From an uncultured bacterium (lineage in GTDB: Bacteria > Fermentibacterota > Fermentibacteria > Fermentibacterales > JCC-6): DNA of 42,339 bases. Positions 1-42,339 of the stretch are shown here, piece after piece. Position numbers and translations under genes: made by a program. The stretch is taken from contig CAZXEF010000002.1 in assembly GCA_964639605.1 (NCBI GenBank), positions 1-42,339 of the forward strand, given 5' to 3'. Within the stretch, counting starts at the first letter, position 1; each line of letters begins with the position of its first letter. Under the pieces are notes generated by a model. The model had not been told where the DNA came from. It made no database searches and saw only the letters and a program-made list of their open reading frames with translations.

Positions 1-466
1 CCGGCCGGGGGTCCCTCACGGGGGATCTTTCGAATATCTCCCTCCTCACGAAATCCCTGACAGGTTCCAGGCCTGAATCGGTATATATCGCACCTATCAC
101 AGATTCCAGGATATCGGCGGCGATGGAGCGACGGGCTCCGGGGGAAGGCACGTAACTCCTGCCCACCATGGCCAGCCTGTCAAGACCCAGCCTGATACCG
201 TGCCTGGCCAGGCTCTGCTTCTGCACGATCCTGATCTTCCGCCGGGTCAGGGCGCCCTCCTGCTCATCGGGAAACCTCTGAACGAGATACTCCCTGGTCA
301 ACAGCTCCAGAACGGCGTCACCCAGGAATTCAAGCCTCTCGTAGTCCTTCCCGGTACCGCTCCCCTCCATGAAAGAACTATGGGTGAGCGCCTTCCGGAG
401 GAGCTCGCTGTCAGTGAAGCAGTAGCCCAGCAGACCCTCCGCCTCCGGTAACGGATCACCGGCCAT
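1..466 (-). CDS. rnc: Ribonuclease III (3'-truncated by window edge)
   Basis: Absent from the ORF track because it runs off the window. Manual minus-strand translation from the ATG at 466..464 gives MAGDPLPEAEGLLGYCFTDSELLRKALTHSSF..DYERLEFLGDAVLELLTREYL..ADILESVIGAIY. ERLEFLGDA is the RNase III signature. The start lies 7 nt after the fabF stop, the usual fabF-rnc adjacency. Confidence 0.9.
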   Translation of the reverse strand, partial: MAGDPLPEAEGLLGYCFTDSELLRKALTHSSFMEGSGTGKDYERLEFLGDAVLELLTREYLVQRFPDEQEGALTRRKIRIVQKQSLARHGIRLGLDRLAMVGRSYVPSPGARRSIAADILESVIGAIYTDSGLEPVRDFVRREIFERSPVRDPRP

Positions 467-472
467 ACGAAC

Positions 473-1714
473 CTACCCGGAGTACTTTTTCAGGGTGATG
501 GTCACGTTATGGCCTCCGAAACCCAGAGAATTGGAGAGGGCGTACGTTATATCCGCCTTCCTGGCCTTGCCTGGAACATAGTCCAGGTCGCAGCCCGCAT
601 CGGGTTCCACCAGGGTGGCGGTAGGAGGGAGGATGCCTTCCCTCAGGGAGAAAGCTGTGAAAATGGCCTCCACGGCACCCGCAGCACCGAGCATGTGTCC
701 GGTGACCGACTTGGTGGAAGATACGGGGGTGCCCATGGCCTTCTCCAGTCCCAGTGCGCTCTTTATGGCTTCGGTCTCGTTAATGTCGTTGAGCTGAGTA
801 GATGTGCCGTGCGCATTAATATAGTCCACATCCGCGGGCGTTATCCCCGCATCTTCCATGGCGAGGACCATTGCCCTTGCCGATCCCTCGCCTCCCTCTG
901 CAGGGGCAGTGATGTGGTAGGCATCGCAGGTCATTCCAGCACCCACTATCTCAGCGATTATGTCCGCACCCCTGGACCTTGCATGCTCCAGTTCCTCCAT
1001 CAGGAGAACGGCGCCTCCCTCGGAAATGACGAACCCGTCCCGGTCCTTGTCGAAGGGTCTCGATGCGGTCTCCGGGTCATCATTCCTGGTGGAAAGGGCC
1101 TTCAGCTGGCAGAACCCCCCGACTCCGGTGAGGGTGATAGGGGCCTCCGAGCCTCCGGCGAGGATCGCGTCAGCCCTTCCCATCCTTATCATGTCAAGAG
1201 AAATGGCAATTGCATGGCCGCTGGTAGCACAGGCAGTGACCGTGGCTAAGTTCAGTCCCTTCGCGTTCAGGTCGATCCCAACCCTGCCGGCGGCGATGTT
1301 GCTTATCATCATCGGGCAGAAGAAGGGGTTGATCCTGCCTACACCTCTCTCCATGGCTACCTTGTGCTCATTCTCCAGTGTGGCTATCCCACCTATTCCC
1401 GACCCAATTATGACTCCAAGTCTCTCAGGCTGAACATGCCCCTCTATCTTGGACCCATAATAGGCCTCCCTGGCCGCTATCATGGCGAACTGGGCGTACC
1501 TGTCGATCCTCTTCTCCAGCTTCCTGTCGAAGTGATCCAGGGGATCGAAGTCCCTCACCTCGCCTGCTATCTGACTGGTGAACTGCTCGGGGTCTATGAG
1601 GGACATCCTTCGGATCCCGCTGATGCCTGACAGAGCATTATTCCAGCTTTCATCAGCCGTCTTGCCTACGGGTCCGATTATGCCTGTTCCGGTGATGACT
1701 ACTCGTTTGTACAT
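473..1714 (-). CDS. fabF: 3-oxoacyl-ACP synthase II (KAS II)
   Basis: 413 aa. Active-site Cys context TACATSGHAI, plus the HGTST and GHMLGAAG motifs. Sits downstream of acpP. Confidence 0.95.
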   Translation of the reverse strand: MYKRVVITGTGIIGPVGKTADESWNNALSGISGIRRMSLIDPEQFTSQIAGEVRDFDPLDHFDRKLEKRIDRYAQFAMIAAREAYYGSKIEGHVQPERLGVIIGSGIGGIATLENEHKVAMERGVGRINPFFCPMMISNIAAGRVGIDLNAKGLNLATVTACATSGHAIAISLDMIRMGRADAILAGGSEAPITLTGVGGFCQLKALSTRNDDPETASRPFDKDRDGFVISEGGAVLLMEELEHARSRGADIIAEIVGAGMTCDAYHITAPAEGGEGSARAMVLAMEDAGITPADVDYINAHGTSTQLNDINETEAIKSALGLEKAMGTPVSSTKSVTGHMLGAAGAVEAIFTAFSLREGILPPTATLVEPDAGCDLDYVPGKARKADITYALSNSLGFGGHNVTITLKKYSG

Positions 1715-1767
1715 AGAATCTGTCCCCTGTCCCTGAATTTGACGCTCAATAACCCGTTTTGCAGTAC

Positions 1768-1793
1768 CGCACCGCAGCGGTGGCTGCGGTGCG
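1768..1793 (-). promoter_or_regulatory. GC-rich intercistronic stem-loop between acpP and fabF (possible attenuator / mRNA processing-stability element)
   Basis: cgcaccgcagc-ggtg-gctgcggtgcg forms an 11-bp perfect stem with a 4-nt loop. It lies in the 100-nt acpP-fabF gap and is not followed by a clear U-run. Confidence 0.5.
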
Positions 1794-1814
1794 TCTCAAT
1801 TCCGAAATGAAAGG

Positions 1815-2054
1815 CTACTGGTCTACATCCTGTTCCCGCAGGTATTCGACGACCTTGCCCACAGTGGTGAGCTTGGTTGCCTCGTCCTCATCAATACGAA
1901 GTCCGAAGGCGTCCTCGAAACCCATGATGAGTTCGTACTGATCGATGGAATCCGCCCCAAGGTCAGTATCGAACTGAGCTTCCATTGTGACCTGCTCGGG
2001 TTTCACTCCAAGCTTATCGATTATGATCTCGGTTACACGGCTTTCAAGAGACAT
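1815..2054 (-). CDS. acpP: Acyl carrier protein
   Basis: 79 aa, acidic. DLGADSID phosphopantetheine-attachment Ser motif. Located between fabG and fabF. Confidence 0.95.
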   Translation of the reverse strand: MSLESRVTEIIIDKLGVKPEQVTMEAQFDTDLGADSIDQYELIMGFEDAFGLRIDEDEATKLTTVGKVVEYLREQDVDQ

Positions 2055-2068
2055 AGTCTATTCCTTTC

Positions 2069-2791
2069 TCAGGTTGTCAGTCCACCATCTACCGGGATTA
2101 CTACTCCGGTAATATAAGAAGAAACATCTTCAAGAAGAAAATGTACGGCGTCGGCAACGCTTTCCGGCTGTCCCATCCGGTTCATCGGAACCCTTCCGGC
2201 GTAGTCTTCCCTTACTTTGTCGGGAAGTTCACGGGTCATCTCGGTCTCTATGAAACCCGGAGCTATGGCGTTCACCCTTATGTTCCTGCCTGCGAACTCA
2301 CGGGCCAGGGCTCTGGTCAGACCCAGCAGACCTGCCTTGGTGGATGCGTAGTTGGCCTGCCCCGACGCCCCCAGGATAGCTACTACTGAGGAGATGTTGA
2401 CTATCGAGCCCTCCTTCTGCCGCAGCATTGCCCTGGAGAAGGCCCTGCACATCAGGAAGGCCCCGGTGAGATTCACCGACAGGACGGAGTCCCAGTCCGA
2501 TCTGCTCATGCGCATGAGCAGCCCGTCACGTGTAATGCCGGCATTGTTCACCAGGCCGAACACCGATCCAAGCTCCTTCTCTATTCTTCCGGCTGTTTCA
2601 GCCACAGCCTCCTCGTTTGTGACATCAAGTAGCCAGGGACTGAAACCGCCGCCCAGTCTCTCAGCCGCCCTGTCCAGGTCTTCCTGGAGAATATCACACC
2701 CCGCAACGGACCATCCGGACTCCACCAGCTTCTTTGAAATGGAGTACCCTATTCCCCTGGCGGCACCTGTTACAACTGCAAGTCTGTTCAA
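2069..2791 (-). CDS. fabG: 3-oxoacyl-ACP reductase (SDR)
   Basis: 240 aa. TGAARGIG cofactor motif, NNAGI, and YASTKAG catalytic Tyr-x3-Lys. fab operon context. Confidence 0.9.
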   Translation of the reverse strand: MNRLAVVTGAARGIGYSISKKLVESGWSVAGCDILQEDLDRAAERLGGGFSPWLLDVTNEEAVAETAGRIEKELGSVFGLVNNAGITRDGLLMRMSRSDWDSVLSVNLTGAFLMCRAFSRAMLRQKEGSIVNISSVVAILGASGQANYASTKAGLLGLTRALAREFAGRNIRVNAIAPGFIETEMTRELPDKVREDYAGRVPMNRMGQPESVADAVHFLLEDVSSYITGVVIPVDGGLTT

Positions 2792-2807
2792 TTCAACCCC
2801 TCCGTGA

Positions 2808-3791
2808 TTACCAGTGCAGTATCATACCGCCCCAGGTCAGTCCCGCGCCGAATGCCGCAAGGACAACGGTGCTGGATTCCTTGATGACATCACTCCTGTA
2901 AGCCTCGTCAAGGGCTATGGGAATCGAGGCCGCCGATGTGTTCCCATATTTCTGGATGTTTATATACACCTGCTCGGGTTCAAGCTCAAGGGCCCTCGCA
3001 GTGGCGTCGATTATTCTGAGATTCGCCTGGTGGGAGATGAGGAGATCGACATCCTTCTTCTCGGTCCCGTCCTGCTTCAGGGCCTTCATACATGAGTCAT
3101 GCATGGCCCTGACAGCGTGCTTGAATATTCGGGCGCCGTTCATGAAGATAGTATGCTCGTTCCTGTCCACGGTCCCATGTGAGGCGGGATTCTTCGATCC
3201 TCCGCCGATCTGCATCAGGTGCTCTCCCAGGGAACCATCGCTTCCCCAGTGCCAGCCTCCCAGCCTTCCGCCGGGACCCTTCGAGGAAATGGCCACCGCA
3301 CCGGCACCATCACCGAAAAGGATGCAGCTTCCTCTGTCATCCCAGTTGGTGATCTTCGTCAGGCAGTCCACCCCTACGACTATCATCCTGTCCATGATAC
3401 CTGATTCGATGAACGCCTTTCCCTGGATCAGGCCGTATATGAACGCAGTGCATCCCGCCTCGAAATCGTAGGCCGGGATCTTCCCCATATCCAGTCTGTC
3501 GGCCACCAGGGCCGCGGTGGAGGGGAAGGGGTAATCCGGGGTTACCGTACCGACTATGATCCCCTGAACGTCCCTGGGCTTCCATCCCGCCATTTCCATG
3601 GCGTTCTGGACCGCAACGCTCACAAGGTCGGATGAAGCGGTAGAGCCCTCGACCTTCCTTCGCTCCTTGATCCCAGTCCTTGTGGTGATCCATTCATCGG
3701 ATGTCTCGACTATCTTTTCCATATCGGCATTGGTCACCACGTGTTCCGGTACATGATGGCCGGTTCCGACAATGTAGGCGTTCCTGCTCAC
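2808..3791 (-). CDS. fabH: 3-oxoacyl-ACP synthase III (KAS III)
   Basis: 327 aa. EAGCTAF (Cys), HQANLRI (His) and GNTSAASIP (Asn) catalytic-triad contexts. Confidence 0.93.
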   Translation of the reverse strand: MSRNAYIVGTGHHVPEHVVTNADMEKIVETSDEWITTRTGIKERRKVEGSTASSDLVSVAVQNAMEMAGWKPRDVQGIIVGTVTPDYPFPSTAALVADRLDMGKIPAYDFEAGCTAFIYGLIQGKAFIESGIMDRMIVVGVDCLTKITNWDDRGSCILFGDGAGAVAISSKGPGGRLGGWHWGSDGSLGEHLMQIGGGSKNPASHGTVDRNEHTIFMNGARIFKHAVRAMHDSCMKALKQDGTEKKDVDLLISHQANLRIIDATARALELEPEQVYINIQKYGNTSAASIPIALDEAYRSDVIKESSTVVLAAFGAGLTWGGMILHW

Positions 3792-3804
3792 CGTTTCTCC
3801 AATC

Positions 3805-4830
3805 TCAGGTTGTAGGACTCTGGATTTCCTGCCGTATCCTCTCGCTTACCCCGCTGCGATAGAAGTCGCATGCGGCTACCACGGCATTCTGAATGGCCTT
3901 GGCCGTACTGCTGCCGTGAGCTACGATGGATACACCGTTCAGCCCCAGAAGGGGCGCCCCTCCATATTCTGCGGAATCAAGTCTTTCCCATAGCTTCGAG
4001 AAGGAATGCCTCATAAGAAGGTATCCGGCCCTTGAAGCCCAGTGCCGCCTCATCTCCAGGTACAGCGAACCACCAACGAGATCGGCTATGGACTCGAAAG
4101 TCTTGAGGAGGATGTTCCCCACGAAGCCGTCGCATATGACCACATCAGCCTCGCCCTTCAGTATCCCGTCACCTTCTATGTTGCCTGTGAAATTGAGGGA
4201 GGAATCCTCCAGCATTCCGTAGAGGCTCTGAAGGACAGACGGGCCCTTTGTCCGTTCATGGCCGACGTTCAGGACCATGATCCTTGGATTCTCGATGTCG
4301 AACACACACCTGGAATAGGCTTCACCCATTATAGCGAACTGGAAGAGCTGTTTCTCGTTGCATCCGACATTGGCCCCCACGTCCAGTATCACGGTGGGGT
4401 TGTTCTGTGTGGGGACGGTCCCTGCAATGGCAGGCCTGGGAATTCCTTCAATCCGGCCCAGAGCGAATAGGCTGGCCGCCATTATGGCGCCTGTGTTGCC
4501 CGGACTTACCATGGCCTGGACAAGCCCCATCTTCTGCAATCCGGCCATTACCACCAGCGAGCTGTCCGGTTTGTTCTTGAGAGCCTCCGCAGGGTGATCG
4601 TACATGGTTATGACCTGGGAGGCGTGCTGGATCGAGATGGGCAGTTTCGCCCCCCCGCTTCGTGACAGGAGCCTGGACAGAATGTCCCTGTCACCCACCA
4701 GTGTAACCTTGACGCCCTCGGTCATGGTCCTGGTGCAGTCACGGAAGAACTTCACTACGCCATTGACCACCACGGAGGGACCGTTGTCCCCCCCCATTGC
4801 GTCTACGGCGATATTCAGACTATTCGGCAA
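3805..4830 (-). CDS. plsX: Phosphate acyltransferase PlsX
   Basis: 341 aa. N-terminal IAVDAMGGDNGP motif. Canonical rpmF-plsX-fabH order. Confidence 0.93.
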   Translation of the reverse strand: MPNSLNIAVDAMGGDNGPSVVVNGVVKFFRDCTRTMTEGVKVTLVGDRDILSRLLSRSGGAKLPISIQHASQVITMYDHPAEALKNKPDSSLVVMAGLQKMGLVQAMVSPGNTGAIMAASLFALGRIEGIPRPAIAGTVPTQNNPTVILDVGANVGCNEKQLFQFAIMGEAYSRCVFDIENPRIMVLNVGHERTKGPSVLQSLYGMLEDSSLNFTGNIEGDGILKGEADVVICDGFVGNILLKTFESIADLVGGSLYLEMRRHWASRAGYLLMRHSFSKLWERLDSAEYGGAPLLGLNGVSIVAHGSSTAKAIQNAVVAACDFYRSGVSERIRQEIQSPTT

Positions 4831-4875
4831 ATGCAGGACCAGCCCTTCCAGTTGCGGGAACGGTCAGCAGGATGC

Positions 4876-5058
4876 TTACTCCACTTCCGGTTCGGTAACC
4901 TGTTTCCCATTGTAGAAACCGCAGTGCTTGCATACCCTGTGGGGCAGCCTGGGCTCACCGCACTGGGGACAGTTGCTGGTGGACTTCTCCTGCAGGGCAT
5001 CGTTGGCCCTTCGCTTGTCTCTTCTCGTGGACGAGTGTCTTCTTTTAGGTACGGGCAT
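4876..5058 (-). CDS. rpmF: 50S ribosomal protein L32
   Basis: 60 aa. MPVPKRRHSSTRRDKRR N-terminus and a CPQCG..CKHCG zinc ribbon. AAGGAG Shine-Dalgarno sequence just upstream. Confidence 0.95.
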   Translation of the reverse strand: MPVPKRRHSSTRRDKRRANDALQEKSTSNCPQCGEPRLPHRVCKHCGFYNGKQVTEPEVE

Positions 5059-5137
5059 GGCTCCTTCTCTTCCTTGAAACTTGTGTTTAAGAACTAGGTA
5101 CTTGCAAATGGATTTGATTCAACAACCCGGAATATAC

Positions 5138-5566
5138 CTAATTATAATCTATTCCGGGACAGTCGGCAGAGCACAGCGGTTTACCCGGCACGGAAAGCAC
5201 TACGGCTTCCCTCACCGCATCCAGCAGATCCAGCAATCCGGTGTCAGGTATGAACTCGATATCCTCATGATCTGAAGGATCCGGGACCCAGGTATACTTG
5301 CGGAGTATTCCCTCGCTGACGCTGAAATGAACGGGCTTCAGACATCTGGCGCAGGGTGTGCTGAAGCTGGTGTCAAACCTTCCGATGCAGGTGACGGTTC
5401 CCTCTTCCAGGTCGACGGAGAGATGGAGGGTGCCTGTGTCGTCTGCAGGTTCAGCTTCATCCAGTGACCAGTCCACGCTTTTCATGGGAATCTCGAAAAT
5501 CCCGGTGTTCACCCCTCCGGACAGGCTCCTGAGGTCAAGGACAAGGGTTGAAGTGTCGAGGTTCAT
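5138..5566 (-). CDS. yceD: YceD/DUF177 family protein (large-subunit rRNA accumulation protein-like)
   Basis: 142 aa, acidic, with a CARCL..C metal-binding-like motif. Conserved position immediately upstream of rpmF. Confidence 0.8.
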   Translation of the reverse strand: MNLDTSTLVLDLRSLSGGVNTGIFEIPMKSVDWSLDEAEPADDTGTLHLSVDLEEGTVTCIGRFDTSFSTPCARCLKPVHFSVSEGILRKYTWVPDPSDHEDIEFIPDTGLLDLLDAVREAVVLSVPGKPLCSADCPGIDYN

Positions 5567-6966
5567 GATCCCTCCGTCACATCGTCAAAGTCCGTCGTGA
5601 TCCTGTCAAGCAGAATGTCACGGCGCTCCGGCGAATCCGACTGAGCGTAGATCCTGGCTATAGGTTCGGTCCCGGACAGCCTTATCAGTATCCAGTCACC
5701 GTTGGAGAGAATCAGCCTGACACCGTCGGTACGGTCCACGGAAAGGACTTCCCGGCCGGCTATACTGCCCGGTACCGAATCAAAGAAGTTCTCCCTGATG
5801 AAATCCCTCAGGACGGGAGCAAGGCCTATGTCCACCCTGGACACGAATACCCTTCCGTGATCCCGCCAGAGGTCTTCCAGCTGTTCACCGAGTCCCCTGC
5901 CGGAGGAGCAGACCATCTCGGCTGCCAAAAGGCAGGCCAGTATTCCGTCCTTCTCAGGTATGTGGCCAGCTATGGACAGACCGCCGCTCTCCTCACCGGC
6001 AAGCAGGACCCCGCCCTTCAGCATCTCGGCACCAAGGTACTTGAACCCAACGGGAGTGATCACGGTCTCGAGCCCGTGGAAAGATGCCACCCTGTCCAGA
6101 AGGCTGCCGGTGGTCACCGATCTGACGACCTTTCCGGTGAAGCCCCTGACCGAGACAAGGTAATCAAGCAGAAGGGGCAGAAAATCATGGGGGGAAATAA
6201 AAACGCCGTTCTCGTCAACAATACCGAACCGGTCGGCATCACCGTCAGTGGCAACACCCAGGGAAGCGCCGCTGGCAATGACCTGTTGCGAAAGGTCAAC
6301 GGTTCCGCTCTCGCCGGGTTCCGGGTGCTCCCTGCCGGCAAAGAGGGGGTCTCTCACAGCGTTGAGGACCCTTACTGAACCGCCGAGATCCACAAGTATC
6401 CTGTCAAGCAGGCCGGAACCAGTTCCTGAGAACGCATCGTATACAACCTTGAGACCACTCCCGGCAAAGGCATCGGTGTTCAGGTACCGCAGTACGTCCT
6501 CTGTATAATCACAATTCAGGTCCCTGCTGGTGACCGACCCCTTTCCCCTCTGCGGCCGTTCCTCCGATTCGATCATCCCCTCTATTGCAGATGTCATCCC
6601 TCCATCGGCAGGGCCACCGTGCCAGGGGCTGAACTTGATGCCGTTGTAGAGAGGTGGATTGTGGCTGGCAGTGAAGTTTATGATGCCTCCGTATCCATTC
6701 TTCCTGCAGGCGTGGGAAAGCACGGGTGTTGGACATGGACCCTTTGAAAGCGTCACGTGAAAGCCGAAACCCGACATTCTCTCCGCTGTTGACTGGGACA
6801 GCTCCGGGGAAAGGAACCTGCAGTCACCGCCCACGACAAGGGTATTCCTTCCCTGGCGCTGAAGCAGAACCGCGATGGCGTCCGCCACACGCTCCACCCT
6901 TTCCCAGGTGAACTCCCTGGCGATTATGCCTCTCCAGCCCGAGGTTCCGAACCGTATCCGCATCAA
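5563..6966 (-). CDS. Phosphoglucomutase/phosphomannomutase family protein
   Basis: 467 aa. FGTSGWRG N-terminus, TASHNP phosphoserine loop and DGDADR Mg-binding loop. 4-nt overlaps with both neighbours. Confidence 0.88.
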   Translation of the reverse strand: MMRIRFGTSGWRGIIAREFTWERVERVADAIAVLLQRQGRNTLVVGGDCRFLSPELSQSTAERMSGFGFHVTLSKGPCPTPVLSHACRKNGYGGIINFTASHNPPLYNGIKFSPWHGGPADGGMTSAIEGMIESEERPQRGKGSVTSRDLNCDYTEDVLRYLNTDAFAGSGLKVVYDAFSGTGSGLLDRILVDLGGSVRVLNAVRDPLFAGREHPEPGESGTVDLSQQVIASGASLGVATDGDADRFGIVDENGVFISPHDFLPLLLDYLVSVRGFTGKVVRSVTTGSLLDRVASFHGLETVITPVGFKYLGAEMLKGGVLLAGEESGGLSIAGHIPEKDGILACLLAAEMVCSSGRGLGEQLEDLWRDHGRVFVSRVDIGLAPVLRDFIRENFFDSVPGSIAGREVLSVDRTDGVRLILSNGDWILIRLSGTEPIARIYAQSDSPERRDILLDRITTDFDDVTEGS

Positions 6967-8444
6967 GCCCCTTCCCGAATGTACAGGAGGGCCCTCTGGA
7001 TACCATCGTCATGCGGGGTCATCATCCTGTAGTACATCTCACGGTCCCAAACCCTGGCGGCTATCTCAGCGAAGAGGGCGTTCTCGATGTAGGATATATT
7101 GTCAGTGAACTCACCTTCCTCCCATTCGAAACCCTGATCGATTAGGTACTGTCTGAAGTCCGACAGGGCCGAGCTGTCGGGCCAGAAATCCTCCTGAATA
7201 TCGTTCTCCAGCACGTATTCGGTGGCAAAACTGAAGAAGACGGAGCCCAGGTAGAGCTCTGCCGGGAGCGAGCCTGACAGTTCCTGGGATTCCAGCTCTA
7301 TGTCAGGGACTATTCCCCAGGTGGCCAGGGAATCCGGCAGCTCCTCACCGTTCATGTAGTCATCCTCCAGGGTCCTGTCTATGCTGCTGCCGCTGGGAGT
7401 GTAGTACCGTGCCGTGGTCAGCTTGACACCGTAGTGCCCGAGGTTCGGGAACTCCCCCAGGTCCATCAGTGTCTGTACTGAACCCTTTCCATAGGTCCTG
7501 CTGCCTATGAGGACGGCAACTCCGTTGTCCTGGAGGGCACCGGCCAGTATCTCCGATGAGCTGGCGCTTCCGCCGTCCACCAGAAGGATGATCTGGCCGC
7601 TGAACATGGCGCCCTTTGACGTGTAGTAATTGTCTTCCCCCACAGCATTGCCCCTTGTGGATACAACAAGCGTCCCCGCGGGAAGGAAGAAATCCGCCAC
7701 CTCGACTGCTGCCGAGAAGAGACCCCCTGCATTGCCCCTGATATCAATTATCAGATTTCTTACGTCCTGTTCTCCGAGGTCCTGAAGGGCATTCTGCACT
7801 TCCTTCGCTGTCTCCTCGCCAAAGCGGGAGAGACGTAGGTATCCCGTTTCATCATCGATCATGAAGGACGCATTGACGGAGGGAAGATCGATAACATCCC
7901 TTTCGATCCTGAAGGATAGAGAGTCCGAAAGCCCCGGACGCACCACGGTCAGATCCACGGTGCTGCCCCTGGGTCCCCTTATCTTCATCACCGCTTCAGT
8001 AGTGGTGATGCCATCCGTTGATTCCCCGTCGATCTCCACGATCCTGTCACCGGCCTTCATTCCCGCCCTGAACGCAGGAGTGCCCTCCACAGGGGAGATC
8101 ACGGTGAGCCAGTCATGCCTTATCCCTATGGTTATCCCTACTCCCTCGAAGGAACCTGAAAGCTGTATCCGCAGGTTCTCGTAATCCTCGGGGCTGAGAA
8201 GGACGCTGTTGGGGTCCAGTGATCCCAGCATCCCCCTCAGGGCGGCCTCTATCAGTTCCTGGGAGTCCACCGAATCCACGTACGTCACGGAGGTCCTGGA
8301 GAAGACATCCATGAAAAGCTCCAGTGAGGAATTGGTGGTGACGGCATCGTATGCCGTGGCGGAGGGAAGCAGCATGAGCCCGCCGGTCACCAGGAGTCCG
8401 GCGGCAAGTAATACGGTTACCCATCCCGGCAGGAATTTTTTCAT
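6963..8444 (-). CDS. ctpA: Carboxy-terminal processing peptidase, S41 family, with PDZ domain
   Basis: 493 aa. Signal anchor, PDZ-like GITI..V.EGTPA..AG...GD.I..IDG, then GGSASSSEILAGALQD (Ser) and TYGKGSVQ (Lys). Confidence 0.88.
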   Translation of the reverse strand: MKKFLPGWVTVLLAAGLLVTGGLMLLPSATAYDAVTTNSSLELFMDVFSRTSVTYVDSVDSQELIEAALRGMLGSLDPNSVLLSPEDYENLRIQLSGSFEGVGITIGIRHDWLTVISPVEGTPAFRAGMKAGDRIVEIDGESTDGITTTEAVMKIRGPRGSTVDLTVVRPGLSDSLSFRIERDVIDLPSVNASFMIDDETGYLRLSRFGEETAKEVQNALQDLGEQDVRNLIIDIRGNAGGLFSAAVEVADFFLPAGTLVVSTRGNAVGEDNYYTSKGAMFSGQIILLVDGGSASSSEILAGALQDNGVAVLIGSRTYGKGSVQTLMDLGEFPNLGHYGVKLTTARYYTPSGSSIDRTLEDDYMNGEELPDSLATWGIVPDIELESQELSGSLPAELYLGSVFFSFATEYVLENDIQEDFWPDSSALSDFRQYLIDQGFEWEEGEFTDNISYIENALFAEIAARVWDREMYYRMMTPHDDGIQRALLYIREGA

Positions 8445-9103
8445 CGTTCTTCTCCTCCGATGTCTGTGATCAAGGCCATGACCCTGTCCTTTATAATCGC
8501 ATCCTGAAGATCAGGTTCCCCGGATGCGTCAATCACCAGGTACCTGTGCCTCTCCTCATCGGCCAGCTGAAGGTACTTGTTCCTGACCCTCCGGTGGAAA
8601 CCGATCTCCTCCTGCTCGATCCTGTCCCTCTCCCTGCCCTGTCTCTGCAGTCTCCTGAAACCAAGCTCCGGATCCAGGTCGAGGATTATCACAAGGTCCG
8701 GGACAAGTCCTCCCGTGGCCAGGCGGTCGGCATCCCTTACAGGAACCTCCGGAAGACCCCTCCCCCCTATCTGATATGCGAAAGTGGCATCGGAGAACCT
8801 CTCGCACACCACATTCACACCCTGTTCAAGGGCAGGTCTTATCACGAGGTCGACATTGGAGGCCCTGGAAGCAAGGTAGAGCATGAGTTCCGTAAGTGGG
8901 GTCACTGTAAGCTCAGGGTCGAGAAGGATCGACCTGATCCTCTCCGAGACTCTCGGTCCTCCGGGTTCGCGGGTGTGCACCACCGGAATGCCGCCGTTCT
9001 CCAGGATTTCAATCAGTCTTCGGCAACGGGTGGATTTGCCGGCCCCCTCAACTCCCTCGAAAGTGATGAAGCGTCCGGAATGGCCGGCATCTCGGATATT
9101 CAA
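8441..9103 (-). CDS. tmk: Thymidylate kinase
   Basis: 220 aa. FITFEGVEGAGKST P-loop and the TREPGG motif. Confidence 0.92.
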   Translation of the reverse strand: MNIRDAGHSGRFITFEGVEGAGKSTRCRRLIEILENGGIPVVHTREPGGPRVSERIRSILLDPELTVTPLTELMLYLASRASNVDLVIRPALEQGVNVVCERFSDATFAYQIGGRGLPEVPVRDADRLATGGLVPDLVIILDLDPELGFRRLQRQGRERDRIEQEEIGFHRRVRNKYLQLADEERHRYLVIDASGEPDLQDAIIKDRVMALITDIGGEER

Positions 9104-9106
9104 GAC

Positions 9107-10228
9107 CTATTTCTTAGGCTTCTGCTCCGAAGCCTTCTTCTCCTGCTTGTTCTGATGGTACTTCTCGATGAAATCCTCGGTTATCCTTCTGCACTCGTCA
9201 TCGTAGTACTGGACAGGCGGAGATTTGAAGAAGTAGGATGAGGGAGCTTCTATGGCTCCCGTAAGGCCATTGTCCAGGGCCAGCTTAGCGCACCGAACCG
9301 CATCGATGATGACACCCGCGGAGTTGGGGCTGTCGATCACTTCCAGCTTCGCCTCTATGGTCAGGGGAACTTCGCCGAAACTGGTGCCTTCCATTCGGAT
9401 ATAGCACCACTTCCTGTCATCCAGCCACTCAATGTAGTCGCTGGGACCGATGTGAACGTTCCTCGGAGCAAGACCGCCGGGGAGCTGTGATGTGACAGCG
9501 TTGGTCTTGGAGATCTTCTTGCTCTCGAGCCTCTCCCTTTCCAGCATGTTGAGGAAATCCGTGTTGCCTCCGACGTTGAGCTGGTAGGTCCTGTCCAGCC
9601 TTACGCCCCTGTCCTCGTACAGGCGGGTCATGACACGGTGAAGGATGGTGGCGCCCACCTGGCTCTTAATGTCGTCGCCCATGACGGGAAGGCCCCTGTC
9701 GCGGAATCTCTTCTGCCAGTAGGCCTCACCCGCTATGAACACCGGAATGGCGTTCACGAAGGCGCACCCGGCATCGAGTATCTGCTCCACATACCACTTG
9801 GTGGCCTCTTCGCTTCCCACCGGAAGGTAGCTTACCACCACGTCTGTCTTGGTCTCCTTCAGGATGCCCACGATGTCCGAAGTGGGACCCGGGGCCTTCT
9901 TGATGACTTCTTTGAGGTACTTGCCCAGCCCGTCATGGGTCATTCCCCTGTTGACCTTGACCCCGATCTTCGGAACGTCGCAGATCTTGACGGTGCAGTT
10001 CGGGGCGGCGAATATGGCTTCGCTGAGGTCCTTGCCGACCTTGGTAATGTTGATGTCGAAGGCGGCGGAGAACTCAATGTCACTGACATGATATCCACCA
10101 AGGTTCACGTGCATTAGTCCCGGGACCTTCTCCGTGTCTTTGGCGTTCCGGTAGAACTCGACACCCTGGATAAGGCTGCTTGCGCAGTTCCCGACACCGA
10201 TTATCGCAACTCTCACTTTCTTGGACAT
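9107..10228 (-). CDS. ino1: myo-Inositol-1-phosphate (inositol-3-phosphate) synthase
   Basis: 373 aa. N-terminal [18 protein letters not shown] Rossmann motif. Overall resemblance to the short bacterial/archaeal MIPS family. GGGAGG Shine-Dalgarno sequence upstream. Confidence 0.85.
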
Positions 10229-10280
10229 TCGTATCCTCCCTGAAGGGATTTGACCAGTTAATAAACGGCCTGCGGAGGGA

Positions 10281-10889
10281 TCACTCCCTATCCAGCGATA
10301 CCCCTCTACCGTCCCTGATTACTTTTGCGAACCTCTGCACCGCGGTGACCCATGTCCCCGCGGAAAGTACGGCCAGCATCATTACGATGGCAAGACCGCC
10401 CCAAATACCCGCTGCCACAAGCCCTGCAATCAGAAGAATGAGCCTTTCCGTCCTGGTGAATATACCAACGGAACACGAAAGATTCACTCCCTCGGCTCTG
10501 GCCCTTACATAGCTGACCATGTAGGAGCCTCCTATGGCGGCCGGGACCAGATAGACCAGAGAATGATGGTCTGTACCCGCTTCTCCGGCCAGCATAGATC
10601 CGAAGATGAGCAGCTCGCCTATCCGGTCACAGCTTGAATCGAAGACCGCACCGGCCTTGCTCACTATTCCTTTCCTGCGGGCCAGCTCGCCATCAACCGC
10701 ATCCAGGATGCTGCCGCCGATGAGGAAGGCCGTTCCGGCGAAATACTCCCCGCTCCAGACGAACCAGGCCGCAACAGAGGTAAGCAGCAGTCCGGCCGTT
10801 GTAGCGGAAAAAGGACCCATCCCCATCCATGCCAGCAGGCTGACAAGGGGATCGAGTAATCTTCTGCCGGCTTCCCTTATATCGTCCAG
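10281..10889 (-). CDS. CDP-alcohol phosphatidyltransferase (candidate phosphatidylinositol-phosphate synthase)
   Basis: [12 protein letters not shown]-x8-G-x3-DSSCDRIGE matches the family motif D-x2-DG-x2-AR...G-x3-D-x3-D, in a multi-TM protein. The ORF track starts at the ATG at 10826. The family-typical N-terminus ([21 protein letters not shown]) continues in frame upstream to a CTG at 10889, with no ATG/GTG/TTG in between. The 5' end is therefore uncertain (10826 to 10889). Confidence 0.8.
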
Positions 10890-10955
10890 GTTAAATCAAT
10901 CCTCCTGGAAGCTGTTCCGCAAAGCACTGTAAAATAGAGACAGCCAAGAACGTCG

Positions 10956-11654
10956 TCAATCAAAGAATCCCGGCTTCATGGCCGCTCCGCCTACAACCAG
11001 TGTGATCTCTCCACGGACATTCCCGCTGGCGAAATGCTCCGCAACTTCTTCGATGCTTCCCCTGACGAACTCCTGGTGAAGCTTGGTCAGCTCCCTTGCC
11101 ACGCAGACCGGCCGGTTGCCCAGCACGTCCTTCATCTCTTCCAGGTACTTCAGGAGATGATGCGGTCCCACATAATATACAAGTGAACCGCCGTATGTGG
11201 ACATCTCTGCCAGTCTGGCCGACCTGGCTCCCGTCTTCCTGGGCAGAAAACCCTCGAATGAGAACCTGTCCGTGGGGAGTCCGGAAGCAGCAACGGCGCA
11301 GATCACAGCGGATGGTCCAGGCACCGCCTCCACCTGGAAACCTCCGGTCAGAGCAGCTCTGACCGCCCTGTACGCAGGGTCGGATATCCCCGGCATTCCT
11401 GCGTCGGACACCAGCGCAACGTTCAGCCCCCTTGCCAGGAAATCCAGTATCTGGGGAATGCGGCCCCTGGCGTTATGGTCATGATAGCTGTAGAGGTTCC
11501 GTCCATCACCGACGAACCTGGCGGTCCGTCTTGTATCCTCCGCCATCACCACGGAAGATTCCTTTATGGTGTCCCTGGCCCTGGGGGACAGGTCGGAGAG
11601 GTTGCCTATGGGAGTTCCCACCAGAATGAGCTTTCCCCCCGGACCGGGTGTCAT
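10956..11654 (-). CDS. rsmI: 16S rRNA (cytidine1402-2'-O)-methyltransferase
   Basis: 232 aa. LILVGTPIGNLSDLS tetrapyrrole-methylase-fold N-terminus typical of RsmI. Confidence 0.88.
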   Translation of the reverse strand: MTPGPGGKLILVGTPIGNLSDLSPRARDTIKESSVVMAEDTRRTARFVGDGRNLYSYHDHNARGRIPQILDFLARGLNVALVSDAGMPGISDPAYRAVRAALTGGFQVEAVPGPSAVICAVAASGLPTDRFSFEGFLPRKTGARSARLAEMSTYGGSLVYYVGPHHLLKYLEEMKDVLGNRPVCVARELTKLHQEFVRGSIEEVAEHFASGNVRGEITLVVGGAAMKPGFFD

Positions 11655-11908
11655 CTCTCCGTTTCCCCTTCATGCCTTCGGGCGGTTCTCTCCAGCAGCT
11701 TCCTCTGAAGGTCGCCTACCCTTTCAGCGAGCTTTTCCGTCTCCTCAGGGTCTCTTCTGAAGGTCACATCCAGCACATCGCCCTCTCTGGAGCCGGATGG
11801 CAGGTGCGCTGCCGGAACGAGCCAGGACTGACCGTCCTCGGTTATCAGCACAGCCAGGAGTCCCTCTATCCTGTCAAGAGACACCATGAGCTTCTTATCC
11901 TCGGTCAT
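11651..11908 (-). CDS. DUF3006 domain protein
   Basis: Only the C-terminal 85 aa of the 205-aa track ORF look real (MTEDKKLMVSLDRIEGLLAVLITEDGQSWLVPAAHLP..GDVLDVTF). The upstream part overlaps the DUF2085 gene in another frame. Start taken at the ATG at 11908. Confidence 0.6.
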   Translation of the reverse strand: MTEDKKLMVSLDRIEGLLAVLITEDGQSWLVPAAHLPSGSREGDVLDVTFRRDPEETEKLAERVGDLQRKLLERTARRHEGETER

Positions 11909-11979
11909 TGCCCTCCTGAGATTGGTTAGATTGGTGCCGGGCCTGAAAATGGTACATTTCAACTTCACCGGTCGACTTT

Positions 11980-12426
11980 TTAATGTCCCATTTTCAGGCC
12001 CGGCACCGAGTGCTTTCCAAAGAATACTACAGCTGCTCCCAGTCCTGCGGCAAGGCCGGTGAACATCCTGATCGGGTTGCTGCTCTGATATGTCGTGCAG
12101 AGCTGGACCAGTCCATCCGCAATGAAAGGCAACAGGGCCGGCAGGCCCGTCCAGAACGGAAGGCTGAACCGCGGTCGGTACATGGCAGCGGTTCCCAGAC
12201 AAAGCCCGAGCCAGAACGCCGTGCACCTTGCACAGAGACCGGAAGGACCCCATGGAAGATGGATGCACCTGGACGGCATGCGGTGGCAGAGGGATGTCAG
12301 CACGGGGTCTGCGAAATTCCCGGCATCACCCAGGACCGGTCTGACCACGGACATCAGAAACAACAGAAGGGAAGGAAGACCAAGCACCAGGGCCAGGACC
12401 AGTCTTCCCCTCTCTTCGGTTCTCAT
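11980..12426 (-). CDS. DUF2085-like integral membrane protein
   Basis: 148 aa, about 4 TM segments. The CHRMPSRC...CARCTAFWLG cysteine pattern is typical of DUF2085. Confidence 0.6.
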   Translation of the reverse strand: MRTEERGRLVLALVLGLPSLLLFLMSVVRPVLGDAGNFADPVLTSLCHRMPSRCIHLPWGPSGLCARCTAFWLGLCLGTAAMYRPRFSLPFWTGLPALLPFIADGLVQLCTTYQSSNPIRMFTGLAAGLGAAVVFFGKHSVPGLKMGH

Positions 12427-12445
12427 GGAGAGCGGTACCCCCGGA

Positions 12446-14044
12446 TCACTCCTCTATCCAGATTATCCTGGTCCGGTTGTCCGCCTGTATCTCTCCCAGT
12501 TCCTCTATGTAGCCGGAGACAGCCTCCATGAGAGTGATGTTGGCGGGAACCGCCTCATGTTCCAGCATTATCTCGTAGCCCACGTTCCCCTGGGCCAGGT
12601 AACCTGTAGTGACGAGGCTGTAGATGCTGTCCGGATTCCACGGTTCACCACCAACCAGGATATCGCTCATCTTCTGACCGTCGGGCATTGTCTGGTTGCG
12701 GGTAGCGGTCAATCCTCCTATCTCCATGTCCCTTCTGCGGCCCTGCATTCCGGTTTCCAGGATGTCCCTGAGCTCGGCGCCGGTGACTTCCAGAATGAAG
12801 AGGTGCTCCTCGAAGGGAATGGCCTGATAGATTATTCTGGGGGTCAGGGGTCCACGGGGAATGGCTGCCCTTATCCCGCCCCGGTTCATGAGCGCCACAT
12901 CGGCTCCCGTACTCCAGAGCATGGCATCCGCTACGAGCCTCCCCAGTGGATGCTCGGCATCGCCCCTGGTGATCTGCTCCAGAGCCTCTCCGATGACCTG
13001 GTCCATTCCGGCCTCTGCCACCGACCTGAACCCGTCTATCATCTCCGCCGCCTGAGGGTCGGGCCAGAACTCATCATGAAGGAGGCTTATATACTCCTCC
13101 CCCTCCGGCAGATCGTAACCCACCAGGGTCCCGGTCTCCGTGTCTATGGCCAGCCTGAGCCTGCCTATCCCCGTGCCGTTCGCATAACCCTGTACTACGA
13201 TCGTGTGATTTACAGGACTCACCCAGGGCTCACTGAGACCAAGATGGGTATGCCCGGACACGATGACATCGATGCCCGGTACGAGGCAGGTCAGTTCAGC
13301 GTTGTTCATGGAGAAGTCCTTGGTGTACTCCTCCCCCTGGTCCCAGGCACTGTAGACCCTCTCCAGGTATCGGTCCGGATCACCAGGCTGTCCGAGGTGG
13401 GAGACCAGGATGACGATATCGGCACCCAGTTCCCTCACCTCCTGCACGTACCTCTCCGTAGTCTCGACCTCGTTCAGGAAGACATACCCGGCAAGCAGCT
13501 CGGGGGTCACGAGCCCATAGGTATCGGGAGTCGCAAGACCGATGAAAGCGATGTTCACGCCATCGTATTCCCATATCTCGTAAGGAACTACGGGATAAGG
13601 GATCTCCCCGGTGGCGGAATCGACGAAGTTGGTGCATATCACCGGGAACTCCGCCTGCCGGCACAGCTTGAGCACATTATCGGTACCGTCATCGAAATCA
13701 TGGTTACCCAGGGTCATCATGTCGTATTCAATGGAGTTCATCCACTCCATCACGAACTCGCCGCCCTGATAGTTCCCCGTAGGGGTGCCCTGATAGATAT
13801 CCCCGACGTCTATCAGCAGACAGTACTCCCCTTCGGCCCGGCATTCCTCCCTCACTGCGTTTACATAAGAGCTGATGTAGGCTCCTCCACCGATCATCGG
13901 GGGAAAGTCGGGATTCATGAACGATGCCTCCGTCGGCACTATCCCGCCATGTATGTCATTCGTATGGAGTATGTTCAGATATATGATCTCGCCTGACGCC
14001 CCGAAGGCCAGCAGGAGCGAAAGGACAGGAAGCAGTACTCTCAC
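12446..14044 (-). CDS. Secreted bifunctional metallophosphatase / 5'-nucleotidase (UshA-like)
   Basis: 532 aa. Signal peptide MRVLLPVLSLLLAFGASG. Calcineurin-like motifs HTNDIHGG, DVGD and GNHDFD, and a C-terminal 5'-nucleotidase substrate-binding-like half. Confidence 0.88.
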   Translation of the reverse strand: MRVLLPVLSLLLAFGASGEIIYLNILHTNDIHGGIVPTEASFMNPDFPPMIGGGAYISSYVNAVREECRAEGEYCLLIDVGDIYQGTPTGNYQGGEFVMEWMNSIEYDMMTLGNHDFDDGTDNVLKLCRQAEFPVICTNFVDSATGEIPYPVVPYEIWEYDGVNIAFIGLATPDTYGLVTPELLAGYVFLNEVETTERYVQEVRELGADIVILVSHLGQPGDPDRYLERVYSAWDQGEEYTKDFSMNNAELTCLVPGIDVIVSGHTHLGLSEPWVSPVNHTIVVQGYANGTGIGRLRLAIDTETGTLVGYDLPEGEEYISLLHDEFWPDPQAAEMIDGFRSVAEAGMDQVIGEALEQITRGDAEHPLGRLVADAMLWSTGADVALMNRGGIRAAIPRGPLTPRIIYQAIPFEEHLFILEVTGAELRDILETGMQGRRRDMEIGGLTATRNQTMPDGQKMSDILVGGEPWNPDSIYSLVTTGYLAQGNVGYEIMLEHEAVPANITLMEAVSGYIEELGEIQADNRTRIIWIEE

Positions 14045-14059
14045 TGTTACTCCCCCCGC

Positions 14060-15292
14060 CTACAGCCGGAAAGCCCGGCTGATTGAGAACATGACCCTGG
14101 TATCCGTTTCCTCAACGGTAAGGCTGTCTCCGGAGACGAAGGACGGGAGTCCCGCCAGCTCGGTCTGCATCCACCTGTCAGGGGAGAAGCTCCCGCCCAG
14201 ATCAAGGTTCCAGTCCCCCGAACGGAAGCCCAGGCCGGTGGTGAAGCTCATCCTGTCAAGCGAAGCTGCGATGGGAGAACGCCGGTAGCTGAACCCGAAC
14301 CTTGCGGTGGGTCCACCGGGAAGCGTGTTCTCCACACCGAAGCTCATGCCCCATGAGTTGGAAAGCCCCAGGCTTACATCCTCGAATTGCAGTGACCCTT
14401 CGTTGCTCCAGAAGAATTCGCCCGTCACCCTGGACCTGAGAGTGTTCCCCGGAACGTAAAGGGCTCCGAGTTTCACGGTCATGGGCATGTCCAGGTCGTA
14501 ATCCTCATCGGATAGAGTGTTCCAGTCCACAGGGTCTCCCGAGTTCTCCGGGGATACGGAAAGGGCCATCGGGTATTCCACCGCGGCACTGACGAACACT
14601 CTCCTGTGGGGAGCGAACAGAAGAGAACCTCGAGTGACTACTCCGGACATGGATTCACTGCGCCCGGCAAGGGTCCCGTCCTGTGAAGGGTCCGTGAAGG
14701 CAACTTCCCAGGAGACATCCCTGCTGCCCGTGACATAGCCGCCGGCCAGCCCGAACGTGAGGACCTCGGAAGGCATGAAGGCCACGGCCAGATCGAACTC
14801 GTTCAACTGACCGGAGATGTCCAGCATCTCCTCGCCTGTCTTCACGTAGGCAGCGTCCCTGATGATGCGGTCGTAGCTGTAGCCGAAGATCGCAGGTACC
14901 CTGTAGCCGGCGGCGAAGGCCACCGACCCGGGAAGCCCGGAAACTCCGCGAAGGGCCACGGCGGCCCCTCCGGGGAAGAAGGACATTTCCTTGTTGAAGG
15001 CTATCTCCGATTCCCCTATGGAACTCTCGAACTGGTCATAGACCCTCCTGGTACGCTTCTCTACGAAGAAATCAGCCCCGCCCGAGAACTCCACAAGAAG
15101 CCCCTCTTCCGATAGTCCCAGCAGAGAGGGGTTCTCCAGCATGCCCAGGGCGGAGGTTTCCATGAAGCCGGACCCGCCCATTGCATGCGACACGGCGGAC
15201 TGTGAGCCCAGGGGCTCACCCAGCCACATCACCTCCGGCAGTCCGGCGGTAACCGTCATTAGCGATATCATTCCTGCTGCGATAATGCTCAT
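14060..15292 (-). CDS. Outer-membrane beta-barrel protein, FadL/PorV (UPF0164)-like
   Basis: 410 aa. The N-terminal pattern AVSHAMGGSGF..TSALGMLENPSLLG resembles the (A/G)MGGA...NPA(G/S)L motif of FadL/TodX/PorV-type barrels. Alternating beta-strand pattern throughout. Family assignment is by eye only. Confidence 0.55.
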   Translation of the reverse strand: MSIIAAGMISLMTVTAGLPEVMWLGEPLGSQSAVSHAMGGSGFMETSALGMLENPSLLGLSEEGLLVEFSGGADFFVEKRTRRVYDQFESSIGESEIAFNKEMSFFPGGAAVALRGVSGLPGSVAFAAGYRVPAIFGYSYDRIIRDAAYVKTGEEMLDISGQLNEFDLAVAFMPSEVLTFGLAGGYVTGSRDVSWEVAFTDPSQDGTLAGRSESMSGVVTRGSLLFAPHRRVFVSAAVEYPMALSVSPENSGDPVDWNTLSDEDYDLDMPMTVKLGALYVPGNTLRSRVTGEFFWSNEGSLQFEDVSLGLSNSWGMSFGVENTLPGGPTARFGFSYRRSPIAASLDRMSFTTGLGFRSGDWNLDLGGSFSPDRWMQTELAGLPSFVSGDSLTVEETDTRVMFSISRAFRL

Positions 15293-15304
15293 TGTTCCTC
15301 CACC

Positions 15305-17737
15305 CTACCAGCGGAAATCCAGCTGACAGCGGATCCCGTATTCAGTAGCATGATCGATGAAATCCCTCACCGGGCTGTCAGGGTCGCCCTGGTAGTAGAA
15401 GCTGTCTTCAGGGTCTGGCCTGTAAAGTCCGGTCCTGGGATAGAAAGTGTCTTTTCGAAGAACCCTCAGCCTGAGCTGCAGATTGTCGGACAGGTTGTTC
15501 TTGATAGTCACATAGAATTTCGTACCGTCACCGTCGAGGAAATCGATCCCGGTATCCTCGAATTCCCACTGGCTCATCCCGTCGGTGGACCAGAGGGTGG
15601 TCCCTCCAAGAACGGAAAGGGCTTCGCTGAAGTTGTGTTCCCACCGTGCGGCCAGGTAACCGCCGGACATCAGTCTGTCGTCTCCGTAGAGCGGGTTGGG
15701 GGTCAGCTCCACCATGCCCACCCTGAGCTGGACATCAAAGAAATCGCTTTCGCTGGGAAGGAAGAATGTCCTGAAGGTGTACTCGGTGGTACGGGACGTC
15801 GTGGGTACGACATCATGCATCTTGGTCTTATCCTGGAACTTGTACTTCAGCCTGAACCTCACTGTAAAATCAGGCCTGTACTCCACCTCCCCCTGGAATC
15901 TGTAGTTGTCGAATCCGTAGGGGATGGACCTCCACAGGTCAAGGTAGACCTTGGTGAAGGTGATGCTGCGGCTTACCTGGAAGCGGCTCTCGATGTACAT
16001 ACCCTCCTCGGGTTTCGGGGTAGGCCACTGGGCCAGCTGGGAGGAGAGGGGGTCGTTGAGGTAGTAGGGTTTCTCGAAGATCGTGTCATCGTATCGCAGC
16101 TGCTCCGCGAAACCCCGGTTGTACGGATTGTTGAAACCCAGGTCGTAGTGGCGCCAGATACCAAGGAGGTAGAAGTAGTCGTTCTGCCACATCCCCCTTG
16201 CCAGTGCGGCCATGGACTCGTTGTCCTGGCGCACCATCTCACCCTCCAGACTTACGTTGTCGATAATGGTCTGGGCCGAGAAGCCGACGAATGATGAGGA
16301 TTCACCTGCCTCCAGCACATCGTACTCCGGGCAGCTCCACACCTGGGCGTCGCCGGGGATGTCCATCGTCCCCGCATCGGGGACCAGCGAGTCACTGTAG
16401 CTGACGTTCATGCCCCCGAGCCCTATTGCCGTGCCGCAGGGCAGAAGGCCTCCGAAGTCGTAGAAGCCGTAACCGCCGTAGGTGGTCTCCTTGACCACGT
16501 CGGCGTAGGGGGAAGTCCTGGTGGCCGACATGAAGAGGATGTTCGGCGTACCGTCGATATCCCTGATGGCGTCCCTGGACGCGCTGGAATAGAACCCGTA
16601 TCCAAGGAACGGCCCTGTCTGGACCTCAAGGGCACCTCCCACCATGGCGAACTGCCTGGTTGAGGTGAGATCGGGGTAAAGACCCCATGTTCTGTAAGTC
16701 GACCTGTACATCATCTCGTCAGAATTGTCTATCAGCAGCCCCTGACCCAGAGACAGGTGATAGTTGCCGAGGACGGCCTGCCTTACCGCTCCGATGTTCT
16801 CTATGGCCGCGAATCCCTTGGCCACGTCAAAACGCCGGTTGAGATCCCCCAGGTCAAGGTCGTCGAACAGACCGAATCCCGAAGACGAGTTCCTCCCCCT
16901 GGAAAGCCTTGCTCCTCCCCTGAACCTGTCACCCAGTCCCACACGCACCCGGTGTTCCCAGGCGGTGGTGTTAACCGCCTGCAGAAGCTCCTGGTGCTCG
17001 TCACTTATCCTCGCCAGCCATGCGATGCTGTCCGATTCGGAGTAGCCCCTGCCGCCGGACATCATGTCGTACTCGGCTGACCTGAGCTCGCCCAGCATTG
17101 TCCCCAGGCCCTCCTCGTCGTAGAACCTTCCGTCGCCCCCGTCAACCACGACCCTGTAGCTGCCGAAGAAATCCATGGAGCTCAGGTCAAGGTCCCTGAT
17201 GGAAATGAAGTCACGCATGTTCCGGTAGCCGTAGTAAGTGAGGTTGTCCACGTTCCGCAGTGATGTTACGCTCGAGACGGGACCGAGGGTCTTCAGTCTG
17301 GTCTCTACCGCCGCAGCGTCCACAAGGCTCACCCTGTCAAGGCTGCGAAGCTGCCATGAGGTTGCGGAATTTATGGGAATGGGTCGGATCAGGTAGTTCT
17401 CCCACATGTCCACCGCGGCGTCACCGGGACCATCCTCGGTGGCAAGCCTCTCCATGACGCTCATAACCTGCTGGGATACGATTCCCTCGGAAGGAGGGAC
17501 CACAACGCATCTGCTCCTGAGATAGTCAAGCTCCTGAGGACCGAAGCCCGGGATATCCATCACATCGTATATGCTGCGGAGACCGCCCGTTTCGTAGATG
17601 TACCCGTAGAGTTCCTCCGCCTGAAGGGCAGTGAGGCCCGGCAGTTCCTGCAGCTCCTCCAAAGTTGCGGTGTTGAGATCGAACCCGCCGGGAACGGCCA
17701 GACCAACGCATGCTGCCAGTACCAGACTAGAAATCAT
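15305..17737 (-). CDS. Large outer-membrane protein: two ComEA-type helix-hairpin-helix modules fused to a roughly 600-aa beta-rich (barrel-like) region
   Basis: 810 aa with a signal peptide. LNTATLEELQELPGLTALQAEELYGYIYETGGLRSIYDVMDIPGFGPQELDYL matches the ComEA pattern (N.A...EL..LPG.G...A..I......G.F.S..DL..V.G.G). A second, weaker copy is INSATSWQLRSLDRVSLVDAAAVETRLKTLGPVSSVTSLRNVDNLT. The rest is beta-strand-like and ends in an aromatic residue (..QLDFRW). Confidence 0.6.
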   Translation of the reverse strand: MISSLVLAACVGLAVPGGFDLNTATLEELQELPGLTALQAEELYGYIYETGGLRSIYDVMDIPGFGPQELDYLRSRCVVVPPSEGIVSQQVMSVMERLATEDGPGDAAVDMWENYLIRPIPINSATSWQLRSLDRVSLVDAAAVETRLKTLGPVSSVTSLRNVDNLTYYGYRNMRDFISIRDLDLSSMDFFGSYRVVVDGGDGRFYDEEGLGTMLGELRSAEYDMMSGGRGYSESDSIAWLARISDEHQELLQAVNTTAWEHRVRVGLGDRFRGGARLSRGRNSSSGFGLFDDLDLGDLNRRFDVAKGFAAIENIGAVRQAVLGNYHLSLGQGLLIDNSDEMMYRSTYRTWGLYPDLTSTRQFAMVGGALEVQTGPFLGYGFYSSASRDAIRDIDGTPNILFMSATRTSPYADVVKETTYGGYGFYDFGGLLPCGTAIGLGGMNVSYSDSLVPDAGTMDIPGDAQVWSCPEYDVLEAGESSSFVGFSAQTIIDNVSLEGEMVRQDNESMAALARGMWQNDYFYLLGIWRHYDLGFNNPYNRGFAEQLRYDDTIFEKPYYLNDPLSSQLAQWPTPKPEEGMYIESRFQVSRSITFTKVYLDLWRSIPYGFDNYRFQGEVEYRPDFTVRFRLKYKFQDKTKMHDVVPTTSRTTEYTFRTFFLPSESDFFDVQLRVGMVELTPNPLYGDDRLMSGGYLAARWEHNFSEALSVLGGTTLWSTDGMSQWEFEDTGIDFLDGDGTKFYVTIKNNLSDNLQLRLRVLRKDTFYPRTGLYRPDPEDSFYYQGDPDSPVRDFIDHATEYGIRCQLDFRW

Positions 17738-18557
17738 AGGTCACCCCGAACTGGTGGGTCAGGTCGAGCTGAGGATGGGTAATGACGGCGTAGTCGAGCA
17801 GGATCCCGCTCACCGAGGTCTCCAGTCCCCCGGAGATCGTGACCGGTCCGCTCTGGACCCCGGCCATCACGGTGAGAGGTCCCAGCGGAAGGGCCTGACC
17901 TACATGTACCCTTGTCCCGTCAAGGTCGCGGGAAAATGTCAGGGCGGAGATCATACCACCGGAAGGCTCGTAGCGAAGTCCGGCGTCCATCCTTCTCTTC
18001 AGGTACTCCCCGCTCTCCCCTATCCTGGCCTGGAAGGGGTTCCGTATCGAGGCCGCCAGCAGCCACCTGTCGTACATCCTGACCTGAAAACCGGCATTGA
18101 CCGCGAAAGCGGTGGCGCTGCCGTACTCCGATACCCCGTCGGCTATCTCCGCCCTGCAGATGACAGGCTGTATCCCGAAGGACATGTCATCGGTCAGCAT
18201 CCCCGCAAAGGTAAAGGCTGCCATCTGCTCATTGTAGAGGTCTCCGCCGAAGTAGCGGAGGCTGAGACCGGCCTTCCACCTTCCGGCCAGGGGAAGCGCT
18301 CCGTCCGCCCCGTAGGTCCCGAAGTCCATGTTCGAGAAGGGGAGCCTGCCCGAGCAGGTTGCCGTGATGGTCTCGGCGCCGGCAATGGAAGCCGGGTTGA
18401 AAAGAACGGAGCCCGTTCCGAACAGGACCACGCCGGTTCCCCCCATGGCCTGGGCGGCTACGCCGATCTCAAGTTCCTCGAACGCTGCAGTTGCCTGTCC
18501 CGCCATGGCAAGCAGGATCAGGAAGAATACTCTGGTCTTAATGCGCATATGTGACAC
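17727..18557 (-). CDS. Small outer-membrane beta-barrel protein, FadL/PorV/PorQ-like
   Basis: 276 aa. Signal peptide ..LLAMAGQATA. AAQAMGGTGVV..GSVLFNPASIAG motif. C-terminal ..FGVTYDF (terminal Phe typical of BAM substrates). Confidence 0.55.
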   Translation of the reverse strand: MSHMRIKTRVFFLILLAMAGQATAAFEELEIGVAAQAMGGTGVVLFGTGSVLFNPASIAGAETITATCSGRLPFSNMDFGTYGADGALPLAGRWKAGLSLRYFGGDLYNEQMAAFTFAGMLTDDMSFGIQPVICRAEIADGVSEYGSATAFAVNAGFQVRMYDRWLLAASIRNPFQARIGESGEYLKRRMDAGLRYEPSGGMISALTFSRDLDGTRVHVGQALPLGPLTVMAGVQSGPVTISGGLETSVSGILLDYAVITHPQLDLTHQFGVTYDF

Positions 18558-18558
18558 C

Positions 18559-19578
18559 TCAATTCAGCGGAGCGGCCACCACCACCGTCTCGGTGGTGGT
18601 ATAGCGCTTGCCTTCAGAATCCACGCCTTCCAGAAGCACCAGGTAGGGACCCATTGAGAGGAACTCGCCGGAATCATCCGTGCCGTCCCACTGGACAACG
18701 TCACCCGCGGGTCTGGATTCGGCAAGGTGCGCCACATCCTTTCCCGCCCTGTCGAACACGGTAAGGGAGAACGACATGTCCGAGGGTCCACCGTACTCCA
18801 TATTGACCGTTTCTCCAAGTATCGGTGCAAAGGGGTTTCCTGTCAGCACCGTGAGATGGAACCCATCGGAGATGGATGGCTGGTACACCTGCAGGTCCGA
18901 CTGGTACCTAGGAAGCAGCTGATAGCCACTGTCGTAGGGAGGTTCCGAGTCGTACTGCCCCCCTATCCCCTTCATGAAGAGCCTGGTGCCTGCGGATATG
19001 CCGGAAACGCTTATTCCGGTAGTGGAGTTGACCCGGACGGCAACGGCGGTCTGTCCGTTCCATACGGTGAAATTGTAACCGCCTCCGGCGGACTCCGGAC
19101 TGTTAGCCACGGTAACCCACTGTCCCTGACCGCTGTTACCCAGTGCAAGCAGGAGCCCTTCCACTCCTTCGGTGACACCCTGGTTCAGTCCAAGCTGCAG
19201 AGGATCGGGCACTCCCGGGAAATCCAGGTAAGTGAAATCGGAAGAGCTTGCAGGTGAGATCTCGACGAGACCGTTGTACTGCTTTATCTCACCCGTGATC
19301 CTCCATCTCTCCCCTGCCTGTATGGGACCCGGGCTGGCGGAATCGTACGCGTATACGTTGATTCCCGCGGTCTCATCCTGAACGTAGAAACTAAGTCCGG
19401 TCTCGGAGAAGAGCGTGCCCTCACAAGTGGCCGTACCCTCTATCGTGAGTATCTCGCCGAGGTGATCGGGAATCCCGTCACCGTTCAGGTCCTCCCGGGC
19501 CTCCTGAATGGTCACTGTCTGGGCTCCCGACAACCCGATGAAAAGTGTCAGGATCAGTACCGGGAAACTGCTCGTCAT
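18559..19578 (-). CDS. Secreted protein: N-terminal OB-fold-like module plus C-terminal FlgD-Ig / T9SS-like sorting domain
   Basis: 339 aa with a signal peptide. ILTIEGTATCEGTLFSETGLSFYVQDETAGINVYA...GERWRITGEIKQYNGLVEI resembles the OB module found in ExeM/NucH/YhcR-type extracellular nucleases. The C-terminus NPFAPILGETVNMEYGGPSDMSFSLTVFDRAGKDV..WDGTDDSG..GPYLVLL is FlgD-Ig-like. Confidence 0.5.
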   Translation of the reverse strand: MTSSFPVLILTLFIGLSGAQTVTIQEAREDLNGDGIPDHLGEILTIEGTATCEGTLFSETGLSFYVQDETAGINVYAYDSASPGPIQAGERWRITGEIKQYNGLVEISPASSSDFTYLDFPGVPDPLQLGLNQGVTEGVEGLLLALGNSGQGQWVTVANSPESAGGGYNFTVWNGQTAVAVRVNSTTGISVSGISAGTRLFMKGIGGQYDSEPPYDSGYQLLPRYQSDLQVYQPSISDGFHLTVLTGNPFAPILGETVNMEYGGPSDMSFSLTVFDRAGKDVAHLAESRPAGDVVQWDGTDDSGEFLSMGPYLVLLEGVDSEGKRYTTTETVVVAAPLN

Positions 19579-19605
19579 CGTCTCCCCTTTCTTGATTGCA
19601 TTTTA

Positions 19606-20916
19606 TCAGTCAAGCTCGGACTCAAGCTCGGCATCGGAGAGGTTTGCGGCCCTCTCCAGGGCTTCCTCCGCGCTCATTCTGCCGTAAAGCGCTATCTCCA
19701 CAGCCTCGGAGAGGAACATCCTTCCATCGTACCAGAAGGTTCCCTGAGGCTCGAAATACGCATATTCCACCTGCAGCATGACATCCTCCAGACCGGGGTA
19801 CTTCCTGAACAGCTCGCGTACCACCGGATGTGAAAGCGAACTCCTGGTTGCGGGAATATAACCTGTGGCGGCACTCCACCGTGCCTGCTGCTCCGGCTCG
19901 GTGAACCATTTTATGAACTCCCAGCCGGCCCGTACCTCTTCCGGGCTTGACCTGAACAGTATGACATTCGTGCCTGCGATTATGACGGCTTTCTCCCTTC
20001 CGGCCGGAAGGGGGGCTATGCCCAGGGTGAAAACCTCGTCGCCGCTGTTCTCCATCCTCTCGATGCTGCTTTCCAGGAAAGCCATCGATACGGTGGAGCC
20101 CTGCACCAGTCCCACCTTTCCCTCAAGGAAATCGTTCTGGTGGGTATAACCTGAGGATATCCTTGCTGAACCGTCCTCATGTATCAGGTCTATCAGGAGC
20201 TGAAGGGCCTCTATTCCCTCGGGTGAATTGAAGGCGGTTCGCGTGCTGTCGCTGTTAAGGAGGGTGCCCCCGTTCTGCAGGAGCAGGTTCTCGAACATTC
20301 CCACGCTGGGATCGAAGGCGGTCCCCCACCTGTCGGAATCGTCCAGCAGGTCGCCATCGCCGTTGCCGTCCAGAGTGAGGGAATCAAGGACCATGCGGTA
20401 ACTGTCCCAGGTATCAGGCGGGGACAGCCCCAGAAGGTCCATCAGCTCTGAATTGTAGTAGATGGCCTGGACGCTCTTGTTGAAGGGAAAACTGTATATT
20501 CGGCCGCTGTAGGTGTTGTTCCGGCGGAAAACGCTGAAAAAATCGCTGTTCCATCTGTCCGTAATATCCGGGGAGTCCAGCTCCATCAGCGAATCCAGGG
20601 GAACCAGTGCCTCTCCCCTGATCAACTGGGATGTCCATGTCTCGTAGGCCTGGGCGACCACGGGCGGATCGTCCGCCATGACGCTGGCCAGTATCTTCTG
20701 GCACAGCGCCCTGTAGTTCCCCATGCTTACCGGAACGACCTCTATTCCAGGGTGTGTGTCGTTGAACTCGGTGATGAGGGTGTCCTCCAGGTATTCTCCC
20801 AGCGGACCTCCCATGGCGTGCCAGAATTCTATCCGGACCTCATCGTCGCTGTTCCTGGAATCCTCCCCGCAGGCCAGCGCGAGTAGCAGGAGAATCGGAA
20901 AGGATCTTCTGAACAG
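19606..20916 (-). CDS. ABC-transporter substrate-binding lipoprotein, family-1 (sugar / glycerol-phosphate type), orphan
   Basis: The 402-aa track ORF starts at the ATG at 20814. The frame stays open upstream and encodes a complete lipoprotein signal (L)FRRSFPILLLLALAC|GEDS, preceded by GAGGAGG 6 nt before a CTG at 20916. The body resembles MalE/UgpB-type SBPs. No permease or ATPase gene lies nearby. Confidence 0.8.
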   Translation of the reverse strand: MFRRSFPILLLLALACGEDSRNSDDEVRIEFWHAMGGPLGEYLEDTLITEFNDTHPGIEVVPVSMGNYRALCQKILASVMADDPPVVAQAYETWTSQLIRGEALVPLDSLMELDSPDITDRWNSDFFSVFRRNNTYSGRIYSFPFNKSVQAIYYNSELMDLLGLSPPDTWDSYRMVLDSLTLDGNGDGDLLDDSDRWGTAFDPSVGMFENLLLQNGGTLLNSDSTRTAFNSPEGIEALQLLIDLIHEDGSARISSGYTHQNDFLEGKVGLVQGSTVSMAFLESSIERMENSGDEVFTLGIAPLPAGREKAVIIAGTNVILFRSSPEEVRAGWEFIKWFTEPEQQARWSAATGYIPATRSSLSHPVVRELFRKYPGLEDVMLQVEYAYFEPQGTFWYDGRMFLSEAVEIALYGRMSAEEALERAANLSDAELESELD

Positions 20917-20995
20917 ATTCGACCTCCTCAGGTGGAACCGGATAACACAGGCTAGTATACTACCTCGCAGAATCCCCTACCAGAGACAGGGGAGG

Positions 20996-21256
20996 TCAGG
21001 AATCATCGCAGCAGCAGCCTCCGGAGGGACAGCTGCCCTTCTTCTCCCCGCAGCTTCCGTGGTCGCCGTTCCCGCCCTTTGCGTAGTCCGTGGCGTGGAA
21101 ACCGGATCCCTTGAAGATGATGCCCGAACCGGTGCCTATCTTCCTCTCGGCCATCCCGCCGCACTCGGGACACTTCCTCGGCTCGGAATCGTTCATCTTG
21201 TGAAACTCGTCGAAGGTGCAGCCGCAGCTTTTGCACCTGTATTCGTAAGTAGGCAT
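20996..21256 (-). CDS. FmdB-family zinc-ribbon protein
   Basis: 86 aa. MPTYEYRCKSCG...KCPECGG CxxC-CxxC ribbon and a Gly/Cys-rich tail. Confidence 0.85.
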   Translation of the reverse strand: MPTYEYRCKSCGCTFDEFHKMNDSEPRKCPECGGMAERKIGTGSGIIFKGSGFHATDYAKGGNGDHGSCGEKKGSCPSGGCCCDDS

Positions 21257-21272
21257 TTTCAGGTCTTCCCTT

Positions 21273-21578
21273 TCAATCGTTGCTCATAATACTTATGGCA
21301 CCCGCGGTACAGACATCGGAACAGGCGCCGCATCCGGAGCAGTTCCTGCTCACCCTTGCCGTCCCGCTCCGGTCCAGCCTGATGCGCCGGTGAAGGCAGA
21401 TGCTCAGGCACTCTCCGCAGCCGAGGCAGAGGGCCCTGTCCACAACAGCCATCCTGAGCGGTTTCGGCCTGCCGAACAAGCCCTTCCCAGGATATCCCTC
21501 TGCTCTTCCTCGCATAATCGTCAACCAATCCGCTGAAAAGTGGTTCCAGCAGAGATCGTATGGCAATATTCGTTCCAT
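21273..21578 (-). CDS. 2x[4Fe-4S] ferredoxin-domain protein
   Basis: Two CxxCxxCxxxC motifs (CLGCGECLSIC and CSGCGACSDVC). The start is uncertain: 21578, or the internal ATG at 21452, which gives a classic 59-aa ferredoxin. Confidence 0.75.
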   Translation of the reverse strand: MERILPYDLCWNHFSADWLTIMRGRAEGYPGKGLFGRPKPLRMAVVDRALCLGCGECLSICLHRRIRLDRSGTARVSRNCSGCGACSDVCTAGAISIMSND

Positions 21579-21676
21579 GTGAGATGCACTCTTAAAATCC
21601 TGTCAGAATACAAATTACAAAGCCTATGACTCGATCCGTCGGCGAAGGTGCGCCAAACAGGCATAGAACAGGCAAG

Positions 21677-22720
21677 TCAAACCCTGCCAGGAGAGCCGTC
21701 ATCTGAAGCCACCATCTCATCCTCGTTCTCTGCGATCCTGCTCACCTGCGAAGCAGTCACCCCTTCCCTGATCGCCACTGCCAGGCCCACAATGATCACG
21801 GGCAAGAACTGAGTGGTGTGGAAGATGAGGGCCAGGACCCTTGTACTCTCCAGGCTGATGCCGATGAGCCCGGGAAGCACCAGGACAAGAGCACCGTGCA
21901 CCGTGCCCGCACCCGCCGGAGTGGGTATCAGCATACCGAGGCCCGCCAGGACCAGGATAAGGACCGGGTAGTACCAGAACATATGCATATGCATCGCCCA
22001 GAAGACCGGAATGACAGACACGGTCAGCGATCCCCATATCAGGATGGAGTAGATGCTCACCTTCAGGGTATCCCTCCAGTCCCTGAGTATTTCCAGACCC
22101 TCCGAGAAGGAGATGAAGACCTTCTCGGCCTTCCGGGCGATTGAACCCAGACCCACCCATCTCAATGGAGCGGCGAGGGCTCTTGCCGACCGTTCCCTGA
22201 GCCTCCTCAGCGATACCAGCATCGCAAGGACCGCAATATACATGAAACCTGCGGCGGCCAGACCGAGTCGCGTGGTCCCATCGAGCCTTCCCCAGAGAAC
22301 CGCCAGGACAACAAGGGTCATGGCGGCAAGGGTGAGACCGTCGAATATCCTTGCCAGCACAACAGTTCCGAATGAACTTGCCCTGGATATACCGGTCCTT
22401 CGGGAAAGCAGCAGCGCCCGAAGTATCTCCCCGACCCTGCCGGGGAGCAGGGTGTTCACGAAAAAACCTGTGATCAGCGGCCCTGCCGCATCCCTGGATG
22501 ATATCCTTCCAATGGGAGACAGCAGCTTCCTCCACCTGAGGATCCTGAACATGTAGCTGAGGACAAGTGGAGGCAGGACCAGCGCCAGAACCGGCCACTG
22601 CATCTCTCTCAGGGCCTGGAGCAGTGCCACGGGATCGGTCTTCCTGTAGGTCAGGTAAAGGGCCACTCCGGCTATCAGCAGCCCCGGCACAAGGTGTTTC
22701 CAGATGGCTCCCTTCTTCAA
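21677..22720 (-). CDS. Lysylphosphatidylglycerol-synthase-TM-region-like (UPF0104) flippase-like membrane protein
   Basis: 347 aa, about 8 TM segments. N-terminal K-rich anchor and RILRWRKLL-type loop typical of the LPG_synthase_TM family. Confidence 0.6.
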   Translation of the reverse strand: MKKGAIWKHLVPGLLIAGVALYLTYRKTDPVALLQALREMQWPVLALVLPPLVLSYMFRILRWRKLLSPIGRISSRDAAGPLITGFFVNTLLPGRVGEILRALLLSRRTGISRASSFGTVVLARIFDGLTLAAMTLVVLAVLWGRLDGTTRLGLAAAGFMYIAVLAMLVSLRRLRERSARALAAPLRWVGLGSIARKAEKVFISFSEGLEILRDWRDTLKVSIYSILIWGSLTVSVIPVFWAMHMHMFWYYPVLILVLAGLGMLIPTPAGAGTVHGALVLVLPGLIGISLESTRVLALIFHTTQFLPVIIVGLAVAIREGVTASQVSRIAENEDEMVASDDGSPGRV

Positions 22721-23290
22721 TCAGTCACCATCGTCCTTCGCACAGGCACTTTCCACGGCGTGGCAGATGGCGTGCCCGGCAACCAGGAGAGCCTCCTGCA
22801 CATGGCAGGTCTCGCTGGACGAGGCCTTCACGCAGAGGTCCGCAAGGACGCACAGGGCTCCCCCGGATTCTCCGGTGAAGCCAAGGGTCCTCATATCCAG
22901 CTCCTTCGCCTTCTCTACGGCCTTCAGGACGTTCTCCGAATTGCCGCTGGTGGATATGGCCACCAGAAGGTCGCCGGGTCCGCCAAGCGCCTCCACCTGT
23001 CTCGCGAATACCATCGTGAAATCGTAGTCGTTGGCTATGGCCGTTAATATCGCCGAGTTCGAGGTGAGGGCCACGGCGGGAAGCGCCTTGCGCTCCATGC
23101 GGAACCTGCCCACCAGTTCACCGGCAAAATGCTGTGAATCAGCGGCGCTGCCCCCGTTGCCGCAGAAGAAGATCGTCCCACCGTTCCTGACGGTATCGAT
23201 ACACATGTCGGCCGCCTTCTTCACGACCTTGGGATCCAGGGAAGCTACCGCGCTGCAGGCATTTCCCAGGTAATCATCGATATCTGACAT
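22721..23290 (-). CDS. gmhA: D-sedoheptulose-7-phosphate isomerase (SIS domain)
   Basis: FFCGNGGSAADSQHFAGELVGRF and SGNS motifs. Start set at the ATG at 23290 (MSDIDDYL..). The longer track ORF (to 23392) overlaps the 3' end of the rfbD-like gene. Confidence 0.85.
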   Translation of the reverse strand: MSDIDDYLGNACSAVASLDPKVVKKAADMCIDTVRNGGTIFFCGNGGSAADSQHFAGELVGRFRMERKALPAVALTSNSAILTAIANDYDFTMVFARQVEALGGPGDLLVAISTSGNSENVLKAVEKAKELDMRTLGFTGESGGALCVLADLCVKASSSETCHVQEALLVAGHAICHAVESACAKDDGD

Positions 23291-24092
23291 TGCTCTTCCT
23301 CCATCTTTCAAGTGCATCCTCCATGTCGGGCAGGGAGACTTCCCTCGCGGTTCCGAGTACGGAATAGAAGGGCCTTGGAGCATCAAGTTCAAGATCGGAC
23401 CAGCTCACTTCCTCCACCACGCCGCCGGAAGACCGTGCGAAACGGGCTGCCAGCTCGGCAGGGGTGATGCCGGGGCTGTTGACCAGATGGAAAAGCCCTC
23501 CGGCCTCTCCGGAAGTCAGCCCGACGATAGCGTCCGCAAGGTCGGGGGCATAGGTCAGGCAGGCCCTCTGGTCACAGACCGCCCTCACACGGCCCCGGTG
23601 GGCCAGGCTCCTGTATATGAATGGACAAAGTCCTGTATCGCCGGAGAACATCCATGAGGTCCTGACGACTATGTTCTCCGGCCGGGCATCCAGAGCCTCG
23701 CTCTCTCCCAGAAGCTTGCTCTCTCCGTACCTGTTGGATGGGCATGTCCGATCACCCTCGAGTATGGGGGTCTTCGTTCCAGCTGATCCGGTGAATACAT
23801 GATCGGTGGATATGGTCAGGAGCTTTCTTCCGGTGCGGGCAAGGTTCGCCACTCCGTCCCTGTGGACTTTCATGGCGATCCCGGGTTCCCGCTGGCAGAG
23901 ATCTACATCGGTTATCGCGGCGCAGTTTATGATCCATTGAGGATCGTACTCCCCCACCGCCGCCAGCACCGAGTCCACTGAAGTGACGTCCACTTCGGGG
24001 AGGTCGGTACCTGCCGCCCTTCTCCCGAGCAGGCCCAGAAGAGCCCTGCCCAGCTGTCCTTTCGCACCGGTGATCAGAAACTCAGCCGTCAT
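23274..24092 (-). CDS. rfbD: dTDP-4-dehydrorhamnose reductase-like (RmlD substrate-binding family) NAD(P)-dependent reductase
   Basis: 272 aa. FLITGAKGQLGRAL Rossmann motif, INCAAITDVD, and YGESK catalytic Tyr-x3-Lys. Confidence 0.75.
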   Translation of the reverse strand: MTAEFLITGAKGQLGRALLGLLGRRAAGTDLPEVDVTSVDSVLAAVGEYDPQWIINCAAITDVDLCQREPGIAMKVHRDGVANLARTGRKLLTISTDHVFTGSAGTKTPILEGDRTCPSNRYGESKLLGESEALDARPENIVVRTSWMFSGDTGLCPFIYRSLAHRGRVRAVCDQRACLTYAPDLADAIVGLTSGEAGGLFHLVNSPGITPAELAARFARSSGGVVEEVSWSDLELDAPRPFYSVLGTAREVSLPDMEDALERWRKSNVRYR

Positions 24093-24324
24093 TCAAAATC
24101 CGGTCCGATCTGCAAAGCGGTTTCGGCCTCGGGGGCCATCCTGCCGGATGTGCTCTGAGAGCAGATCCTCAGTGGTAAGTCGACCATTGAGGGTTCCTGG
24201 AACTATAAGCCGAGAACGATGCTCAAGTAAATGATGGGCCTGGAGGAACGTAAGGATGGTCCGCAGGGAATACGGTTCATGGAAAGGTGATGCGCGGAGT
24301 ATGAAAAGCCCTACGGCAATGCGC

Positions 24325-25845
24325 CTACCGAAGCAGCATCAGCCTGCTCGAGACCCTGATACCGCCGGTGCTGAATTCGCAGATGTAGATTCCTGAAGGC
24401 TCTTCGGCAGTATCCCAGGTAACCGTACCAGCACCGGCCTCAAGAAAACCTGAGAGGATGTTCGACACCCTCCTGCCGCAGAGATCATATATTGTGATCT
24501 CCGCGGGTCCCGAAGCCTCCAGGCTGTACAAAAAGGTCGCCGTACCGCTGAAGGGATTGGGGCCGGCAAGGTCCAGTGTCGCTGAGGGGGGGTCCGTGAC
24601 ACCCCCCTGACCTAAGCCGGTATCCGAATTCCTGACGCATCGGACGAAGTTATATATCCTTACCACGTCGCCCTGGGGACCATGTCCGTGGGGATACTGG
24701 GAAGGGTCGCCTGTTTTCGGGTCGCTCCTCTGAGCGCCGGCCCCGTGGACGTCCCAGAGTTCCCAGGAGGTCGAGTCCGGTGTCATCATCCAGCCCAGCG
24801 CCTCGCCGAAGGCTATGTAGACGGCAAAGCCGCCATCATCCCCGGGCATCGTCGTCTGATGGGTTGTCCCGGTCCAGTAGAAACCGAAGTTCGGGGTACC
24901 GCCTTCGTCTGTGATCTGGGTACAATCGAAGACGGAATCGATGGACGGTGAGCCGGTGGCCTGCATCGACCTCTCATAATCCACAATACTCTGCAGCTCA
25001 TGGGCGTTGGGAAGCCGCCAGTCATCGTACCCGGCCAGGCAGAGGTCCTCAGCGCAGGCAAGGGCTTCCTCCCAGTTCCTTCCCGTGCCGTCGTCAGCCT
25101 GCTGCCACATCAGCCCGGTGGCCGTGTCCGTAACGGTACCGTCACCGTTGTCGACGAACTGGTTCTGGCCGTAACAGTCGCCTCGCACGTATCTGACGAA
25201 GGACCGCATCAGGAAAGTCTGCCCGGGAGGACCCACCTCCTGGCTGGGGTAACCCTTTATCCTTCCATCGGCGAAGTTCACCCCAAAGGCTGTTGAATCT
25301 CCATTCATGGTCAGTCCCCGGTAAACAGTGGATGACCAGTACTGGGCATCGATAAGCCTTTCGCCGGCAAGGGTGTCGCCGTACTGGAACTCGAAATAGT
25401 CAGTATCGATGAAGGGTATCAGGTTCTGTGGGTCAGGTCCGCTCGGATCGGTGCCGCTGAACTGGATCAGCGAGTAGAGTTCCTTGATGGTCGGCAGTCT
25501 CCAGTCACTGTATCCTCCTGTGCCGCAGGTGTCCACACCGGTCTCGGCTTCTTCCCAGGACATCTTCTCCGGGGGCAGCCCCTGCTGCCACATCAATCCT
25601 GTGTTAAGGTCCGTGACCGTTCCGTCGCCGTTGTCCACGTATGAAGGCTGGAGCCCAGAGAACTGGGCGTCCTGACCGTAAAAAGGTTCTCCTGGCTGCG
25701 GTTCTCCGATCACCGATACAGTATCGAAGCACAGTGACTGGTCGGTGTCCGGCAGCGGGTAAGGGACCGCGGCCACCCATGCCGGTGCAGCGAACAGCAT
25801 GAGAAGCCCCGTTGCATCATGGACCCATTTCTTCCAAACGCCCAT
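24325..25845 (-). CDS. Secreted DUF1566 (Lcl C-terminal domain) repeat protein with T9SS/FlgD-Ig-like C-terminal sorting domain
   Basis: 506 aa with a signal peptide. Two DUF1566-type modules (GLMWQQ...DWRLPTIKELYSL and GLMWQQ...DWRLPNAHELQSI). C-terminal NPFSGTATFLYSLEASGPAEITIYDLCGRRV...SGIYICEF. Confidence 0.7.
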   Translation of the reverse strand: MGVWKKWVHDATGLLMLFAAPAWVAAVPYPLPDTDQSLCFDTVSVIGEPQPGEPFYGQDAQFSGLQPSYVDNGDGTVTDLNTGLMWQQGLPPEKMSWEEAETGVDTCGTGGYSDWRLPTIKELYSLIQFSGTDPSGPDPQNLIPFIDTDYFEFQYGDTLAGERLIDAQYWSSTVYRGLTMNGDSTAFGVNFADGRIKGYPSQEVGPPGQTFLMRSFVRYVRGDCYGQNQFVDNGDGTVTDTATGLMWQQADDGTGRNWEEALACAEDLCLAGYDDWRLPNAHELQSIVDYERSMQATGSPSIDSVFDCTQITDEGGTPNFGFYWTGTTHQTTMPGDDGGFAVYIAFGEALGWMMTPDSTSWELWDVHGAGAQRSDPKTGDPSQYPHGHGPQGDVVRIYNFVRCVRNSDTGLGQGGVTDPPSATLDLAGPNPFSGTATFLYSLEASGPAEITIYDLCGRRVSNILSGFLEAGAGTVTWDTAEEPSGIYICEFSTGGIRVSSRLMLLR

Positions 25846-26019
25846 CTGATACTCCTCCCATGGTCTTGTTCATTATCGTCGGAGGAAGGATCACACGACT
25901 GCGTAAGCTGGAAATGAACGGAGTGTAACAGAATGTTACGGCTGAGTACCTTCGGCTCATCACCGGATCGACCCGCACCTGCCCGGGGCGGGATCAGTCC
26001 GACTTACGACGGTGGCCGA

Positions 26020-26655
26020 TCAGGTCAGTTCTTTCGAACCGCGCTGCGTTTCGATGATCAAGCCCGCACCTGAACCTTTGGCACAGCTGAGAAGGATATG
26101 CACTGCCGGACGGTCCGGCTGGCCCACCGGCTGGAGACGCACCGGGCCGAGACCCCACGCGGAACATCCCAGGAGAATCTCGGGGAGCATGCAAGGTCTG
26201 CCCACGATTATGAACTCACCGCCCGACGGAAGGAGGTGGGCCGCCGCCCTTATGAAATGATGCAGGAGCATGTCGGATCCGCTCCTGGAGAGGGCCCTGT
26301 CCTGGTCCGGGCTTACCCTTCCCCTGCCGAGCGTTCCAAAGGGAGGATTTGTGATCACCGAATCCGCCACCGCTTCGGAGAAGGCCATTGGCACGTCCTC
26401 CACATTGCAGCATACGCATTGAACGTCATCCACTTTTCTTCTCCGCTCAAGGGATACCATCATCTCCCTGAGCGGGGGAGTACGAGAATCGACACCGATC
26501 CAGCGGCACCCCGGATTTCTTCTCGAAGCGGCTTCTATGACCCCTCCGCTGCCGCAGCCCAGTTCGATGATGGTGGATCCGCGGGGTACGGAAATATAAG
26601 AGGCCAGAAGGAGGGTATCCGTGGTCACCGGTGCCCCGGGGTCACGGTCCGGCAT
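26020..26655 (-). CDS. Class I SAM-dependent N6-adenine methyltransferase (TrmN6/YfiC-like)
   Basis: 211 aa. ELGCGSGG SAM motif I and DSVITNPPFG (NPPF) motif IV. Confidence 0.65.
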   Translation of the reverse strand: MPDRDPGAPVTTDTLLLASYISVPRGSTIIELGCGSGGVIEAASRRNPGCRWIGVDSRTPPLREMMVSLERRRKVDDVQCVCCNVEDVPMAFSEAVADSVITNPPFGTLGRGRVSPDQDRALSRSGSDMLLHHFIRAAAHLLPSGGEFIIVGRPCMLPEILLGCSAWGLGPVRLQPVGQPDRPAVHILLSCAKGSGAGLIIETQRGSKELT

Positions 26656-26663
26656 GCGGCTCC

Positions 26664-27284
26664 CTACCGGAAGGTGGCCTTGGCAACACCCCAGGTGTAA
26701 TGCTCAACGGTGTAGCCGTCGGGCCTGTTGTCGAACCATCTCCTGATGGACCACAGGCCGTAGGTATCCTCCACCATGAGGAACTTGACGCGTCCCCGGG
26801 CCGAGTTTTCCCAGCCTGCGTAATCGCTTCCGGCTACCACTATCTCGTAGTCCCTCCAGATGTCAGCGGAATCGGTGGGGGCCACCGGGTCGGGGATCTC
26901 CGGTACAAAGTTCATAACCACGTAGACAAGGCTGTCTTCCGGCAGACCCGATCCCGACACGAAATTGTAGATGTTCATCAGAGTGTTCTGCTCCACCTGA
27001 TAGTTCCAGTTGCCGAAATTCCATGAGCCGCCGAAATCGGTTGTATCGGCACCGTCGGCGACGAACATGTACGAGGAATCGCAGCAGGCCATGGTCATGG
27101 CGATCGACCTTCCCTCCAAGGAGTTCTCAAGGTTCACCACCACCGTGGAGGGAGAGTAGGGCTGCTGCCAGGGTATCGCCTCCCCCGGGTCCGGGTCCTC
27201 AGGATCCCTCGGTTCGAAGAAGGAGCAGGACGTGACAGCAAGGGCTGCAATGACTGACAGGACGATGTAACTGCGATATCTCAT
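26664..27284 (-). CDS. Lipoprotein of unknown function
   Basis: 206 aa. Signal plus lipobox ..AALAVTS|C. No recognisable catalytic motif. 12 nt downstream of the 606-aa barrel gene. Confidence 0.6.
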   Translation of the reverse strand: MRYRSYIVLSVIAALAVTSCSFFEPRDPEDPDPGEAIPWQQPYSPSTVVVNLENSLEGRSIAMTMACCDSSYMFVADGADTTDFGGSWNFGNWNYQVEQNTLMNIYNFVSGSGLPEDSLVYVVMNFVPEIPDPVAPTDSADIWRDYEIVVAGSDYAGWENSARGRVKFLMVEDTYGLWSIRRWFDNRPDGYTVEHYTWGVAKATFR

Positions 27285-27296
27285 TTGTTCTCCCGA

Positions 27297-29117
27297 CTAG
27301 AATTGATAGTTCAGCCCCACCGAGGCTTTCCAGTAGCTCTCCCTGTCATCCCTGGAATAGAAGGAACGTGTGAGGCTGAGATTGAGGATTCCGTTATGCA
27401 GGTTCATCCTGGTCCTCAGACCGAGATGGTGAATGTGCTCCACTCTCGAGGGAATGGTCTGGGACAGGTAGTTCCTCTGCTGGTACTCCCAGGCGTAGCT
27501 GGGGGTAAGCCCGATGTTGCTGCTCACGTGGAAGCCCAGGTTGAACTTGATGACATTGTTGATGACCTCCTCTGACCTGAGGAAGACGGAGTTCAGATAG
27601 CTTCCCTGGTCCTGGAAACGAAAGACATGGCTGATGCCGAGGAGGGTGCTGTCCGGGGATACCCTCTGGAAGGAACTGTTCGTGGTAACCCTCCTGAAGA
27701 GGAGGTCAGAACCGGCGGTTGATGTCTCCGGGAATAGGAAGGTCGTATAATCGGCACTGAACTGGACCGACTCGTCCAGGGTCCAGTTCCCTCCTGCGTC
27801 GTACCGGAAGCCCGGTTGGATGCTGTAAGTGGATGACCTTTTGCTGTTGCCCGACTGCTCGGACATTATGTAAATGGTCTCCCTGCTCTGGCCCTGTATG
27901 AGTGCGTCGAGGGTGATCCTGCTGCTGAGTGGTATCTCCGAACTGAGGGACAGGACCTGCCTGGTCTGGTCGTAGTCGAAATTGTCGGTACGCACGATAC
28001 CCATCTCGGTCCAGGTCCCGTATGTATCTCGTTTCAGCAACTGTACGGCCCTGTAGAAGCTTATCCTGCAGTCGCCCGGAGTGTAATCCAGTGTGGCGGA
28101 GAACATGCGGTCGTCATCAATGTAATAGACATCGAAAAGTTCCGATTCACCGATGGCGGTCCTCTTCTGGTCGACCCTGAGAATATCCCGGGAGAGGCTG
28201 AAATGCAGCTTCAGGTTCTCCATCATCTGGTAACGAAGGGACGATGAGATGTCCCTGCTCCTCTCCTTCCTGTCGAGGACATCCCCCTGCGTGCCGGAGG
28301 AATCAGGGTCGGCGTACTCGTAGAACCTGTTGGAGTAGGCCCATCCGGTGGAGACCTCCATGGAAACGTTCTCAAAGGGCACAGGCACCACCAGCGCCAG
28401 GCTGCTGGCAAGGTCATCCTGTCTCTGTGTCCGGTTGGAATCATTGTAGGTTGTGAACAGCTTCGAGGCCCTGACCTGCGCCTCCAGGCTTCCACCCTCG
28501 AACAGCCGGGGAAAATCGTAGCTGGCCCTCAGGGAAAGGTTTTCGCTCCCGCTGTCCTTCTGGTATCCCAGCGTCCTGTGCTCCCCCAGGGAAACGCTTC
28601 CGCTGAGATCCTGGAAGAGGGTGTGGTTCATGGATATGTCAACATTCCTCACCCCTCCCTCATCGTAGCCTGTGATTGTGCTGTCACCGGATGGGTTCAT
28701 GTAATCCACGAAATGGGCACCAAGGCTCATGTTGACCGAGAGCCACGAATAAGGTGTATAGCGCACCTGGCCCGATGTGGTGTTGCTGAGACGGTCCCTT
28801 ATCAGATCTCCGTTCTTCTCTTCGGAGCTGATGACTCGGGAGAGGTTGATGCCGAACTCTATCCCCTGCATAGGAGTGAAGGTGAGGCTGGCGGTACCCG
28901 ATCTTCCATCCACGAACCTGTCAAGGTCACTGTTCTTCTCACCCGTGAAGCTTGCCGTGGCGTTCAGGGCTATCCTGCTGGTGAGCTGCTGGTAGAGTGA
29001 AATGGAGTTCATCAGGTTCACACGGTCCTTGATCTGGTCGAGATCGATGCTGTAACCCATTGTGACCGCCGAGGCCATTCCCGCCAGCAGAGCAAGTATC
29101 AGTCCCGCGTTTCTCAT
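27297..29117 (-). CDS. Outer-membrane beta-barrel protein of unknown function
   Basis: 606 aa with a signal peptide. Alternating amphipathic strand pattern throughout. C-terminal ..SVGLNYQF (terminal Phe). Its start overlaps the rsmA stop by 4 nt. Confidence 0.6.
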   Translation of the reverse strand: MRNAGLILALLAGMASAVTMGYSIDLDQIKDRVNLMNSISLYQQLTSRIALNATASFTGEKNSDLDRFVDGRSGTASLTFTPMQGIEFGINLSRVISSEEKNGDLIRDRLSNTTSGQVRYTPYSWLSVNMSLGAHFVDYMNPSGDSTITGYDEGGVRNVDISMNHTLFQDLSGSVSLGEHRTLGYQKDSGSENLSLRASYDFPRLFEGGSLEAQVRASKLFTTYNDSNRTQRQDDLASSLALVVPVPFENVSMEVSTGWAYSNRFYEYADPDSSGTQGDVLDRKERSRDISSSLRYQMMENLKLHFSLSRDILRVDQKRTAIGESELFDVYYIDDDRMFSATLDYTPGDCRISFYRAVQLLKRDTYGTWTEMGIVRTDNFDYDQTRQVLSLSSEIPLSSRITLDALIQGQSRETIYIMSEQSGNSKRSSTYSIQPGFRYDAGGNWTLDESVQFSADYTTFLFPETSTAGSDLLFRRVTTNSSFQRVSPDSTLLGISHVFRFQDQGSYLNSVFLRSEEVINNVIKFNLGFHVSSNIGLTPSYAWEYQQRNYLSQTIPSRVEHIHHLGLRTRMNLHNGILNLSLTRSFYSRDDRESYWKASVGLNYQF

Positions 29118-29932
29118 GACATGGCCTCTGCCATGGCCAGGAAGCGCTCCGGCGGGACCTGCTCCGCCCTGAGTTCGGGATCCACCCCCGCGGACCTCAG
29201 GAGTCCGGCGGCCTCTTCCCTGTCCATGATGGTCTTCAGGTTGTTGAAAATAGTCTTCCTCCTCTTCGCGAAGGACACTTTCACCAGCCTTCTGAAACGG
29301 GAGTAAGTGTCTCCCGACGCCAGAGGCTCTCCTCGCCTGTTCAGGACCAGTACCCTGGACCTGACCTCGGGGGGCGGAAAGAAGTCCTCCGGTTCCGCAT
29401 CCAGAAGCTCCTCCACCGTGAACAGCGGCCAGATCTGAAGTGAAAGTTTACCGTAATCCCTACCGCCGTCAAGTGCCGACAACCGCTGAGCTACTTCTCT
29501 CTGCAGCATGATCACCGCCGTTGTAACCTGCCTGAAGCCGTCCTCAAGCAGTCTGAACAGTATGGGGGATGAGATGGAATAGGGCAGATTGCCGGCAATG
29601 GTGGAGAAAGGGAAACCGGGGAGGGCGGACGGGTCCAGTTTCAGGAAATCACCGTGAACCACGGTCAGGGACCGGTCGGAGAATCTCTTTTCCAGGAAAT
29701 CCGACATCCTGGCCGATATCTCCACCGCCGTAAGAGATCCGCACCTCTTCAGCAGCTTTTCAGTCAGCGAACCCAGTCCGGGGCCTATCTCCAGCGTACT
29801 GCCCTCCACGGGCACCGCAGCCGCTATCTTCATGGCGATGGAGGGATTGACAAGGAAGTTCTGCCCCAGGTCACGGTCAGGCCTGAGCCCAACGCTCTTC
29901 AGACTGCGTCTGACCTCAGGCAGCAGCATCAT
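29114..29932 (-). CDS. rsmA: 16S rRNA (adenine1518/1519-N6)-dimethyltransferase
   Basis: 272 aa. LGQNFL, EIGPGLGSLT and GNLPY motifs of KsgA/RsmA. Confidence 0.92.
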   Translation of the reverse strand: MMLLPEVRRSLKSVGLRPDRDLGQNFLVNPSIAMKIAAAVPVEGSTLEIGPGLGSLTEKLLKRCGSLTAVEISARMSDFLEKRFSDRSLTVVHGDFLKLDPSALPGFPFSTIAGNLPYSISSPILFRLLEDGFRQVTTAVIMLQREVAQRLSALDGGRDYGKLSLQIWPLFTVEELLDAEPEDFFPPPEVRSRVLVLNRRGEPLASGDTYSRFRRLVKVSFAKRRKTIFNNLKTIMDREEAAGLLRSAGVDPELRAEQVPPERFLAMAEAMS

Positions 29933-31284
29933 CTCACCCTGAAAGGGAGACCCAGGGATCCCGCAAGTTCCCTGACGGACCCGGTGTCAACACCGGGATA
30001 CCTGACAGCCGTGGCTTCCAGCCGGACATGGCTCCCTGCCAGCTCGATGAAATCCATCAGGCTCTTCCAGGCCCCCGGATCCTCAGGCCTGCACAACCTG
30101 GAATACTCTTCCTCTGATGATGCGTTGAGACTTACACTGACGGTATCGAAGGGCTCCAGCATGTCCAGGACCTGACTGTCGGGCATGTTCAGCAGACAGG
30201 TGCCGTTGGTGTCAAGCCTTACACTGTAACCCTTTCCGGACGCGGCTCGGGCCAGTTCCTGAAGCAGCAGAGGTCTCATTGTGGGCTCGCCGTAACCGCA
30301 GAAGACAAGCTCCCTGCCGATTCCTTCCGGAAGAAGGGCCGCAATGCCCCTGAGCCTTCTTTCCTCGGGCTCCCCGGTATGCCTCAGGTAATAGCCCCCG
30401 AGCCCGTCGGTCCTGTCCCTGATGCAGAACCTGCAGTGATTGCCGCACCTGCCGGTGATGTTCATGTAAAGGTTCCCGAAGATGCGGTAGATAAGGTCCG
30501 TCCTTCTATGTTCATACAGCTGGAAGGCTTTCATGGAGTTGGACCTCAGCTGCCTCGCGGTGCTGTCAAGGTCCTCTCCCAGTGCCTCCGAGATGGTCTC
30601 CACGGTAAAGACAAGATTGGCTGGTTCGTTCCTGGCGCCCCTGACCGGCTCCGGGGAGAGGTAGGGAGAGTCTGTCTCGGCCAGTATCCTGTCCTTCGGC
30701 AGGGAGGCTGCCAGCTCCCTGAGCCAGCCGTTGCCGGGGTATGTGACAGGGCCGGCGAAGCTTATGTAGAAACCACTTGCGCAGGCCTTCTGCGCCAGGT
30801 CGCCAGGACCGGTGTAGCAGTGCATCACCACCGGCACAGAGACGTTCTCTCCAAGGGTGTCGAGCACCTGCGCCTCAGCCCCCCTGGAGTGGACCACCAG
30901 GGTGAGTCCGAAGGCTTCCGCCATTTCGATATGCCTCAGGAAAGCTTCCCTCTGGCGTTCCTCGGTGGACCGGTCATGGTACAGGTCCATCCCTGTTTCG
31001 CCCACGGCTATCACCCCGGGGCCGATAAGTAACTCGGGAATGCCCTCCATCCCGTAATCGGGACCGGCCCCCAGATCACTTGGATGTATCCCGGCGGCTG
31101 CGAAGATGCAGCTTCGCTTATCCGACAGGCTGGATGCGGCGATACTGGTCTCCAGGTCTATGCCGGGAACAAGGAAGCAGGTTACCCCGGACCTGCCGGC
31201 GGCTGCTATGACACTGTCCAGGTCTCCCCGGAACCTGCTGTCACAGAGATGGCAGTGTGTGTCGAAGAGCCCTACGTTCTCCAG
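29929..31284 (-). CDS. Fusion protein: TatD-family metal-dependent hydrolase plus TatD-associated radical SAM domain
   Basis: The track ORF (373 aa, ATG at 31050) lacks the essential TatD N-terminus. Manual translation shows the frame continuing upstream as LENVGLFDTHCHLCDS...AAAGIHPSD, containing the HxH metal site. TatD motifs follow (GETGMD, VVHSR, HCYTG, ETDSPYL). The C-terminal part carries CGNHCRFC (CxxxCxxC radical-SAM cluster). The most likely start is the CTG at 31284. Confidence 0.8.
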   Translation of the reverse strand: MENVGLFDTHCHLCDSRFRGDLDSVIAAAGRSGVTCFLVPGIDLETSIAASSLSDKRSCIFAAAGIHPSDLGAGPDYGMEGIPELLIGPGVIAVGETGMDLYHDRSTEERQREAFLRHIEMAEAFGLTLVVHSRGAEAQVLDTLGENVSVPVVMHCYTGPGDLAQKACASGFYISFAGPVTYPGNGWLRELAASLPKDRILAETDSPYLSPEPVRGARNEPANLVFTVETISEALGEDLDSTARQLRSNSMKAFQLYEHRRTDLIYRIFGNLYMNITGRCGNHCRFCIRDRTDGLGGYYLRHTGEPEERRLRGIAALLPEGIGRELVFCGYGEPTMRPLLLQELARAASGKGYSVRLDTNGTCLLNMPDSQVLDMLEPFDTVSVSLNASSEEEYSRLCRPEDPGAWKSLMDFIELAGSHVRLEATAVRYPGVDTGSVRELAGSLGLPFRVR

Positions 31285-32564
31285 ATCAGGTCCTCTCTGG
31301 CGGGTCCGGTGGATACGGCCCTTACGGTAACACCGGTGAGCTTCTCAATGAACAGAACGTATTCCCTCGCTTTTTTCGGCAGGGCTTCCCAGCTGGTCTC
31401 GCCCGTAATGTCCTCCTGCCATCCCGGAAGGGTCTCGAAGACCGGAATATGCCTGCCCAGTCTCGCACCTGTCTCGAAGAGAGTGAGATCGATCTCAGGG
31501 TCGAGCTGGTACTTCTTGCAGACCATGAGTTCCGGGAACCCGCTCAGTACATCGAGCAGGGTGAGTACTGTCCAGGTGCTTCCATTGAGCCTGGCAGCAT
31601 AACTGGCCAGAACACCGTCGAACCAGCCGCACCGTCTCGGTCTTCCGGTGGTGGCTCCGTACTCGTTGCCCTTTTCCCGTATCCTGTCCCCAAGCTCATC
31701 GGTGAGTTCCGTGGGGAACGGGCCGTTGCCGACCCTGGTGTTGTAAGCCTTCATCACCCCCACCACCTCGTCTATCATGACAGGACCTATGCCAAGGCTC
31801 ACGCAGGCAGCGCCTGCAACGCAGGAGCCGCAGGTTACGTAGGGATATGTTCCGTGGTCAGGGTCGAGCAGGGTTCCCTGGGCCCCCTCGGCTATCACGA
31901 TGCCGTCGGAGCGGAGTATGCGGGAAATGACCATCGATACGTCGCTGGCCCTTGTTACCAGTTCGAGGGTGTGGCCGTTGAACATCTCGGTCTCCTCCCT
32001 CAGTGCGGCTTCCTCTTCCCTGTCCAGCCCAAGCTGCCTTACGCACTCCTCGACCATATCATTCGAACGCTGGGTAAAACTCCCTGGAATCGCGGCATCC
32101 TCCAGCCTGAGTCCCCTTCGGCTGAACTTGCGGACATATGTCGGTCCGATACCGCGGCCGGTGGTACCCACGGATGCTTCTCCAAGGCTGCTCTCATCGG
32201 CTTTCTCGAAGTACCTTGCGGCGGGATGGACAAGATGGACATTGCCGGAGATGGTGAGCCTGTCTTCCACGGGGAATCCCTCTTCCTCCAGATTCAGCAT
32301 CTCCTCCGTAAGGGAAACAGGGTCAAGGACGCAGGATGCTCCGATTATCCCGAGCACCCCGGGACGCAGCAGACCGCTGGGAAGCTGATGCAAGGCTATT
32401 CTGCGACCGTTGACCACCACCGTATGACCAGCATTGGCCCCGCCGGAGAACCTGGCCACCGCCGCGGCATTCTCCGCCAGGTGGTCAACCATCTTCCCTT
32501 TTCCCTCGTCTCCCCACTGCAGACCGGTGACTATGGTTGCCGGCATTTCATCCCCTTCTTCCAT
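31272..32564 (-). CDS. purA: Adenylosuccinate synthase
   Basis: 430 aa. GLQWGDEGKGK P-loop and GTTGRGIGPTY motifs. Confidence 0.95.
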   Translation of the reverse strand: MEEGDEMPATIVTGLQWGDEGKGKMVDHLAENAAAVARFSGGANAGHTVVVNGRRIALHQLPSGLLRPGVLGIIGASCVLDPVSLTEEMLNLEEEGFPVEDRLTISGNVHLVHPAARYFEKADESSLGEASVGTTGRGIGPTYVRKFSRRGLRLEDAAIPGSFTQRSNDMVEECVRQLGLDREEEAALREETEMFNGHTLELVTRASDVSMVISRILRSDGIVIAEGAQGTLLDPDHGTYPYVTCGSCVAGAACVSLGIGPVMIDEVVGVMKAYNTRVGNGPFPTELTDELGDRIREKGNEYGATTGRPRRCGWFDGVLASYAARLNGSTWTVLTLLDVLSGFPELMVCKKYQLDPEIDLTLFETGARLGRHIPVFETLPGWQEDITGETSWEALPKKAREYVLFIEKLTGVTVRAVSTGPAREDLIWRT

Positions 32565-32574
32565 CTGTTCACAG

Positions 32575-33141
32575 CTACACTACTGCCTGAAAGATCCATC
32601 TCTTCAGTTCCTCCAGTCCCTGCCCGGTCAGTGAAGAGACGGGTATGACCGGCCCCATATCCTGTGCGCTCCCCACCGATGACGCAAGCTTTCCTCTTTT
32701 CAGCTTGTCCGATTTGGTAAGGGCCACGATGTAGGGTCTGCCCCGCTCCCTCAGGAAGTCCACCATGCCCATGTCGTTTGGAAGGCACGGGTGCCTGGCG
32801 TCAACGAGGAGGATGACCCCCCGGAGGGCAGTCCGCTCCATCAGATACTCCTCTATCCATCCTGTCCAGCGCATGCGCTCCATCTCCGGGGCCTTCGCGT
32901 ACCCGTACCCCGGCAGGTCGACGAAATAGAAGCTGTCCGCCACTGAATAGATGTTGAGGAACTGGGTGCAGCCCGGTCTGGCGCTGGTGCGGGCGACCTG
33001 ACGGCTTCCGGCAAGGCTGTTGAGGAGAGAGGATTTCCCGACATTGGACCTCCCAGCCAGGCATATCTCGGACAGACCGTCGGAGGGCAGATGCGAAGGT
33101 CCCGGGCAGCTCCTTAGGAACCTTATGGAAAGAGAGGGCAT
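32575..33141 (-). CDS. engB: Ribosome-biogenesis GTPase YihA/EngB
   Basis: 188 aa. GRSNVGKSSLLNSL G1, DLPGYG G3 and TKSDK G4 motifs. Confidence 0.9.
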   Translation of the reverse strand: MPSLSIRFLRSCPGPSHLPSDGLSEICLAGRSNVGKSSLLNSLAGSRQVARTSARPGCTQFLNIYSVADSFYFVDLPGYGYAKAPEMERMRWTGWIEEYLMERTALRGVILLVDARHPCLPNDMGMVDFLRERGRPYIVALTKSDKLKRGKLASSVGSAQDMGPVIPVSSLTGQGLEELKRWIFQAVV

Positions 33142-33154
33142 CAGGCGCCCACTC

Positions 33155-34408
33155 TCAGCCGGCTCTGCCCGATTGCTTCTTCTTCTTTCCGGACTTGACG
33201 ATCACGGGTTTGGCCTCACCCTTCACCACCTCGGAAGAGATGATGAGTTTGCGGACGTCTGTCAAACCGGGAAGTTCGTACATTGGCTCCAGAAGCAGGT
33301 TCTCAATGACCGACCTCAACCCCCTCGCCCCGCTGCCGGCCTGCTGGGCCTTTCTGGCAATCTCCTCAAGGGCGCCGTCGGAGAACTCCAGCTCAACATC
33401 CTCCAGCTCGAAGAGGTACTGGTACTGGCGCACCAGGGCATTCCTCGGCTGTGTGAGCACCTTCACAAGATCTTCTGTATCCAGATCGTCCAGGGCTACC
33501 AGTACTGGCAGCCTGCCCACGAGCTCGGGGACCAGGCCGTACTTGACCAGGTCGTGGGATTCCACTGTGGATAGTACGCTCGGAACCGATCCCTGCTGGT
33601 GGTCAAGGACAGCGGAAAAGCCCATGGCGTTCTTCCGGAGACGCTTCTCCACGATCCTGTCAAGTCCGTTGAAGGCTCCGCCGCAAATGAACAGGATATT
33701 ACTGGTATCAACGAGGATGTTATCCTGGTAGGGATGCTTCCTGCCACCCTGTGGCGGCACGCTGGCAACGGTTCCCTCTATTATCTTCAGCAGCGCCTGC
33801 TGGACACCCTCGCCGGACACGTCTCTGGTGATGGAAGGGTTCTCCGACTTCCTGGATATCTTGTCTATCTCGTCTATATAGATTATTCCCTGCTGCGCCG
33901 TCGGTACATCCATGTCGGTCACCTGCAGCAGACGGAGGAGGATGTTCTCCACATCCTCGCCTACGTACCCGGCCTCGGTAAGCGTTGTGGCGTCGGCGAT
34001 AGCGAAGGGCACATCCAGTATCCTGGCCAGCGTGCGGGCCAGAAGGGTCTTGCCAACCCCGGTGGGACCAAGGAGGAGTATGTTGCTCTTCTCGAGCTCC
34101 ACTTTACCGGCTTCCCTTGACGAACGGAGCCGTTTGTAGTGGTTGTAGACGGCTACAGAGAGCACCTTCTTCGCCTGCTCCTGCCCCACCACGTAATCGT
34201 CCAGCTGCTCCTTTATCTCCGCCGGTGTCGGCAGCTCCTCCTTGAGGAGTTCGGGTACCTCCATCGTCTGTCCCGATTCCAGGTCCACAAGTTCGCTGCA
34301 GTACCTTATGCATTCATCGCAGATATGGACTCCGGGGCCCTGTATCAGCTGATTGACCTCCCCAATGGGCCTTCCGCAGAAAGAGCATTTCTTGTCTTTA
34401 CCCATCAT
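33155..34408 (-). CDS. clpX: ATP-dependent Clp protease ATP-binding subunit ClpX
   Basis: 417 aa. N-terminal zinc finger CSFCG...CDEC, Walker A GPTGVGKT and Walker [10 protein letters not shown]. Confidence 0.97.
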
Positions 34409-34417
34409 TCATTCCCG

Positions 34418-35005
34418 TCAGCTCCTGGAGGAAAGCACATTGTCCACGATACCGTAATCCACAGCCGCCTGGGCATCCATCCAGAAATTCCTGTCCGAAT
34501 CCTTTTCTATCCTATCCAGGGGCTGGCCCGTATGGTAGGCCAGAATATCGTTCAGGCTCTCCCTGAGCTTGAGTATCTCCCTGGCCTGTATCTCAATGTC
34601 GCTGGCCTGTCCCTCGGCCCCGCCCATGGGCTGGTGTATCATGACCCTGGCATGAGGGAGGATGTTCCTCTTCCCCCTTTCGCCTGCAGCCAGCAGGACT
34701 GCGGCCATACTGGCCGCGGTACCCATGCAGAATGTGGCCACCGGAGGCTTTATGAATTGCATCGTGTCGTAGATGGCGAGGCCCGAAGAGACCAGGCCTC
34801 CTGGACTGCTGATGTACATGTTGATGTCCTTCTTGGCATCCTCGCCCTCGAGAAAAAGCAATTGGGCCACTATCAGGCTTGCGGTCTGGTTCCCCAGAGT
34901 GTCACCCACGAAGACGATCCGCTCCTTGAGCAGTCGGGAATAGATGTCGTAGGATCTCTCCCTGTTCCCCTCACGCTCCACCACGAACGGTACGAATGTT
35001 GACAT
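34418..35005 (-). CDS. clpP: ATP-dependent Clp protease proteolytic subunit
   Basis: 195 aa. GTAASMAA (Ser) and MIHQP (His) active-site contexts. Start overlaps the tig stop by 1 nt (TGATG). Confidence 0.97.
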
Positions 35006-36279
35006 CAGGATCCTTCCTCTGCATCGGCAGTTGCTTCCGCTTCGTCATCCTCCACCAGCGTCCATTTCCATGACGCTTCGGGGTCCTCATGGTCACCGGT
35101 ATTGGATACTTCCTCCCCGGTCGGCTCCTTATCGGTAATATCGGCCCTTTCGAGAATTAGTTCCAGTGCCTTCCTGTTCCTGAGCCTGTCCATGATCGAA
35201 GATTCCGATTCCTCGGGGCTCTTTTCCTTCTCGATCTCCTCCGGCGTTACCTGGACGTTCTCTTTCTCCGCTACAGCCCTGAGAATGAGGAACTCCCTCA
35301 CTTTGTCCTGCGCAAGCTCCCTGGCGGCTTTGATGGTCCCCTCTCCGGGATCCTCTTCCCCGAGCCTGTTGAGATAGTCCCTTGTGAGGTTGTTGACCAT
35401 GTATACGGGAGGATCGAAGGGATTGCTCGCAAGCAGGCTTTCAGTAACTGTCCTCTCCTTCAGGTAGGTGACCTCCTGCTCGTAGCGGCTCTTCACGCTT
35501 TCCTCCACCTTGTCCCTCAGCTCCTTCAGGCTCGAAAGGCCCGCTGCCTTCTCGGCGAACGTGTCGTTCAGGTCGGGGAGCATCGGGCGCCTGACATCGG
35601 TGACCCTGAACCTGTGGACGGGATTCCCGTCACCCTCCGGGTCGGGACTCTCCATCCTCGCCGAGAAGGTATAACCCTGCTCAACTCCTGTAACCAGCCG
35701 GTCGAACCCCTCGCCGATGTGGGAATCACCTATCCTGACGCTGAATTCCTGCGGTTTTCCGCCTTTTTCCGCGGGAGCTGCCTCCAGCATGACCAGGTCC
35801 CCCTCCTGCGAGGGTCTGTCAACAGTCTCGAAGCTCATCAGCTTCTCCCTGAAGGACTCGAGCGTCTTCGCCACCGCGTCCTCGAGATCCAGCAGAGGCA
35901 CTTCGATGGCTATCCCGTCTGTGCCCTTGGGTTCAGGGGTCTCGAAGAGGGAGAATGTCATTTCGTAACTGTAGGGGTTGCCCTCCACCGGCAGCTCCAC
36001 TTCATCGTCGGCTTCAGTGTCATCAAGTATCCAGTCCTGATCCTCGATGAGCTTCGAGGTCAGGTCCTGCCTAATGGTATCCGCCACCTCGGCCTTGATG
36101 ATGTTGCCGTATTGCCTGTCTATAATGGACCTGGGCACCCTGCCCGGGCGGAAGCCCGGCATGTCCAGGTCCTTCGAGATCTGCTTCCTCACTTTTCCGA
36201 ACAGCCGGTCCACCCGCTCCACCGTCTCGGTGAACCTCACCTTCCTTGTATTTCCCTCTGACTTGACGATCTCATGCAT
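35005..36279 (-). CDS. tig: Trigger factor
   Basis: 424 aa. N-terminal ribosome-binding GFRPGRVP motif. Acidic C-terminal tail. Canonical tig-clpP-clpX order. Confidence 0.9.
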
Positions 36280-36308
36280 TTGAAATTCTTCCTGTCGTTC
36301 AAGATAAG

Positions 36309-36394
36309 TGGTGCGAGAGGGGGGACTTGAACCCCCACAAGCATAGCTTACCAGATCCTAAATCTGGCGCGTCTGCCAATTCCGCCACTCCCGC
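36309..36394 (-). tRNA. tRNA-Leu (anticodon UAG), CCA encoded
   Basis: Manual cloverleaf: acceptor GCGGGAG/CTCTCGC (one G-U); anticodon stem CCAGA/TCTGG with loop TT-TAG-GA; long variable arm with AAGC/GCTT stem; T-arm GGGGG-TTCAAGT-CCCCC; 3' ACCA. Confidence 0.9.
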
Positions 36395-36419
36395 AGAGCC
36401 ATTGTCATCGCAACCTGGG

Positions 36420-36448
36420 AATATGCTTTGAATCAGTATTTACGTCAA
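36420..36448 (-). promoter_or_regulatory. Candidate sigma70-type promoter for tRNA-Leu (and possibly tig-clpPX)
   Basis: The minus strand reads TTGACG, a 17-nt spacer, then CATATT. The -10 element ends about 25 nt before the mature tRNA 5' end. Motif match only, and this lineage's promoter consensus is unknown. Confidence 0.35.
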
Positions 36449-36466
36449 AGTGAAACCCGAAGGGGG

Positions 36467-36494
36467 TCTGCCGCCGGACAAAACCGGCGGCAGA
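36467..36494 (-). terminator. Strong GC-rich hairpin downstream of the cpoB repeat array (probable tol-pal operon terminator)
   Basis: tctgccgccgg-acaaaa-ccggcggcaga forms an 11-bp perfect stem. In the minus sense the loop is UUUUGU and the trailing sequence is CCCCCUUCGGGUUUCACUUU, which is only partly U-rich. Confidence 0.5.
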
Positions 36495-36520
36495 GGGTTC
36501 AATGACGGTTCAGAAAGATC

Positions 36521-36763
36521 AGTCCTGCAGTCCACGGACTAGTGCGGCCTTGGAAGCACTGGTCCTGCAGTTCACGGACTAGTGCGGCCCTGGAAGCACT
36601 GGTCCTGCAGTTCCCGGACTAGTGCGGCCCTGGAAGCACTAGTCCTGCAGTTCCCGGACCAGTGCGGCCCTGGAAGCACTGGTCCTGCAGTCACGGACTA
36701 GTGCGGCCTTGGAAGCACTAGTCCTGCAGTCACGGACTAGTGCGGCCCTGGAAGCACTAGTCC
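36521..36763 (-). repeat. Tandem array of six 39-40 bp units duplicating the 3' end of cpoB; each unit junction forms a 10-bp-stem hairpin
   Basis: Units start at 36521, 36561, 36601, 36641, 36681 and 36720. The progenitor copy starts at 36759 and is the true gene end. Consensus (plus strand): RGTCCTGCAGTTCCCGGACYAGTGCGGCCCTGGAAGCACT. Confidence 0.95.
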
Positions 36764-37431
36764 TGCAGTTCCCGGACCAGTGCGGCTTCATCACTTCCAG
36801 GGTACCTGTTCAGGAGCAGGTCGAAGAGCCTGTCCTTCTCCGCGTCGGCCCCGTGGGTGGCGTATATATCGGCAGCCCTGAACAGAGCTCCGGAAGCCCA
36901 CTCCGAACCGGGGTACATGTAGTACAGCGCCACCAGGTCCTCAATGGCGCGATGTGAATAACCGGCCTCCTCCCAGCAGATGGCCATGTAGTAGAGGGCG
37001 TCGTCCGCCAGGGACGAGGACGGGTGCCTGTCATGGAGTTCCAGGAAGCCCTGGGCGGCAATGTCGAAACTGCCCTGCTGGAACTGCCTGTAGGCCTCGT
37101 CGAAGAGAAGCTGGGCGCCGGGACCGGCCACGGTGTCCTGCACCGCTGTGGTTCCTGAGCTGTTGAGCCTCATCAGGGTCATGTCAAGCTCGTCCGCAAG
37201 TGCCGTGAGCCGCTCTATCAGGTCCGACGTCCTGCTGCCGGACTGGGCCTGGAGACCTCGAAGCAGCGTCTCGTTGGCTTCCATAGCCGCGGTCAGGTCC
37301 TGGATGTCGGCCTTCAACTCCTGCTGGTCCGTCTGGATGTTCTCGATCTCCTTCGGAGTATGGATCCAGAACCCCAGGCAGCCCGTGAGGAGGAGGAATG
37401 CGGTGACCGCTGCGATCGATAACCTGAGCAT
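36757..37431 (-). CDS. cpoB: Tol-Pal system protein CpoB/YbgF (coiled-coil plus TPR)
   Basis: 224 aa. Signal/lipobox LLLTGC, a Q/E-rich coiled coil, and C-terminal TPR-like repeats (..YRQFQQGSFDIAAQGF..HPSSSLADDALYYMAICW..YPGSEWASGALF..). Last gene of the canonical tolQRAB-pal-cpoB order. Confidence 0.8.
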   Translation of the reverse strand: MLRLSIAAVTAFLLLTGCLGFWIHTPKEIENIQTDQQELKADIQDLTAAMEANETLLRGLQAQSGSRTSDLIERLTALADELDMTLMRLNSSGTTAVQDTVAGPGAQLLFDEAYRQFQQGSFDIAAQGFLELHDRHPSSSLADDALYYMAICWEEAGYSHRAIEDLVALYYMYPGSEWASGALFRAADIYATHGADAEKDRLFDLLLNRYPGSDEAALVRELQD

Positions 37432-37433
37432 GA

Positions 37434-37985
37434 TCAGTTGCCCGGAAGGACTCTGAAGTGCGCCCTTCTGTTGCCGGCCCAGGCCTGCTCGTTGTGACCG
37501 GGGTCGAAGGGCCTCTCCTTGCCGTAGCTGATGTACTCCAGGCGGCTCCTGGCTATCCCGAAGTTGACCAGGTAGTTGTAGACGGCCAGGGCCCTCTTCT
37601 CGCCCAGTGAGAGGTTGTAGTCTATGGTGCCTCTCTCGTCGCAGTGGCCCTCCACCAGGACCCGGTAACCCTCGGTGTCCATGATGTATGAGGCGTTCTC
37701 CATGAGTATGTCCAGAGCGGAAGCGGAGAGATCGTAGCTGTCATACTCGAAGTAGATGTCGTCCAGGTTGTCCTGGTGAAACATCATCATGTCGTTGTAC
37801 GCGGAAAGGGTGTCGGATTCCCAAACACCTACCAGGGTGTCCGGGACATCAGTCACAACCACTGTGGTGGTGTCGTGGCCGTTGGTAATGGTGTCGTCCG
37901 GCCGGCAGCCTGACAACGAGGCAAGGGCGGCGGCCAGGACCACCGCTGCAAGGACCATAGGATATCTTGATCTCACAGTGCTCAT
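37434..37985 (-). CDS. pal: Peptidoglycan-associated lipoprotein Pal (OmpA-like C-terminal domain)
   Basis: Lipoprotein signal MSTVRSRYPMVLAAVVLAAALASLSG|C. OmpA_C motif FEYDSYDL...EGHCDERGT..YNLSLGEKRA..V..YL...G. The track ORF begins at a GTG at 38051, inside tolB. I prefer the ATG at 37985; 38015 is also possible. Confidence 0.88.
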   Translation of the reverse strand: MSTVRSRYPMVLAAVVLAAALASLSGCRPDDTITNGHDTTTVVVTDVPDTLVGVWESDTLSAYNDMMMFHQDNLDDIYFEYDSYDLSASALDILMENASYIMDTEGYRVLVEGHCDERGTIDYNLSLGEKRALAVYNYLVNFGIARSRLEYISYGKERPFDPGHNEQAWAGNRRAHFRVLPGN

Positions 37986-38011
37986 CCTCCCTCTGAAGAT
38001 GTTGCGCTCGC

Positions 38012-39190
38012 TCATCTGAATCCAAGGGGCGACCATGTCGGGCAGTAGCACTCTCCGCCCCCGGAAAGCTTTCTTACGTTCAGTCCGTTCAGTTCGATCA
38101 TATATATGCCCCGCCCGCCGTCCATGTCGCTGCTGAAGGCTATGTGTCTGCCGGTGGGACCCCAGACGGGATCCTCGTTGAGGGTGCCGTCGAACGTGAG
38201 CTGACGGATGTTGGAACCGTCAGCGTCCATCACGAAGATGTGGAAGTCCCCCCCTGTCATGGCGGTGTAGGCAATCCTGTCGCCGTCCGGCGACCAGGAG
38301 GGGCTGTCGCAGTACCCATGGGAACTCGTGACCCTCATGGCGGTCCCCCCTGAGCTGTCCATGACGTAGAGCTGGGGGTATCCGATCCTGTCGCTGGTGA
38401 AGACGATCTGCCTGCCTGTGGGGGAGAAGCTGGGAGAGGTCTCGATGGACTCCCTGAGGGTGAGCCTTGTGGTCTGCGAGGTTTCGGTGTTCAGGAGGTA
38501 TATGTCGGAGTTGCCGTCCCTGGAGAGAACCAGGGCCACCGTGGTCCCGTCGGGACTCCAGGCGGGGGACGAGTTCAGTCCGGGGATGCTGAGTATCTTC
38601 CCGGCCGAGGAAGTCGAGAAGCTGTAACTCCAGAGGTCGGCGTTACCGGACCTGTAGGAGGTGAACACTATCCTGTCGCCGTCCGGGGACCATGCTGGAG
38701 TGGTTATCACATCTCCGTCGAACATCACGGTCCTGGCAGGCCTCGGGTCCTGGGACTTCACGGCCAGCGCGTAGCCGTCACCGGTCCTTCTGATGTAGGC
38801 TATCCAGGTGGACGCGATGCCCTCTTCCCCCGTGAGATCGTATACCAGGTCATCGGCGAAGGCGTGGCAGAGGGAGTACAGGCTCTCCCCCGAGTAGTTC
38901 CTAGTCATCAGCGGTTCACCGCCCGAAGACACTCTGGCCCTGAGCTGGTACCCGTCGGGTGAGCTGCCCACTTCTATCTCGGCGCTTGCGTAGCCCTCGT
39001 CCGAAGTGATGAGCAGTCCCGAAAAATCTATGTCATCCCTTATCTGCTCGAAAGCCGTTTCCGACAGATCACGGTCACCTTCCACCGTAAGGGATACAGG
39101 AATGCATTCGGCCCCGATGGGGGTCATGGGAATGAAATCCGAGCCCCGCGCAGCTAATGCCAGAACAAGAATGAATGATAAGTATCTCAT
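38012..39190 (-). CDS. tolB: Tol-Pal system beta-propeller protein TolB
   Basis: 392 aa with a signal peptide. Repeated P(A/S)WSPDG propeller blades (PAWSPDGDRIVF, PAWSPDGTTVA, PSFSPTGRQIVF, PSWSPDGDRIAY, PVWGPTGRHIAF). Confidence 0.9.
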   Translation of the reverse strand: MRYLSFILVLALAARGSDFIPMTPIGAECIPVSLTVEGDRDLSETAFEQIRDDIDFSGLLITSDEGYASAEIEVGSSPDGYQLRARVSSGGEPLMTRNYSGESLYSLCHAFADDLVYDLTGEEGIASTWIAYIRRTGDGYALAVKSQDPRPARTVMFDGDVITTPAWSPDGDRIVFTSYRSGNADLWSYSFSTSSAGKILSIPGLNSSPAWSPDGTTVALVLSRDGNSDIYLLNTETSQTTRLTLRESIETSPSFSPTGRQIVFTSDRIGYPQLYVMDSSGGTAMRVTSSHGYCDSPSWSPDGDRIAYTAMTGGDFHIFVMDADGSNIRQLTFDGTLNEDPVWGPTGRHIAFSSDMDGGRGIYMIELNGLNVRKLSGGGECYCPTWSPLGFR

Positions 39191-39194
39191 GCCG

Positions 39195-39944
39195 TCACTC
39201 CGGTCCTAGGAATTCTATGTTGATGACCGCCGGGCTGGTCCTTCCAGGCGGCATAGGAGGTATCTGGGCCATGCTCAGCGCGTTCTCCACAGCCCTGTCG
39301 AAAGCAGAGGTCCCGCTTCTCCTGATGATTTCCACATCGGTGGACCCGTCGGGGTAGACCGTTAGCACGACCCTGTAGGACTGCTGAGGGCTAACCGAGG
39401 TCCTGTAGCCCCTCCTTACCGCGTTGAAGACCCTGGACTCGTAGGTGCCGGGTCCCGGGGCTCCCGCTCCTGCATCTCCCTGGGAGCTGACGGCGGCAAA
39501 GCCCTCCGCTGCAACCTGGACTTCCTCGGGGACCTCTTCGGGATGCTCCTCTATGACCTCCTGGGGAGTTTCCTCCGTGATTTCCTCGGGGACCTCTTCG
39601 GGGTTTTCCTCTGGAGTCTCCTCGGGATTCTCCTGGACCTCCTCTGGGATCGAGATCACCTCCTGCACTTCCTCGGGGATCTCCTGCACCTCTTCCTGGA
39701 TGACCGCCTCCTGGACCTCCTCGGGGACCGTCAATTCCTCCGTTACGACGTCCGAGGAAGCGGACAGGGTCACCATGTGGACCATCATTGCGTCATCTCC
39801 ACCGGTAAGGGTGCTGGCGCTGCTTGAGAATGTGATGGCTCCCACCAGAAGCAGTATCAGATGCCCGGCGCCCGCCAGGATGTAGTCCAGCCTGCGGGGC
39901 GAGTAATCCTTCCCCCGGAGGGGTTCACGATCATTGAAGCTCAA
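39195..39944 (-). CDS. tolA: TolA/TonB-like energy-transducing protein with acidic Pro/Glu repeat linker
   Basis: 249 aa. N-terminal TM anchor, a roughly 80-aa PEEVQE-type repeat region, and a C-terminal TonB_C-like fold (..YRVVLTVYPDGSTDVEIIRRSGTSAFDRAVENAL..). Sits in the TolA slot between tolR and tolB. Confidence 0.75.
   Translation of the reverse strand: MSFNDREPLRGKDYSPRRLDYILAGAGHLILLLVGAITFSSSASTLTGGDDAMMVHMVTLSASSDVVTEELTVPEEVQEAVIQEEVQEIPEEVQEVISIPEEVQENPEETPEENPEEVPEEITEETPQEVIEEHPEEVPEEVQVAAEGFAAVSSQGDAGAGAPGPGTYESRVFNAVRRGYRTSVSPQQSYRVVLTVYPDGSTDVEIIRRSGTSAFDRAVENALSMAQIPPMPPGRTSPAVINIEFLGPE
39522..39602 (-). repeat. Internal 60-bp-spaced duplication within the TolA-like linker coding region
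   Basis: The identical 21-mer ttcctcggggacctcttcggg occurs at 39522..39542 and 39582..39602. The surrounding sequence (about 39480-39730) is degenerate GAR/CCN repeat coding PEEV(Q/P)E. Confidence 0.7.
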
Positions 39945-40374
39945 TATCCTCGCTCCTGCTCTCCTGTATCAGCCCTACACTGAGGTAGCCTCCGCTTCCC
40001 AGCCTGGTCAGCGCATTTGCCACCACCTCGTACCTTACATCCTTGTCAGCCCTCACGAAGGCCTCGTTCCTGCCGGAAGCGTAGGCTGCCTCGGCCAGCG
40101 AGGCCAGGCTCTCCATGAGAACGGGCTCTCCTGACACCGACAGGTTGCCGTAGGCGTCTATCTCCACCACGAGCGATTCAGTGGGATCCAGGCTGTTGAC
40201 TATCCTTCCCTCGCTGGAGGACGGGGGAGTGATATCCGCACTTCTCTGCATAACCGGCGAGGTGAGCATGAAGATCACCAGCAGGACCAGGGTAACGTCA
40301 ACCAGGTTGGTGACGTTGATCCCGGAGAAGCGGGTATACCTGGTCCTTATCATTCCAGGCTGCCCCTCCTGCAA
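39931..40374 (-). CDS. tolR: Biopolymer transport protein ExbD/TolR
   Basis: 147 aa. Single TM with INVTNLVDVTLVLLVIFM (conserved Asp context). Lies between tolQ and the tolA-like gene. Confidence 0.88.
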   Translation of the reverse strand: MQEGQPGMIRTRYTRFSGINVTNLVDVTLVLLVIFMLTSPVMQRSADITPPSSSEGRIVNSLDPTESLVVEIDAYGNLSVSGEPVLMESLASLAEAAYASGRNEAFVRADKDVRYEVVANALTRLGSGGYLSVGLIQESRSEDIELQ

Positions 40375-41018
40375 ACGTCGACAAGCTCTGAGAGGAACCT
40401 GTCCATGTCGCCGGCCAGGGAATTTATCCTGCCCACCACGAAGTTATGGAAGATATTGGCGGGTATGGCGGCCAGAAGACCCGCCACGGTAGTTGTGAGC
40501 GCGGCGGCGATACCGGCCCCCACTGCACTCAGGTCGGCCACTCCAAGCTCCTTCATCCCGATGAAACTGGTCAGCACGCCCCATACGGTCCCAAGAAGCC
40601 CGAGAAGAGGGGATACGCTGGTCACGGTGGCCAGAAGGCCGATGTTCCTCTCCCTCTGGGCAAGGTCCTCCCCCGCTTCCCTCTCAAGGGCGCTTGTCAG
40701 GCTGCTGACCTCCTGCGGGGTCAGGGGATCGTGGATACCCCTGTCAATCCTGCGCTGAAGGAACCTCCCCGCTTCTGAGTACATCCTGGCAAGGGGTCCG
40801 ACTTCGTTGCTCCTGCTCCAGAAATCGCCTCCAGGGGGCCTTCCGGTTGTGCGGAGAGCGTCCATGAATATCTTTGAGGAACTGAGAATGGTCCTGAACT
40901 CCCGTATCTTGGCGATGGCCACAGCCCAGGAACCGATGGAGAGCACGGCTATGGTGATCAGTATGAGCTTGGTCACCAGATCGGCGCTGGCGACCACATT
41001 CAGAACCTCACCTATCAC
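40350..41018 (-). CDS. tolQ: MotA/TolQ/ExbB proton-channel protein
   Basis: 222 aa, 3 TM segments. LATVTSVSPLLGLLGTVWGV..F and AGIAAALTTTVAGL motifs of the MotA_ExbB family. Confidence 0.9.
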   Translation of the reverse strand: MIGEVLNVVASADLVTKLILITIAVLSIGSWAVAIAKIREFRTILSSSKIFMDALRTTGRPPGGDFWSRSNEVGPLARMYSEAGRFLQRRIDRGIHDPLTPQEVSSLTSALEREAGEDLAQRERNIGLLATVTSVSPLLGLLGTVWGVLTSFIGMKELGVADLSAVGAGIAAALTTTVAGLLAAIPANIFHNFVVGRINSLAGDMDRFLSELVDVCRRGSLE

Positions 41019-41409
41019 GATTCATTACCCCCTTATGGATGAAGGCAACCGCCTCGATCTCTATCAGGGCCCCCAGCGGAAGCGCGGCGGCCTGTACTAT
41101 GGACCGGGCGGGGTACGGCTCCTCAAAAAAGCTTGAGTAGATCCTGTTTACAAGATCAAATTCAGACATGTCAGTAATATACAGATTCAGCTTCACGACC
41201 CCATCCATATCCGTCCCGGCCTCCCTGAGTATCTCCCGGACGTTGCTGAGAGCCCTTGCCGTCTGGGCTGAAAGCCCCTCTTCCAGGGCCCCCGTCGACG
41301 GATCGATACCAATCTGCCCCGCAGTAAAGACCAGGTCACCGGAGATAACGGCCTGGCTGTAAGCCCCCACCGGCAGTGGCGCCCCGACGGTCCTCACTGT
41401 TCTCCGCAT
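41008..41409 (-). CDS. ridA: RidA/YjgF-family reactive-intermediate deaminase
   Basis: 133 aa. APLPVGAYSQAV..GDLVFTAGQIG and ..PARS.V....LP.GALIEIE motifs. Confidence 0.88.
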   Translation of the reverse strand: MRRTVRTVGAPLPVGAYSQAVISGDLVFTAGQIGIDPSTGALEEGLSAQTARALSNVREILREAGTDMDGVVKLNLYITDMSEFDLVNRIYSSFFEEPYPARSIVQAAALPLGALIEIEAVAFIHKGVMNRDR

Positions 41410-41560
41410 GTCTGTCCTAACTTCGAAGAATTCCGGTCGTTCCCGGTTTCAGAAATATATACACATGAGATGAAGATTATGTTCCATTCCACTGCATCAG
41501 GGAAGAATATACAAAACTCGGACGAAATGATATCACGATTCGGGAATGGCAGGACGAGCC

Positions 41561-42339
41561 TCAAGGAGTCCGGCTGTTGGCGTTCATGTACCTGATGGTG
41601 GCCCATACCACCCAGAGGGTCCCGAAGATCACTGCCGCGGCAGTGGCCAGGGAGGCCCCGAAACCTCCAAGCCTTGGGATGAGGATAATATTGAGACCTA
41701 TGTTGAATATCGAAGAGATGACAACACTGTAGAGGGAATACTGCGGTTTGCCCACCGCGGCGGAAGCCGTGGAGAAGAAGCTTCCAAGGGGCCTGACCAC
41801 GGAAAGGGCTCCCAGGACCAGCATTATCTGCCATCCATCGGTGTACTTCCCGCTGTATATGAAATCCATCAGCTGCCTGGGGAACAGTACGTAAAGAAGG
41901 ATGACCGGCGCCATCAGTACCTCGGCCAGAAGGACCGTGCTCCATACCCTGGACATGATGCTGTCCCTCTGTCCCTGCTTCCACATCCTGGATATCAGGG
42001 GCAGGAGGACCATGTTCGCGGCAGCCACCACCACGAGGATCATTCCGGACAGCGACCTTGCGGCGCCGTAGGCCGCCACATCACCCGGCGCTATCTTGCC
42101 CAGCATGAGAATGTCGGTCCTGGAGTAGATGAAGCTGGCCAGGGAGGTTCCGAGGGTAATGAAGGCGAACTTCATCACCAGGGACACTCCGCTCCAATTC
42201 ATGCCTGCTCCGGGGAAGAAAAGGTCCCTGGCAAGCCAGGAGCTGAGAATGAAGGCAGCGATATTGGCCAGGATCACGGCTAAGAAGATCTGGTGGGGCG
42301 TCCGAAGGGTGCCCAGTATCAGAAGGGTCCCGATGATGC
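41561..42339 (-). CDS. MOP-superfamily polysaccharide/oligosaccharide flippase (Wzx/MurJ-like), C-terminal part; 5' end outside the window
   Basis: Highly hydrophobic multi-TM sequence. The frame stays open beyond the track's GTG at 42277 up to the window edge (..IIGTLLILGTLRTPHQIFLAVILANI..). Family call is by general resemblance only. Confidence 0.6.
   Translation of the reverse strand, partial: IIGTLLILGTLRTPHQIFLAVILANIAAFILSSWLARDLFFPGAGMNWSGVSLVMKFAFITLGTSLASFIYSRTDILMLGKIAPGDVAAYGAARSLSGMILVVVAAANMVLLPLISRMWKQGQRDSIMSRVWSTVLLAEVLMAPVILLYVLFPRQLMDFIYSGKYTDGWQIMLVLGALSVVRPLGSFFSTASAAVGKPQYSLYSVVISSIFNIGLNIILIPRLGGFGASLATAAAVIFGTLWVVWATIRYMNANSRTP

What the first reader, a model, noticed from the sequence alone, without database searches (positions are those of the whole stretch)
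12446..20916. Compact envelope operon: orphan SBP lipoprotein, OB/FlgD-Ig secreted protein, three beta-barrels (one with ComEA HhH modules) and a 5'-nucleotidase
Six consecutive minus-strand genes are separated by only 27, 1, -11, 12 and 15 nt, and DUF2085 follows after another 19 nt. That spacing argues for one transcription unit. Three members have parts that elsewhere bind or degrade nucleic acids or nucleotides: ComEA-type helix-hairpin-helix modules on the 810-aa outer-membrane protein, an OB-like module of the kind seen in ExeM/NucH/YhcR extracellular nucleases, and a UshA-like secreted 5'-nucleotidase. These sit alongside two FadL/PorV-like barrels and a periplasmic binding lipoprotein. 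I know of no characterised system with this composition.

Hypothesis A: an outer-membrane machine that captures extracellular DNA or nucleotides and feeds dephosphorylated products inward.
Hypothesis B: a PorV/PorQ-like attachment or secretion module serving cargo with a FlgD-Ig C-terminal domain in a lineage that lacks the classic T9SS.

Both hypotheses are inference.
Basis: partly seen in the sequence, partly recalled or inferred. Interest (0 to 1): 0.8.

Follow-up and report, generated by a model that had tools for sequence, protein, structure and literature searches.

The report
Conserved outer-membrane DNA/nucleotide scavenging gene cluster
Several uncultured bacterial phyla share a gene cluster built around a large, uncharacterised outer-membrane barrel with ComEA-type DNA-binding modules, plus two small partner barrels and a 5'-nucleotidase, and it most likely captures and digests environmental DNA or nucleotides without the pilus or TonB machinery used by known systems.

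Summary
The genes, coordinates and gaps (27, 1, -11, 12, 15, 19 nt) are as described. Tight spacing is normal here: the median gap in the window is 9.5 nt. The real evidence is conservation.

A four-gene core consists of a PorV-like 276-aa barrel, an 810-aa HhH-barrel, a BamG/FadL-like 410-aa barrel and a catalytically intact 5'-nucleotidase. It recurs in nearly every Fermentibacterota locus and in WOR-3, Edwardsbacteria, 'Cloacimonadota' and Latescibacterota MAGs, where the HhH-barrel is only 33-39% identical.

The 339-aa "OB/FlgD-Ig" protein is a divergent DUF5689 module (HIN-like tandem OB fold) with a T9SS-type C-terminal domain. DUF5689 proteins are the proposed DNA receptors of the Riemerella transformation system and the Bacteroides ddb DNA-utilisation locus. 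Related loci add a PLD-type nuclease, an ABC permease, an ortholog of the binding lipoprotein, pyrimidine-nucleoside phosphorylase or RecJ.

Best reading (about 0.5): an outer-membrane DNA/nucleotide acquisition module whose translocon is a new, roughly 24-strand barrel with a fused periplasmic ComEA-like domain.

Caveats:
- Three of four HhH hairpins lack G-Φ-G.
- The OB module is strongly acidic.
- The barrel assignments score below family thresholds.
- There are no expression or biochemical data.

Verdict: new variant of a known kind.

The parts
19606..20916 (-). Substrate-binding lipoprotein (436 aa) of the UgpB-like branch of the CUT1 SBP family. It is an accessory member of the cluster, and its ABC importer is encoded elsewhere.
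   Evidence: CTG start after a GAGGAGG SD sequence, with lipobox LALA|C. Pfam SBP_bac_8 2e-36; NCBIfam UgpB 97 bits against a cutoff of 411. Best solved relatives are the Thermus 7c0f/7c14 series (1e-41), then UgpB. Present upstream in 33 of 34 Fermentibacterota loci. Orthologs occur in L058 (39% identity) and in L079 (43% identity), where the gene sits beside an ABC permease and a pyrimidine-nucleoside phosphorylase.
18559..19578 (-). Secreted 339-aa protein: signal peptide, one DUF5689-like tandem-OB (HIN-like) module (about residues 20-235), and a T9SS-type C-terminal domain (about residues 250-339). Candidate surface nucleic-acid receptor.
   Evidence: FlgD_ig 27.8 bits, CHU_C weak. AF2 pLDDT 85.5. 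Top Foldseek PDB hits are the dsDNA-binding HIN domains p204, p202, MNDA, IFI16 and AIM2. A profile of the protein aligns residues 30-229 to segments that Pfam calls DUF5689 in L055 and L064. Present in 39 of 39 Fermentibacterota loci.
17727..18557 (-). 276-aa outer-membrane protein of the FadL/PorV superfamily (P276). Core member, always immediately upstream of the HhH-barrel.
   Evidence: Clear AxA signal peptide and C-terminal F. PorV_fam 31 bits, below the cutoff of 90. A profile of 12 orthologs hits PorV 6h3i_F at 3e-5, then TodX/TbuX. Scattered weak Toluene_X, UPF0164 and TraF_2 hits. Upstream of the HhH gene in 42 of 43 and 30 of 30 loci, and also in Hymenobacter and Balneolaceae.
15305..17737 (-). 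810-aa HhH-barrel, the core and defining member: signal peptide, two ComEA/EEPD1-type (HhH)2 modules, then a barrel of roughly 24 strands with no Pfam family.
   Evidence: HHH_3 50.8 bits, and nothing else in Pfam. AF2 pLDDT 70, pTM 0.71, about 24 long strands. Foldseek returns only generic large barrels, led by the 24-strand FimD usher, with TMq 0.33 or less. A profile gives 182 representative clusters at E<=1e-30.
17504..17686 (-). HhH module 1 (residues 18-78).
   Evidence: Aligns to the ComEA DNA-binding domain (8dfk, 8dss) and to EEPD1 HhH1. The second hairpin keeps G-F-G and the first is G-L-T. Net charge is -8.
17198..17386 (-). HhH module 2 (residues 118-180).
   Evidence: Aligns to EEPD1 HhH2. 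It is the most conserved stretch of the family (L-D-R-V-S-L-V-D-A and Y-G-Y-R-N-M-R-D). It is basic (+3, pI about 10) but has no G-Φ-G hairpins.
14060..15292 (-). 410-aa outer-membrane protein of the FadL superfamily, closest to BamG (B410). Core member.
   Evidence: NCBIfam BamG 30 bits, below the cutoff of 250. A profile of 10 orthologs hits 9hjm_F at 1.8e-8 and BamG 9n2d_B at 9e-8, then FadL-like 3dwo. Downstream of the HhH gene in 39 of 40 and 26 of 30 loci.
12446..14044 (-). Secreted UshA-family 5'-nucleotidase (532 aa). Core member.
   Evidence: Metallophos and 5_nucleotid_C above threshold. All five metallophosphoesterase motifs are conserved across phyla. Type I signal peptide without a lipobox. 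Present in 35 of 35 and 24 of 26 loci.
11980..12426 (-). DUF2085 membrane protein. A neighbour within Fermentibacterota only, and probably not part of the system.
   Evidence: Pfam DUF2085 3e-18. Within 5 kb downstream in 26 of 26 Fermentibacterota loci, often with another gene in between. Absent from the other phyla.

Best explanation
The cluster encodes an outer-membrane module for acquiring extracellular nucleic acid or nucleotides.

**Core, shown to be conserved.** A large barrel of roughly 24 strands has an N-terminus carrying two ComEA/EEPD1-type (HhH)2 modules. It is flanked by two small FadL-superfamily barrels, P276 (PorV-like) and B410 (BamG-like), and followed by an active, secreted 5'-nucleotidase.

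**Inferred mechanism.**
1. DNA or oligonucleotides are held at the surface by the DUF5689/HIN-like tandem-OB protein. That protein is exported by means of its T9SS-type C-terminal domain (CTD) and docked on the PorV-like P276.
2. The polymer or its fragments pass through the wide HhH-barrel.
3. The fused HhH domain, which should be periplasmic like other N-terminal OMP domains, binds the incoming strand. It biases movement inward in the way free ComEA does, without TonB or a retracting pilus.
4. Periplasmic hydrolysis ends with the 5'-nucleotidase releasing nucleosides and phosphate. In some lineages a PLD/Nuc-type nuclease is encoded alongside.
5. The UgpB-like lipoprotein SBP hands a phosphodiester or nucleoside product to an ABC importer encoded elsewhere.

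The main purpose is probably nutrient salvage (P, N, C, nucleosides). Feeding DNA into ComEC for transformation is not excluded.
For: **Shown.**
- Positional orthologs of all four core genes occur across lineages in which the HhH-barrel is 33-39% identical. Frequencies are P276 72/73, B410 65/70 and 5'-NT 59/61.
- The N-terminal 190 residues match the tandem HhH region of EEPD1 (E=7e-19) and the ComEA DNA-binding domains.
- The barrel has about 24 strands. Its nearest structural neighbours are 24-strand ushers, which pass folded proteins.
- The 5'-NT catalytic motifs are intact in every full-length ortholog.
- The 339-aa protein is homologous to DUF5689 segments, and its model matches dsDNA-binding HIN domains best. 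The same resemblance was reported for DdbD (PMC12478041).
- A DUF5689 protein is required for transformation in Riemerella (PMC8459023). DdbD, also a DUF5689 protein, lies in the ddb locus, whose deletion as a whole abolishes DNA depletion in B. thetaiotaomicron (PMC12478041).

**Accessory genes recruited to the core in other lineages are nucleic-acid related.**
- PLDc_2 (Nuc-like) in L055, L060 and L079.
- An ABC permease, an SBP ortholog (43% identity) and a pyrimidine-nucleoside phosphorylase in L079.
- RecJ in 15 of 24 non-Fermentibacterota loci.

**SBP.** Its closest solved relatives lie in the phosphate-ester/phosphodiester branch of CUT1. They are UgpB and the Thermus 7c0f/7c14 series. 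I recall that series as the UpG dinucleotide-binding protein, but I could not confirm this. That such a Thermus protein exists and is related to UgpB is stated in PMC12718374.

**Inferred, not shown.** Periplasmic location of the HhH domain, passage of DNA through the barrel, the ratchet, complex formation among the three barrels, and the SBP ligand.
Against: - Only one of the four HhH hairpins keeps the G-Φ-G motif. Module 1 is acidic (-7 to -11 in Fermentibacterota), and module 2 lacks both hairpins. DNA binding is therefore not guaranteed. HhH folds can also serve as protein-binding modules, as in PsbU (my recollection).
- The tandem-OB module is strongly acidic in all orthologs (net -13 to -25, only 5-10 basic residues), unlike HIN domains. 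The whole exported proteome of this organism is acidic as well.
- The Foldseek matches to HIN domains are modest (TMt 0.35-0.43).
- No nuclease is encoded in the window's cluster.
- The cluster sits among housekeeping genes (fatty-acid synthesis, Tol-Pal, ClpXP) and is near-universal in its phylum. That pattern would also suit an envelope-biogenesis role.
- RecJ is a housekeeping gene, so its adjacency is weak evidence.
- B410's best relatives are BamG proteins.
- No transcription, localisation or binding data exist.
Confidence: 0.5

Rival explanations
1. The module takes up DNA for natural transformation rather than for nutrition. The HhH-barrel would be the outer-membrane entry point that feeds dsDNA to ComEC/DprA, standing in for the PilQ-plus-ComEA pairing or for the Riemerella TonB-type transporter.
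For: Riemerella transformation needs three things: a DUF5689 protein, an outer-membrane barrel and a separate HhH protein. Here the same three functions are clustered, and two of them are fused. ComEA-type domains are the hallmark of competence. The P276 + HhH-barrel pair exists without any nucleotidase in Balneolaceae, Hymenobacter and Hydrothermota.
Against: An active 5'-nucleotidase is strictly co-conserved with the core. PLD nuclease, nucleoside phosphorylase and an ABC importer are recruited in relatives. All of these point to breakdown rather than preservation of DNA. No comEC, dprA or comF lies in the window or in any neighbourhood examined.
Confidence: 0.12
2. The module secretes or attaches T9SS-type cargo. 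P276 and B410 would act like PorV/PorQ/PorP, binding C-terminal-domain (CTD) proteins at a dedicated translocon, the 810-aa barrel. The nucleic-acid-like domains would be incidental.
For: P276's best solved relative is PorV. A CTD protein lies directly upstream of a P276-like gene in the window and in L055, L058, L060, L064, L079, L069 and L078. The L078 copy reaches the PorP_SprF threshold and follows a CHU_C (type B CTD) protein. PorV caps the lateral opening of the SprA translocon (established T9SS structural work, from my own knowledge). That offers a structural analogy for a small barrel bound to a large one.
Against: In most WOR-3 loci the operon starts at P276 after a divergent gidA, with no CTD protein nearby. 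The 5'-nucleotidase, which is the most constant partner, has no CTD. This reading gives no role to the HhH modules, SBP, PLD nuclease or nucleoside phosphorylase. P276 scores 31 bits against the PorV_fam cutoff of 90.
Confidence: 0.13
3. The cluster is an accessory to, or a variant of, the FCB-type outer-membrane biogenesis machinery. B410 would be a BamG-like adaptor and the other barrels its partners or clients.
For: Profiles of B410 hit BamG chains best, and 7 of 10 orthologs hit the NCBIfam BamG model. BamG is conserved in FCB phyla and docks surface lipoproteins (PMC12611786, PMC12578637). The cluster lies in a housekeeping context and is near-universal within the phylum.
Against: The BamG scores are 30 bits or so against a cutoff of 250. 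No bamA, bamD or BamH-like gene is adjacent. The SBP lacks a consistent acidic lipoprotein-export signal. Nothing in BAM biology explains a co-conserved nucleotidase, HhH modules or DUF5689.
Confidence: 0.08
4. The cluster scavenges phosphodiesters or lipid head groups. FadL-type barrels would import amphipathic substrates, PLD/patatin enzymes and a metallophosphoesterase would cleave them, and a UgpB-like SBP would import glycerophosphodiesters.
For: P276 and B410 belong to the FadL superfamily. The SBP is UgpB-like. PLDc_2 proteins can be phospholipases, and a patatin gene lies upstream in L079.
Against: The enzyme carries the nucleotide-specific 5_nucleotid_C domain (1e-29). L079 also encodes a pyrimidine-nucleoside phosphorylase. 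This reading leaves HhH and DUF5689 unexplained. The single-HKD proteins of about 185 aa with signal peptides resemble Nuc-type nucleases in size and architecture (plus my recollection of Nuc).
Confidence: 0.07
5. The genes are functionally unrelated neighbours, packed together only because this genome is compact and largely one-stranded.
For: Gaps of 30 nt or less are the rule in the window (31 of 42), and almost all genes are co-directional. No promoter or terminator pattern delimits the cluster.
Against: Four-gene synteny is retained across phyla at 21-39% protein identity while the flanking genes differ completely.
Confidence: 0.03

Closest known systems
ddbABCDEF DNA-utilisation loci of gut Bacteroidales (PMC12478041)
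   Same: Both are outer-membrane-centred loci for exogenous DNA. Both have a DUF5689 (HIN-like tandem-OB) protein encoded next to an outer-membrane barrel, secreted hydrolases for nucleic acid, and a PUL-like division between surface, outer-membrane and periplasmic steps.
   Different: Ddb uses a TonB-dependent transporter (DdbC) and lipoprotein receptors. Here there is no TBDT, Plug or TonB-box hit. The barrel belongs to an unrelated family without a Pfam model and carries fused HhH modules. The receptor has a T9SS-type CTD rather than a lipid anchor. Two FadL-like barrels and a 5'-nucleotidase are constant members. The window's cluster encodes no nuclease.
Riemerella anatipestifer natural-transformation genes RA0C_RS04920/04915/02645 (PMC8459023)
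   Same: The same three functional ingredients are present: a DUF5689 surface protein, an outer-membrane beta-barrel and a helix-hairpin-helix protein.
   Different: In Riemerella the barrel is TonB-type and the HhH protein is separate and encoded elsewhere. Here HhH and barrel are a single polypeptide, and the cluster is tied to a nucleotidase rather than to ComEC, DprA or ComF.
ComEA with the PilQ secretin and type IV pilus in classical Gram-negative competence (PMC3879209)
   Same: A periplasmic (HhH)2 domain of the ComEA type sits behind an outer-membrane channel. The proposed role is to bind incoming DNA and bias its entry.
   Different: There is no secretin or pilus genes. The HhH is covalently tethered to the channel, is duplicated, and is degenerate in three of four hairpins. 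TIGR01259 comE scores 33 bits against a cutoff of 152.
T9SS adaptor barrels: PorV on the SprA/Sov translocon, and PorP/SprF with type B CTD proteins
   Same: A small FadL-like barrel is encoded next to, and presumably bound to, a CTD-bearing surface protein and a much larger barrel. PorV is P276's best solved relative.
   Different: The large barrel has about 24 strands and 810 aa, not the very large SprA. No PorK/L/M/N, PorU or PorZ lies nearby. P276 is below the PorV_fam cutoff.
BamG of the Bacteroidota BAM complex (PMC12611786, PMC12578637)
   Same: B410 is a FadL-superfamily barrel whose closest solved relatives are BamG chains. BamG likewise acts as an adaptor attached to a bigger barrel.
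   Different: The score is about one eighth of the family cutoff. There is no adjacent bamA, bamD or bamH. B410 is co-conserved with a nucleotidase.
Periplasmic UshA/CpdB with secreted nucleases in Vibrio cholerae eDNA use as a phosphate source (PMC4714964)
   Same: A UshA-family 5'-nucleotidase acts as the last extracytoplasmic step that turns DNA-derived nucleotides into importable nucleosides and phosphate.
   Different: In Vibrio the genes are dispersed and uptake is through general porins. Here the nucleotidase is embedded in a dedicated outer-membrane gene cluster.

Membership tests
ComEA (competence DNA receptor) | HHH_3 (HhH)2 domain above the Pfam threshold | tested here: met
   PF12836 50.8 bits against 27. 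Aligns to the ComEA structures 8dfk and 8dss.
ComEA (competence DNA receptor) | Whole-protein match to the ComEA family model, and small periplasmic or membrane-anchored architecture | tested here: not met
   TIGR01259 33 bits against 152; TIGR00426 25 bits against 53. The protein is an 810-aa barrel fusion.
ComEA (competence DNA receptor) | Two G-Φ-G hairpins per (HhH)2 module | tested here: not met
   Only one of four hairpins keeps G-F-G. The others read G-L-T, D-R-V-S and D-N-L-T.
PorV/PorQ family (T9SS) | NCBIfam NF033709 at or above the cutoff | tested here: not met
   P276 31.4 bits against 90; B410 14.5 bits. A profile of P276 orthologs hits PorV 6h3i_F at 3e-5 over the N-terminal half only.
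PorV/PorQ family (T9SS) | Binds the CTD of T9SS cargo | not testable with these tools
   Only gene adjacency to CTD proteins is available.
BamG (Bacteroidota BAM subunit) | NCBIfam NF053685 at or above the cutoff | tested here: not met
   B410 30.3 bits against 250. Seven of 10 orthologs hit the model, with a best E-value of 4.5e-10, and all are far below the cutoff.
BamG (Bacteroidota BAM subunit) | Association with BamA, BamD and BamH | tested here: inconclusive
   None of these genes lies in the window or in any of the neighbourhoods I annotated. Physical association cannot be tested.
FadL/Toluene_X outer-membrane transporters | Pfam PF03349 match | tested here: not met
   No hit for the window's P276 or B410. 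Three of 12 P276 orthologs give weak hits, the best at 0.0015. Profile hits to the N-terminal hatch of TodX, TbuX and CymD fall at 0.004-0.02.
UshA-type 5'-nucleotidase family | Metallophos and 5_nucleotid_C domains with intact metal-binding motifs | tested here: met
   50.8 and 104 bits, both above the cutoffs. The DxH, GD, GNH(D/E), H and GHxH motifs are all present. It is not the UshA equivalog: 178 bits against 600.
DUF5689 / DdbD-like DNA receptors | Pfam PF18942 match | tested here: inconclusive
   No direct Pfam hit at E<=0.1. A profile of the protein aligns residues 30-229 at 1e-24 to 1e-27 with segments that Pfam assigns to DUF5689 in L055 and L064.
DUF5689 / DdbD-like DNA receptors | HIN-like tandem-OB fold | tested here: met
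   The top Foldseek PDB hits are HIN-200 domains, with probability 1.0, E-values from 5e-6 to 1e-3 and TMt 0.35-0.43.
DUF5689 / DdbD-like DNA receptors | Binds DNA | not testable with these tools
   The acidic surface (net -17) is a caveat.
Ddb-type DNA-utilisation locus | TonB-dependent transporter (DdbC homolog) adjacent to DUF5689 | tested here: not met
   No TonB_dep_Rec, Plug or CarboxypepD_reg hit in any cluster protein. The barrel matches no TBDT specifically.
T9SS cargo (C-terminal sorting domain) | CTD model at the extreme C-terminus | tested here: inconclusive
   FlgD_ig 27.8 bits against 27, CHU_C 18.9 bits against 27, and no Por_Secre_tail hit in the window protein. Larger orthologs give weak Por_Secre_tail hits. 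Whether this lineage has a T9SS could not be determined.
UgpB (sn-glycerol-3-phosphate SBP) | Equivalog model at or above the cutoff | tested here: not met
   NF008211 96.8 bits against 411. The protein is a family-level relative only.

The most novel reading that the evidence does not exclude
The 810-aa protein would found a new class of outer-membrane nucleic-acid translocon. It is a barrel of roughly 24 strands with a covalently tethered periplasmic ComEA-like ratchet. It would work with a PorV-like and a BamG-like adaptor barrel and need neither TonB nor a type IV pilus. It is the standard DNA/oligonucleotide entry route in Fermentibacterota, WOR-3, Edwardsbacteria and allied FCB candidate phyla. 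It survives as a two-gene form (P276 + HhH-barrel) in Balneolota and some Bacteroidota.
Probability: 0.3. Interest if true: 0.85.

Novelty: new variant of a known kind. Interest (0 to 1): 0.68.

Why it matters
How DNA crosses the outer membrane is well worked out only for pilus-and-secretin systems. A TonB-dependent route has recently been proposed in Bacteroidota. A third route built on a dedicated barrel with a fused ComEA-type domain would add a distinct mechanistic solution.

It would also explain how abundant but uncultured sediment and digester lineages (Fermentibacterota, WOR-3 and others) could tap extracellular DNA, a major pool of phosphorus, nitrogen and carbon.

[quoted passage not shown] Members exist in cultured Hymenobacter, Gracilimonas and Rhodohalobacter, so the idea can be tested directly by genetics.

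Tried and rejected
- **Spacing as evidence for an operon.** Rejected as uninformative. The median gap in the window is 9.5 nt.
- **Sigma-70 promoter and terminator scans.** Nothing delimits the unit. Counts were at or below the shuffled expectation for terminators, and FCB promoters are not covered.
- **Rfam scan for a riboswitch upstream of the SBP.** Only a tRNA-Leu elsewhere. The apparent 760-nt intergenic stretch holds two small genes.
- **Known large barrels.** LptD, BamA/TamA, SprA, TBDT and usher were considered for the 810-aa protein. No Pfam or NCBIfam hit appears beyond HHH_3, and Foldseek TMq is 0.33 or less with generic barrels.
- **Surface exposure of the SBP through a Bacteroidota-type acidic export signal.** Not consistent across orthologs. 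L058 and L079 have Lys-rich sequences after the lipidated Cys.
- **Net charge as a test of DNA binding by the HhH modules.** Not decisive. Genuine ComEA segments are also slightly acidic, and this organism's exported proteins are all acidic.
- **Structure prediction using locus-derived orthologs.** Repeated with database homologs.
- **Link between PDB 7c0f/7c14 and the Thermus dinucleotide-binding protein paper.** Not confirmed. The PDB-code search returned only irrelevant papers.
- **Literature on T9SS in Fermentibacterota, or on this cluster.** None found.

Full report
**1. Observation**

The ORF map confirms seven consecutive minus-strand genes at the coordinates given:
- 19606-20916 (SBP)
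- 18559-19578 (339 aa)
- 17727-18557 (276 aa)
- 15305-17737 (810 aa)
- 14060-15292 (410 aa)
- 12446-14044 (532 aa)
- 11980-12426 (DUF2085)

The gaps are 27, 1, -11, 12, 15 and 19 nt.

The SBP start at 20916 is a CTG, five bases after GAGGAGG. It restores a lipoprotein signal peptide ending LALA|C. The mechanical ORF list stops at the ATG at 20814. The lipobox is conserved in orthologs.

The two 'FadL/PorV-like barrels' are sub-threshold. P276 scores 31 bits on PorV_fam against a cutoff of 90. B410 scores 30 bits on BamG against a cutoff of 250.

The spacing argument is weak. Across the 43 genes of the window the median gap is 9.5 nt, 31 of 42 gaps are 30 nt or less, and nearly everything is on the minus strand. 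Two small genes lie just upstream of the SBP: a Zn_ribbon_8 protein at 20996-21256 and a ferredoxin at 21273-21578. DUF3006 and an RsmI-like methylase continue downstream. Consensus promoter and terminator scans and Rfam add nothing.

**2. Source organism and conservation**

Homologs of the 810-aa protein are named Candidatus Aegiribacteria, Fermentibacteria or Sabulitectum. The closest genome locus is a Fermentibacteraceae MAG at 97% identity.

I fetched 86 loci and labelled their ORFs by BLASTP against the window's proteins.

In Fermentibacterota-like loci (HhH-barrel at least 58% identical), the whole string SBP - OB protein - P276 - HhH-barrel - B410 - 5'-NT is essentially invariant:

| Gene | Loci with it / loci with enough flank |
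|---|---|
| P276 | 42/43 |
| OB protein | 39/39 |
| SBP | 33/34 |
| B410 | 39/40 |
| 5'-NT | 35/35 |

In MAGs labelled WOR-3, Edwardsbacteria, Cloacimonadota, Latescibacterota and unclassified, the HhH-barrel is only 33-39% identical. A four-gene core persists there:

| Gene | Loci with it / loci with enough flank |
|---|---|
| P276 | 30/30 |
| B410 | 26/30 |
| 5'-NT | 24/26 |

Each protein matches its positional counterpart at 21-37% identity. The flanking genes differ completely. In many WOR-3 loci P276 follows a divergently transcribed gidA, so the unit starts there.

A reduced two-gene form, P276-like plus an HhH-barrel of about 670-700 aa, occurs in Balneolaceae, Gracilimonas, Hymenobacter and Hydrothermota.

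An exhaustive profile search finds 182 representative clusters at E<=1e-30. This conservation, not the spacing, shows that the genes belong together.

**3. The 810-aa protein**

Pfam sees only HHH_3. A family profile matches three things in the PDB: the tandem HhH region of human EEPD1 (E=7e-19, covering both modules), the ComEA DNA-binding domains (about 1e-8), and nothing for the remaining 600 residues.

The AlphaFold2 model has pLDDT 70 and pTM 0.71. It shows two helical modules (residues 18-78 and 106-175) followed by about 24 long beta-strands and a terminal aromatic residue. Foldseek returns only generic large barrels, led by the 24-strand FimD/PapC ushers, with query-normalised TM of 0.33 or less.

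It is therefore not LptD, BamA/TamA, a TonB-dependent transporter, a secretin or SprA by any test available here.

The HhH modules are atypical:
- Only the second hairpin of module 1 keeps G-Φ-G.
- Module 1 is acidic.
- Module 2 is the most conserved part of the family (LDRVSLVDA...YGYRNMRD). It is basic (pI about 10) but has no glycine hairpins.

Homology to DNA-binding domains is solid. DNA binding itself is an inference.

**4. The small barrels**

A profile of 12 P276 orthologs hits PorV (6h3i_F, E=3e-5) and then the N-terminal hatch of FadL-type TodX, TbuX and CymD. Individual members give weak Toluene_X, UPF0164 and TraF_2 hits.

A profile of 10 B410 orthologs hits 9hjm_F (chain labelled 'Outer membrane protein') at 1.8e-8 and the BamG chain 9n2d_B at 9.2e-8, and then the FadL-like structure 3dwo. 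Seven of the 10 orthologs hit the NCBIfam BamG model far below its cutoff.

PorV and BamG are both FadL homologs. Both act as adaptors bound to a larger barrel (SprA, BamA) and dock surface proteins (PMC12611786, PMC12578637). That is the most useful analogy for two small barrels encoded on either side of a large one. Membership in either family is not met.

**5. The 339-aa protein**

Its AF2 model has pLDDT 85.5. The model matches the dsDNA-binding HIN-200 tandem-OB domains of p204, p202, MNDA, IFI16 and AIM2 best.

In L055, L060, L064, L079 and L058, much larger proteins occupy the same position upstream of P276. Pfam finds DUF5689, OB-fold and FlgD_ig/Por_Secre_tail in them. A profile of the window protein aligns end-to-end with their last ~300 residues or so (E about 1e-57 to 1e-67). 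Its residues 30-229 also align with internal repeats that coincide with the Pfam DUF5689 segments.

The window protein is thus one DUF5689-like module plus a T9SS-type C-terminal domain.

DUF5689 matters for two reasons:
- RA0C_RS04920 is essential for natural transformation in Riemerella anatipestifer, together with an outer-membrane barrel and a helix-hairpin-helix protein (PMC8459023).
- DdbD is the proposed DNA-binding partner of the transporter DdbC in the ddbABCDEF DNA-utilisation locus of Bacteroides. Its model also resembles p202 HIN (PMC12478041).

The caveat is charge. The tandem-OB part is strongly acidic in all orthologs (net -13 to -25), although exported proteins of this organism are acidic in general.

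**6. Nucleotidase, SBP and accessory genes**

The 5'-nucleotidase has a type I signal peptide. All five metallophosphoesterase motifs are present and conserved across phyla.

Other lineages recruit further genes to the core:
- **L079.** B410 is followed by a PLDc_2 protein of 182 aa (Nuc-like size, with a signal peptide), a short 5'-NT-like protein, an ABC permease, an SBP 43% identical to the window's, and a pyrimidine-nucleoside phosphorylase.
- **L055 and L060.** These carry the same PLDc_2 plus short 5'-NT-like pair.
- **L058 (Edwardsbacteria).** An orthologous SBP (39% identity) and a 1165-aa OB/CTD protein lie upstream of P276.
- **Other non-Fermentibacterota loci.** In 15 of 24, the core is followed by RecJ, and by an RlmI-like methyltransferase in the loci I inspected.

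The short 5'-NT-like proteins have lost every catalytic motif. This hints that the fold also has a structural role in the assembly.

The SBP's nearest solved relatives are the Thermus 7c0f/7c14 series (1e-41), followed by UgpB-type proteins. PMC12718374 places a Thermus UpG-dinucleotide-binding protein next to UgpB in the phosphate-ester branch of CUT1. I believe it is the 7c0f series but could not confirm that.

The SBP is a lipoprotein throughout, but it lacks a consistent surface-export signal. I treat it as periplasmic, serving an importer encoded elsewhere.

**7. Mechanism**

Shown:
- The composition of the cluster.
- Its conservation.
- Homology of the parts.
- Intact catalytic motifs in the nucleotidase.

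Inferred:
1. The DUF5689-like protein is exported through its CTD and docked on PorV-like P276.
2. DNA or oligonucleotides enter through the barrel of roughly 24 strands.
3. The tethered periplasmic HhH domain binds them and rectifies inward diffusion, as free ComEA does in Vibrio (PMC3879209).
4. Hydrolysis ends at the 5'-nucleotidase.
5. The SBP feeds products to an ABC importer.

I put this at about 0.5.

Rivals and their weights:
- Uptake for transformation: 0.12.
- A T9SS-type cargo-attachment module: 0.13. This is probably right for P276 alone, given that CTD-protein-then-P276-like pairs recur and one such barrel reaches the PorP_SprF threshold.
- A BAM-like biogenesis accessory: 0.08.
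- Phosphodiester or lipid scavenging: 0.07.
- Chance neighbours: 0.03.

**8. Novelty**

I found no paper in the searchable library that describes this cluster or the HhH-barrel family. [quoted passage not shown]

The cluster shares its logic and one component family (DUF5689) with the ddb and Riemerella systems, and a domain with ComEA. It replaces the TonB-dependent transporter or secretin with an undescribed barrel family plus two FadL-like adaptors.

I class it as a new variant of a known kind. There is roughly a 0.3 chance that the barrel is a genuinely new type of DNA translocon.

Noticed in passing
window 20914-20916 (minus strand): The SBP gene appears to start at a CTG codon five bases after a GAGGAGG Shine-Dalgarno sequence. 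Only this start gives the lipoprotein signal peptide. Standard ATG/GTG/TTG ORF calling truncates the protein by 34 residues.
   Followed up: partly
window 20996-21256 and 21273-21578 (minus strand): The apparent 760-nt intergenic gap upstream of the SBP holds two small genes. One is a Zn_ribbon_8 (FmdB-like) protein of 86 aa with a Cys/Gly-rich acidic tail. The other is a 4Fe-4S ferredoxin of 101 aa. Both are co-directional with the cluster.
   Followed up: partly
L055 11878-13407; L060 11742-13353; L079 11555-12979: In three non-Fermentibacterota loci, the full-length 5'-nucleotidase is replaced by two genes. One is a secreted single-HKD PLDc_2 (Nuc-like) protein. The other is a 5'-NT-like protein of 290-308 aa that has lost all five metal-binding motifs and the C-terminal domain, so it is a probable pseudo-enzyme kept for a structural role.
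   Followed up: partly
L078 4818-6922; L069 12614-14853: After the 5'-NT gene come a second CTD-bearing protein (FlgD_ig/CHU_C, N-terminal part unknown) and a second P276-like barrel. The L078 barrel just reaches the Pfam PorP_SprF threshold. The pairing mirrors that of type B CTD proteins with PorP/SprF in T9SS.
   Followed up: partly
L004 7742-10674; L087 7150-10109; L088 7147-10019: A shorter HhH-barrel (670-700 aa, one clear HhH module) with a P276-like gene directly upstream occurs in Balneolaceae, Gracilimonas and Hymenobacter, without B410 or a nucleotidase. These are cultured organisms, so the gene pair is open to genetic testing.
   Followed up: partly
window 24325-25845 (minus strand): A 506-aa protein has two Lcl_C domains and a weak Por_Secre_tail at its C-terminus. 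It is another candidate T9SS-type cargo, which suggests the lineage does use CTD-dependent export.
   Followed up: no
window 26664-29117 (minus strand): Two adjacent proteins of 206 and 606 aa have no Pfam match at E<=0.001. They lie between a methyltransferase gene and ksgA.
   Followed up: no
window 29929-31050 (minus strand): The ORF carries a TatD_DNase C-terminal portion (residues 6-177) fused to a Radical_SAM domain (residues 196-350). This could be an unusual fusion, or two genes merged by ORF calling.
   Followed up: no
whole window, for example 6963-8444, 12446-14044, 24325-25845, 39195-39944: Exported and envelope proteins are uniformly very acidic (pI 4.1-4.5, net charge -20 to -56), while membrane and some cytoplasmic proteins are not. 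This fits a saline habitat and affects any charge-based argument about DNA binding.
   Followed up: partly
window 18559-19578, residues 28-40 of the product: A conserved D-x-N/D-G-D-G-I-P-D stretch at the start of the mature 339-aa protein looks like a calcium-binding DxDxDG loop. This was read by eye and not tested.
   Followed up: no
window 36757-41018 (minus strand): A complete Tol-Pal-like block runs TolQ (MotA_ExbB), TolR (ExbD), a TonB_C/TolA-like protein, TolB (PD40), Pal (OmpA) and a TPR CpoB-like protein. A tRNA-Leu follows at 36309-36394, then tig-clpP-clpX. This is a housekeeping context for the cluster.
   Followed up: no

What the first reader, a model, noticed from the sequence alone, without database searches (positions are those of the whole stretch)
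15305..17737. ComEA-type DNA-binding HhH modules fused to a large outer-membrane beta-rich protein
Residues about 20-80 (nt about 17497-17680) match the ComEA C-terminal HhH pattern almost residue for residue at the conserved positions. A second, degenerate copy follows about 50 residues later. The remaining roughly 600 aa look like a transmembrane barrel: alternating strands and a terminal aromatic FRW. ComEA is normally a periplasmic or membrane-anchored DNA receptor, and outer-membrane DNA passage normally uses a PilQ secretin. An HhH::barrel fusion would be an unusual architecture for DNA recognition at the outer membrane.
Basis: partly seen in the sequence, partly recalled or inferred. 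Interest (0 to 1): 0.7.

Follow-up and report, generated by a model that had tools for sequence, protein, structure and literature searches.

The report
Outer-membrane barrel fused to ComEA-like modules
A conserved but unstudied outer-membrane channel protein of uncultivated anaerobic bacteria carries two ComEA-like helix-hairpin-helix modules on its periplasmic end and always sits next to a 5'-nucleotidase, which suggests a new route for taking up and digesting environmental nucleic acids.

Summary
ORF 15305-17737(-) encodes an 810-aa protein made of a signal peptide, two HhH (HHH_3) modules and a 24-strand beta-barrel that ends in a beta-signal (…QLDFRW). Module 1 matches Pfam at E 1.8e-13. 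Module 2 is confirmed by profile comparison (98% probability).

The fusion is real and belongs to a large family that carries only generic names (981 clusters at 90% identity; Fermentibacterota, WOR-3, Cloacimonadota, UBP2, Latescibacterota, Balneolaceae). No Pfam model covers the barrel and I found no paper on it.

The loop/turn pattern puts the HhH modules in the periplasm, not on the cell surface. Both modules lack ComEA's experimentally defined DNA contacts (the G-Φ-G hairpin and K62/K63).

The nucleic-acid link comes from the gene context instead. A FadL-family barrel and a 5'-nucleotidase follow the gene in 79/82 and 71/71 loci. A PorV-like barrel precedes it in 77/80. In this phylum a surface protein with a T9SS C-terminal domain lies upstream; it is homologous to DUF5689/DdbD and its model resembles HIN-type dsDNA binders. 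The inferred barrel lumen carries a conserved Arg/Lys ladder.

Best reading (about 0.45): this is the outer-membrane conduit of a DNA/nucleotide scavenging module that resembles the Bacteroidota ddb loci but uses an unrelated channel without a TonB plug.

The parts
15305..17737 (-). Gene for the 810-aa HhH::beta-barrel protein (stop codon 15305-15307)
   Evidence: ORF. About 60 full-length homologs at 35-90% identity. 127 clusters at 50% identity with E<=1e-30. 981 clusters at 90% identity with E<=1e-10.
17687..17737 (-). Signal peptide, aa 1 to about 17 (MISSLVLAACVGLAVPG), short and with no Lys/Arg in this clade
   Evidence: Predicted helix aa 2-13. Relatives have classical signal peptides that end just before the xDLN motif. 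The Cys is not conserved, so this is not a lipobox.
17498..17686 (-). HhH module 1 (aa 18-80), ComEA/HHH_3-like; acidic (net -8, pI 4.05, no Lys)
   Evidence: Pfam HHH_3 E 1.8e-13. PDB profile hits to EEPD1 and ComEA. Charge. Hairpin residues.
17384..17497 (-). Conserved acidic helical linker (aa 81-118), motif MERLAxEDGPGDAAVxxWE
   Evidence: Invariant L98 A99 E101 P104 W112 L116. Helices 89-98 and 106-117.
17204..17383 (-). HhH module 2 (aa 119-178), divergent and basic (net +2, pI 9.5); motifs VSLVDA and YYGYRNMRD
   Evidence: Weak as a single sequence. hhalign against module 1: 98% probability, E 2.6e-13. PDB profile hits EEPD1 1.6e-12 and ComEA 5e-7.
15308..17170 (-). 24-strand outer-membrane beta-barrel (aa 190-810)
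   Evidence: AF2 secondary structure. Alternating long/short connectors. Foldseek hits only outer-membrane barrels: ushers, MtrB, SlpA, TonB-dependent transporters, porins. No Pfam hit for aa 265-810 even at E 10.
16964..17140 (-). Loop 1 insert between strands 1 and 2 (aa 200-258): two helices, strongly acidic (net -8); candidate cap or plug
   Evidence: Helices 211-226 and 234-253. Net charge -2 to -12 across all 26 homologs. The cap/plug role is inference.
15827..15862 (-). Strand 17 (aa 626-637) carrying a conserved lumen-facing basic ladder R627, R629, K631, K633, K637
   Evidence: At least 85% K/R in 36 sequences from both deep branches. Inferred lumen-facing residues are 30 K/R vs 17 D/E, against 23 vs 59 in the rest of the barrel region (Fisher p 9e-5).
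15308..15334 (-). C-terminal beta-signal (aa 802-810, IRCQLDFRW)
   Evidence: Q805, D807 and W810 are invariant within A1. Alternating hydrophobic residues with a terminal aromatic.
17727..18557 (-). Upstream partner: 276-aa PorV/PorQ-like (FadL-superfamily) small barrel; overlaps the HhH gene by 11 nt
   Evidence: NCBIfam PorV_fam E 1.4e-7, below cutoff. Present immediately upstream in 55/55 Fermentibacterota loci and 22/25 others. Also present in Balneolaceae.
14060..15292 (-). Downstream partner: 410-aa FadL-family (Toluene_X / BamG-like) barrel
   Evidence: NCBIfam BamG E 2.3e-7, below cutoff. Homologs carry Pfam Toluene_X. Adjacent in 54/56 and 25/26 loci.
12446..14044 (-). 5'-nucleotidase/UshA-family phosphoesterase (532 aa) with a type I signal peptide and no Cys
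   Evidence: Metallophos E 3.6e-13 plus 5_nucleotid_C E 1.1e-29. UshA-like E 2.4e-52. Present two genes downstream in 49/49 and 22/22 loci and.
18559..19578 (-). DdbD/DUF5689-like tandem-OB (HIN-like) protein with a T9SS-type Ig-like C-terminal domain (339 aa)
   Evidence: FlgD_ig/CHU_C C-terminal domain. Aligns at 35% identity, E 1e-46, to the DUF5689+CTD part of 1130-aa homologs. AF2 pLDDT 89.6. Top Foldseek hits are HIN-200 dsDNA binders p204/MNDA/p202/IFI16/AIM2. Upstream in 50/51 Fermentibacterota loci and 5/22 others.
19606..20814 (-). ABC-type solute-binding protein (SBP_bac_1/8; weakly UgpB-like), syntenic within the phylum; membership of the module is uncertain
   Evidence: Pfam. NCBIfam UgpB E 3e-22, far below cutoff. 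Syntenic in 45/46 Fermentibacterota loci and 3/21 others.

Best explanation
The 810-aa protein is the outer-membrane conduit of a conserved module that acquires nucleic acids or nucleotides.

Shown:
- It is a 24-strand outer-membrane barrel with an N-terminal tandem HhH domain.
- It is co-inherited with a PorV-like barrel, a FadL-family barrel and a signal-peptide-bearing 5'-nucleotidase.
- In Fermentibacterota it is also co-inherited with a T9SS-anchored DdbD/HIN-like OB-fold protein.

Inferred:
- The surface OB-fold protein captures extracellular DNA.
- DNA, oligonucleotides or nucleotides pass through the wide barrel along a conserved lumenal Arg/Lys ladder, without TonB.
- The periplasmic HhH tandem sits at the exit. 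It either holds the incoming polyanion in a ComEA-like ratchet, though through non-canonical contacts, or it gates the pore.
- The periplasmic 5'-nucleotidase strips phosphate from the mononucleotides produced, giving nucleosides and Pi for uptake.

The nuclease step is not encoded in the operon and is unknown.
For: - Architecture.
- Diderm host: a Tol-Pal cluster is in the window, and PMC5030696 reports a diderm LPS envelope for this phylum.
- Synteny across 87 loci from at least five candidate phyla at 35-97% identity: 5'-nucleotidase 71/71, FadL-like barrel 79/82, PorV-like barrel 77/80.
- The neighbouring 339-aa protein is homologous to the DUF5689+CTD part of larger proteins that also carry ExeM/NucH-type OB folds. 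Its confident model matches HIN dsDNA-binding domains.
- DUF5689 is the DdbD / RA0C_RS04920 family, required for DNA utilisation in B. thetaiotaomicron and for transformation in Riemerella (PMC12478041; PMC8459023).
- Inferred lumen-facing positions are enriched in conserved basic residues, including a five-residue ladder.
- There is no room for a TonB box, because the HhH module starts right after the signal peptide. No Plug or TonB_dep_Rec hit was found.
- ComEA acts as a periplasmic DNA ratchet (PMC3879209).
Against: - Both HhH modules lack the G-Φ-G hairpins and the K62/K63-equivalent residues needed for DNA binding by ComEA. Module 1 has Q39. Module 2 has an invariant D140. K63E abolishes ComEA function.
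- Module 1 is strongly acidic in this clade.
- No nuclease and no nucleoside transporter is encoded in the conserved core.
- The DdbD-like gene is adjacent in only 5/22 loci outside Fermentibacterota.
- The Balneolaceae member lacks the FadL-like barrel and the 5'-nucleotidase nearby.
- Lumen-facing positions were inferred from hydrophobic alternation, not from coordinates. I could not see whether loop 1 or the HhH domain plugs the pore.
- Foldseek TM-scores to known barrels are low (0.2-0.34), so the pore geometry is uncertain.
- All evidence is computational, from uncultivated organisms.
Confidence: 0.45

Rival explanations
1. Competence-type DNA uptake. The barrel is the outer-membrane entry port for transforming DNA. 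It would be the non-Bacteroidota counterpart of the Riemerella RA0C_RS04915/04920 system, with its own built-in ComEA handing DNA on to ComEC.
For: ComEA-like modules in the periplasm. A DdbD/RA0C_RS04920-like neighbour. In Riemerella a separate HhH protein, RA0C_RS02645, is essential for transformation. RecJ follows the operon in 11 WOR-3 loci.
Against: The invariant partner is a 5'-nucleotidase, which is a catabolic enzyme. No ComEC, DprA or ComF genes occur in the window or the flanks examined. ComEA's DNA-contact residues are missing. The RecJ has no signal peptide and travels with housekeeping genes, so this is probably lineage synteny.
Confidence: 0.12
2. A channel for small organophosphates or nucleotides, not polymers. 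The HhH tandem does not bind nucleic acid. It would be a periplasmic gate or a docking site, for example for the 5'-nucleotidase or the partner barrels, as in the non-DNA-binding HHH_3 protein PsbU.
For: Canonical DNA-contact residues are lost in both modules, and Asp is invariant at the K63-equivalent position of module 2. Module 1 and loop 1 are acidic while the lumen is basic, which fits an electrostatic plug. PsbU appears among the weak HHH_3-fold hits. The 5'-nucleotidase acts on mononucleotides. The SBP is weakly UgpB-like.
Against: A 24-strand barrel is much larger than small solutes need. A DdbD/HIN-like DNA-binding protein is co-located in several lineages. The HhH tandem is conserved over great distances, which argues for a ligand-related role.
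Confidence: 0.2
3. An envelope-biogenesis or T9SS-associated platform unrelated to nucleic acids. The big barrel together with the PorV-like and BamG-like barrels would anchor or assemble cargo carrying a T9SS C-terminal domain at the surface.
For: The neighbours weakly match PorV/PorQ and BamG families. The upstream protein carries a T9SS-type C-terminal domain. The operon is near-universal in the phylum, as expected for a housekeeping function.
Against: The PorV and BamG matches are far below family cutoffs (30 bits against 90-250). This reading does not explain the invariant 5'-nucleotidase or the HhH modules. Cloacimonadota loci keep the triad without a PorV-like or CTD gene nearby.
Confidence: 0.1

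Closest known systems
ComEA (periplasmic or membrane-anchored competence DNA receptor; Pfam HHH_3 PF12836, TIGR01259/TIGR00426)
   Same: The same HhH fold family (E 1.8e-13; PDB 8dfk/8dss/2duy hits). The predicted location is periplasmic, where ComEA acts as a DNA ratchet.
   Different: ComEA is a small soluble or inner-membrane-anchored protein. Here two modules are fused to a 620-aa outer-membrane barrel. Scores are far below the NCBIfam ComEA cutoffs (33 vs 152 bits). The G-Φ-G hairpins and the DNA-contacting Lys pair are absent across the family.
DdbCD / RA0C_RS04915-04920 outer-membrane DNA transporter of Bacteroidota (ddbABCDEF DNA-utilisation loci, PNAS 2025; Riemerella natural transformation, 2021)
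   Same: A DUF5689/HIN-like surface DNA-binding protein encoded beside an outer-membrane barrel. The locus is linked to nucleic-acid catabolism. The host belongs to the FCB-group lineage.
   Different: DdbC is a TonB-dependent-type transporter with a CarboxypepD_reg domain and a plug, and it is unrelated to this barrel. ddb loci encode nucleases, whereas this module encodes none and always has a 5'-nucleotidase plus FadL/PorV-like barrels. The binder is anchored through a T9SS C-terminal domain rather than as a lipoprotein. In Riemerella the HhH protein is a separate gene.
EEPD1 (tandem HhH modules + endo/exonuclease/phosphatase domain; PDB 9yi2)
   Same: It is the best solved-structure sequence match to both HhH modules (E 1e-19 and 1.6e-12), and it has the same tandem arrangement.
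   Different: It is a eukaryotic soluble nuclease-family protein with no membrane barrel.
Chaperone-usher pore FimD/PapC
   Same: Top Foldseek hit. The usher barrel is described in the literature as 24-stranded (not counted here), and it has an N-terminal periplasmic substrate-handling domain.
   Different: TM-score is only about 0.3. There is no usher Pfam match, no mid-barrel plug domain and no C-terminal domains. The operon has no chaperone or pilin genes.
Anion-selective channels with Arg/Lys ladders (OprP/OprO), cited from general knowledge
   Same: Conserved basic residues line one face of the inferred lumen, as expected for conduction of phosphate-bearing anions.
   Different: Those are 16-strand trimeric porins for phosphate and pyrophosphate. 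There is no homology, and the ladder here is inferred from sequence periodicity only.
Vibrio cholerae extracellular-DNA phosphate scavenging (Xds/Dns nucleases, then periplasmic UshA/CpdB), cited from general knowledge; B. subtilis YhcR (OB fold + nuclease + 5'-nucleotidase), the source of JGI's automatic name for the 339-aa neighbour
   Same: A UshA-family 5'-nucleotidase acts as the periplasmic end-step of extracellular-DNA use. In YhcR an OB-fold DNA binder and a 5'-nucleotidase are functionally coupled.
   Different: Those systems use general porins and have no dedicated HhH-barrel. Here no nuclease domain was found.

Membership tests
ComEA (competence DNA receptor) | HHH_3-type helix-hairpin-helix domain | tested here: met
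   PF12836 at E 1.8e-13, 50.8 bits against a cutoff of 27. Module 2 confirmed by profile comparison.
ComEA (competence DNA receptor) | Score reaches the curated ComEA family cutoffs (TIGR01259, TIGR00426) | tested here: not met
   33.2 bits against 152.35, and 25.1 bits against 53.1.
ComEA (competence DNA receptor) | G-Φ-G hairpin followed by basic residues that contact DNA (V. cholerae G60, K62, K63) | tested here: not met
   The window protein has T36/L38/Q39. Across 36 family members position 36 is never Gly and position 39 is never Lys. The module-2 equivalent is an invariant Asp (D140).
ComEA (competence DNA receptor) | Binds DNA without sequence specificity | not testable with these tools
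   Needs EMSA or anisotropy on aa 18-185.
ComEA (competence DNA receptor) | Periplasmic location | tested here: met
   By prediction only. The N-terminus lies on the short-turn side of the barrel: turns average 3.4 aa against 24 aa for loops. By the established outer-membrane-protein topology rule, that side is the periplasm.
BAM-dependent outer-membrane beta-barrel protein | Signal peptide, an even number of antiparallel amphipathic strands, long loops alternating with short turns | tested here: met
   24 strands, strict alternation of connector lengths, and a hydrophobic dyad pattern within strands.
BAM-dependent outer-membrane beta-barrel protein | C-terminal beta-signal with a terminal aromatic residue | tested here: met
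   …I-R-C-Q-L-D-F-R-W. W810 is invariant in A1, and distant members end in F, W or Y.
BAM-dependent outer-membrane beta-barrel protein | Structural similarity to solved outer-membrane barrels | tested here: met
   248 Foldseek hits at E<=1e-3. All 50 listed are outer-membrane barrels, but TM-scores are only 0.2-0.34, so no specific family is indicated.
TonB-dependent transporter (including DdbC / RA0C_RS04915) | N-terminal TonB box plus a plug domain inside a 22-strand barrel | tested here: not met
   No Plug, TonB_dep_Rec or CarboxypepD_reg hit at E<=1. The HhH module starts directly after the signal peptide. The model has 24 strands.
ddb-type DNA-utilisation locus (Bacteroidota) | DUF5689 (DdbD) surface DNA-binding protein encoded with the outer-membrane transporter | tested here: met
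   The 339-aa neighbour aligns to the DUF5689+CTD region of larger homologs (E 1e-46; DUF5689 E down to 5e-11), and its model has a HIN-like fold. The window protein itself does not reach a Pfam DUF5689 hit.
ddb-type DNA-utilisation locus (Bacteroidota) | Secreted and periplasmic nucleases encoded in the locus | tested here: not met
   No nuclease domain was found in the six operon genes.
ddb-type DNA-utilisation locus (Bacteroidota) | The locus is required for depletion of exogenous DNA | not testable with these tools
   The organisms are uncultivated.
Chaperone-usher pore | Usher Pfam domains, a plug between strands 6 and 7, and chaperone/pilin genes in the operon | tested here: not met
   No usher Pfam hits. 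The operon content is different.
Secretin (PilQ) DNA-uptake channel | Secretin domain and N-domains | tested here: not met
   No Secretin hit. The model is a monomeric 24-strand barrel.

The most novel reading that the evidence does not exclude
This family is a previously unrecognised type of outer-membrane DNA translocon that needs neither TonB nor a pilus. It would be a monomeric 24-strand barrel with a lumenal Arg/Lys track and a covalently attached periplasmic HhH ratchet or gate. It would work in a three-barrel complex with PorV-like and FadL-like partners and a T9SS-anchored HIN-like DNA catcher. It is conserved across at least five largely uncultivated phyla (Fermentibacterota, WOR-3, Cloacimonadota, UBP2, Latescibacterota), and would give them a dedicated route for feeding on environmental DNA.
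Probability: 0.25. Interest if true: 0.85.

Novelty: new variant of a known kind. Interest (0 to 1): 0.66.

Why it matters
Only a few ways of moving DNA across the outer membrane are known: PilQ secretins with type IV pili and, very recently, the TonB-dependent DdbCD-type transporters of Bacteroidota.

This family would be a third solution, structurally unrelated to both. Its ComEA-like element is built into the channel, and the channel is wired to a 5'-nucleotidase.

It occurs in abundant but uncultivated fermenters of anaerobic digesters, sediments and hypersaline mats, where extracellular DNA is a major pool of phosphorus, nitrogen and carbon. That gives a concrete, testable gene marker for DNA scavenging in these phyla.

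The family also lacks any domain model for its barrel and is currently annotated either as "hypothetical" or, misleadingly, as "competence protein ComEA". A correct description would improve the annotation of about a thousand protein clusters.

Tried and rejected
- Pfam and NCBIfam on the barrel part alone (aa 265-810): no hit even at E 10. The barrel cannot be assigned to any curated family.
- Foldseek against PDB: only generic barrel similarity (TM 0.2-0.34). I rejected assigning it to the usher, MtrB, SlpA or TonB-dependent transporter families.
- Net charge as a test of DNA binding. Module 1 is very acidic. By my own hand count of the sequences printed, ComEA-type HhH modules can also be net negative, so charge alone is not decisive. 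I replaced it with the residue-specific test.
- Lipoprotein reading of the 'LAAC' in the signal peptide: rejected, because the Cys is not conserved.
- RecJ next to the operon in WOR-3 as a periplasmic exonuclease: rejected, because it has no signal peptide and travels with a housekeeping methyltransferase.
- Riboswitch or regulatory RNA upstream of the operon: none found in Rfam; only one tRNA in the whole window.
- Promoter and terminator scan of 11.5-21.5 kb: no more sites than shuffled controls give.
- Literature searches for an HhH-barrel fusion or for DNA scavenging in these phyla: nothing on this family.
- SBP specificity: only a weak UgpB-like match, which is not informative.
- One paper search failed on syntax.
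- I could not inspect model coordinates, so pore diameter and plugging by loop 1 or the HhH domain remain unknown.
Full report
**1. Observation**

The ORF listing finds an 810-aa ORF at exactly 15305..17737 on the minus strand. It overlaps the upstream gene by 11 nt and sits 12 nt from the downstream one.

Pfam HHH_3 matches aa 18-74 at E 1.8e-13 (50.8 bits, cutoff 27) and reports two stretches. The NCBIfam ComEA models match the same residues but far below their cutoffs. A profile of 26 homologs matches the tandem HhH modules of EEPD1 (9yi2, E 1e-19) and ComEA structures (8dfk, 8dss, 2duy).

The second copy (aa 119-178) is weak as a single sequence (E 0.007). As a family profile it is clearly an HhH module. 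hhalign against module 1 gives 98% probability, E 2.6e-13. The module-2 profile alone finds EEPD1 (1.6e-12) and ComEA (5e-7).

The C-terminal part has no Pfam or NCBIfam match. AlphaFold2 on the alignment (pLDDT 75.6, pTM 0.75) gives 24 long antiparallel strands from aa 190 to 809. Foldseek against PDB returns only outer-membrane barrels: FimD/PapC ushers, MtrB, SlpA, TonB-dependent receptors and porins. TM-scores are low (0.2-0.34), so no specific relative emerges. The protein ends in I-R-C-Q-L-D-F-R-W, a typical beta-signal.

**2. Topology**

The 23 connectors between strands alternate strictly. Those after odd-numbered strands are long (59, 24, 35, 22, 26, 4, 45, 5, 10, 10, 17, 30 aa). Those after even-numbered strands are short (3, 2, 2, 9, 2, 3, 4, 2, 2, 4, 4 aa).

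By the established rule for outer-membrane proteins, short turns are periplasmic and long loops are extracellular. Both termini therefore lie in the periplasm, and so does the HhH tandem.

The host is a diderm. The window encodes a Tol-Pal cluster, and the phylum has been described as having an LPS-containing diderm envelope (PMC5030696).

**3. Who has it**

The closest genome is a Candidatus Fermentibacteraceae MAG at 97% identity (L005). Full-length homologs occur in:
- Fermentibacterota (Aegiribacteria, Fermentibacter, Sabulitectum) at 54-97% identity;
- candidate division WOR-3, UBP2 and a Latescibacterota MAG at 34-39%;
- Cloacimonadota;
- a Balneolaceae bacterium, as a shorter form with one HhH module.

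An exhaustive profile search finds 127 clusters at 50% identity with E<=1e-30. A word-indexed search with distant members finds 981 clusters at 90% identity.

All distant members keep the same plan: signal peptide, HhH1, conserved acidic linker, HhH2, then a barrel ending in an aromatic residue. [quoted passage not shown] Five literature searches found no paper on this architecture.

**4. Context**

The gene lies in a tight same-strand cluster:
- solute-binding protein (19606-20814);
- 339-aa OB/Ig protein (18559-19578);
- 276-aa PorV/PorQ-like barrel (17727-18557);
- HhH-barrel (15305-17737);
- 410-aa BamG/FadL-like barrel (14060-15292);
- 532-aa 5'-nucleotidase (12446-14044).

I called ORFs in 87 related loci and searched them with iterated HMMs. 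The table counts only loci with enough flanking sequence.

| Neighbour | Fermentibacterota | Other clades |
|---|---|---|
| PorV-like barrel, upstream | 55/55 | 22/25 |
| FadL-like barrel, downstream | 54/56 | 25/26 |
| 5'-nucleotidase | 49/49 | 22/22 |
| 339-aa protein | 50/51 | 5/22 |
| Solute-binding protein | 45/46 | 3/21 |

In Cloacimonadota and two other lineages the precomputed annotation shows HhH protein, then Toluene_X (FadL family), then Metallophos/5_nucleotid_C. The Balneolaceae member keeps only the small upstream barrel.

Within one phylum, synteny may simply reflect common descent. Retention of the triad down to about 35% identity across phyla argues for functional coupling.

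**5. The DNA link that does not depend on the HhH modules**

In three distant loci the homolog of the 339-aa protein is 1130-1160 aa long. It carries Big_5 repeats, ExeM/NucH-type OB folds (E 2e-13 to 1e-25), DUF5689 (E 2e-6 to 5e-11) and a T9SS C-terminal domain. The window protein aligns to the DUF5689+CTD part at 35% identity, E 1e-46.

Its AF2 model is confident (pLDDT 89.6). Its best PDB matches are HIN-200 tandem-OB dsDNA-binding domains: p204, MNDA, p202, IFI16 and AIM2 (E 2e-6 to 1e-3, TM about 0.35-0.43 on the target).

DUF5689 is the family of two studied proteins. DdbD is the proposed surface DNA-binding partner of the DdbC transporter in the B. thetaiotaomicron DNA-utilisation locus, and was itself noted to resemble p202 (PMC12478041). 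RA0C_RS04920 is essential for natural transformation in Riemerella (PMC8459023).

UshA-family 5'-nucleotidases are the usual periplasmic end-step of extracellular DNA or nucleotide use (general knowledge). JGI's automatic name for the 339-aa protein refers to B. subtilis YhcR, in which an OB fold, a nuclease and a 5'-nucleotidase are fused.

**6. Do the HhH modules look like DNA binders?**

In V. cholerae ComEA, DNA binding and uptake depend on G60 of the G-I-G hairpin and on K62/K63, and K63E abolishes function (PMC3879209).

The equivalents in module 1 are T36, L38 and Q39. In 36 sequences from both deep branches, position 36 is never Gly, position 39 is never Lys (Gln in 21), and position 38 is Lys in only 3. 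In module 2 the K63-equivalent is the invariant Asp D140, and neither hairpin has G-Φ-G.

Module 1 is strongly acidic in the window's clade (net -8, no Lys). Module 2 is basic (net +2).

The residues conserved with ComEA are structural ones: the D-x-N-x-A cap, G51 and Y57. ComEA-style DNA binding is therefore not supported. Non-canonical binding, gating or protein docking remain open. PsbU is a precedent for a non-DNA role of this fold and appears among the weak hits.

**7. Barrel interior**

I used the hydrophobic dyad of each strand to assign the lipid-facing and lumen-facing phases. The lumen-facing set has 30 K/R and 17 D/E. The rest of the barrel region has 23 K/R and 59 D/E (Fisher p 9e-5).

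Fourteen basic lumen positions are at least 85% conserved across both deep branches. They include a five-residue ladder on strand 17 (R627, R629, K631, K633, K637).

Loop 1 carries a two-helix acidic insert (net -8 here and -2 to -12 across the 26 homologs). A basic track fits conduction of a phosphate-rich polyanion. The acidic loop 1, or HhH module 1, could be an electrostatic plug. Both points are inference from sequence periodicity, because I could not read the model's coordinates.

**8. Mechanism proposed (confidence about 0.45)**

The T9SS-anchored HIN-like protein captures extracellular DNA. DNA or its fragments enter the periplasm through the 24-strand barrel along the basic track, without TonB. 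There is no room for a TonB box and no plug domain. The HhH tandem at the periplasmic mouth retains the substrate or gates the pore. The 5'-nucleotidase, which has a type I signal peptide, releases phosphate and nucleosides.

The architecture and the co-inheritance are shown. Every transport and binding step is inferred. The nuclease is unknown.

Rivals:
- a competence port feeding ComEC (0.12);
- a channel for small nucleotides or organophosphates in which the HhH domain is only a gate or dock (0.20);
- a T9SS or BAM-related surface platform (0.10).

**9. Comparison and novelty**

The protein works most like a combination of ComEA and an outer-membrane DNA transporter of the DdbCD type, but it is a member of neither family. 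It fails the ComEA cutoffs and lacks the DNA-contact residues. Its barrel lacks every defining feature of TonB-dependent transporters, ushers and secretins.

The module shares only the DdbD-like binder with ddb loci. It has no nucleases, and it adds FadL/PorV-family barrels and an invariant 5'-nucleotidase.

I rate it a new variant of a known kind (envelope systems for acquiring nucleic acids), built on an undescribed barrel family. If the barrel really translocates DNA, it would be a third and structurally distinct outer-membrane DNA route.

Interest is 0.66. The family is widespread, conserved, unannotated and directly testable, but all the evidence is computational, and the feature that drew attention to the gene, the ComEA-like modules, lacks the canonical DNA-binding residues.

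Noticed in passing
window 20815-20920 (-), upstream of the SBP ORF 19606-20814: The reading frame continues upstream of the listed ATG and encodes FRRSFPILLLLALAC|GED, a lipoprotein-like signal peptide. It is preceded by GGAGG, 6 nt and then CTG. The solute-binding protein probably starts at a non-canonical CTG and is lipid-anchored.
   Followed up: partly
window 29929-31050 (-): A 373-aa ORF joins the C-terminal two-thirds of a TatD-type DNase domain (profile positions 79-253) to a Radical SAM domain. This is an unusual fusion, or possibly a mis-joined ORF.
   Followed up: no
window 36757-39944 (-) and 36312-36394 (-): A Tol-Pal cluster (YbgF-like TPR protein, Pal/OmpA-family protein, TolB, TolA/TonB_2) confirms a diderm envelope. 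One tRNA gene is the only Rfam hit in the window.
   Followed up: partly
window 24325-25845 (-): A 506-aa protein with two Lcl_C domains and a T9SS C-terminal sorting domain. It is a second T9SS-type cargo in the window, which supports the presence of T9SS-style surface anchoring in this organism.
   Followed up: no
window 27297-29117 (-) and 26664-27284 (-): Two adjacent ORFs of 606 aa and 206 aa have no Pfam or NCBIfam match at all.
   Followed up: no
window 9107-10826 (-): myo-Inositol-1-phosphate synthase lies next to a CDP-alcohol phosphatidyltransferase, which suggests that this bacterium makes inositol phospholipids.
   Followed up: no
L003, L004, L064, L067, L071, L072, L074, L077, L078, L080, L082 (downstream of the 5'-nucleotidase); L056 and L062 (about 2 kb further): In WOR-3-type loci a RecJ exonuclease without a signal peptide, followed by a PUA-domain methyltransferase, comes directly after the 5'-nucleotidase. 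This is probably lineage synteny, but it is a recurring DNA-processing neighbour.
   Followed up: partly
P0098 (1251 aa): One family member carries an N-terminal extension of about 430 aa rich in TPR-like repeats ahead of the two HhH modules and the barrel.
   Followed up: no
window 17727-18557 (-) versus 14060-15292 (-); L086: Profiles of the PorV-like 276-aa barrel and the FadL-like 410-aa barrel cross-hit each other at about 1e-5. The two partner barrels flanking the HhH gene therefore look like distant paralogs.
   Followed up: partly
L088 6159-9091 (Balneolaceae, REDA01000049.1): The most distant member (696 aa, a single HhH module) keeps a 274-aa PorV-like barrel immediately upstream (27% identity, E 8e-11). 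It has glutamate synthase downstream instead of the FadL-like barrel and 5'-nucleotidase.
   Followed up: partly
L086 702-12520 (GCA_975963555.1, taxon not named): This locus has the fullest version of the module: an ABC permease, an SBP, two DdbD-like CTD proteins (554 and 617 aa), a PspC-domain protein, a PorV-like barrel, the HhH-barrel, a FadL-like barrel and the 5'-nucleotidase.
   Followed up: partly

Follow-up and report, generated by a model that had tools for sequence, protein, structure and literature searches.

Results

The cpoB-like gene and its downstream neighbors

The window, a stretch of 42,339 nucleotides, comes from an uncultured bacterium (Ca. Aegiribacteria, Fermentibacterota) and carries a tol-pal cluster. 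The last gene of this cluster (positions 36757 to 37431, minus strand) encodes a TPR lipoprotein of 224 aa and follows genes for TonB_2/TolA-like, PD40 TolB, and OmpA/Pal proteins. In addition to the open reading frame and synteny, its assignment draws on matches to TPR_6 and TIGR02795 (tol_pal_ybgF; 55.6 bits against a cutoff of 90.1). The match to NF008068 (CpoB) is weak, and homologues are annotated as "TolA-binding protein" in their source records. "YbgF/CpoB-like" is the safe label for the gene that was duplicated.

Downstream of the gene and on the same strand, the tandem array described below (36521 to 36786) is followed by a G+C-rich hairpin (36467 to 36494) whose 11-bp stem is perfect and whose loop has 6 nt; it was found by an inverted-repeat search and sits between the array and the next promoter. 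This hairpin is terminator-like without a canonical U tract and was not picked up by the terminator scan; in the related locus L005, the stem is kept and the loop differs. At 73 nt downstream of the array end starts a sigma-70-type promoter-like site (TTGACG-17 nt-CATATT, 36420 to 36448, minus strand; one found versus 0.2 expected) for a tRNA-Leu gene, and the site probably serves tig-clpP as well. Nearly all relatives have the sequence TTTGACG...GCATATT in this position. The tRNA-Leu gene (anticodon TAG, 36309 to 36394, minus strand; ARAGORN; Rfam RF00005, 56.7 bits) is a conserved downstream neighbor.

Units and arms of the array

TRF reports a single array at 36521 to 36786, with a period of 40, 6.7 copies, 92% matches, a score of 441, and no indels at period 40. 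It is the sole long-period noncoding array in the window, and a direct-repeat family and the unit listing (39 to 40 nt per unit) delimit it as well, which confirms the tandem array that the initial annotation had described downstream of cpoB. Read in the mRNA sense (minus strand), the array consists of units U1 (36786 to 36747), U2 (36746 to 36708), U3 (36707 to 36669), U4 (36668 to 36629), U5 (36628 to 36589), and U6 (36588 to 36549) and a partial terminal unit (36548 to 36521). U1 is made up of the final 27 nt of the cpoB-like gene, the stop codon, and the following 10 nt. U4 is identical to U1, one A is missing in U2 and U3, and the longest exact repeat inside the array is 54 nt. Every unit had been thought to carry its own TAG; where the units align with the stop codon, TAG is present in only three of the six (U1, U2, and U4), with CAG in U3, U5, and U6 and TGA in the partial unit.

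Each unit contains two inverted arms of 7 to 10 nt (GCACUNG / CN'AGUGC). Thirteen such arms alternate across the array at 20-nt spacing, and the linkers between them alternate as well (UUCCARGGCC and GKGAACUGCA). The array has no ORF logic, and its period of 39 to 40 nt is not a multiple of three. Coding potential was set aside, the ORFs of 40 and 51 aa (minus strand) and 82 aa (plus strand) being repeat generated and interrupted.

Two pairing registers

The pattern GGACYAGTGC-N10-GCACTRGTCC has six exact matches in the array and none in shuffles (0 expected by chance). These matches are the six 30-nt hairpins of the initial annotation, whose coordinates proved exact, separated by linkers of 9 to 10 nt. 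All are given here for the minus strand, with predicted energies in the mRNA sense. Hairpin 1 (36734 to 36763; GGACUAGUGC-UUCCAGGGCC-GCACUAGUCC; -16.0 kcal/mol), hairpin 2 (36695 to 36724; a 10-bp stem; -16.6 kcal/mol), hairpin 3 (36656 to 36685; C-G replaces U-A; -18.0 kcal/mol), and hairpin 4 (36616 to 36645; -16.0 kcal/mol) lie nearest the gene, and the pairing check agrees that all four are perfect. The A-C mismatch noted in the two distal hairpins is likewise present, as C.A in the mRNA sense and G.U in the opposite sense, both in hairpin 5 (36576 to 36605; -11.4 versus -16.7 kcal/mol) and in hairpin 6 (36536 to 36565; -12.0 versus -16.7 kcal/mol).

These hairpins span the unit junctions. 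The arms can also pair inside one unit (arm - GkGaACTGCA - arm), and this second register equals the junction register in stability, recurs in every unit, and is the one picked by a span-limited fold of the mRNA sense. Its first hairpin (36754 to 36783, minus strand; -17.1 kcal/mol) comprises the gene arm GCACUGGUCC, the linker GGGAACUGCA, and the stop-codon arm GGACUAGUGC. The stop codon of the cpoB-like gene (TAG, 36757 to 36759, minus strand) lies within the 5' arm of hairpin 1, as had been observed, and also within the 3' arm of this within-unit hairpin. Over both registers and both strands, predicted hairpins range from -11 to -19 kcal/mol. Folding of the minus-sense RNA, suggested earlier as a check, bears out strong structure (z about -7.4; about -7.9 for the plus strand), but the unconstrained minimum-energy fold consists of long nested helices and not of six separate hairpins.

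A further pairing reaches into the gene. The loop was said to be the reverse complement of an in-gene segment, and CTTCCAGGG at 36794 to 36802 matches this description for the loop core. On the minus strand, the segment reads CCCUGGAAG, falls in Tyr-Pro-Gly-Ser codons, and is complementary to CUUCCAGGG of every unit "loop" (duplex of -19.3 kcal/mol; z = -3.7). It probably goes back to a long ancestral stem around the last ~40 nt of the gene, as the 5' arm of that stem. Comparable gene-end stems of different sequence are present in the array-less loci L053, L052, and L048.

Origin and distribution among relatives

The C terminus SDEAALVRELQD (...SDEAALVREL..) is kept in about 80 homologues (82), down to 42% identity. 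Because of this conservation, the gene end must be considered ancestral and the array a copy of it. The proposed tandem duplication of the cpoB 3' end is further upheld by the existence of array-less sister lineages and by the distal unit, which has the appearance of a former gene end, TGA included. Arrays were found for P0001, P0002, P0004, and P0007 and in L005, and the P0003 contig stops 13 nt past the stop codon, within an apparent unit. No array was found in P0005, P0006, P0008, and P0009 or in any relative at ≤75% identity, and some of the sister lineages have only ~20 nt from the stop codon to the promoter.

Homologous arrays are thus confined to one monophyletic Aegiribacteria group, with unit lengths of 39/40, 41, 46, and 48 nt. 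Since the array-bearing proteins are monophyletic in a neighbor-joining tree and the lineages share the array junction GCTTC-N4-6-GCC|GCAC, a single origin in the ancestor of this clade is more parsimonious than a separate origin in each lineage, which we rejected. The units of each lineage match the lineage's own gene end, synonymous sites included, and four-fold-site identity between array-bearing lineages is 0.39 to 0.47, near saturation; by this comparison, the array evolves in concert with the gene end. Exact-protein look-ups with the window's trigger factor and Pal for further array-crossing contigs matched no record, and a literature search on genes whose 3' end, stop codon included, is duplicated in tandem returned nothing relevant.

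Copy number and assembly

Copy number differs between assemblies of nearly the same DNA: the window has 6.7 copies versus 2.7 in L001 (flanks 99.3 to 99.8% identical), L050 has 4 versus 2 in L051 (flanks 99.95 to 100%), and L042 has at least 4 versus 1.4 in L043 (flanks 100%), although all of these comparisons come from short-read assemblies and assembler collapse may account for some of the differences. Contigs end within the array in L005, L008/L044, and L042, and the L041 contig ends 13 nt past the stop codon, at the apparent start of a unit. The array copy number is therefore unstable, or at least not reliably assembled. Among the roles initially proposed, that of a hypervariable VNTR gains from this variation, and the array has the head-to-tail unit of 10 to 100 nt of a minisatellite (periods of 39, 46, and 48 nt in relatives). 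The only lineage without a stem, L040, is also the one at the minimum in copy number (about 1.7), in agreement with hairpin-driven expansion.

The same disagreement between assemblies, together with the contig breaks and the units of MLS_C that are identical across more than 90 nt, could suggest that the array is an artefact, absent in reality or mis-expanded by a short-read assembler. We regard this as highly improbable. Two or more tandem copies occur independently in JGI, ENA (MEGAHIT k141), NCBI MAG, and GTDB-representative assemblies from differing samples and species, and the units form a mosaic of variants that is atypical for graph loops. A longest exact internal repeat of 54 nt would in principle leave the window array resolvable with 150-nt reads or large k-mers.

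Stem conservation across lineages

Pairing is kept with different bases in different lineages. At the same stem position, the window has U-A and C-G, L042 has C-G, and Ca. Aegiribacteria MLS_C, which comes from Mahoney Lake sediment (Hamilton et al. 2016, PMC4846661), has G-C; the stem covariation score is 0.213 versus 0.128 for shuffles and was reached in 4 of 500 shuffles. A noncoding core, AGTGCTTC, is conserved. The arms of the relatives are not palindromic (GCACTCG/CGAGTGC in MLS_C and GCACTGG/CCAGTGC in L042, with periods of 46 to 48 nt and other spacing). The palindromic ACTAGT core is confined to the window/L005 lineage, and elsewhere only the inverted-repeat relation is kept. The stem is lost in L040, whose CpoB is the closest protein to that of the window (89%). 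Of the three arms in the window that bear a C, two are mispaired. Mismatch versus wobble reveals no preference for the mRNA strand (three C.A mismatches in the mRNA sense versus one in the opposite sense).

The initial annotation took the C..G double change in hairpin 3 as a hint of selection. Because U4 is an exact copy of U1, duplication history explains this compensatory change, and it was discarded as a sign of selection. The covariation across lineages, on the other hand, lends some support to a 3' exonuclease barrier or stabilizer. The persistence of the array throughout the sampled lineages of a clade whose synonymous sites are close to saturation also speaks against a purely neutral reading, as do the covarying stem and conserved core. 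However, template switching is able to generate and preserve hairpins in the absence of selection, and both arms may change in one event (PMC8794818, PMC7202029), such that the same covariation pattern can arise with no selection at all.

These observations bear on the idea that selection maintains the multi-hairpin 3' UTR as a cis-regulatory RNA module specific to this clade, in which copy number tunes strength. Its job could be to set tol-pal/cpoB mRNA half-life, to insulate the operon from the tRNA-Leu-tig-clpP promoter (possibly involving Rho), or to provide a stable 3'-UTR-derived RNA. Such a module would account for the retention of the array throughout the sampled clade, for three different Watson-Crick pairs at one stem position, and for the conserved core, and it would suit the P0004 lineage (L043), which has no other hairpin from cpoB to the promoter. 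We nevertheless consider it unlikely, if possible. The stem is gone in the lineage with the closest CpoB, the distal hairpins of the window are decaying, neither the loop sequence nor the position of the stop codon is conserved, folding is equal in both registers and strands, sister clades do without an array, and the covariation can be explained by template switching (PMC8794818). A more specific form of this idea strikes us as rather doubtful: a self-renewing "endogenous BIME" built from the gene's own end, with the coding first copy as master and unequal crossing-over regenerating the units. Copy number would then tune the stability and insulation of the tol-pal-cpoB message, or a stable multi-hairpin 3'-UTR RNA would be released. 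If true, it would amount to a route to REP-like regulation without a mobile element or transposase.

Other candidate roles

The array might instead be read as DNA. Thirteen palindromic GsACTAGTsC sites at 20-bp spacing could bind a dimeric protein (partition-type, nucleoid-associated, or repressor-type) or form an upstream element for the tRNA-Leu promoter. The 20-nt phasing of self-palindromic ACTAGT cores over 13 arms invites such a reading, as does the confinement of all eight ACTAGT sites of the window to the array, the genome being about 10-fold depleted in CTAG, and about 75 bp separate the end of the array from the conserved promoter downstream. In the relatives MLS_C and L042, the arms are non-palindromic with periods of 46 to 48 nt, and the conserved feature is that the arms are inverted repeats of each other, which speaks for intrastrand pairing. 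Moreover, the window holds no further copy of the site beyond chance one-mismatch matches. The protein-binding platform that had been proposed is therefore very unlikely for a dimeric DNA-binding protein, the ACTAGT palindrome being lineage specific. An operator-like reading of GNACTAGTNC, which presumably resembles Trp-repressor-type sites, was set aside on the same grounds, that the arms of relatives are not palindromic.

Pairing in the plus sense extends to all six hairpins, with G.U in two, and each loop (GGCCYUGGAAGC) displays a GGA, as expected of an antisense sRNA acting as a protein sponge of the CsrB/RsmZ type. The region from 36200 to 37000 has no plus-strand promoter-like site or terminator, and Rfam gave nothing but the tRNA and noise such as miRNA or snoRNA models, whether searched at gathering or at permissive thresholds. 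The GGA is present in the window and MLS_C only, and the plus-sense loops of L042 (GGCTTACAGAAGC) and L005 (GGCCTTCGAAGC) lack it; GGAAG merely complements a CUUCC that goes back to the ancestral 3' arm. A sponge is accordingly most improbable. The CsrA-type GGA-loop idea was dropped, as the GGA is not conserved in relatives, and membership in the CsrB/RsmZ type with it.

Burial of the stop codon by the stem could, as initially suggested, control stop-codon accessibility or translation termination. The location of the window's TAG in an arm of both registers is what this reading would predict. In Ca. Aegiribacteria MLS_C, by contrast, the TGA lies 4 nt upstream of the arm and outside the stem; in L042, of the P0004 lineage, the TAG sits in a 7-nt bulge; and L040 has no stem. 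In-frame read-through past the stop codon would add only 9 residues before a TGA. Such control is thus scarcely to be expected.

Discussion

Origin and likely effect of the array

Taken together, these data lead us to favor, as the probable explanation, a locus-specific, hairpin-prone minisatellite (VNTR) with a generic REP-like effect as a 3' UTR. The first duplication could have occurred when replication slipped at the base of an ancestral stem. In that stem, Tyr-Pro-x-Ser codons would have paired with the 3' UTR, with the last ~40 nt of the gene lying inside it. Later copies may have been added by hairpin-stimulated slippage and unequal crossing-over, with the complementarity of the arms kept by template switching between them, by weak selection, or by both. 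Transcripts of the tol-pal-cpoB operon would carry the array as their 3' UTR, where it would place a string of hairpins (predicted at -11 to -18 kcal/mol) upstream of the 11-bp terminator-like hairpin and the tRNA-Leu/tig/clpP promoter. There, the hairpins could redundantly block 3'-to-5' exonucleases and curb read-through into the transcription unit that follows. The initially proposed 3' exonuclease barrier or stabilizer is thus a plausible effect, which we adopt, and the hairpins would most likely act like REP/BIME hairpins of Escherichia coli. No dedicated partner protein or new mechanism is implied.

The array offers a clean natural case of BIME-like alternating hairpins that arose from a gene's own 3' end, without a mobile element, and it illustrates coevolution with the coding copy of origin. 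If it is only a VNTR, it provides a strain-typing marker for this uncultured lineage and a documented reason why contigs break and copies are miscounted at the cpoB/tRNA-Leu junction when metagenomes are assembled. Should the hairpins be under selection, they would show that REP-like 3'-UTR regulation can be locally invented, and the natural alleles (about 1.4 to 6.7 copies in assemblies) would form a test set for hairpin number against mRNA decay and read-through. On balance, the array is a curiosity, probably with a generic 3'-UTR effect, and not a new kind of system.

Comparison with known systems

REP hairpins in 3' UTRs are mRNA stabilizers and partial terminators (bioRxiv 10.64898/2026.03.23.713779), and BIME-2 arrays are tandem, with alternating orientation, strain-variable copy number, and well-conserved tandem copies at one locus (PMC3333891). 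The present array resembles E. coli BIME-2/REP elements in its alternating palindromic arms (13 at 20-nt spacing), its two short linker types, its head-to-tail order, and its 3'-UTR/intergenic position, a resemblance of architecture only. Unlike REP elements, which occur in hundreds of dispersed copies, it lies at a single locus in the DNA examined; its arms measure 7 to 10 nt rather than 20 to 40 nt, and its unit was copied from the adjacent gene's own 3' end and not imported. REP palindromes carry a conserved GTAG or CGTC tetranucleotide at their foot (PMC3733652, PMC3333891), and neither GTAG/CTAC nor CGTC/GACG occurs in the unit GCCGCACTRGTCCGKGAACTGCAGGACYAGTGCTTCCARG.

Dispersal, as in the REP-like family envisaged by the initial annotation, was not observed: the hairpin motif occurs nowhere else in the window or in 389 kb comprising the window and the related loci. 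A scan of a genome collection for the 30-nt hairpin pattern gave five loci, of which only L005 is related, its match being a single stretch at the same locus within contigs of a 92%-identical MAG. The other four are lone perfect palindromes in unrelated taxa, about the number that we estimate for chance, and a scan of viral contigs for the unit gave no match.

Mycobacterial MIRU-VNTRs are reportedly a dispersed family of about 40 loci whose units carry small ORFs that are coupled to flanking genes and overlap their stop and start codons. The array shares with them units of 40 to 50 nt arranged head to tail, an operon/intergenic location adjoining a stop codon, and, in the short-read assemblies compared, copy numbers that differ among close relatives. 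It differs as a private duplication of one gene end, with built-in inverted arms and a period (39 to 40 nt) that is not a multiple of three, and it does not belong to the MIRU family, given its single locus in the DNA examined and its short, interrupted ORFs.

With 3'-terminal stabilizing stem-loops and terminators, the array has in common G+C-rich stems right after the gene and, probably, an ancestral long stem around the gene end. Unlike in intrinsic terminators, the structure is repeated six times rather than single, and no U tract follows the array hairpins: the stems are followed by GUGACUGCA or GGGAACUGCA, and no minus-strand terminator-like site was called in 36200 to 37000. Finally, the arm complementarity, restored with different base pairs in each lineage, recalls template-switch (quasipalindrome-corrected) hairpins. 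Such hairpins have been described singly, whereas here template switching would be a candidate process inside a tandem array that is also homogenized by unequal crossing-over.

Tandem hairpin units at the 3' end of cpoB

TRF identified a single long-period noncoding array in the window, at 36521-36786 (period 40, 6.7 copies, 92% matches, score 441). In the mRNA sense (minus strand), it starts inside the ORF at 36757-37431, which encodes a 224-aa TPR lipoprotein matching TPR_6 and TIGR02795 tol_pal_ybgF, the latter at 55.6 bits, under the family cutoff. Its homologues are named TolA-binding protein by several sources, and it is preceded by TonB_2/TolA-like, PD40 TolB, and OmpA-family Pal genes; "YbgF/CpoB-like" is a fair label for this ORF, here called cpoB. 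In the same cluster, the longest ORF for Pal (205 aa from a GTG) and the end of tolB share 40 nt (38012-38051); Pal probably starts further downstream, since it is annotated as 180 aa in relatives. The TonB_2/TolA-like ORF (39195-39944, minus strand) contains in-frame degenerate repeats at 39518-39730 (periods 12, 24, 36, 51, and 60), encoding a PEEV/EEVQE-rich linker. This repeat block lies in the same place in every relative and differs in size in each.

On the minus strand, the array is divided into units U1 (36786-36747, 40 nt), U2 (36746-36708, 39 nt), U3 (36707-36669, 39 nt), U4 (36668-36629, 40 nt), U5 (36628-36589, 40 nt), and U6 (36588-36549, 40 nt), followed by a partial terminal unit (36548-36521, 28 nt). 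U1 comprises the last 27 nt of cpoB (GCC GCA CTG GTC CGG GAA CTG CAG GAC), TAG, and TGCTTCCAGG. The initial annotation assigned every unit its own TAG, which is kept in U1, U2, and U4 only; the homologous position reads CAG in U3, U5, and U6 and TGA in the terminal unit. The six hairpins it placed across the unit junctions are indeed present: GGACYAGTGC-N10-GCACTRGTCC matches exactly at 36536-36565, 36576-36605, 36616-36645, 36656-36685, 36695-36724, and 36734-36763 and in none of 100 shuffles.

CTAG is depleted approximately 10-fold in the window (15 occurrences versus 156 expected from base composition), and 8 of the 15 fall within the 270-nt array region (36521-36790), an island of this otherwise avoided word. 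The array also contains all eight of the window's ACTAGT (SpeI) sites and 7 of its 31 CTGCAG sites.

Genomic context downstream of the array

No canonical terminator was found at the array, which is not an intrinsic terminator. Beyond it lies a G+C-rich, perfect 11-bp hairpin (UCUGCCGCCGG / CCGGCGGCAGA; 36467-36494, minus strand), an unconfirmed candidate for the tol-pal terminator with no canonical U tract. Its stem is kept (loop UUUUGU versus CUCUCU) at about 5295-5325 of L005, a contig of a Fermentibacteraceae MAG that is 92% identical over 5.4 kb. The sole promoter-like site found (TTGACG-17-CATATT, 36448-36420, minus strand; 0.2 expected) starts 73 nt past the array end and is followed on the minus strand by tRNA-Leu (36309-36394), trigger factor, and ClpP. 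The cpoB-tRNA-Leu-tig order and TTTGACG...GCATATT are seen in nearly all relatives, with a strongly conserved TTTGACG-N16-17-GCATATT in the same position directly upstream of tRNA-Leu in loci L009-L022, L043, L045, L048, L050, L052, and L053. Given this arrangement, the tol-pal-cpoB transcription unit would have the array as its 3' UTR.

In some lineages, the promoter-like motif lies merely ~20 nt past the cpoB stop codon. Locus L019 carries a ~190-nt A+T-rich insertion between tRNA-Leu and tig (about 690-870) relative to the near-identical L010, possibly a small mobile element or what is left of an integration at the tRNA.

Distribution among relatives

We surveyed 33 metagenome loci retrieved with a protein profile, the contigs of the nine closest protein clusters (P0001-P0009), and one GTDB genome match. 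The homologues derive from Candidatus Aegiribacteria/Fermentibacteria MAGs, the former lineage having been first described from Mahoney Lake (PMC4846661). Besides the window (40 nt, 6.7 copies), arrays are present in L001/L007 (2.7 copies; identical protein, 99.3 to 99.8% nucleotide identity), in L005, whose contig ends within the array, in L040 (P0002, 89% identity; 41 nt, about 1.7 copies), in three P0004 loci with a 48-nt unit and 79% amino acid identity, namely L042 (4.0 copies, contig end inside the array), L043 (1.4 copies), and L044 (contig end inside the second unit), and in L050/L051 (P0007, Ca. Aegiribacteria MLS_C; 46-nt unit, 4 and 2 copies). The L041 contig (P0003) stops 13 nt past the stop codon, apparently within a unit. 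Arrays were not found in P0005, P0006, P0008, P0009, or any examined relative at ≤75% identity. In L040, whose CpoB is the closest to that of the window, synteny ends precisely at the array: the DNA beyond it (734-1019) is A+T-richer, and an opposite-strand gene replaces tRNA-Leu/tig.

In a neighbor-joining tree, the array-bearing proteins form one clade, with the array-less ones as sisters. All arrays share one junction, GCTTC-N4-6-(A/G)GCC joined to GCAC, which favors a single origin. Identity at 4-fold degenerate sites is only 39 to 47% among array-bearing lineages, so the clade is old at the synonymous-site level. The units of each lineage copy that lineage's own gene end, synonymous choices included; this is concerted evolution through unequal exchange, anchored by the coding copy, which is under selection.

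A dispersed REP-like family, another suggestion of the initial annotation, finds no match in these data. NAGTGC-N8-13-GCACTN was not found outside the cpoB locus in the window and all loci (389 kb in total). When the exact 30-nt pattern was searched in a 185,579-species collection, the contigs of the closest genome matched in a single stretch at the same locus; four lone palindromes in unrelated taxa are about what we estimate for chance. The unit was not found in viral contigs, and Rfam gave no match to the array. Across all loci, TRF returned only the array family, the in-frame TolA-like repeats, and, in the distant relative L026, an unrelated, very regular 21-nt repeat (AGGCTGGGGACTGGAGAATGG, 7.3 copies, 97% matches, 462-614) ~4.4 kb upstream of cpoB.

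Copy number and assembly

Hypervariability of the array had also been proposed. Copy number does differ in three assembly pairs with essentially identical flanks (6.7 versus 2.7, 4 versus 2, and at least 4 versus 1.4), but array length is not secure. Compared to the window, L001 lacks U3-U6 (159 nt), with its junction in the segment common to the U2/U3 and U6/U7 boundaries, as would be equally expected from a real unequal crossover or an assembler shortcut. The longest exact internal repeat of the window array is 54 nt, short enough in principle for ordinary reads to resolve the 6.7 copies; the MLS_C units are identical over >90 nt, and copy number there is untrustworthy. That the array exists is secure: it recurs across independent samples, assemblers, and species. 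For assemblies it is a practical nuisance and, in this clade, a repeated point of breakage: four contigs (L005, L008/L044, L041, and L042), from several assemblers, end in or at the array, and L043 starts just upstream of the gene.

Origin from the gene end

All 82 homologues, the most distant at 42% identity, keep the C-terminus (YPxSDEAALVREL). The gene end is thus the ancestral element and the array a copy of it, in line with the initial reading. The distal partial unit reads GCA CTA GTC CGT GGA CTG CAG GAC TGA before diverging, as in L005. Since TGA is also the stop codon of the array-less sister lineages, this unit appears to be a remnant of the original gene end, stop codon and UTR included.

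The complementarity reported between loops and gene is likewise present: CCCUGGAAG at 36802-36794 forms a 9-nt match with CUUCCAGGG of each loop (duplex of -19.3 kcal/mol; z = -3.7 against shuffled UTRs). In array-less sisters, an analogous stem of other sequence pairs the Tyr-Pro-x-Ser codons with the short UTR (L053, AUCCUGAAAG / CUUUCAGGAU, z = -3.7; L052, CCGGAAG / CUUCCGG; weaker in L048); it is absent from the more distant relatives examined. An ancestral long stem probably once enclosed the last ~40 nt of cpoB and the stop codon. The duplicated unit roughly equals the segment so enclosed plus the 3' arm, which would fit birth of the array by a replication slip at the hairpin foot. Later growth could have involved hairpin-stimulated slippage and unequal crossing-over, as the stemless lineage (L040) has the fewest copies.

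Folding and conservation of pairing

The array comprises 13 arms that alternate in orientation every 20 nt, and therefore a within-unit register folds as well as the junction register (-11 to -19 kcal/mol per hairpin in both registers and on both strands). The minimum-energy fold without a span limit consists of long nested helices (z = -7.4 and -7.9) and not of six separate hairpins. The C..G pair at 36656-36685 had been taken as a compensatory change hinting at selection. Because U4 is an exact copy of U1, the choice of units duplicated accounts for it. Of the three C-bearing arms, two mispair. Taken by itself, the window offers no evidence of selection on pairing.

Among relatives, the stem CNAGUGC / GCACUN'G occurs in the window, L005, the P0004 lineage, and MLS_C, and L041 has a matching arm. 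Variation in the stem falls on the third position of a Leu (CUN) codon, whose partner is a base past the stop codon (U-A or C-G in the window, U.G in L005, C-G in L042, and G-C in MLS_C). Across 11 distinct aligned junction hairpins, 85.5% of cells pair, compared to 78.6% after shuffling (85.5% is reached in 2 of 500 shuffles), and the covariation score is 0.213 versus 0.128 (0.213 is reached in 4 of 500); in slid controls, paired cells drop to 20 to 44%. With only about four independent lineages, this is suggestive of conserved pairing, not proof. Evidence against a strict hairpin requirement comes from L040, which lacks the stem, from the decaying distal hairpins of the window, from mismatches and wobbles that do not favor the mRNA strand, and from the loop sequence, unit length, and stop position relative to the stem, all of which vary between lineages.

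Binding of a dimeric protein, one form of the DNA-binding-protein platform put forward earlier, is disfavored: the self-palindromic ACTAGT core and the 20-bp "site" periodicity are restricted to the window lineage, which argues in favor of intrastrand pairing as the property conserved. Arm complementarity might be maintained by template switching, weak selection, or both; template switching creates and maintains hairpins and yields seemingly compensatory changes through a single event (PMC8794818; PMC7202029). A specific selected function of the array seems unlikely.

Comparison with known repeat systems

REP/BIME hairpins in E. coli 3' UTRs shield the mRNA upstream of them and act as partial terminators (bioRxiv 10.64898/2026.03.23.713779). 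By analogy, the stable hairpins strung along the array would probably have similar effects as RNA. The array is neither a MIRU nor a CsrB-type RNA. Like BIME-2 (PMC3333891), whose copy number varies between strains, it is tandem and alternating in orientation, with two linker types, and its copy number differs between assemblies. Unlike REP/BIME, it is not dispersed in the DNA examined, has no GTAG/CGTC tag (PMC3733652), has short arms, and is built from a unit of demonstrable local origin, on which grounds membership was rejected. The array satisfies the structural definition of a minisatellite/VNTR and is a genuine repeat of this kind, limited to one clade, prone to form hairpins, and derived from the 3' end of cpoB.
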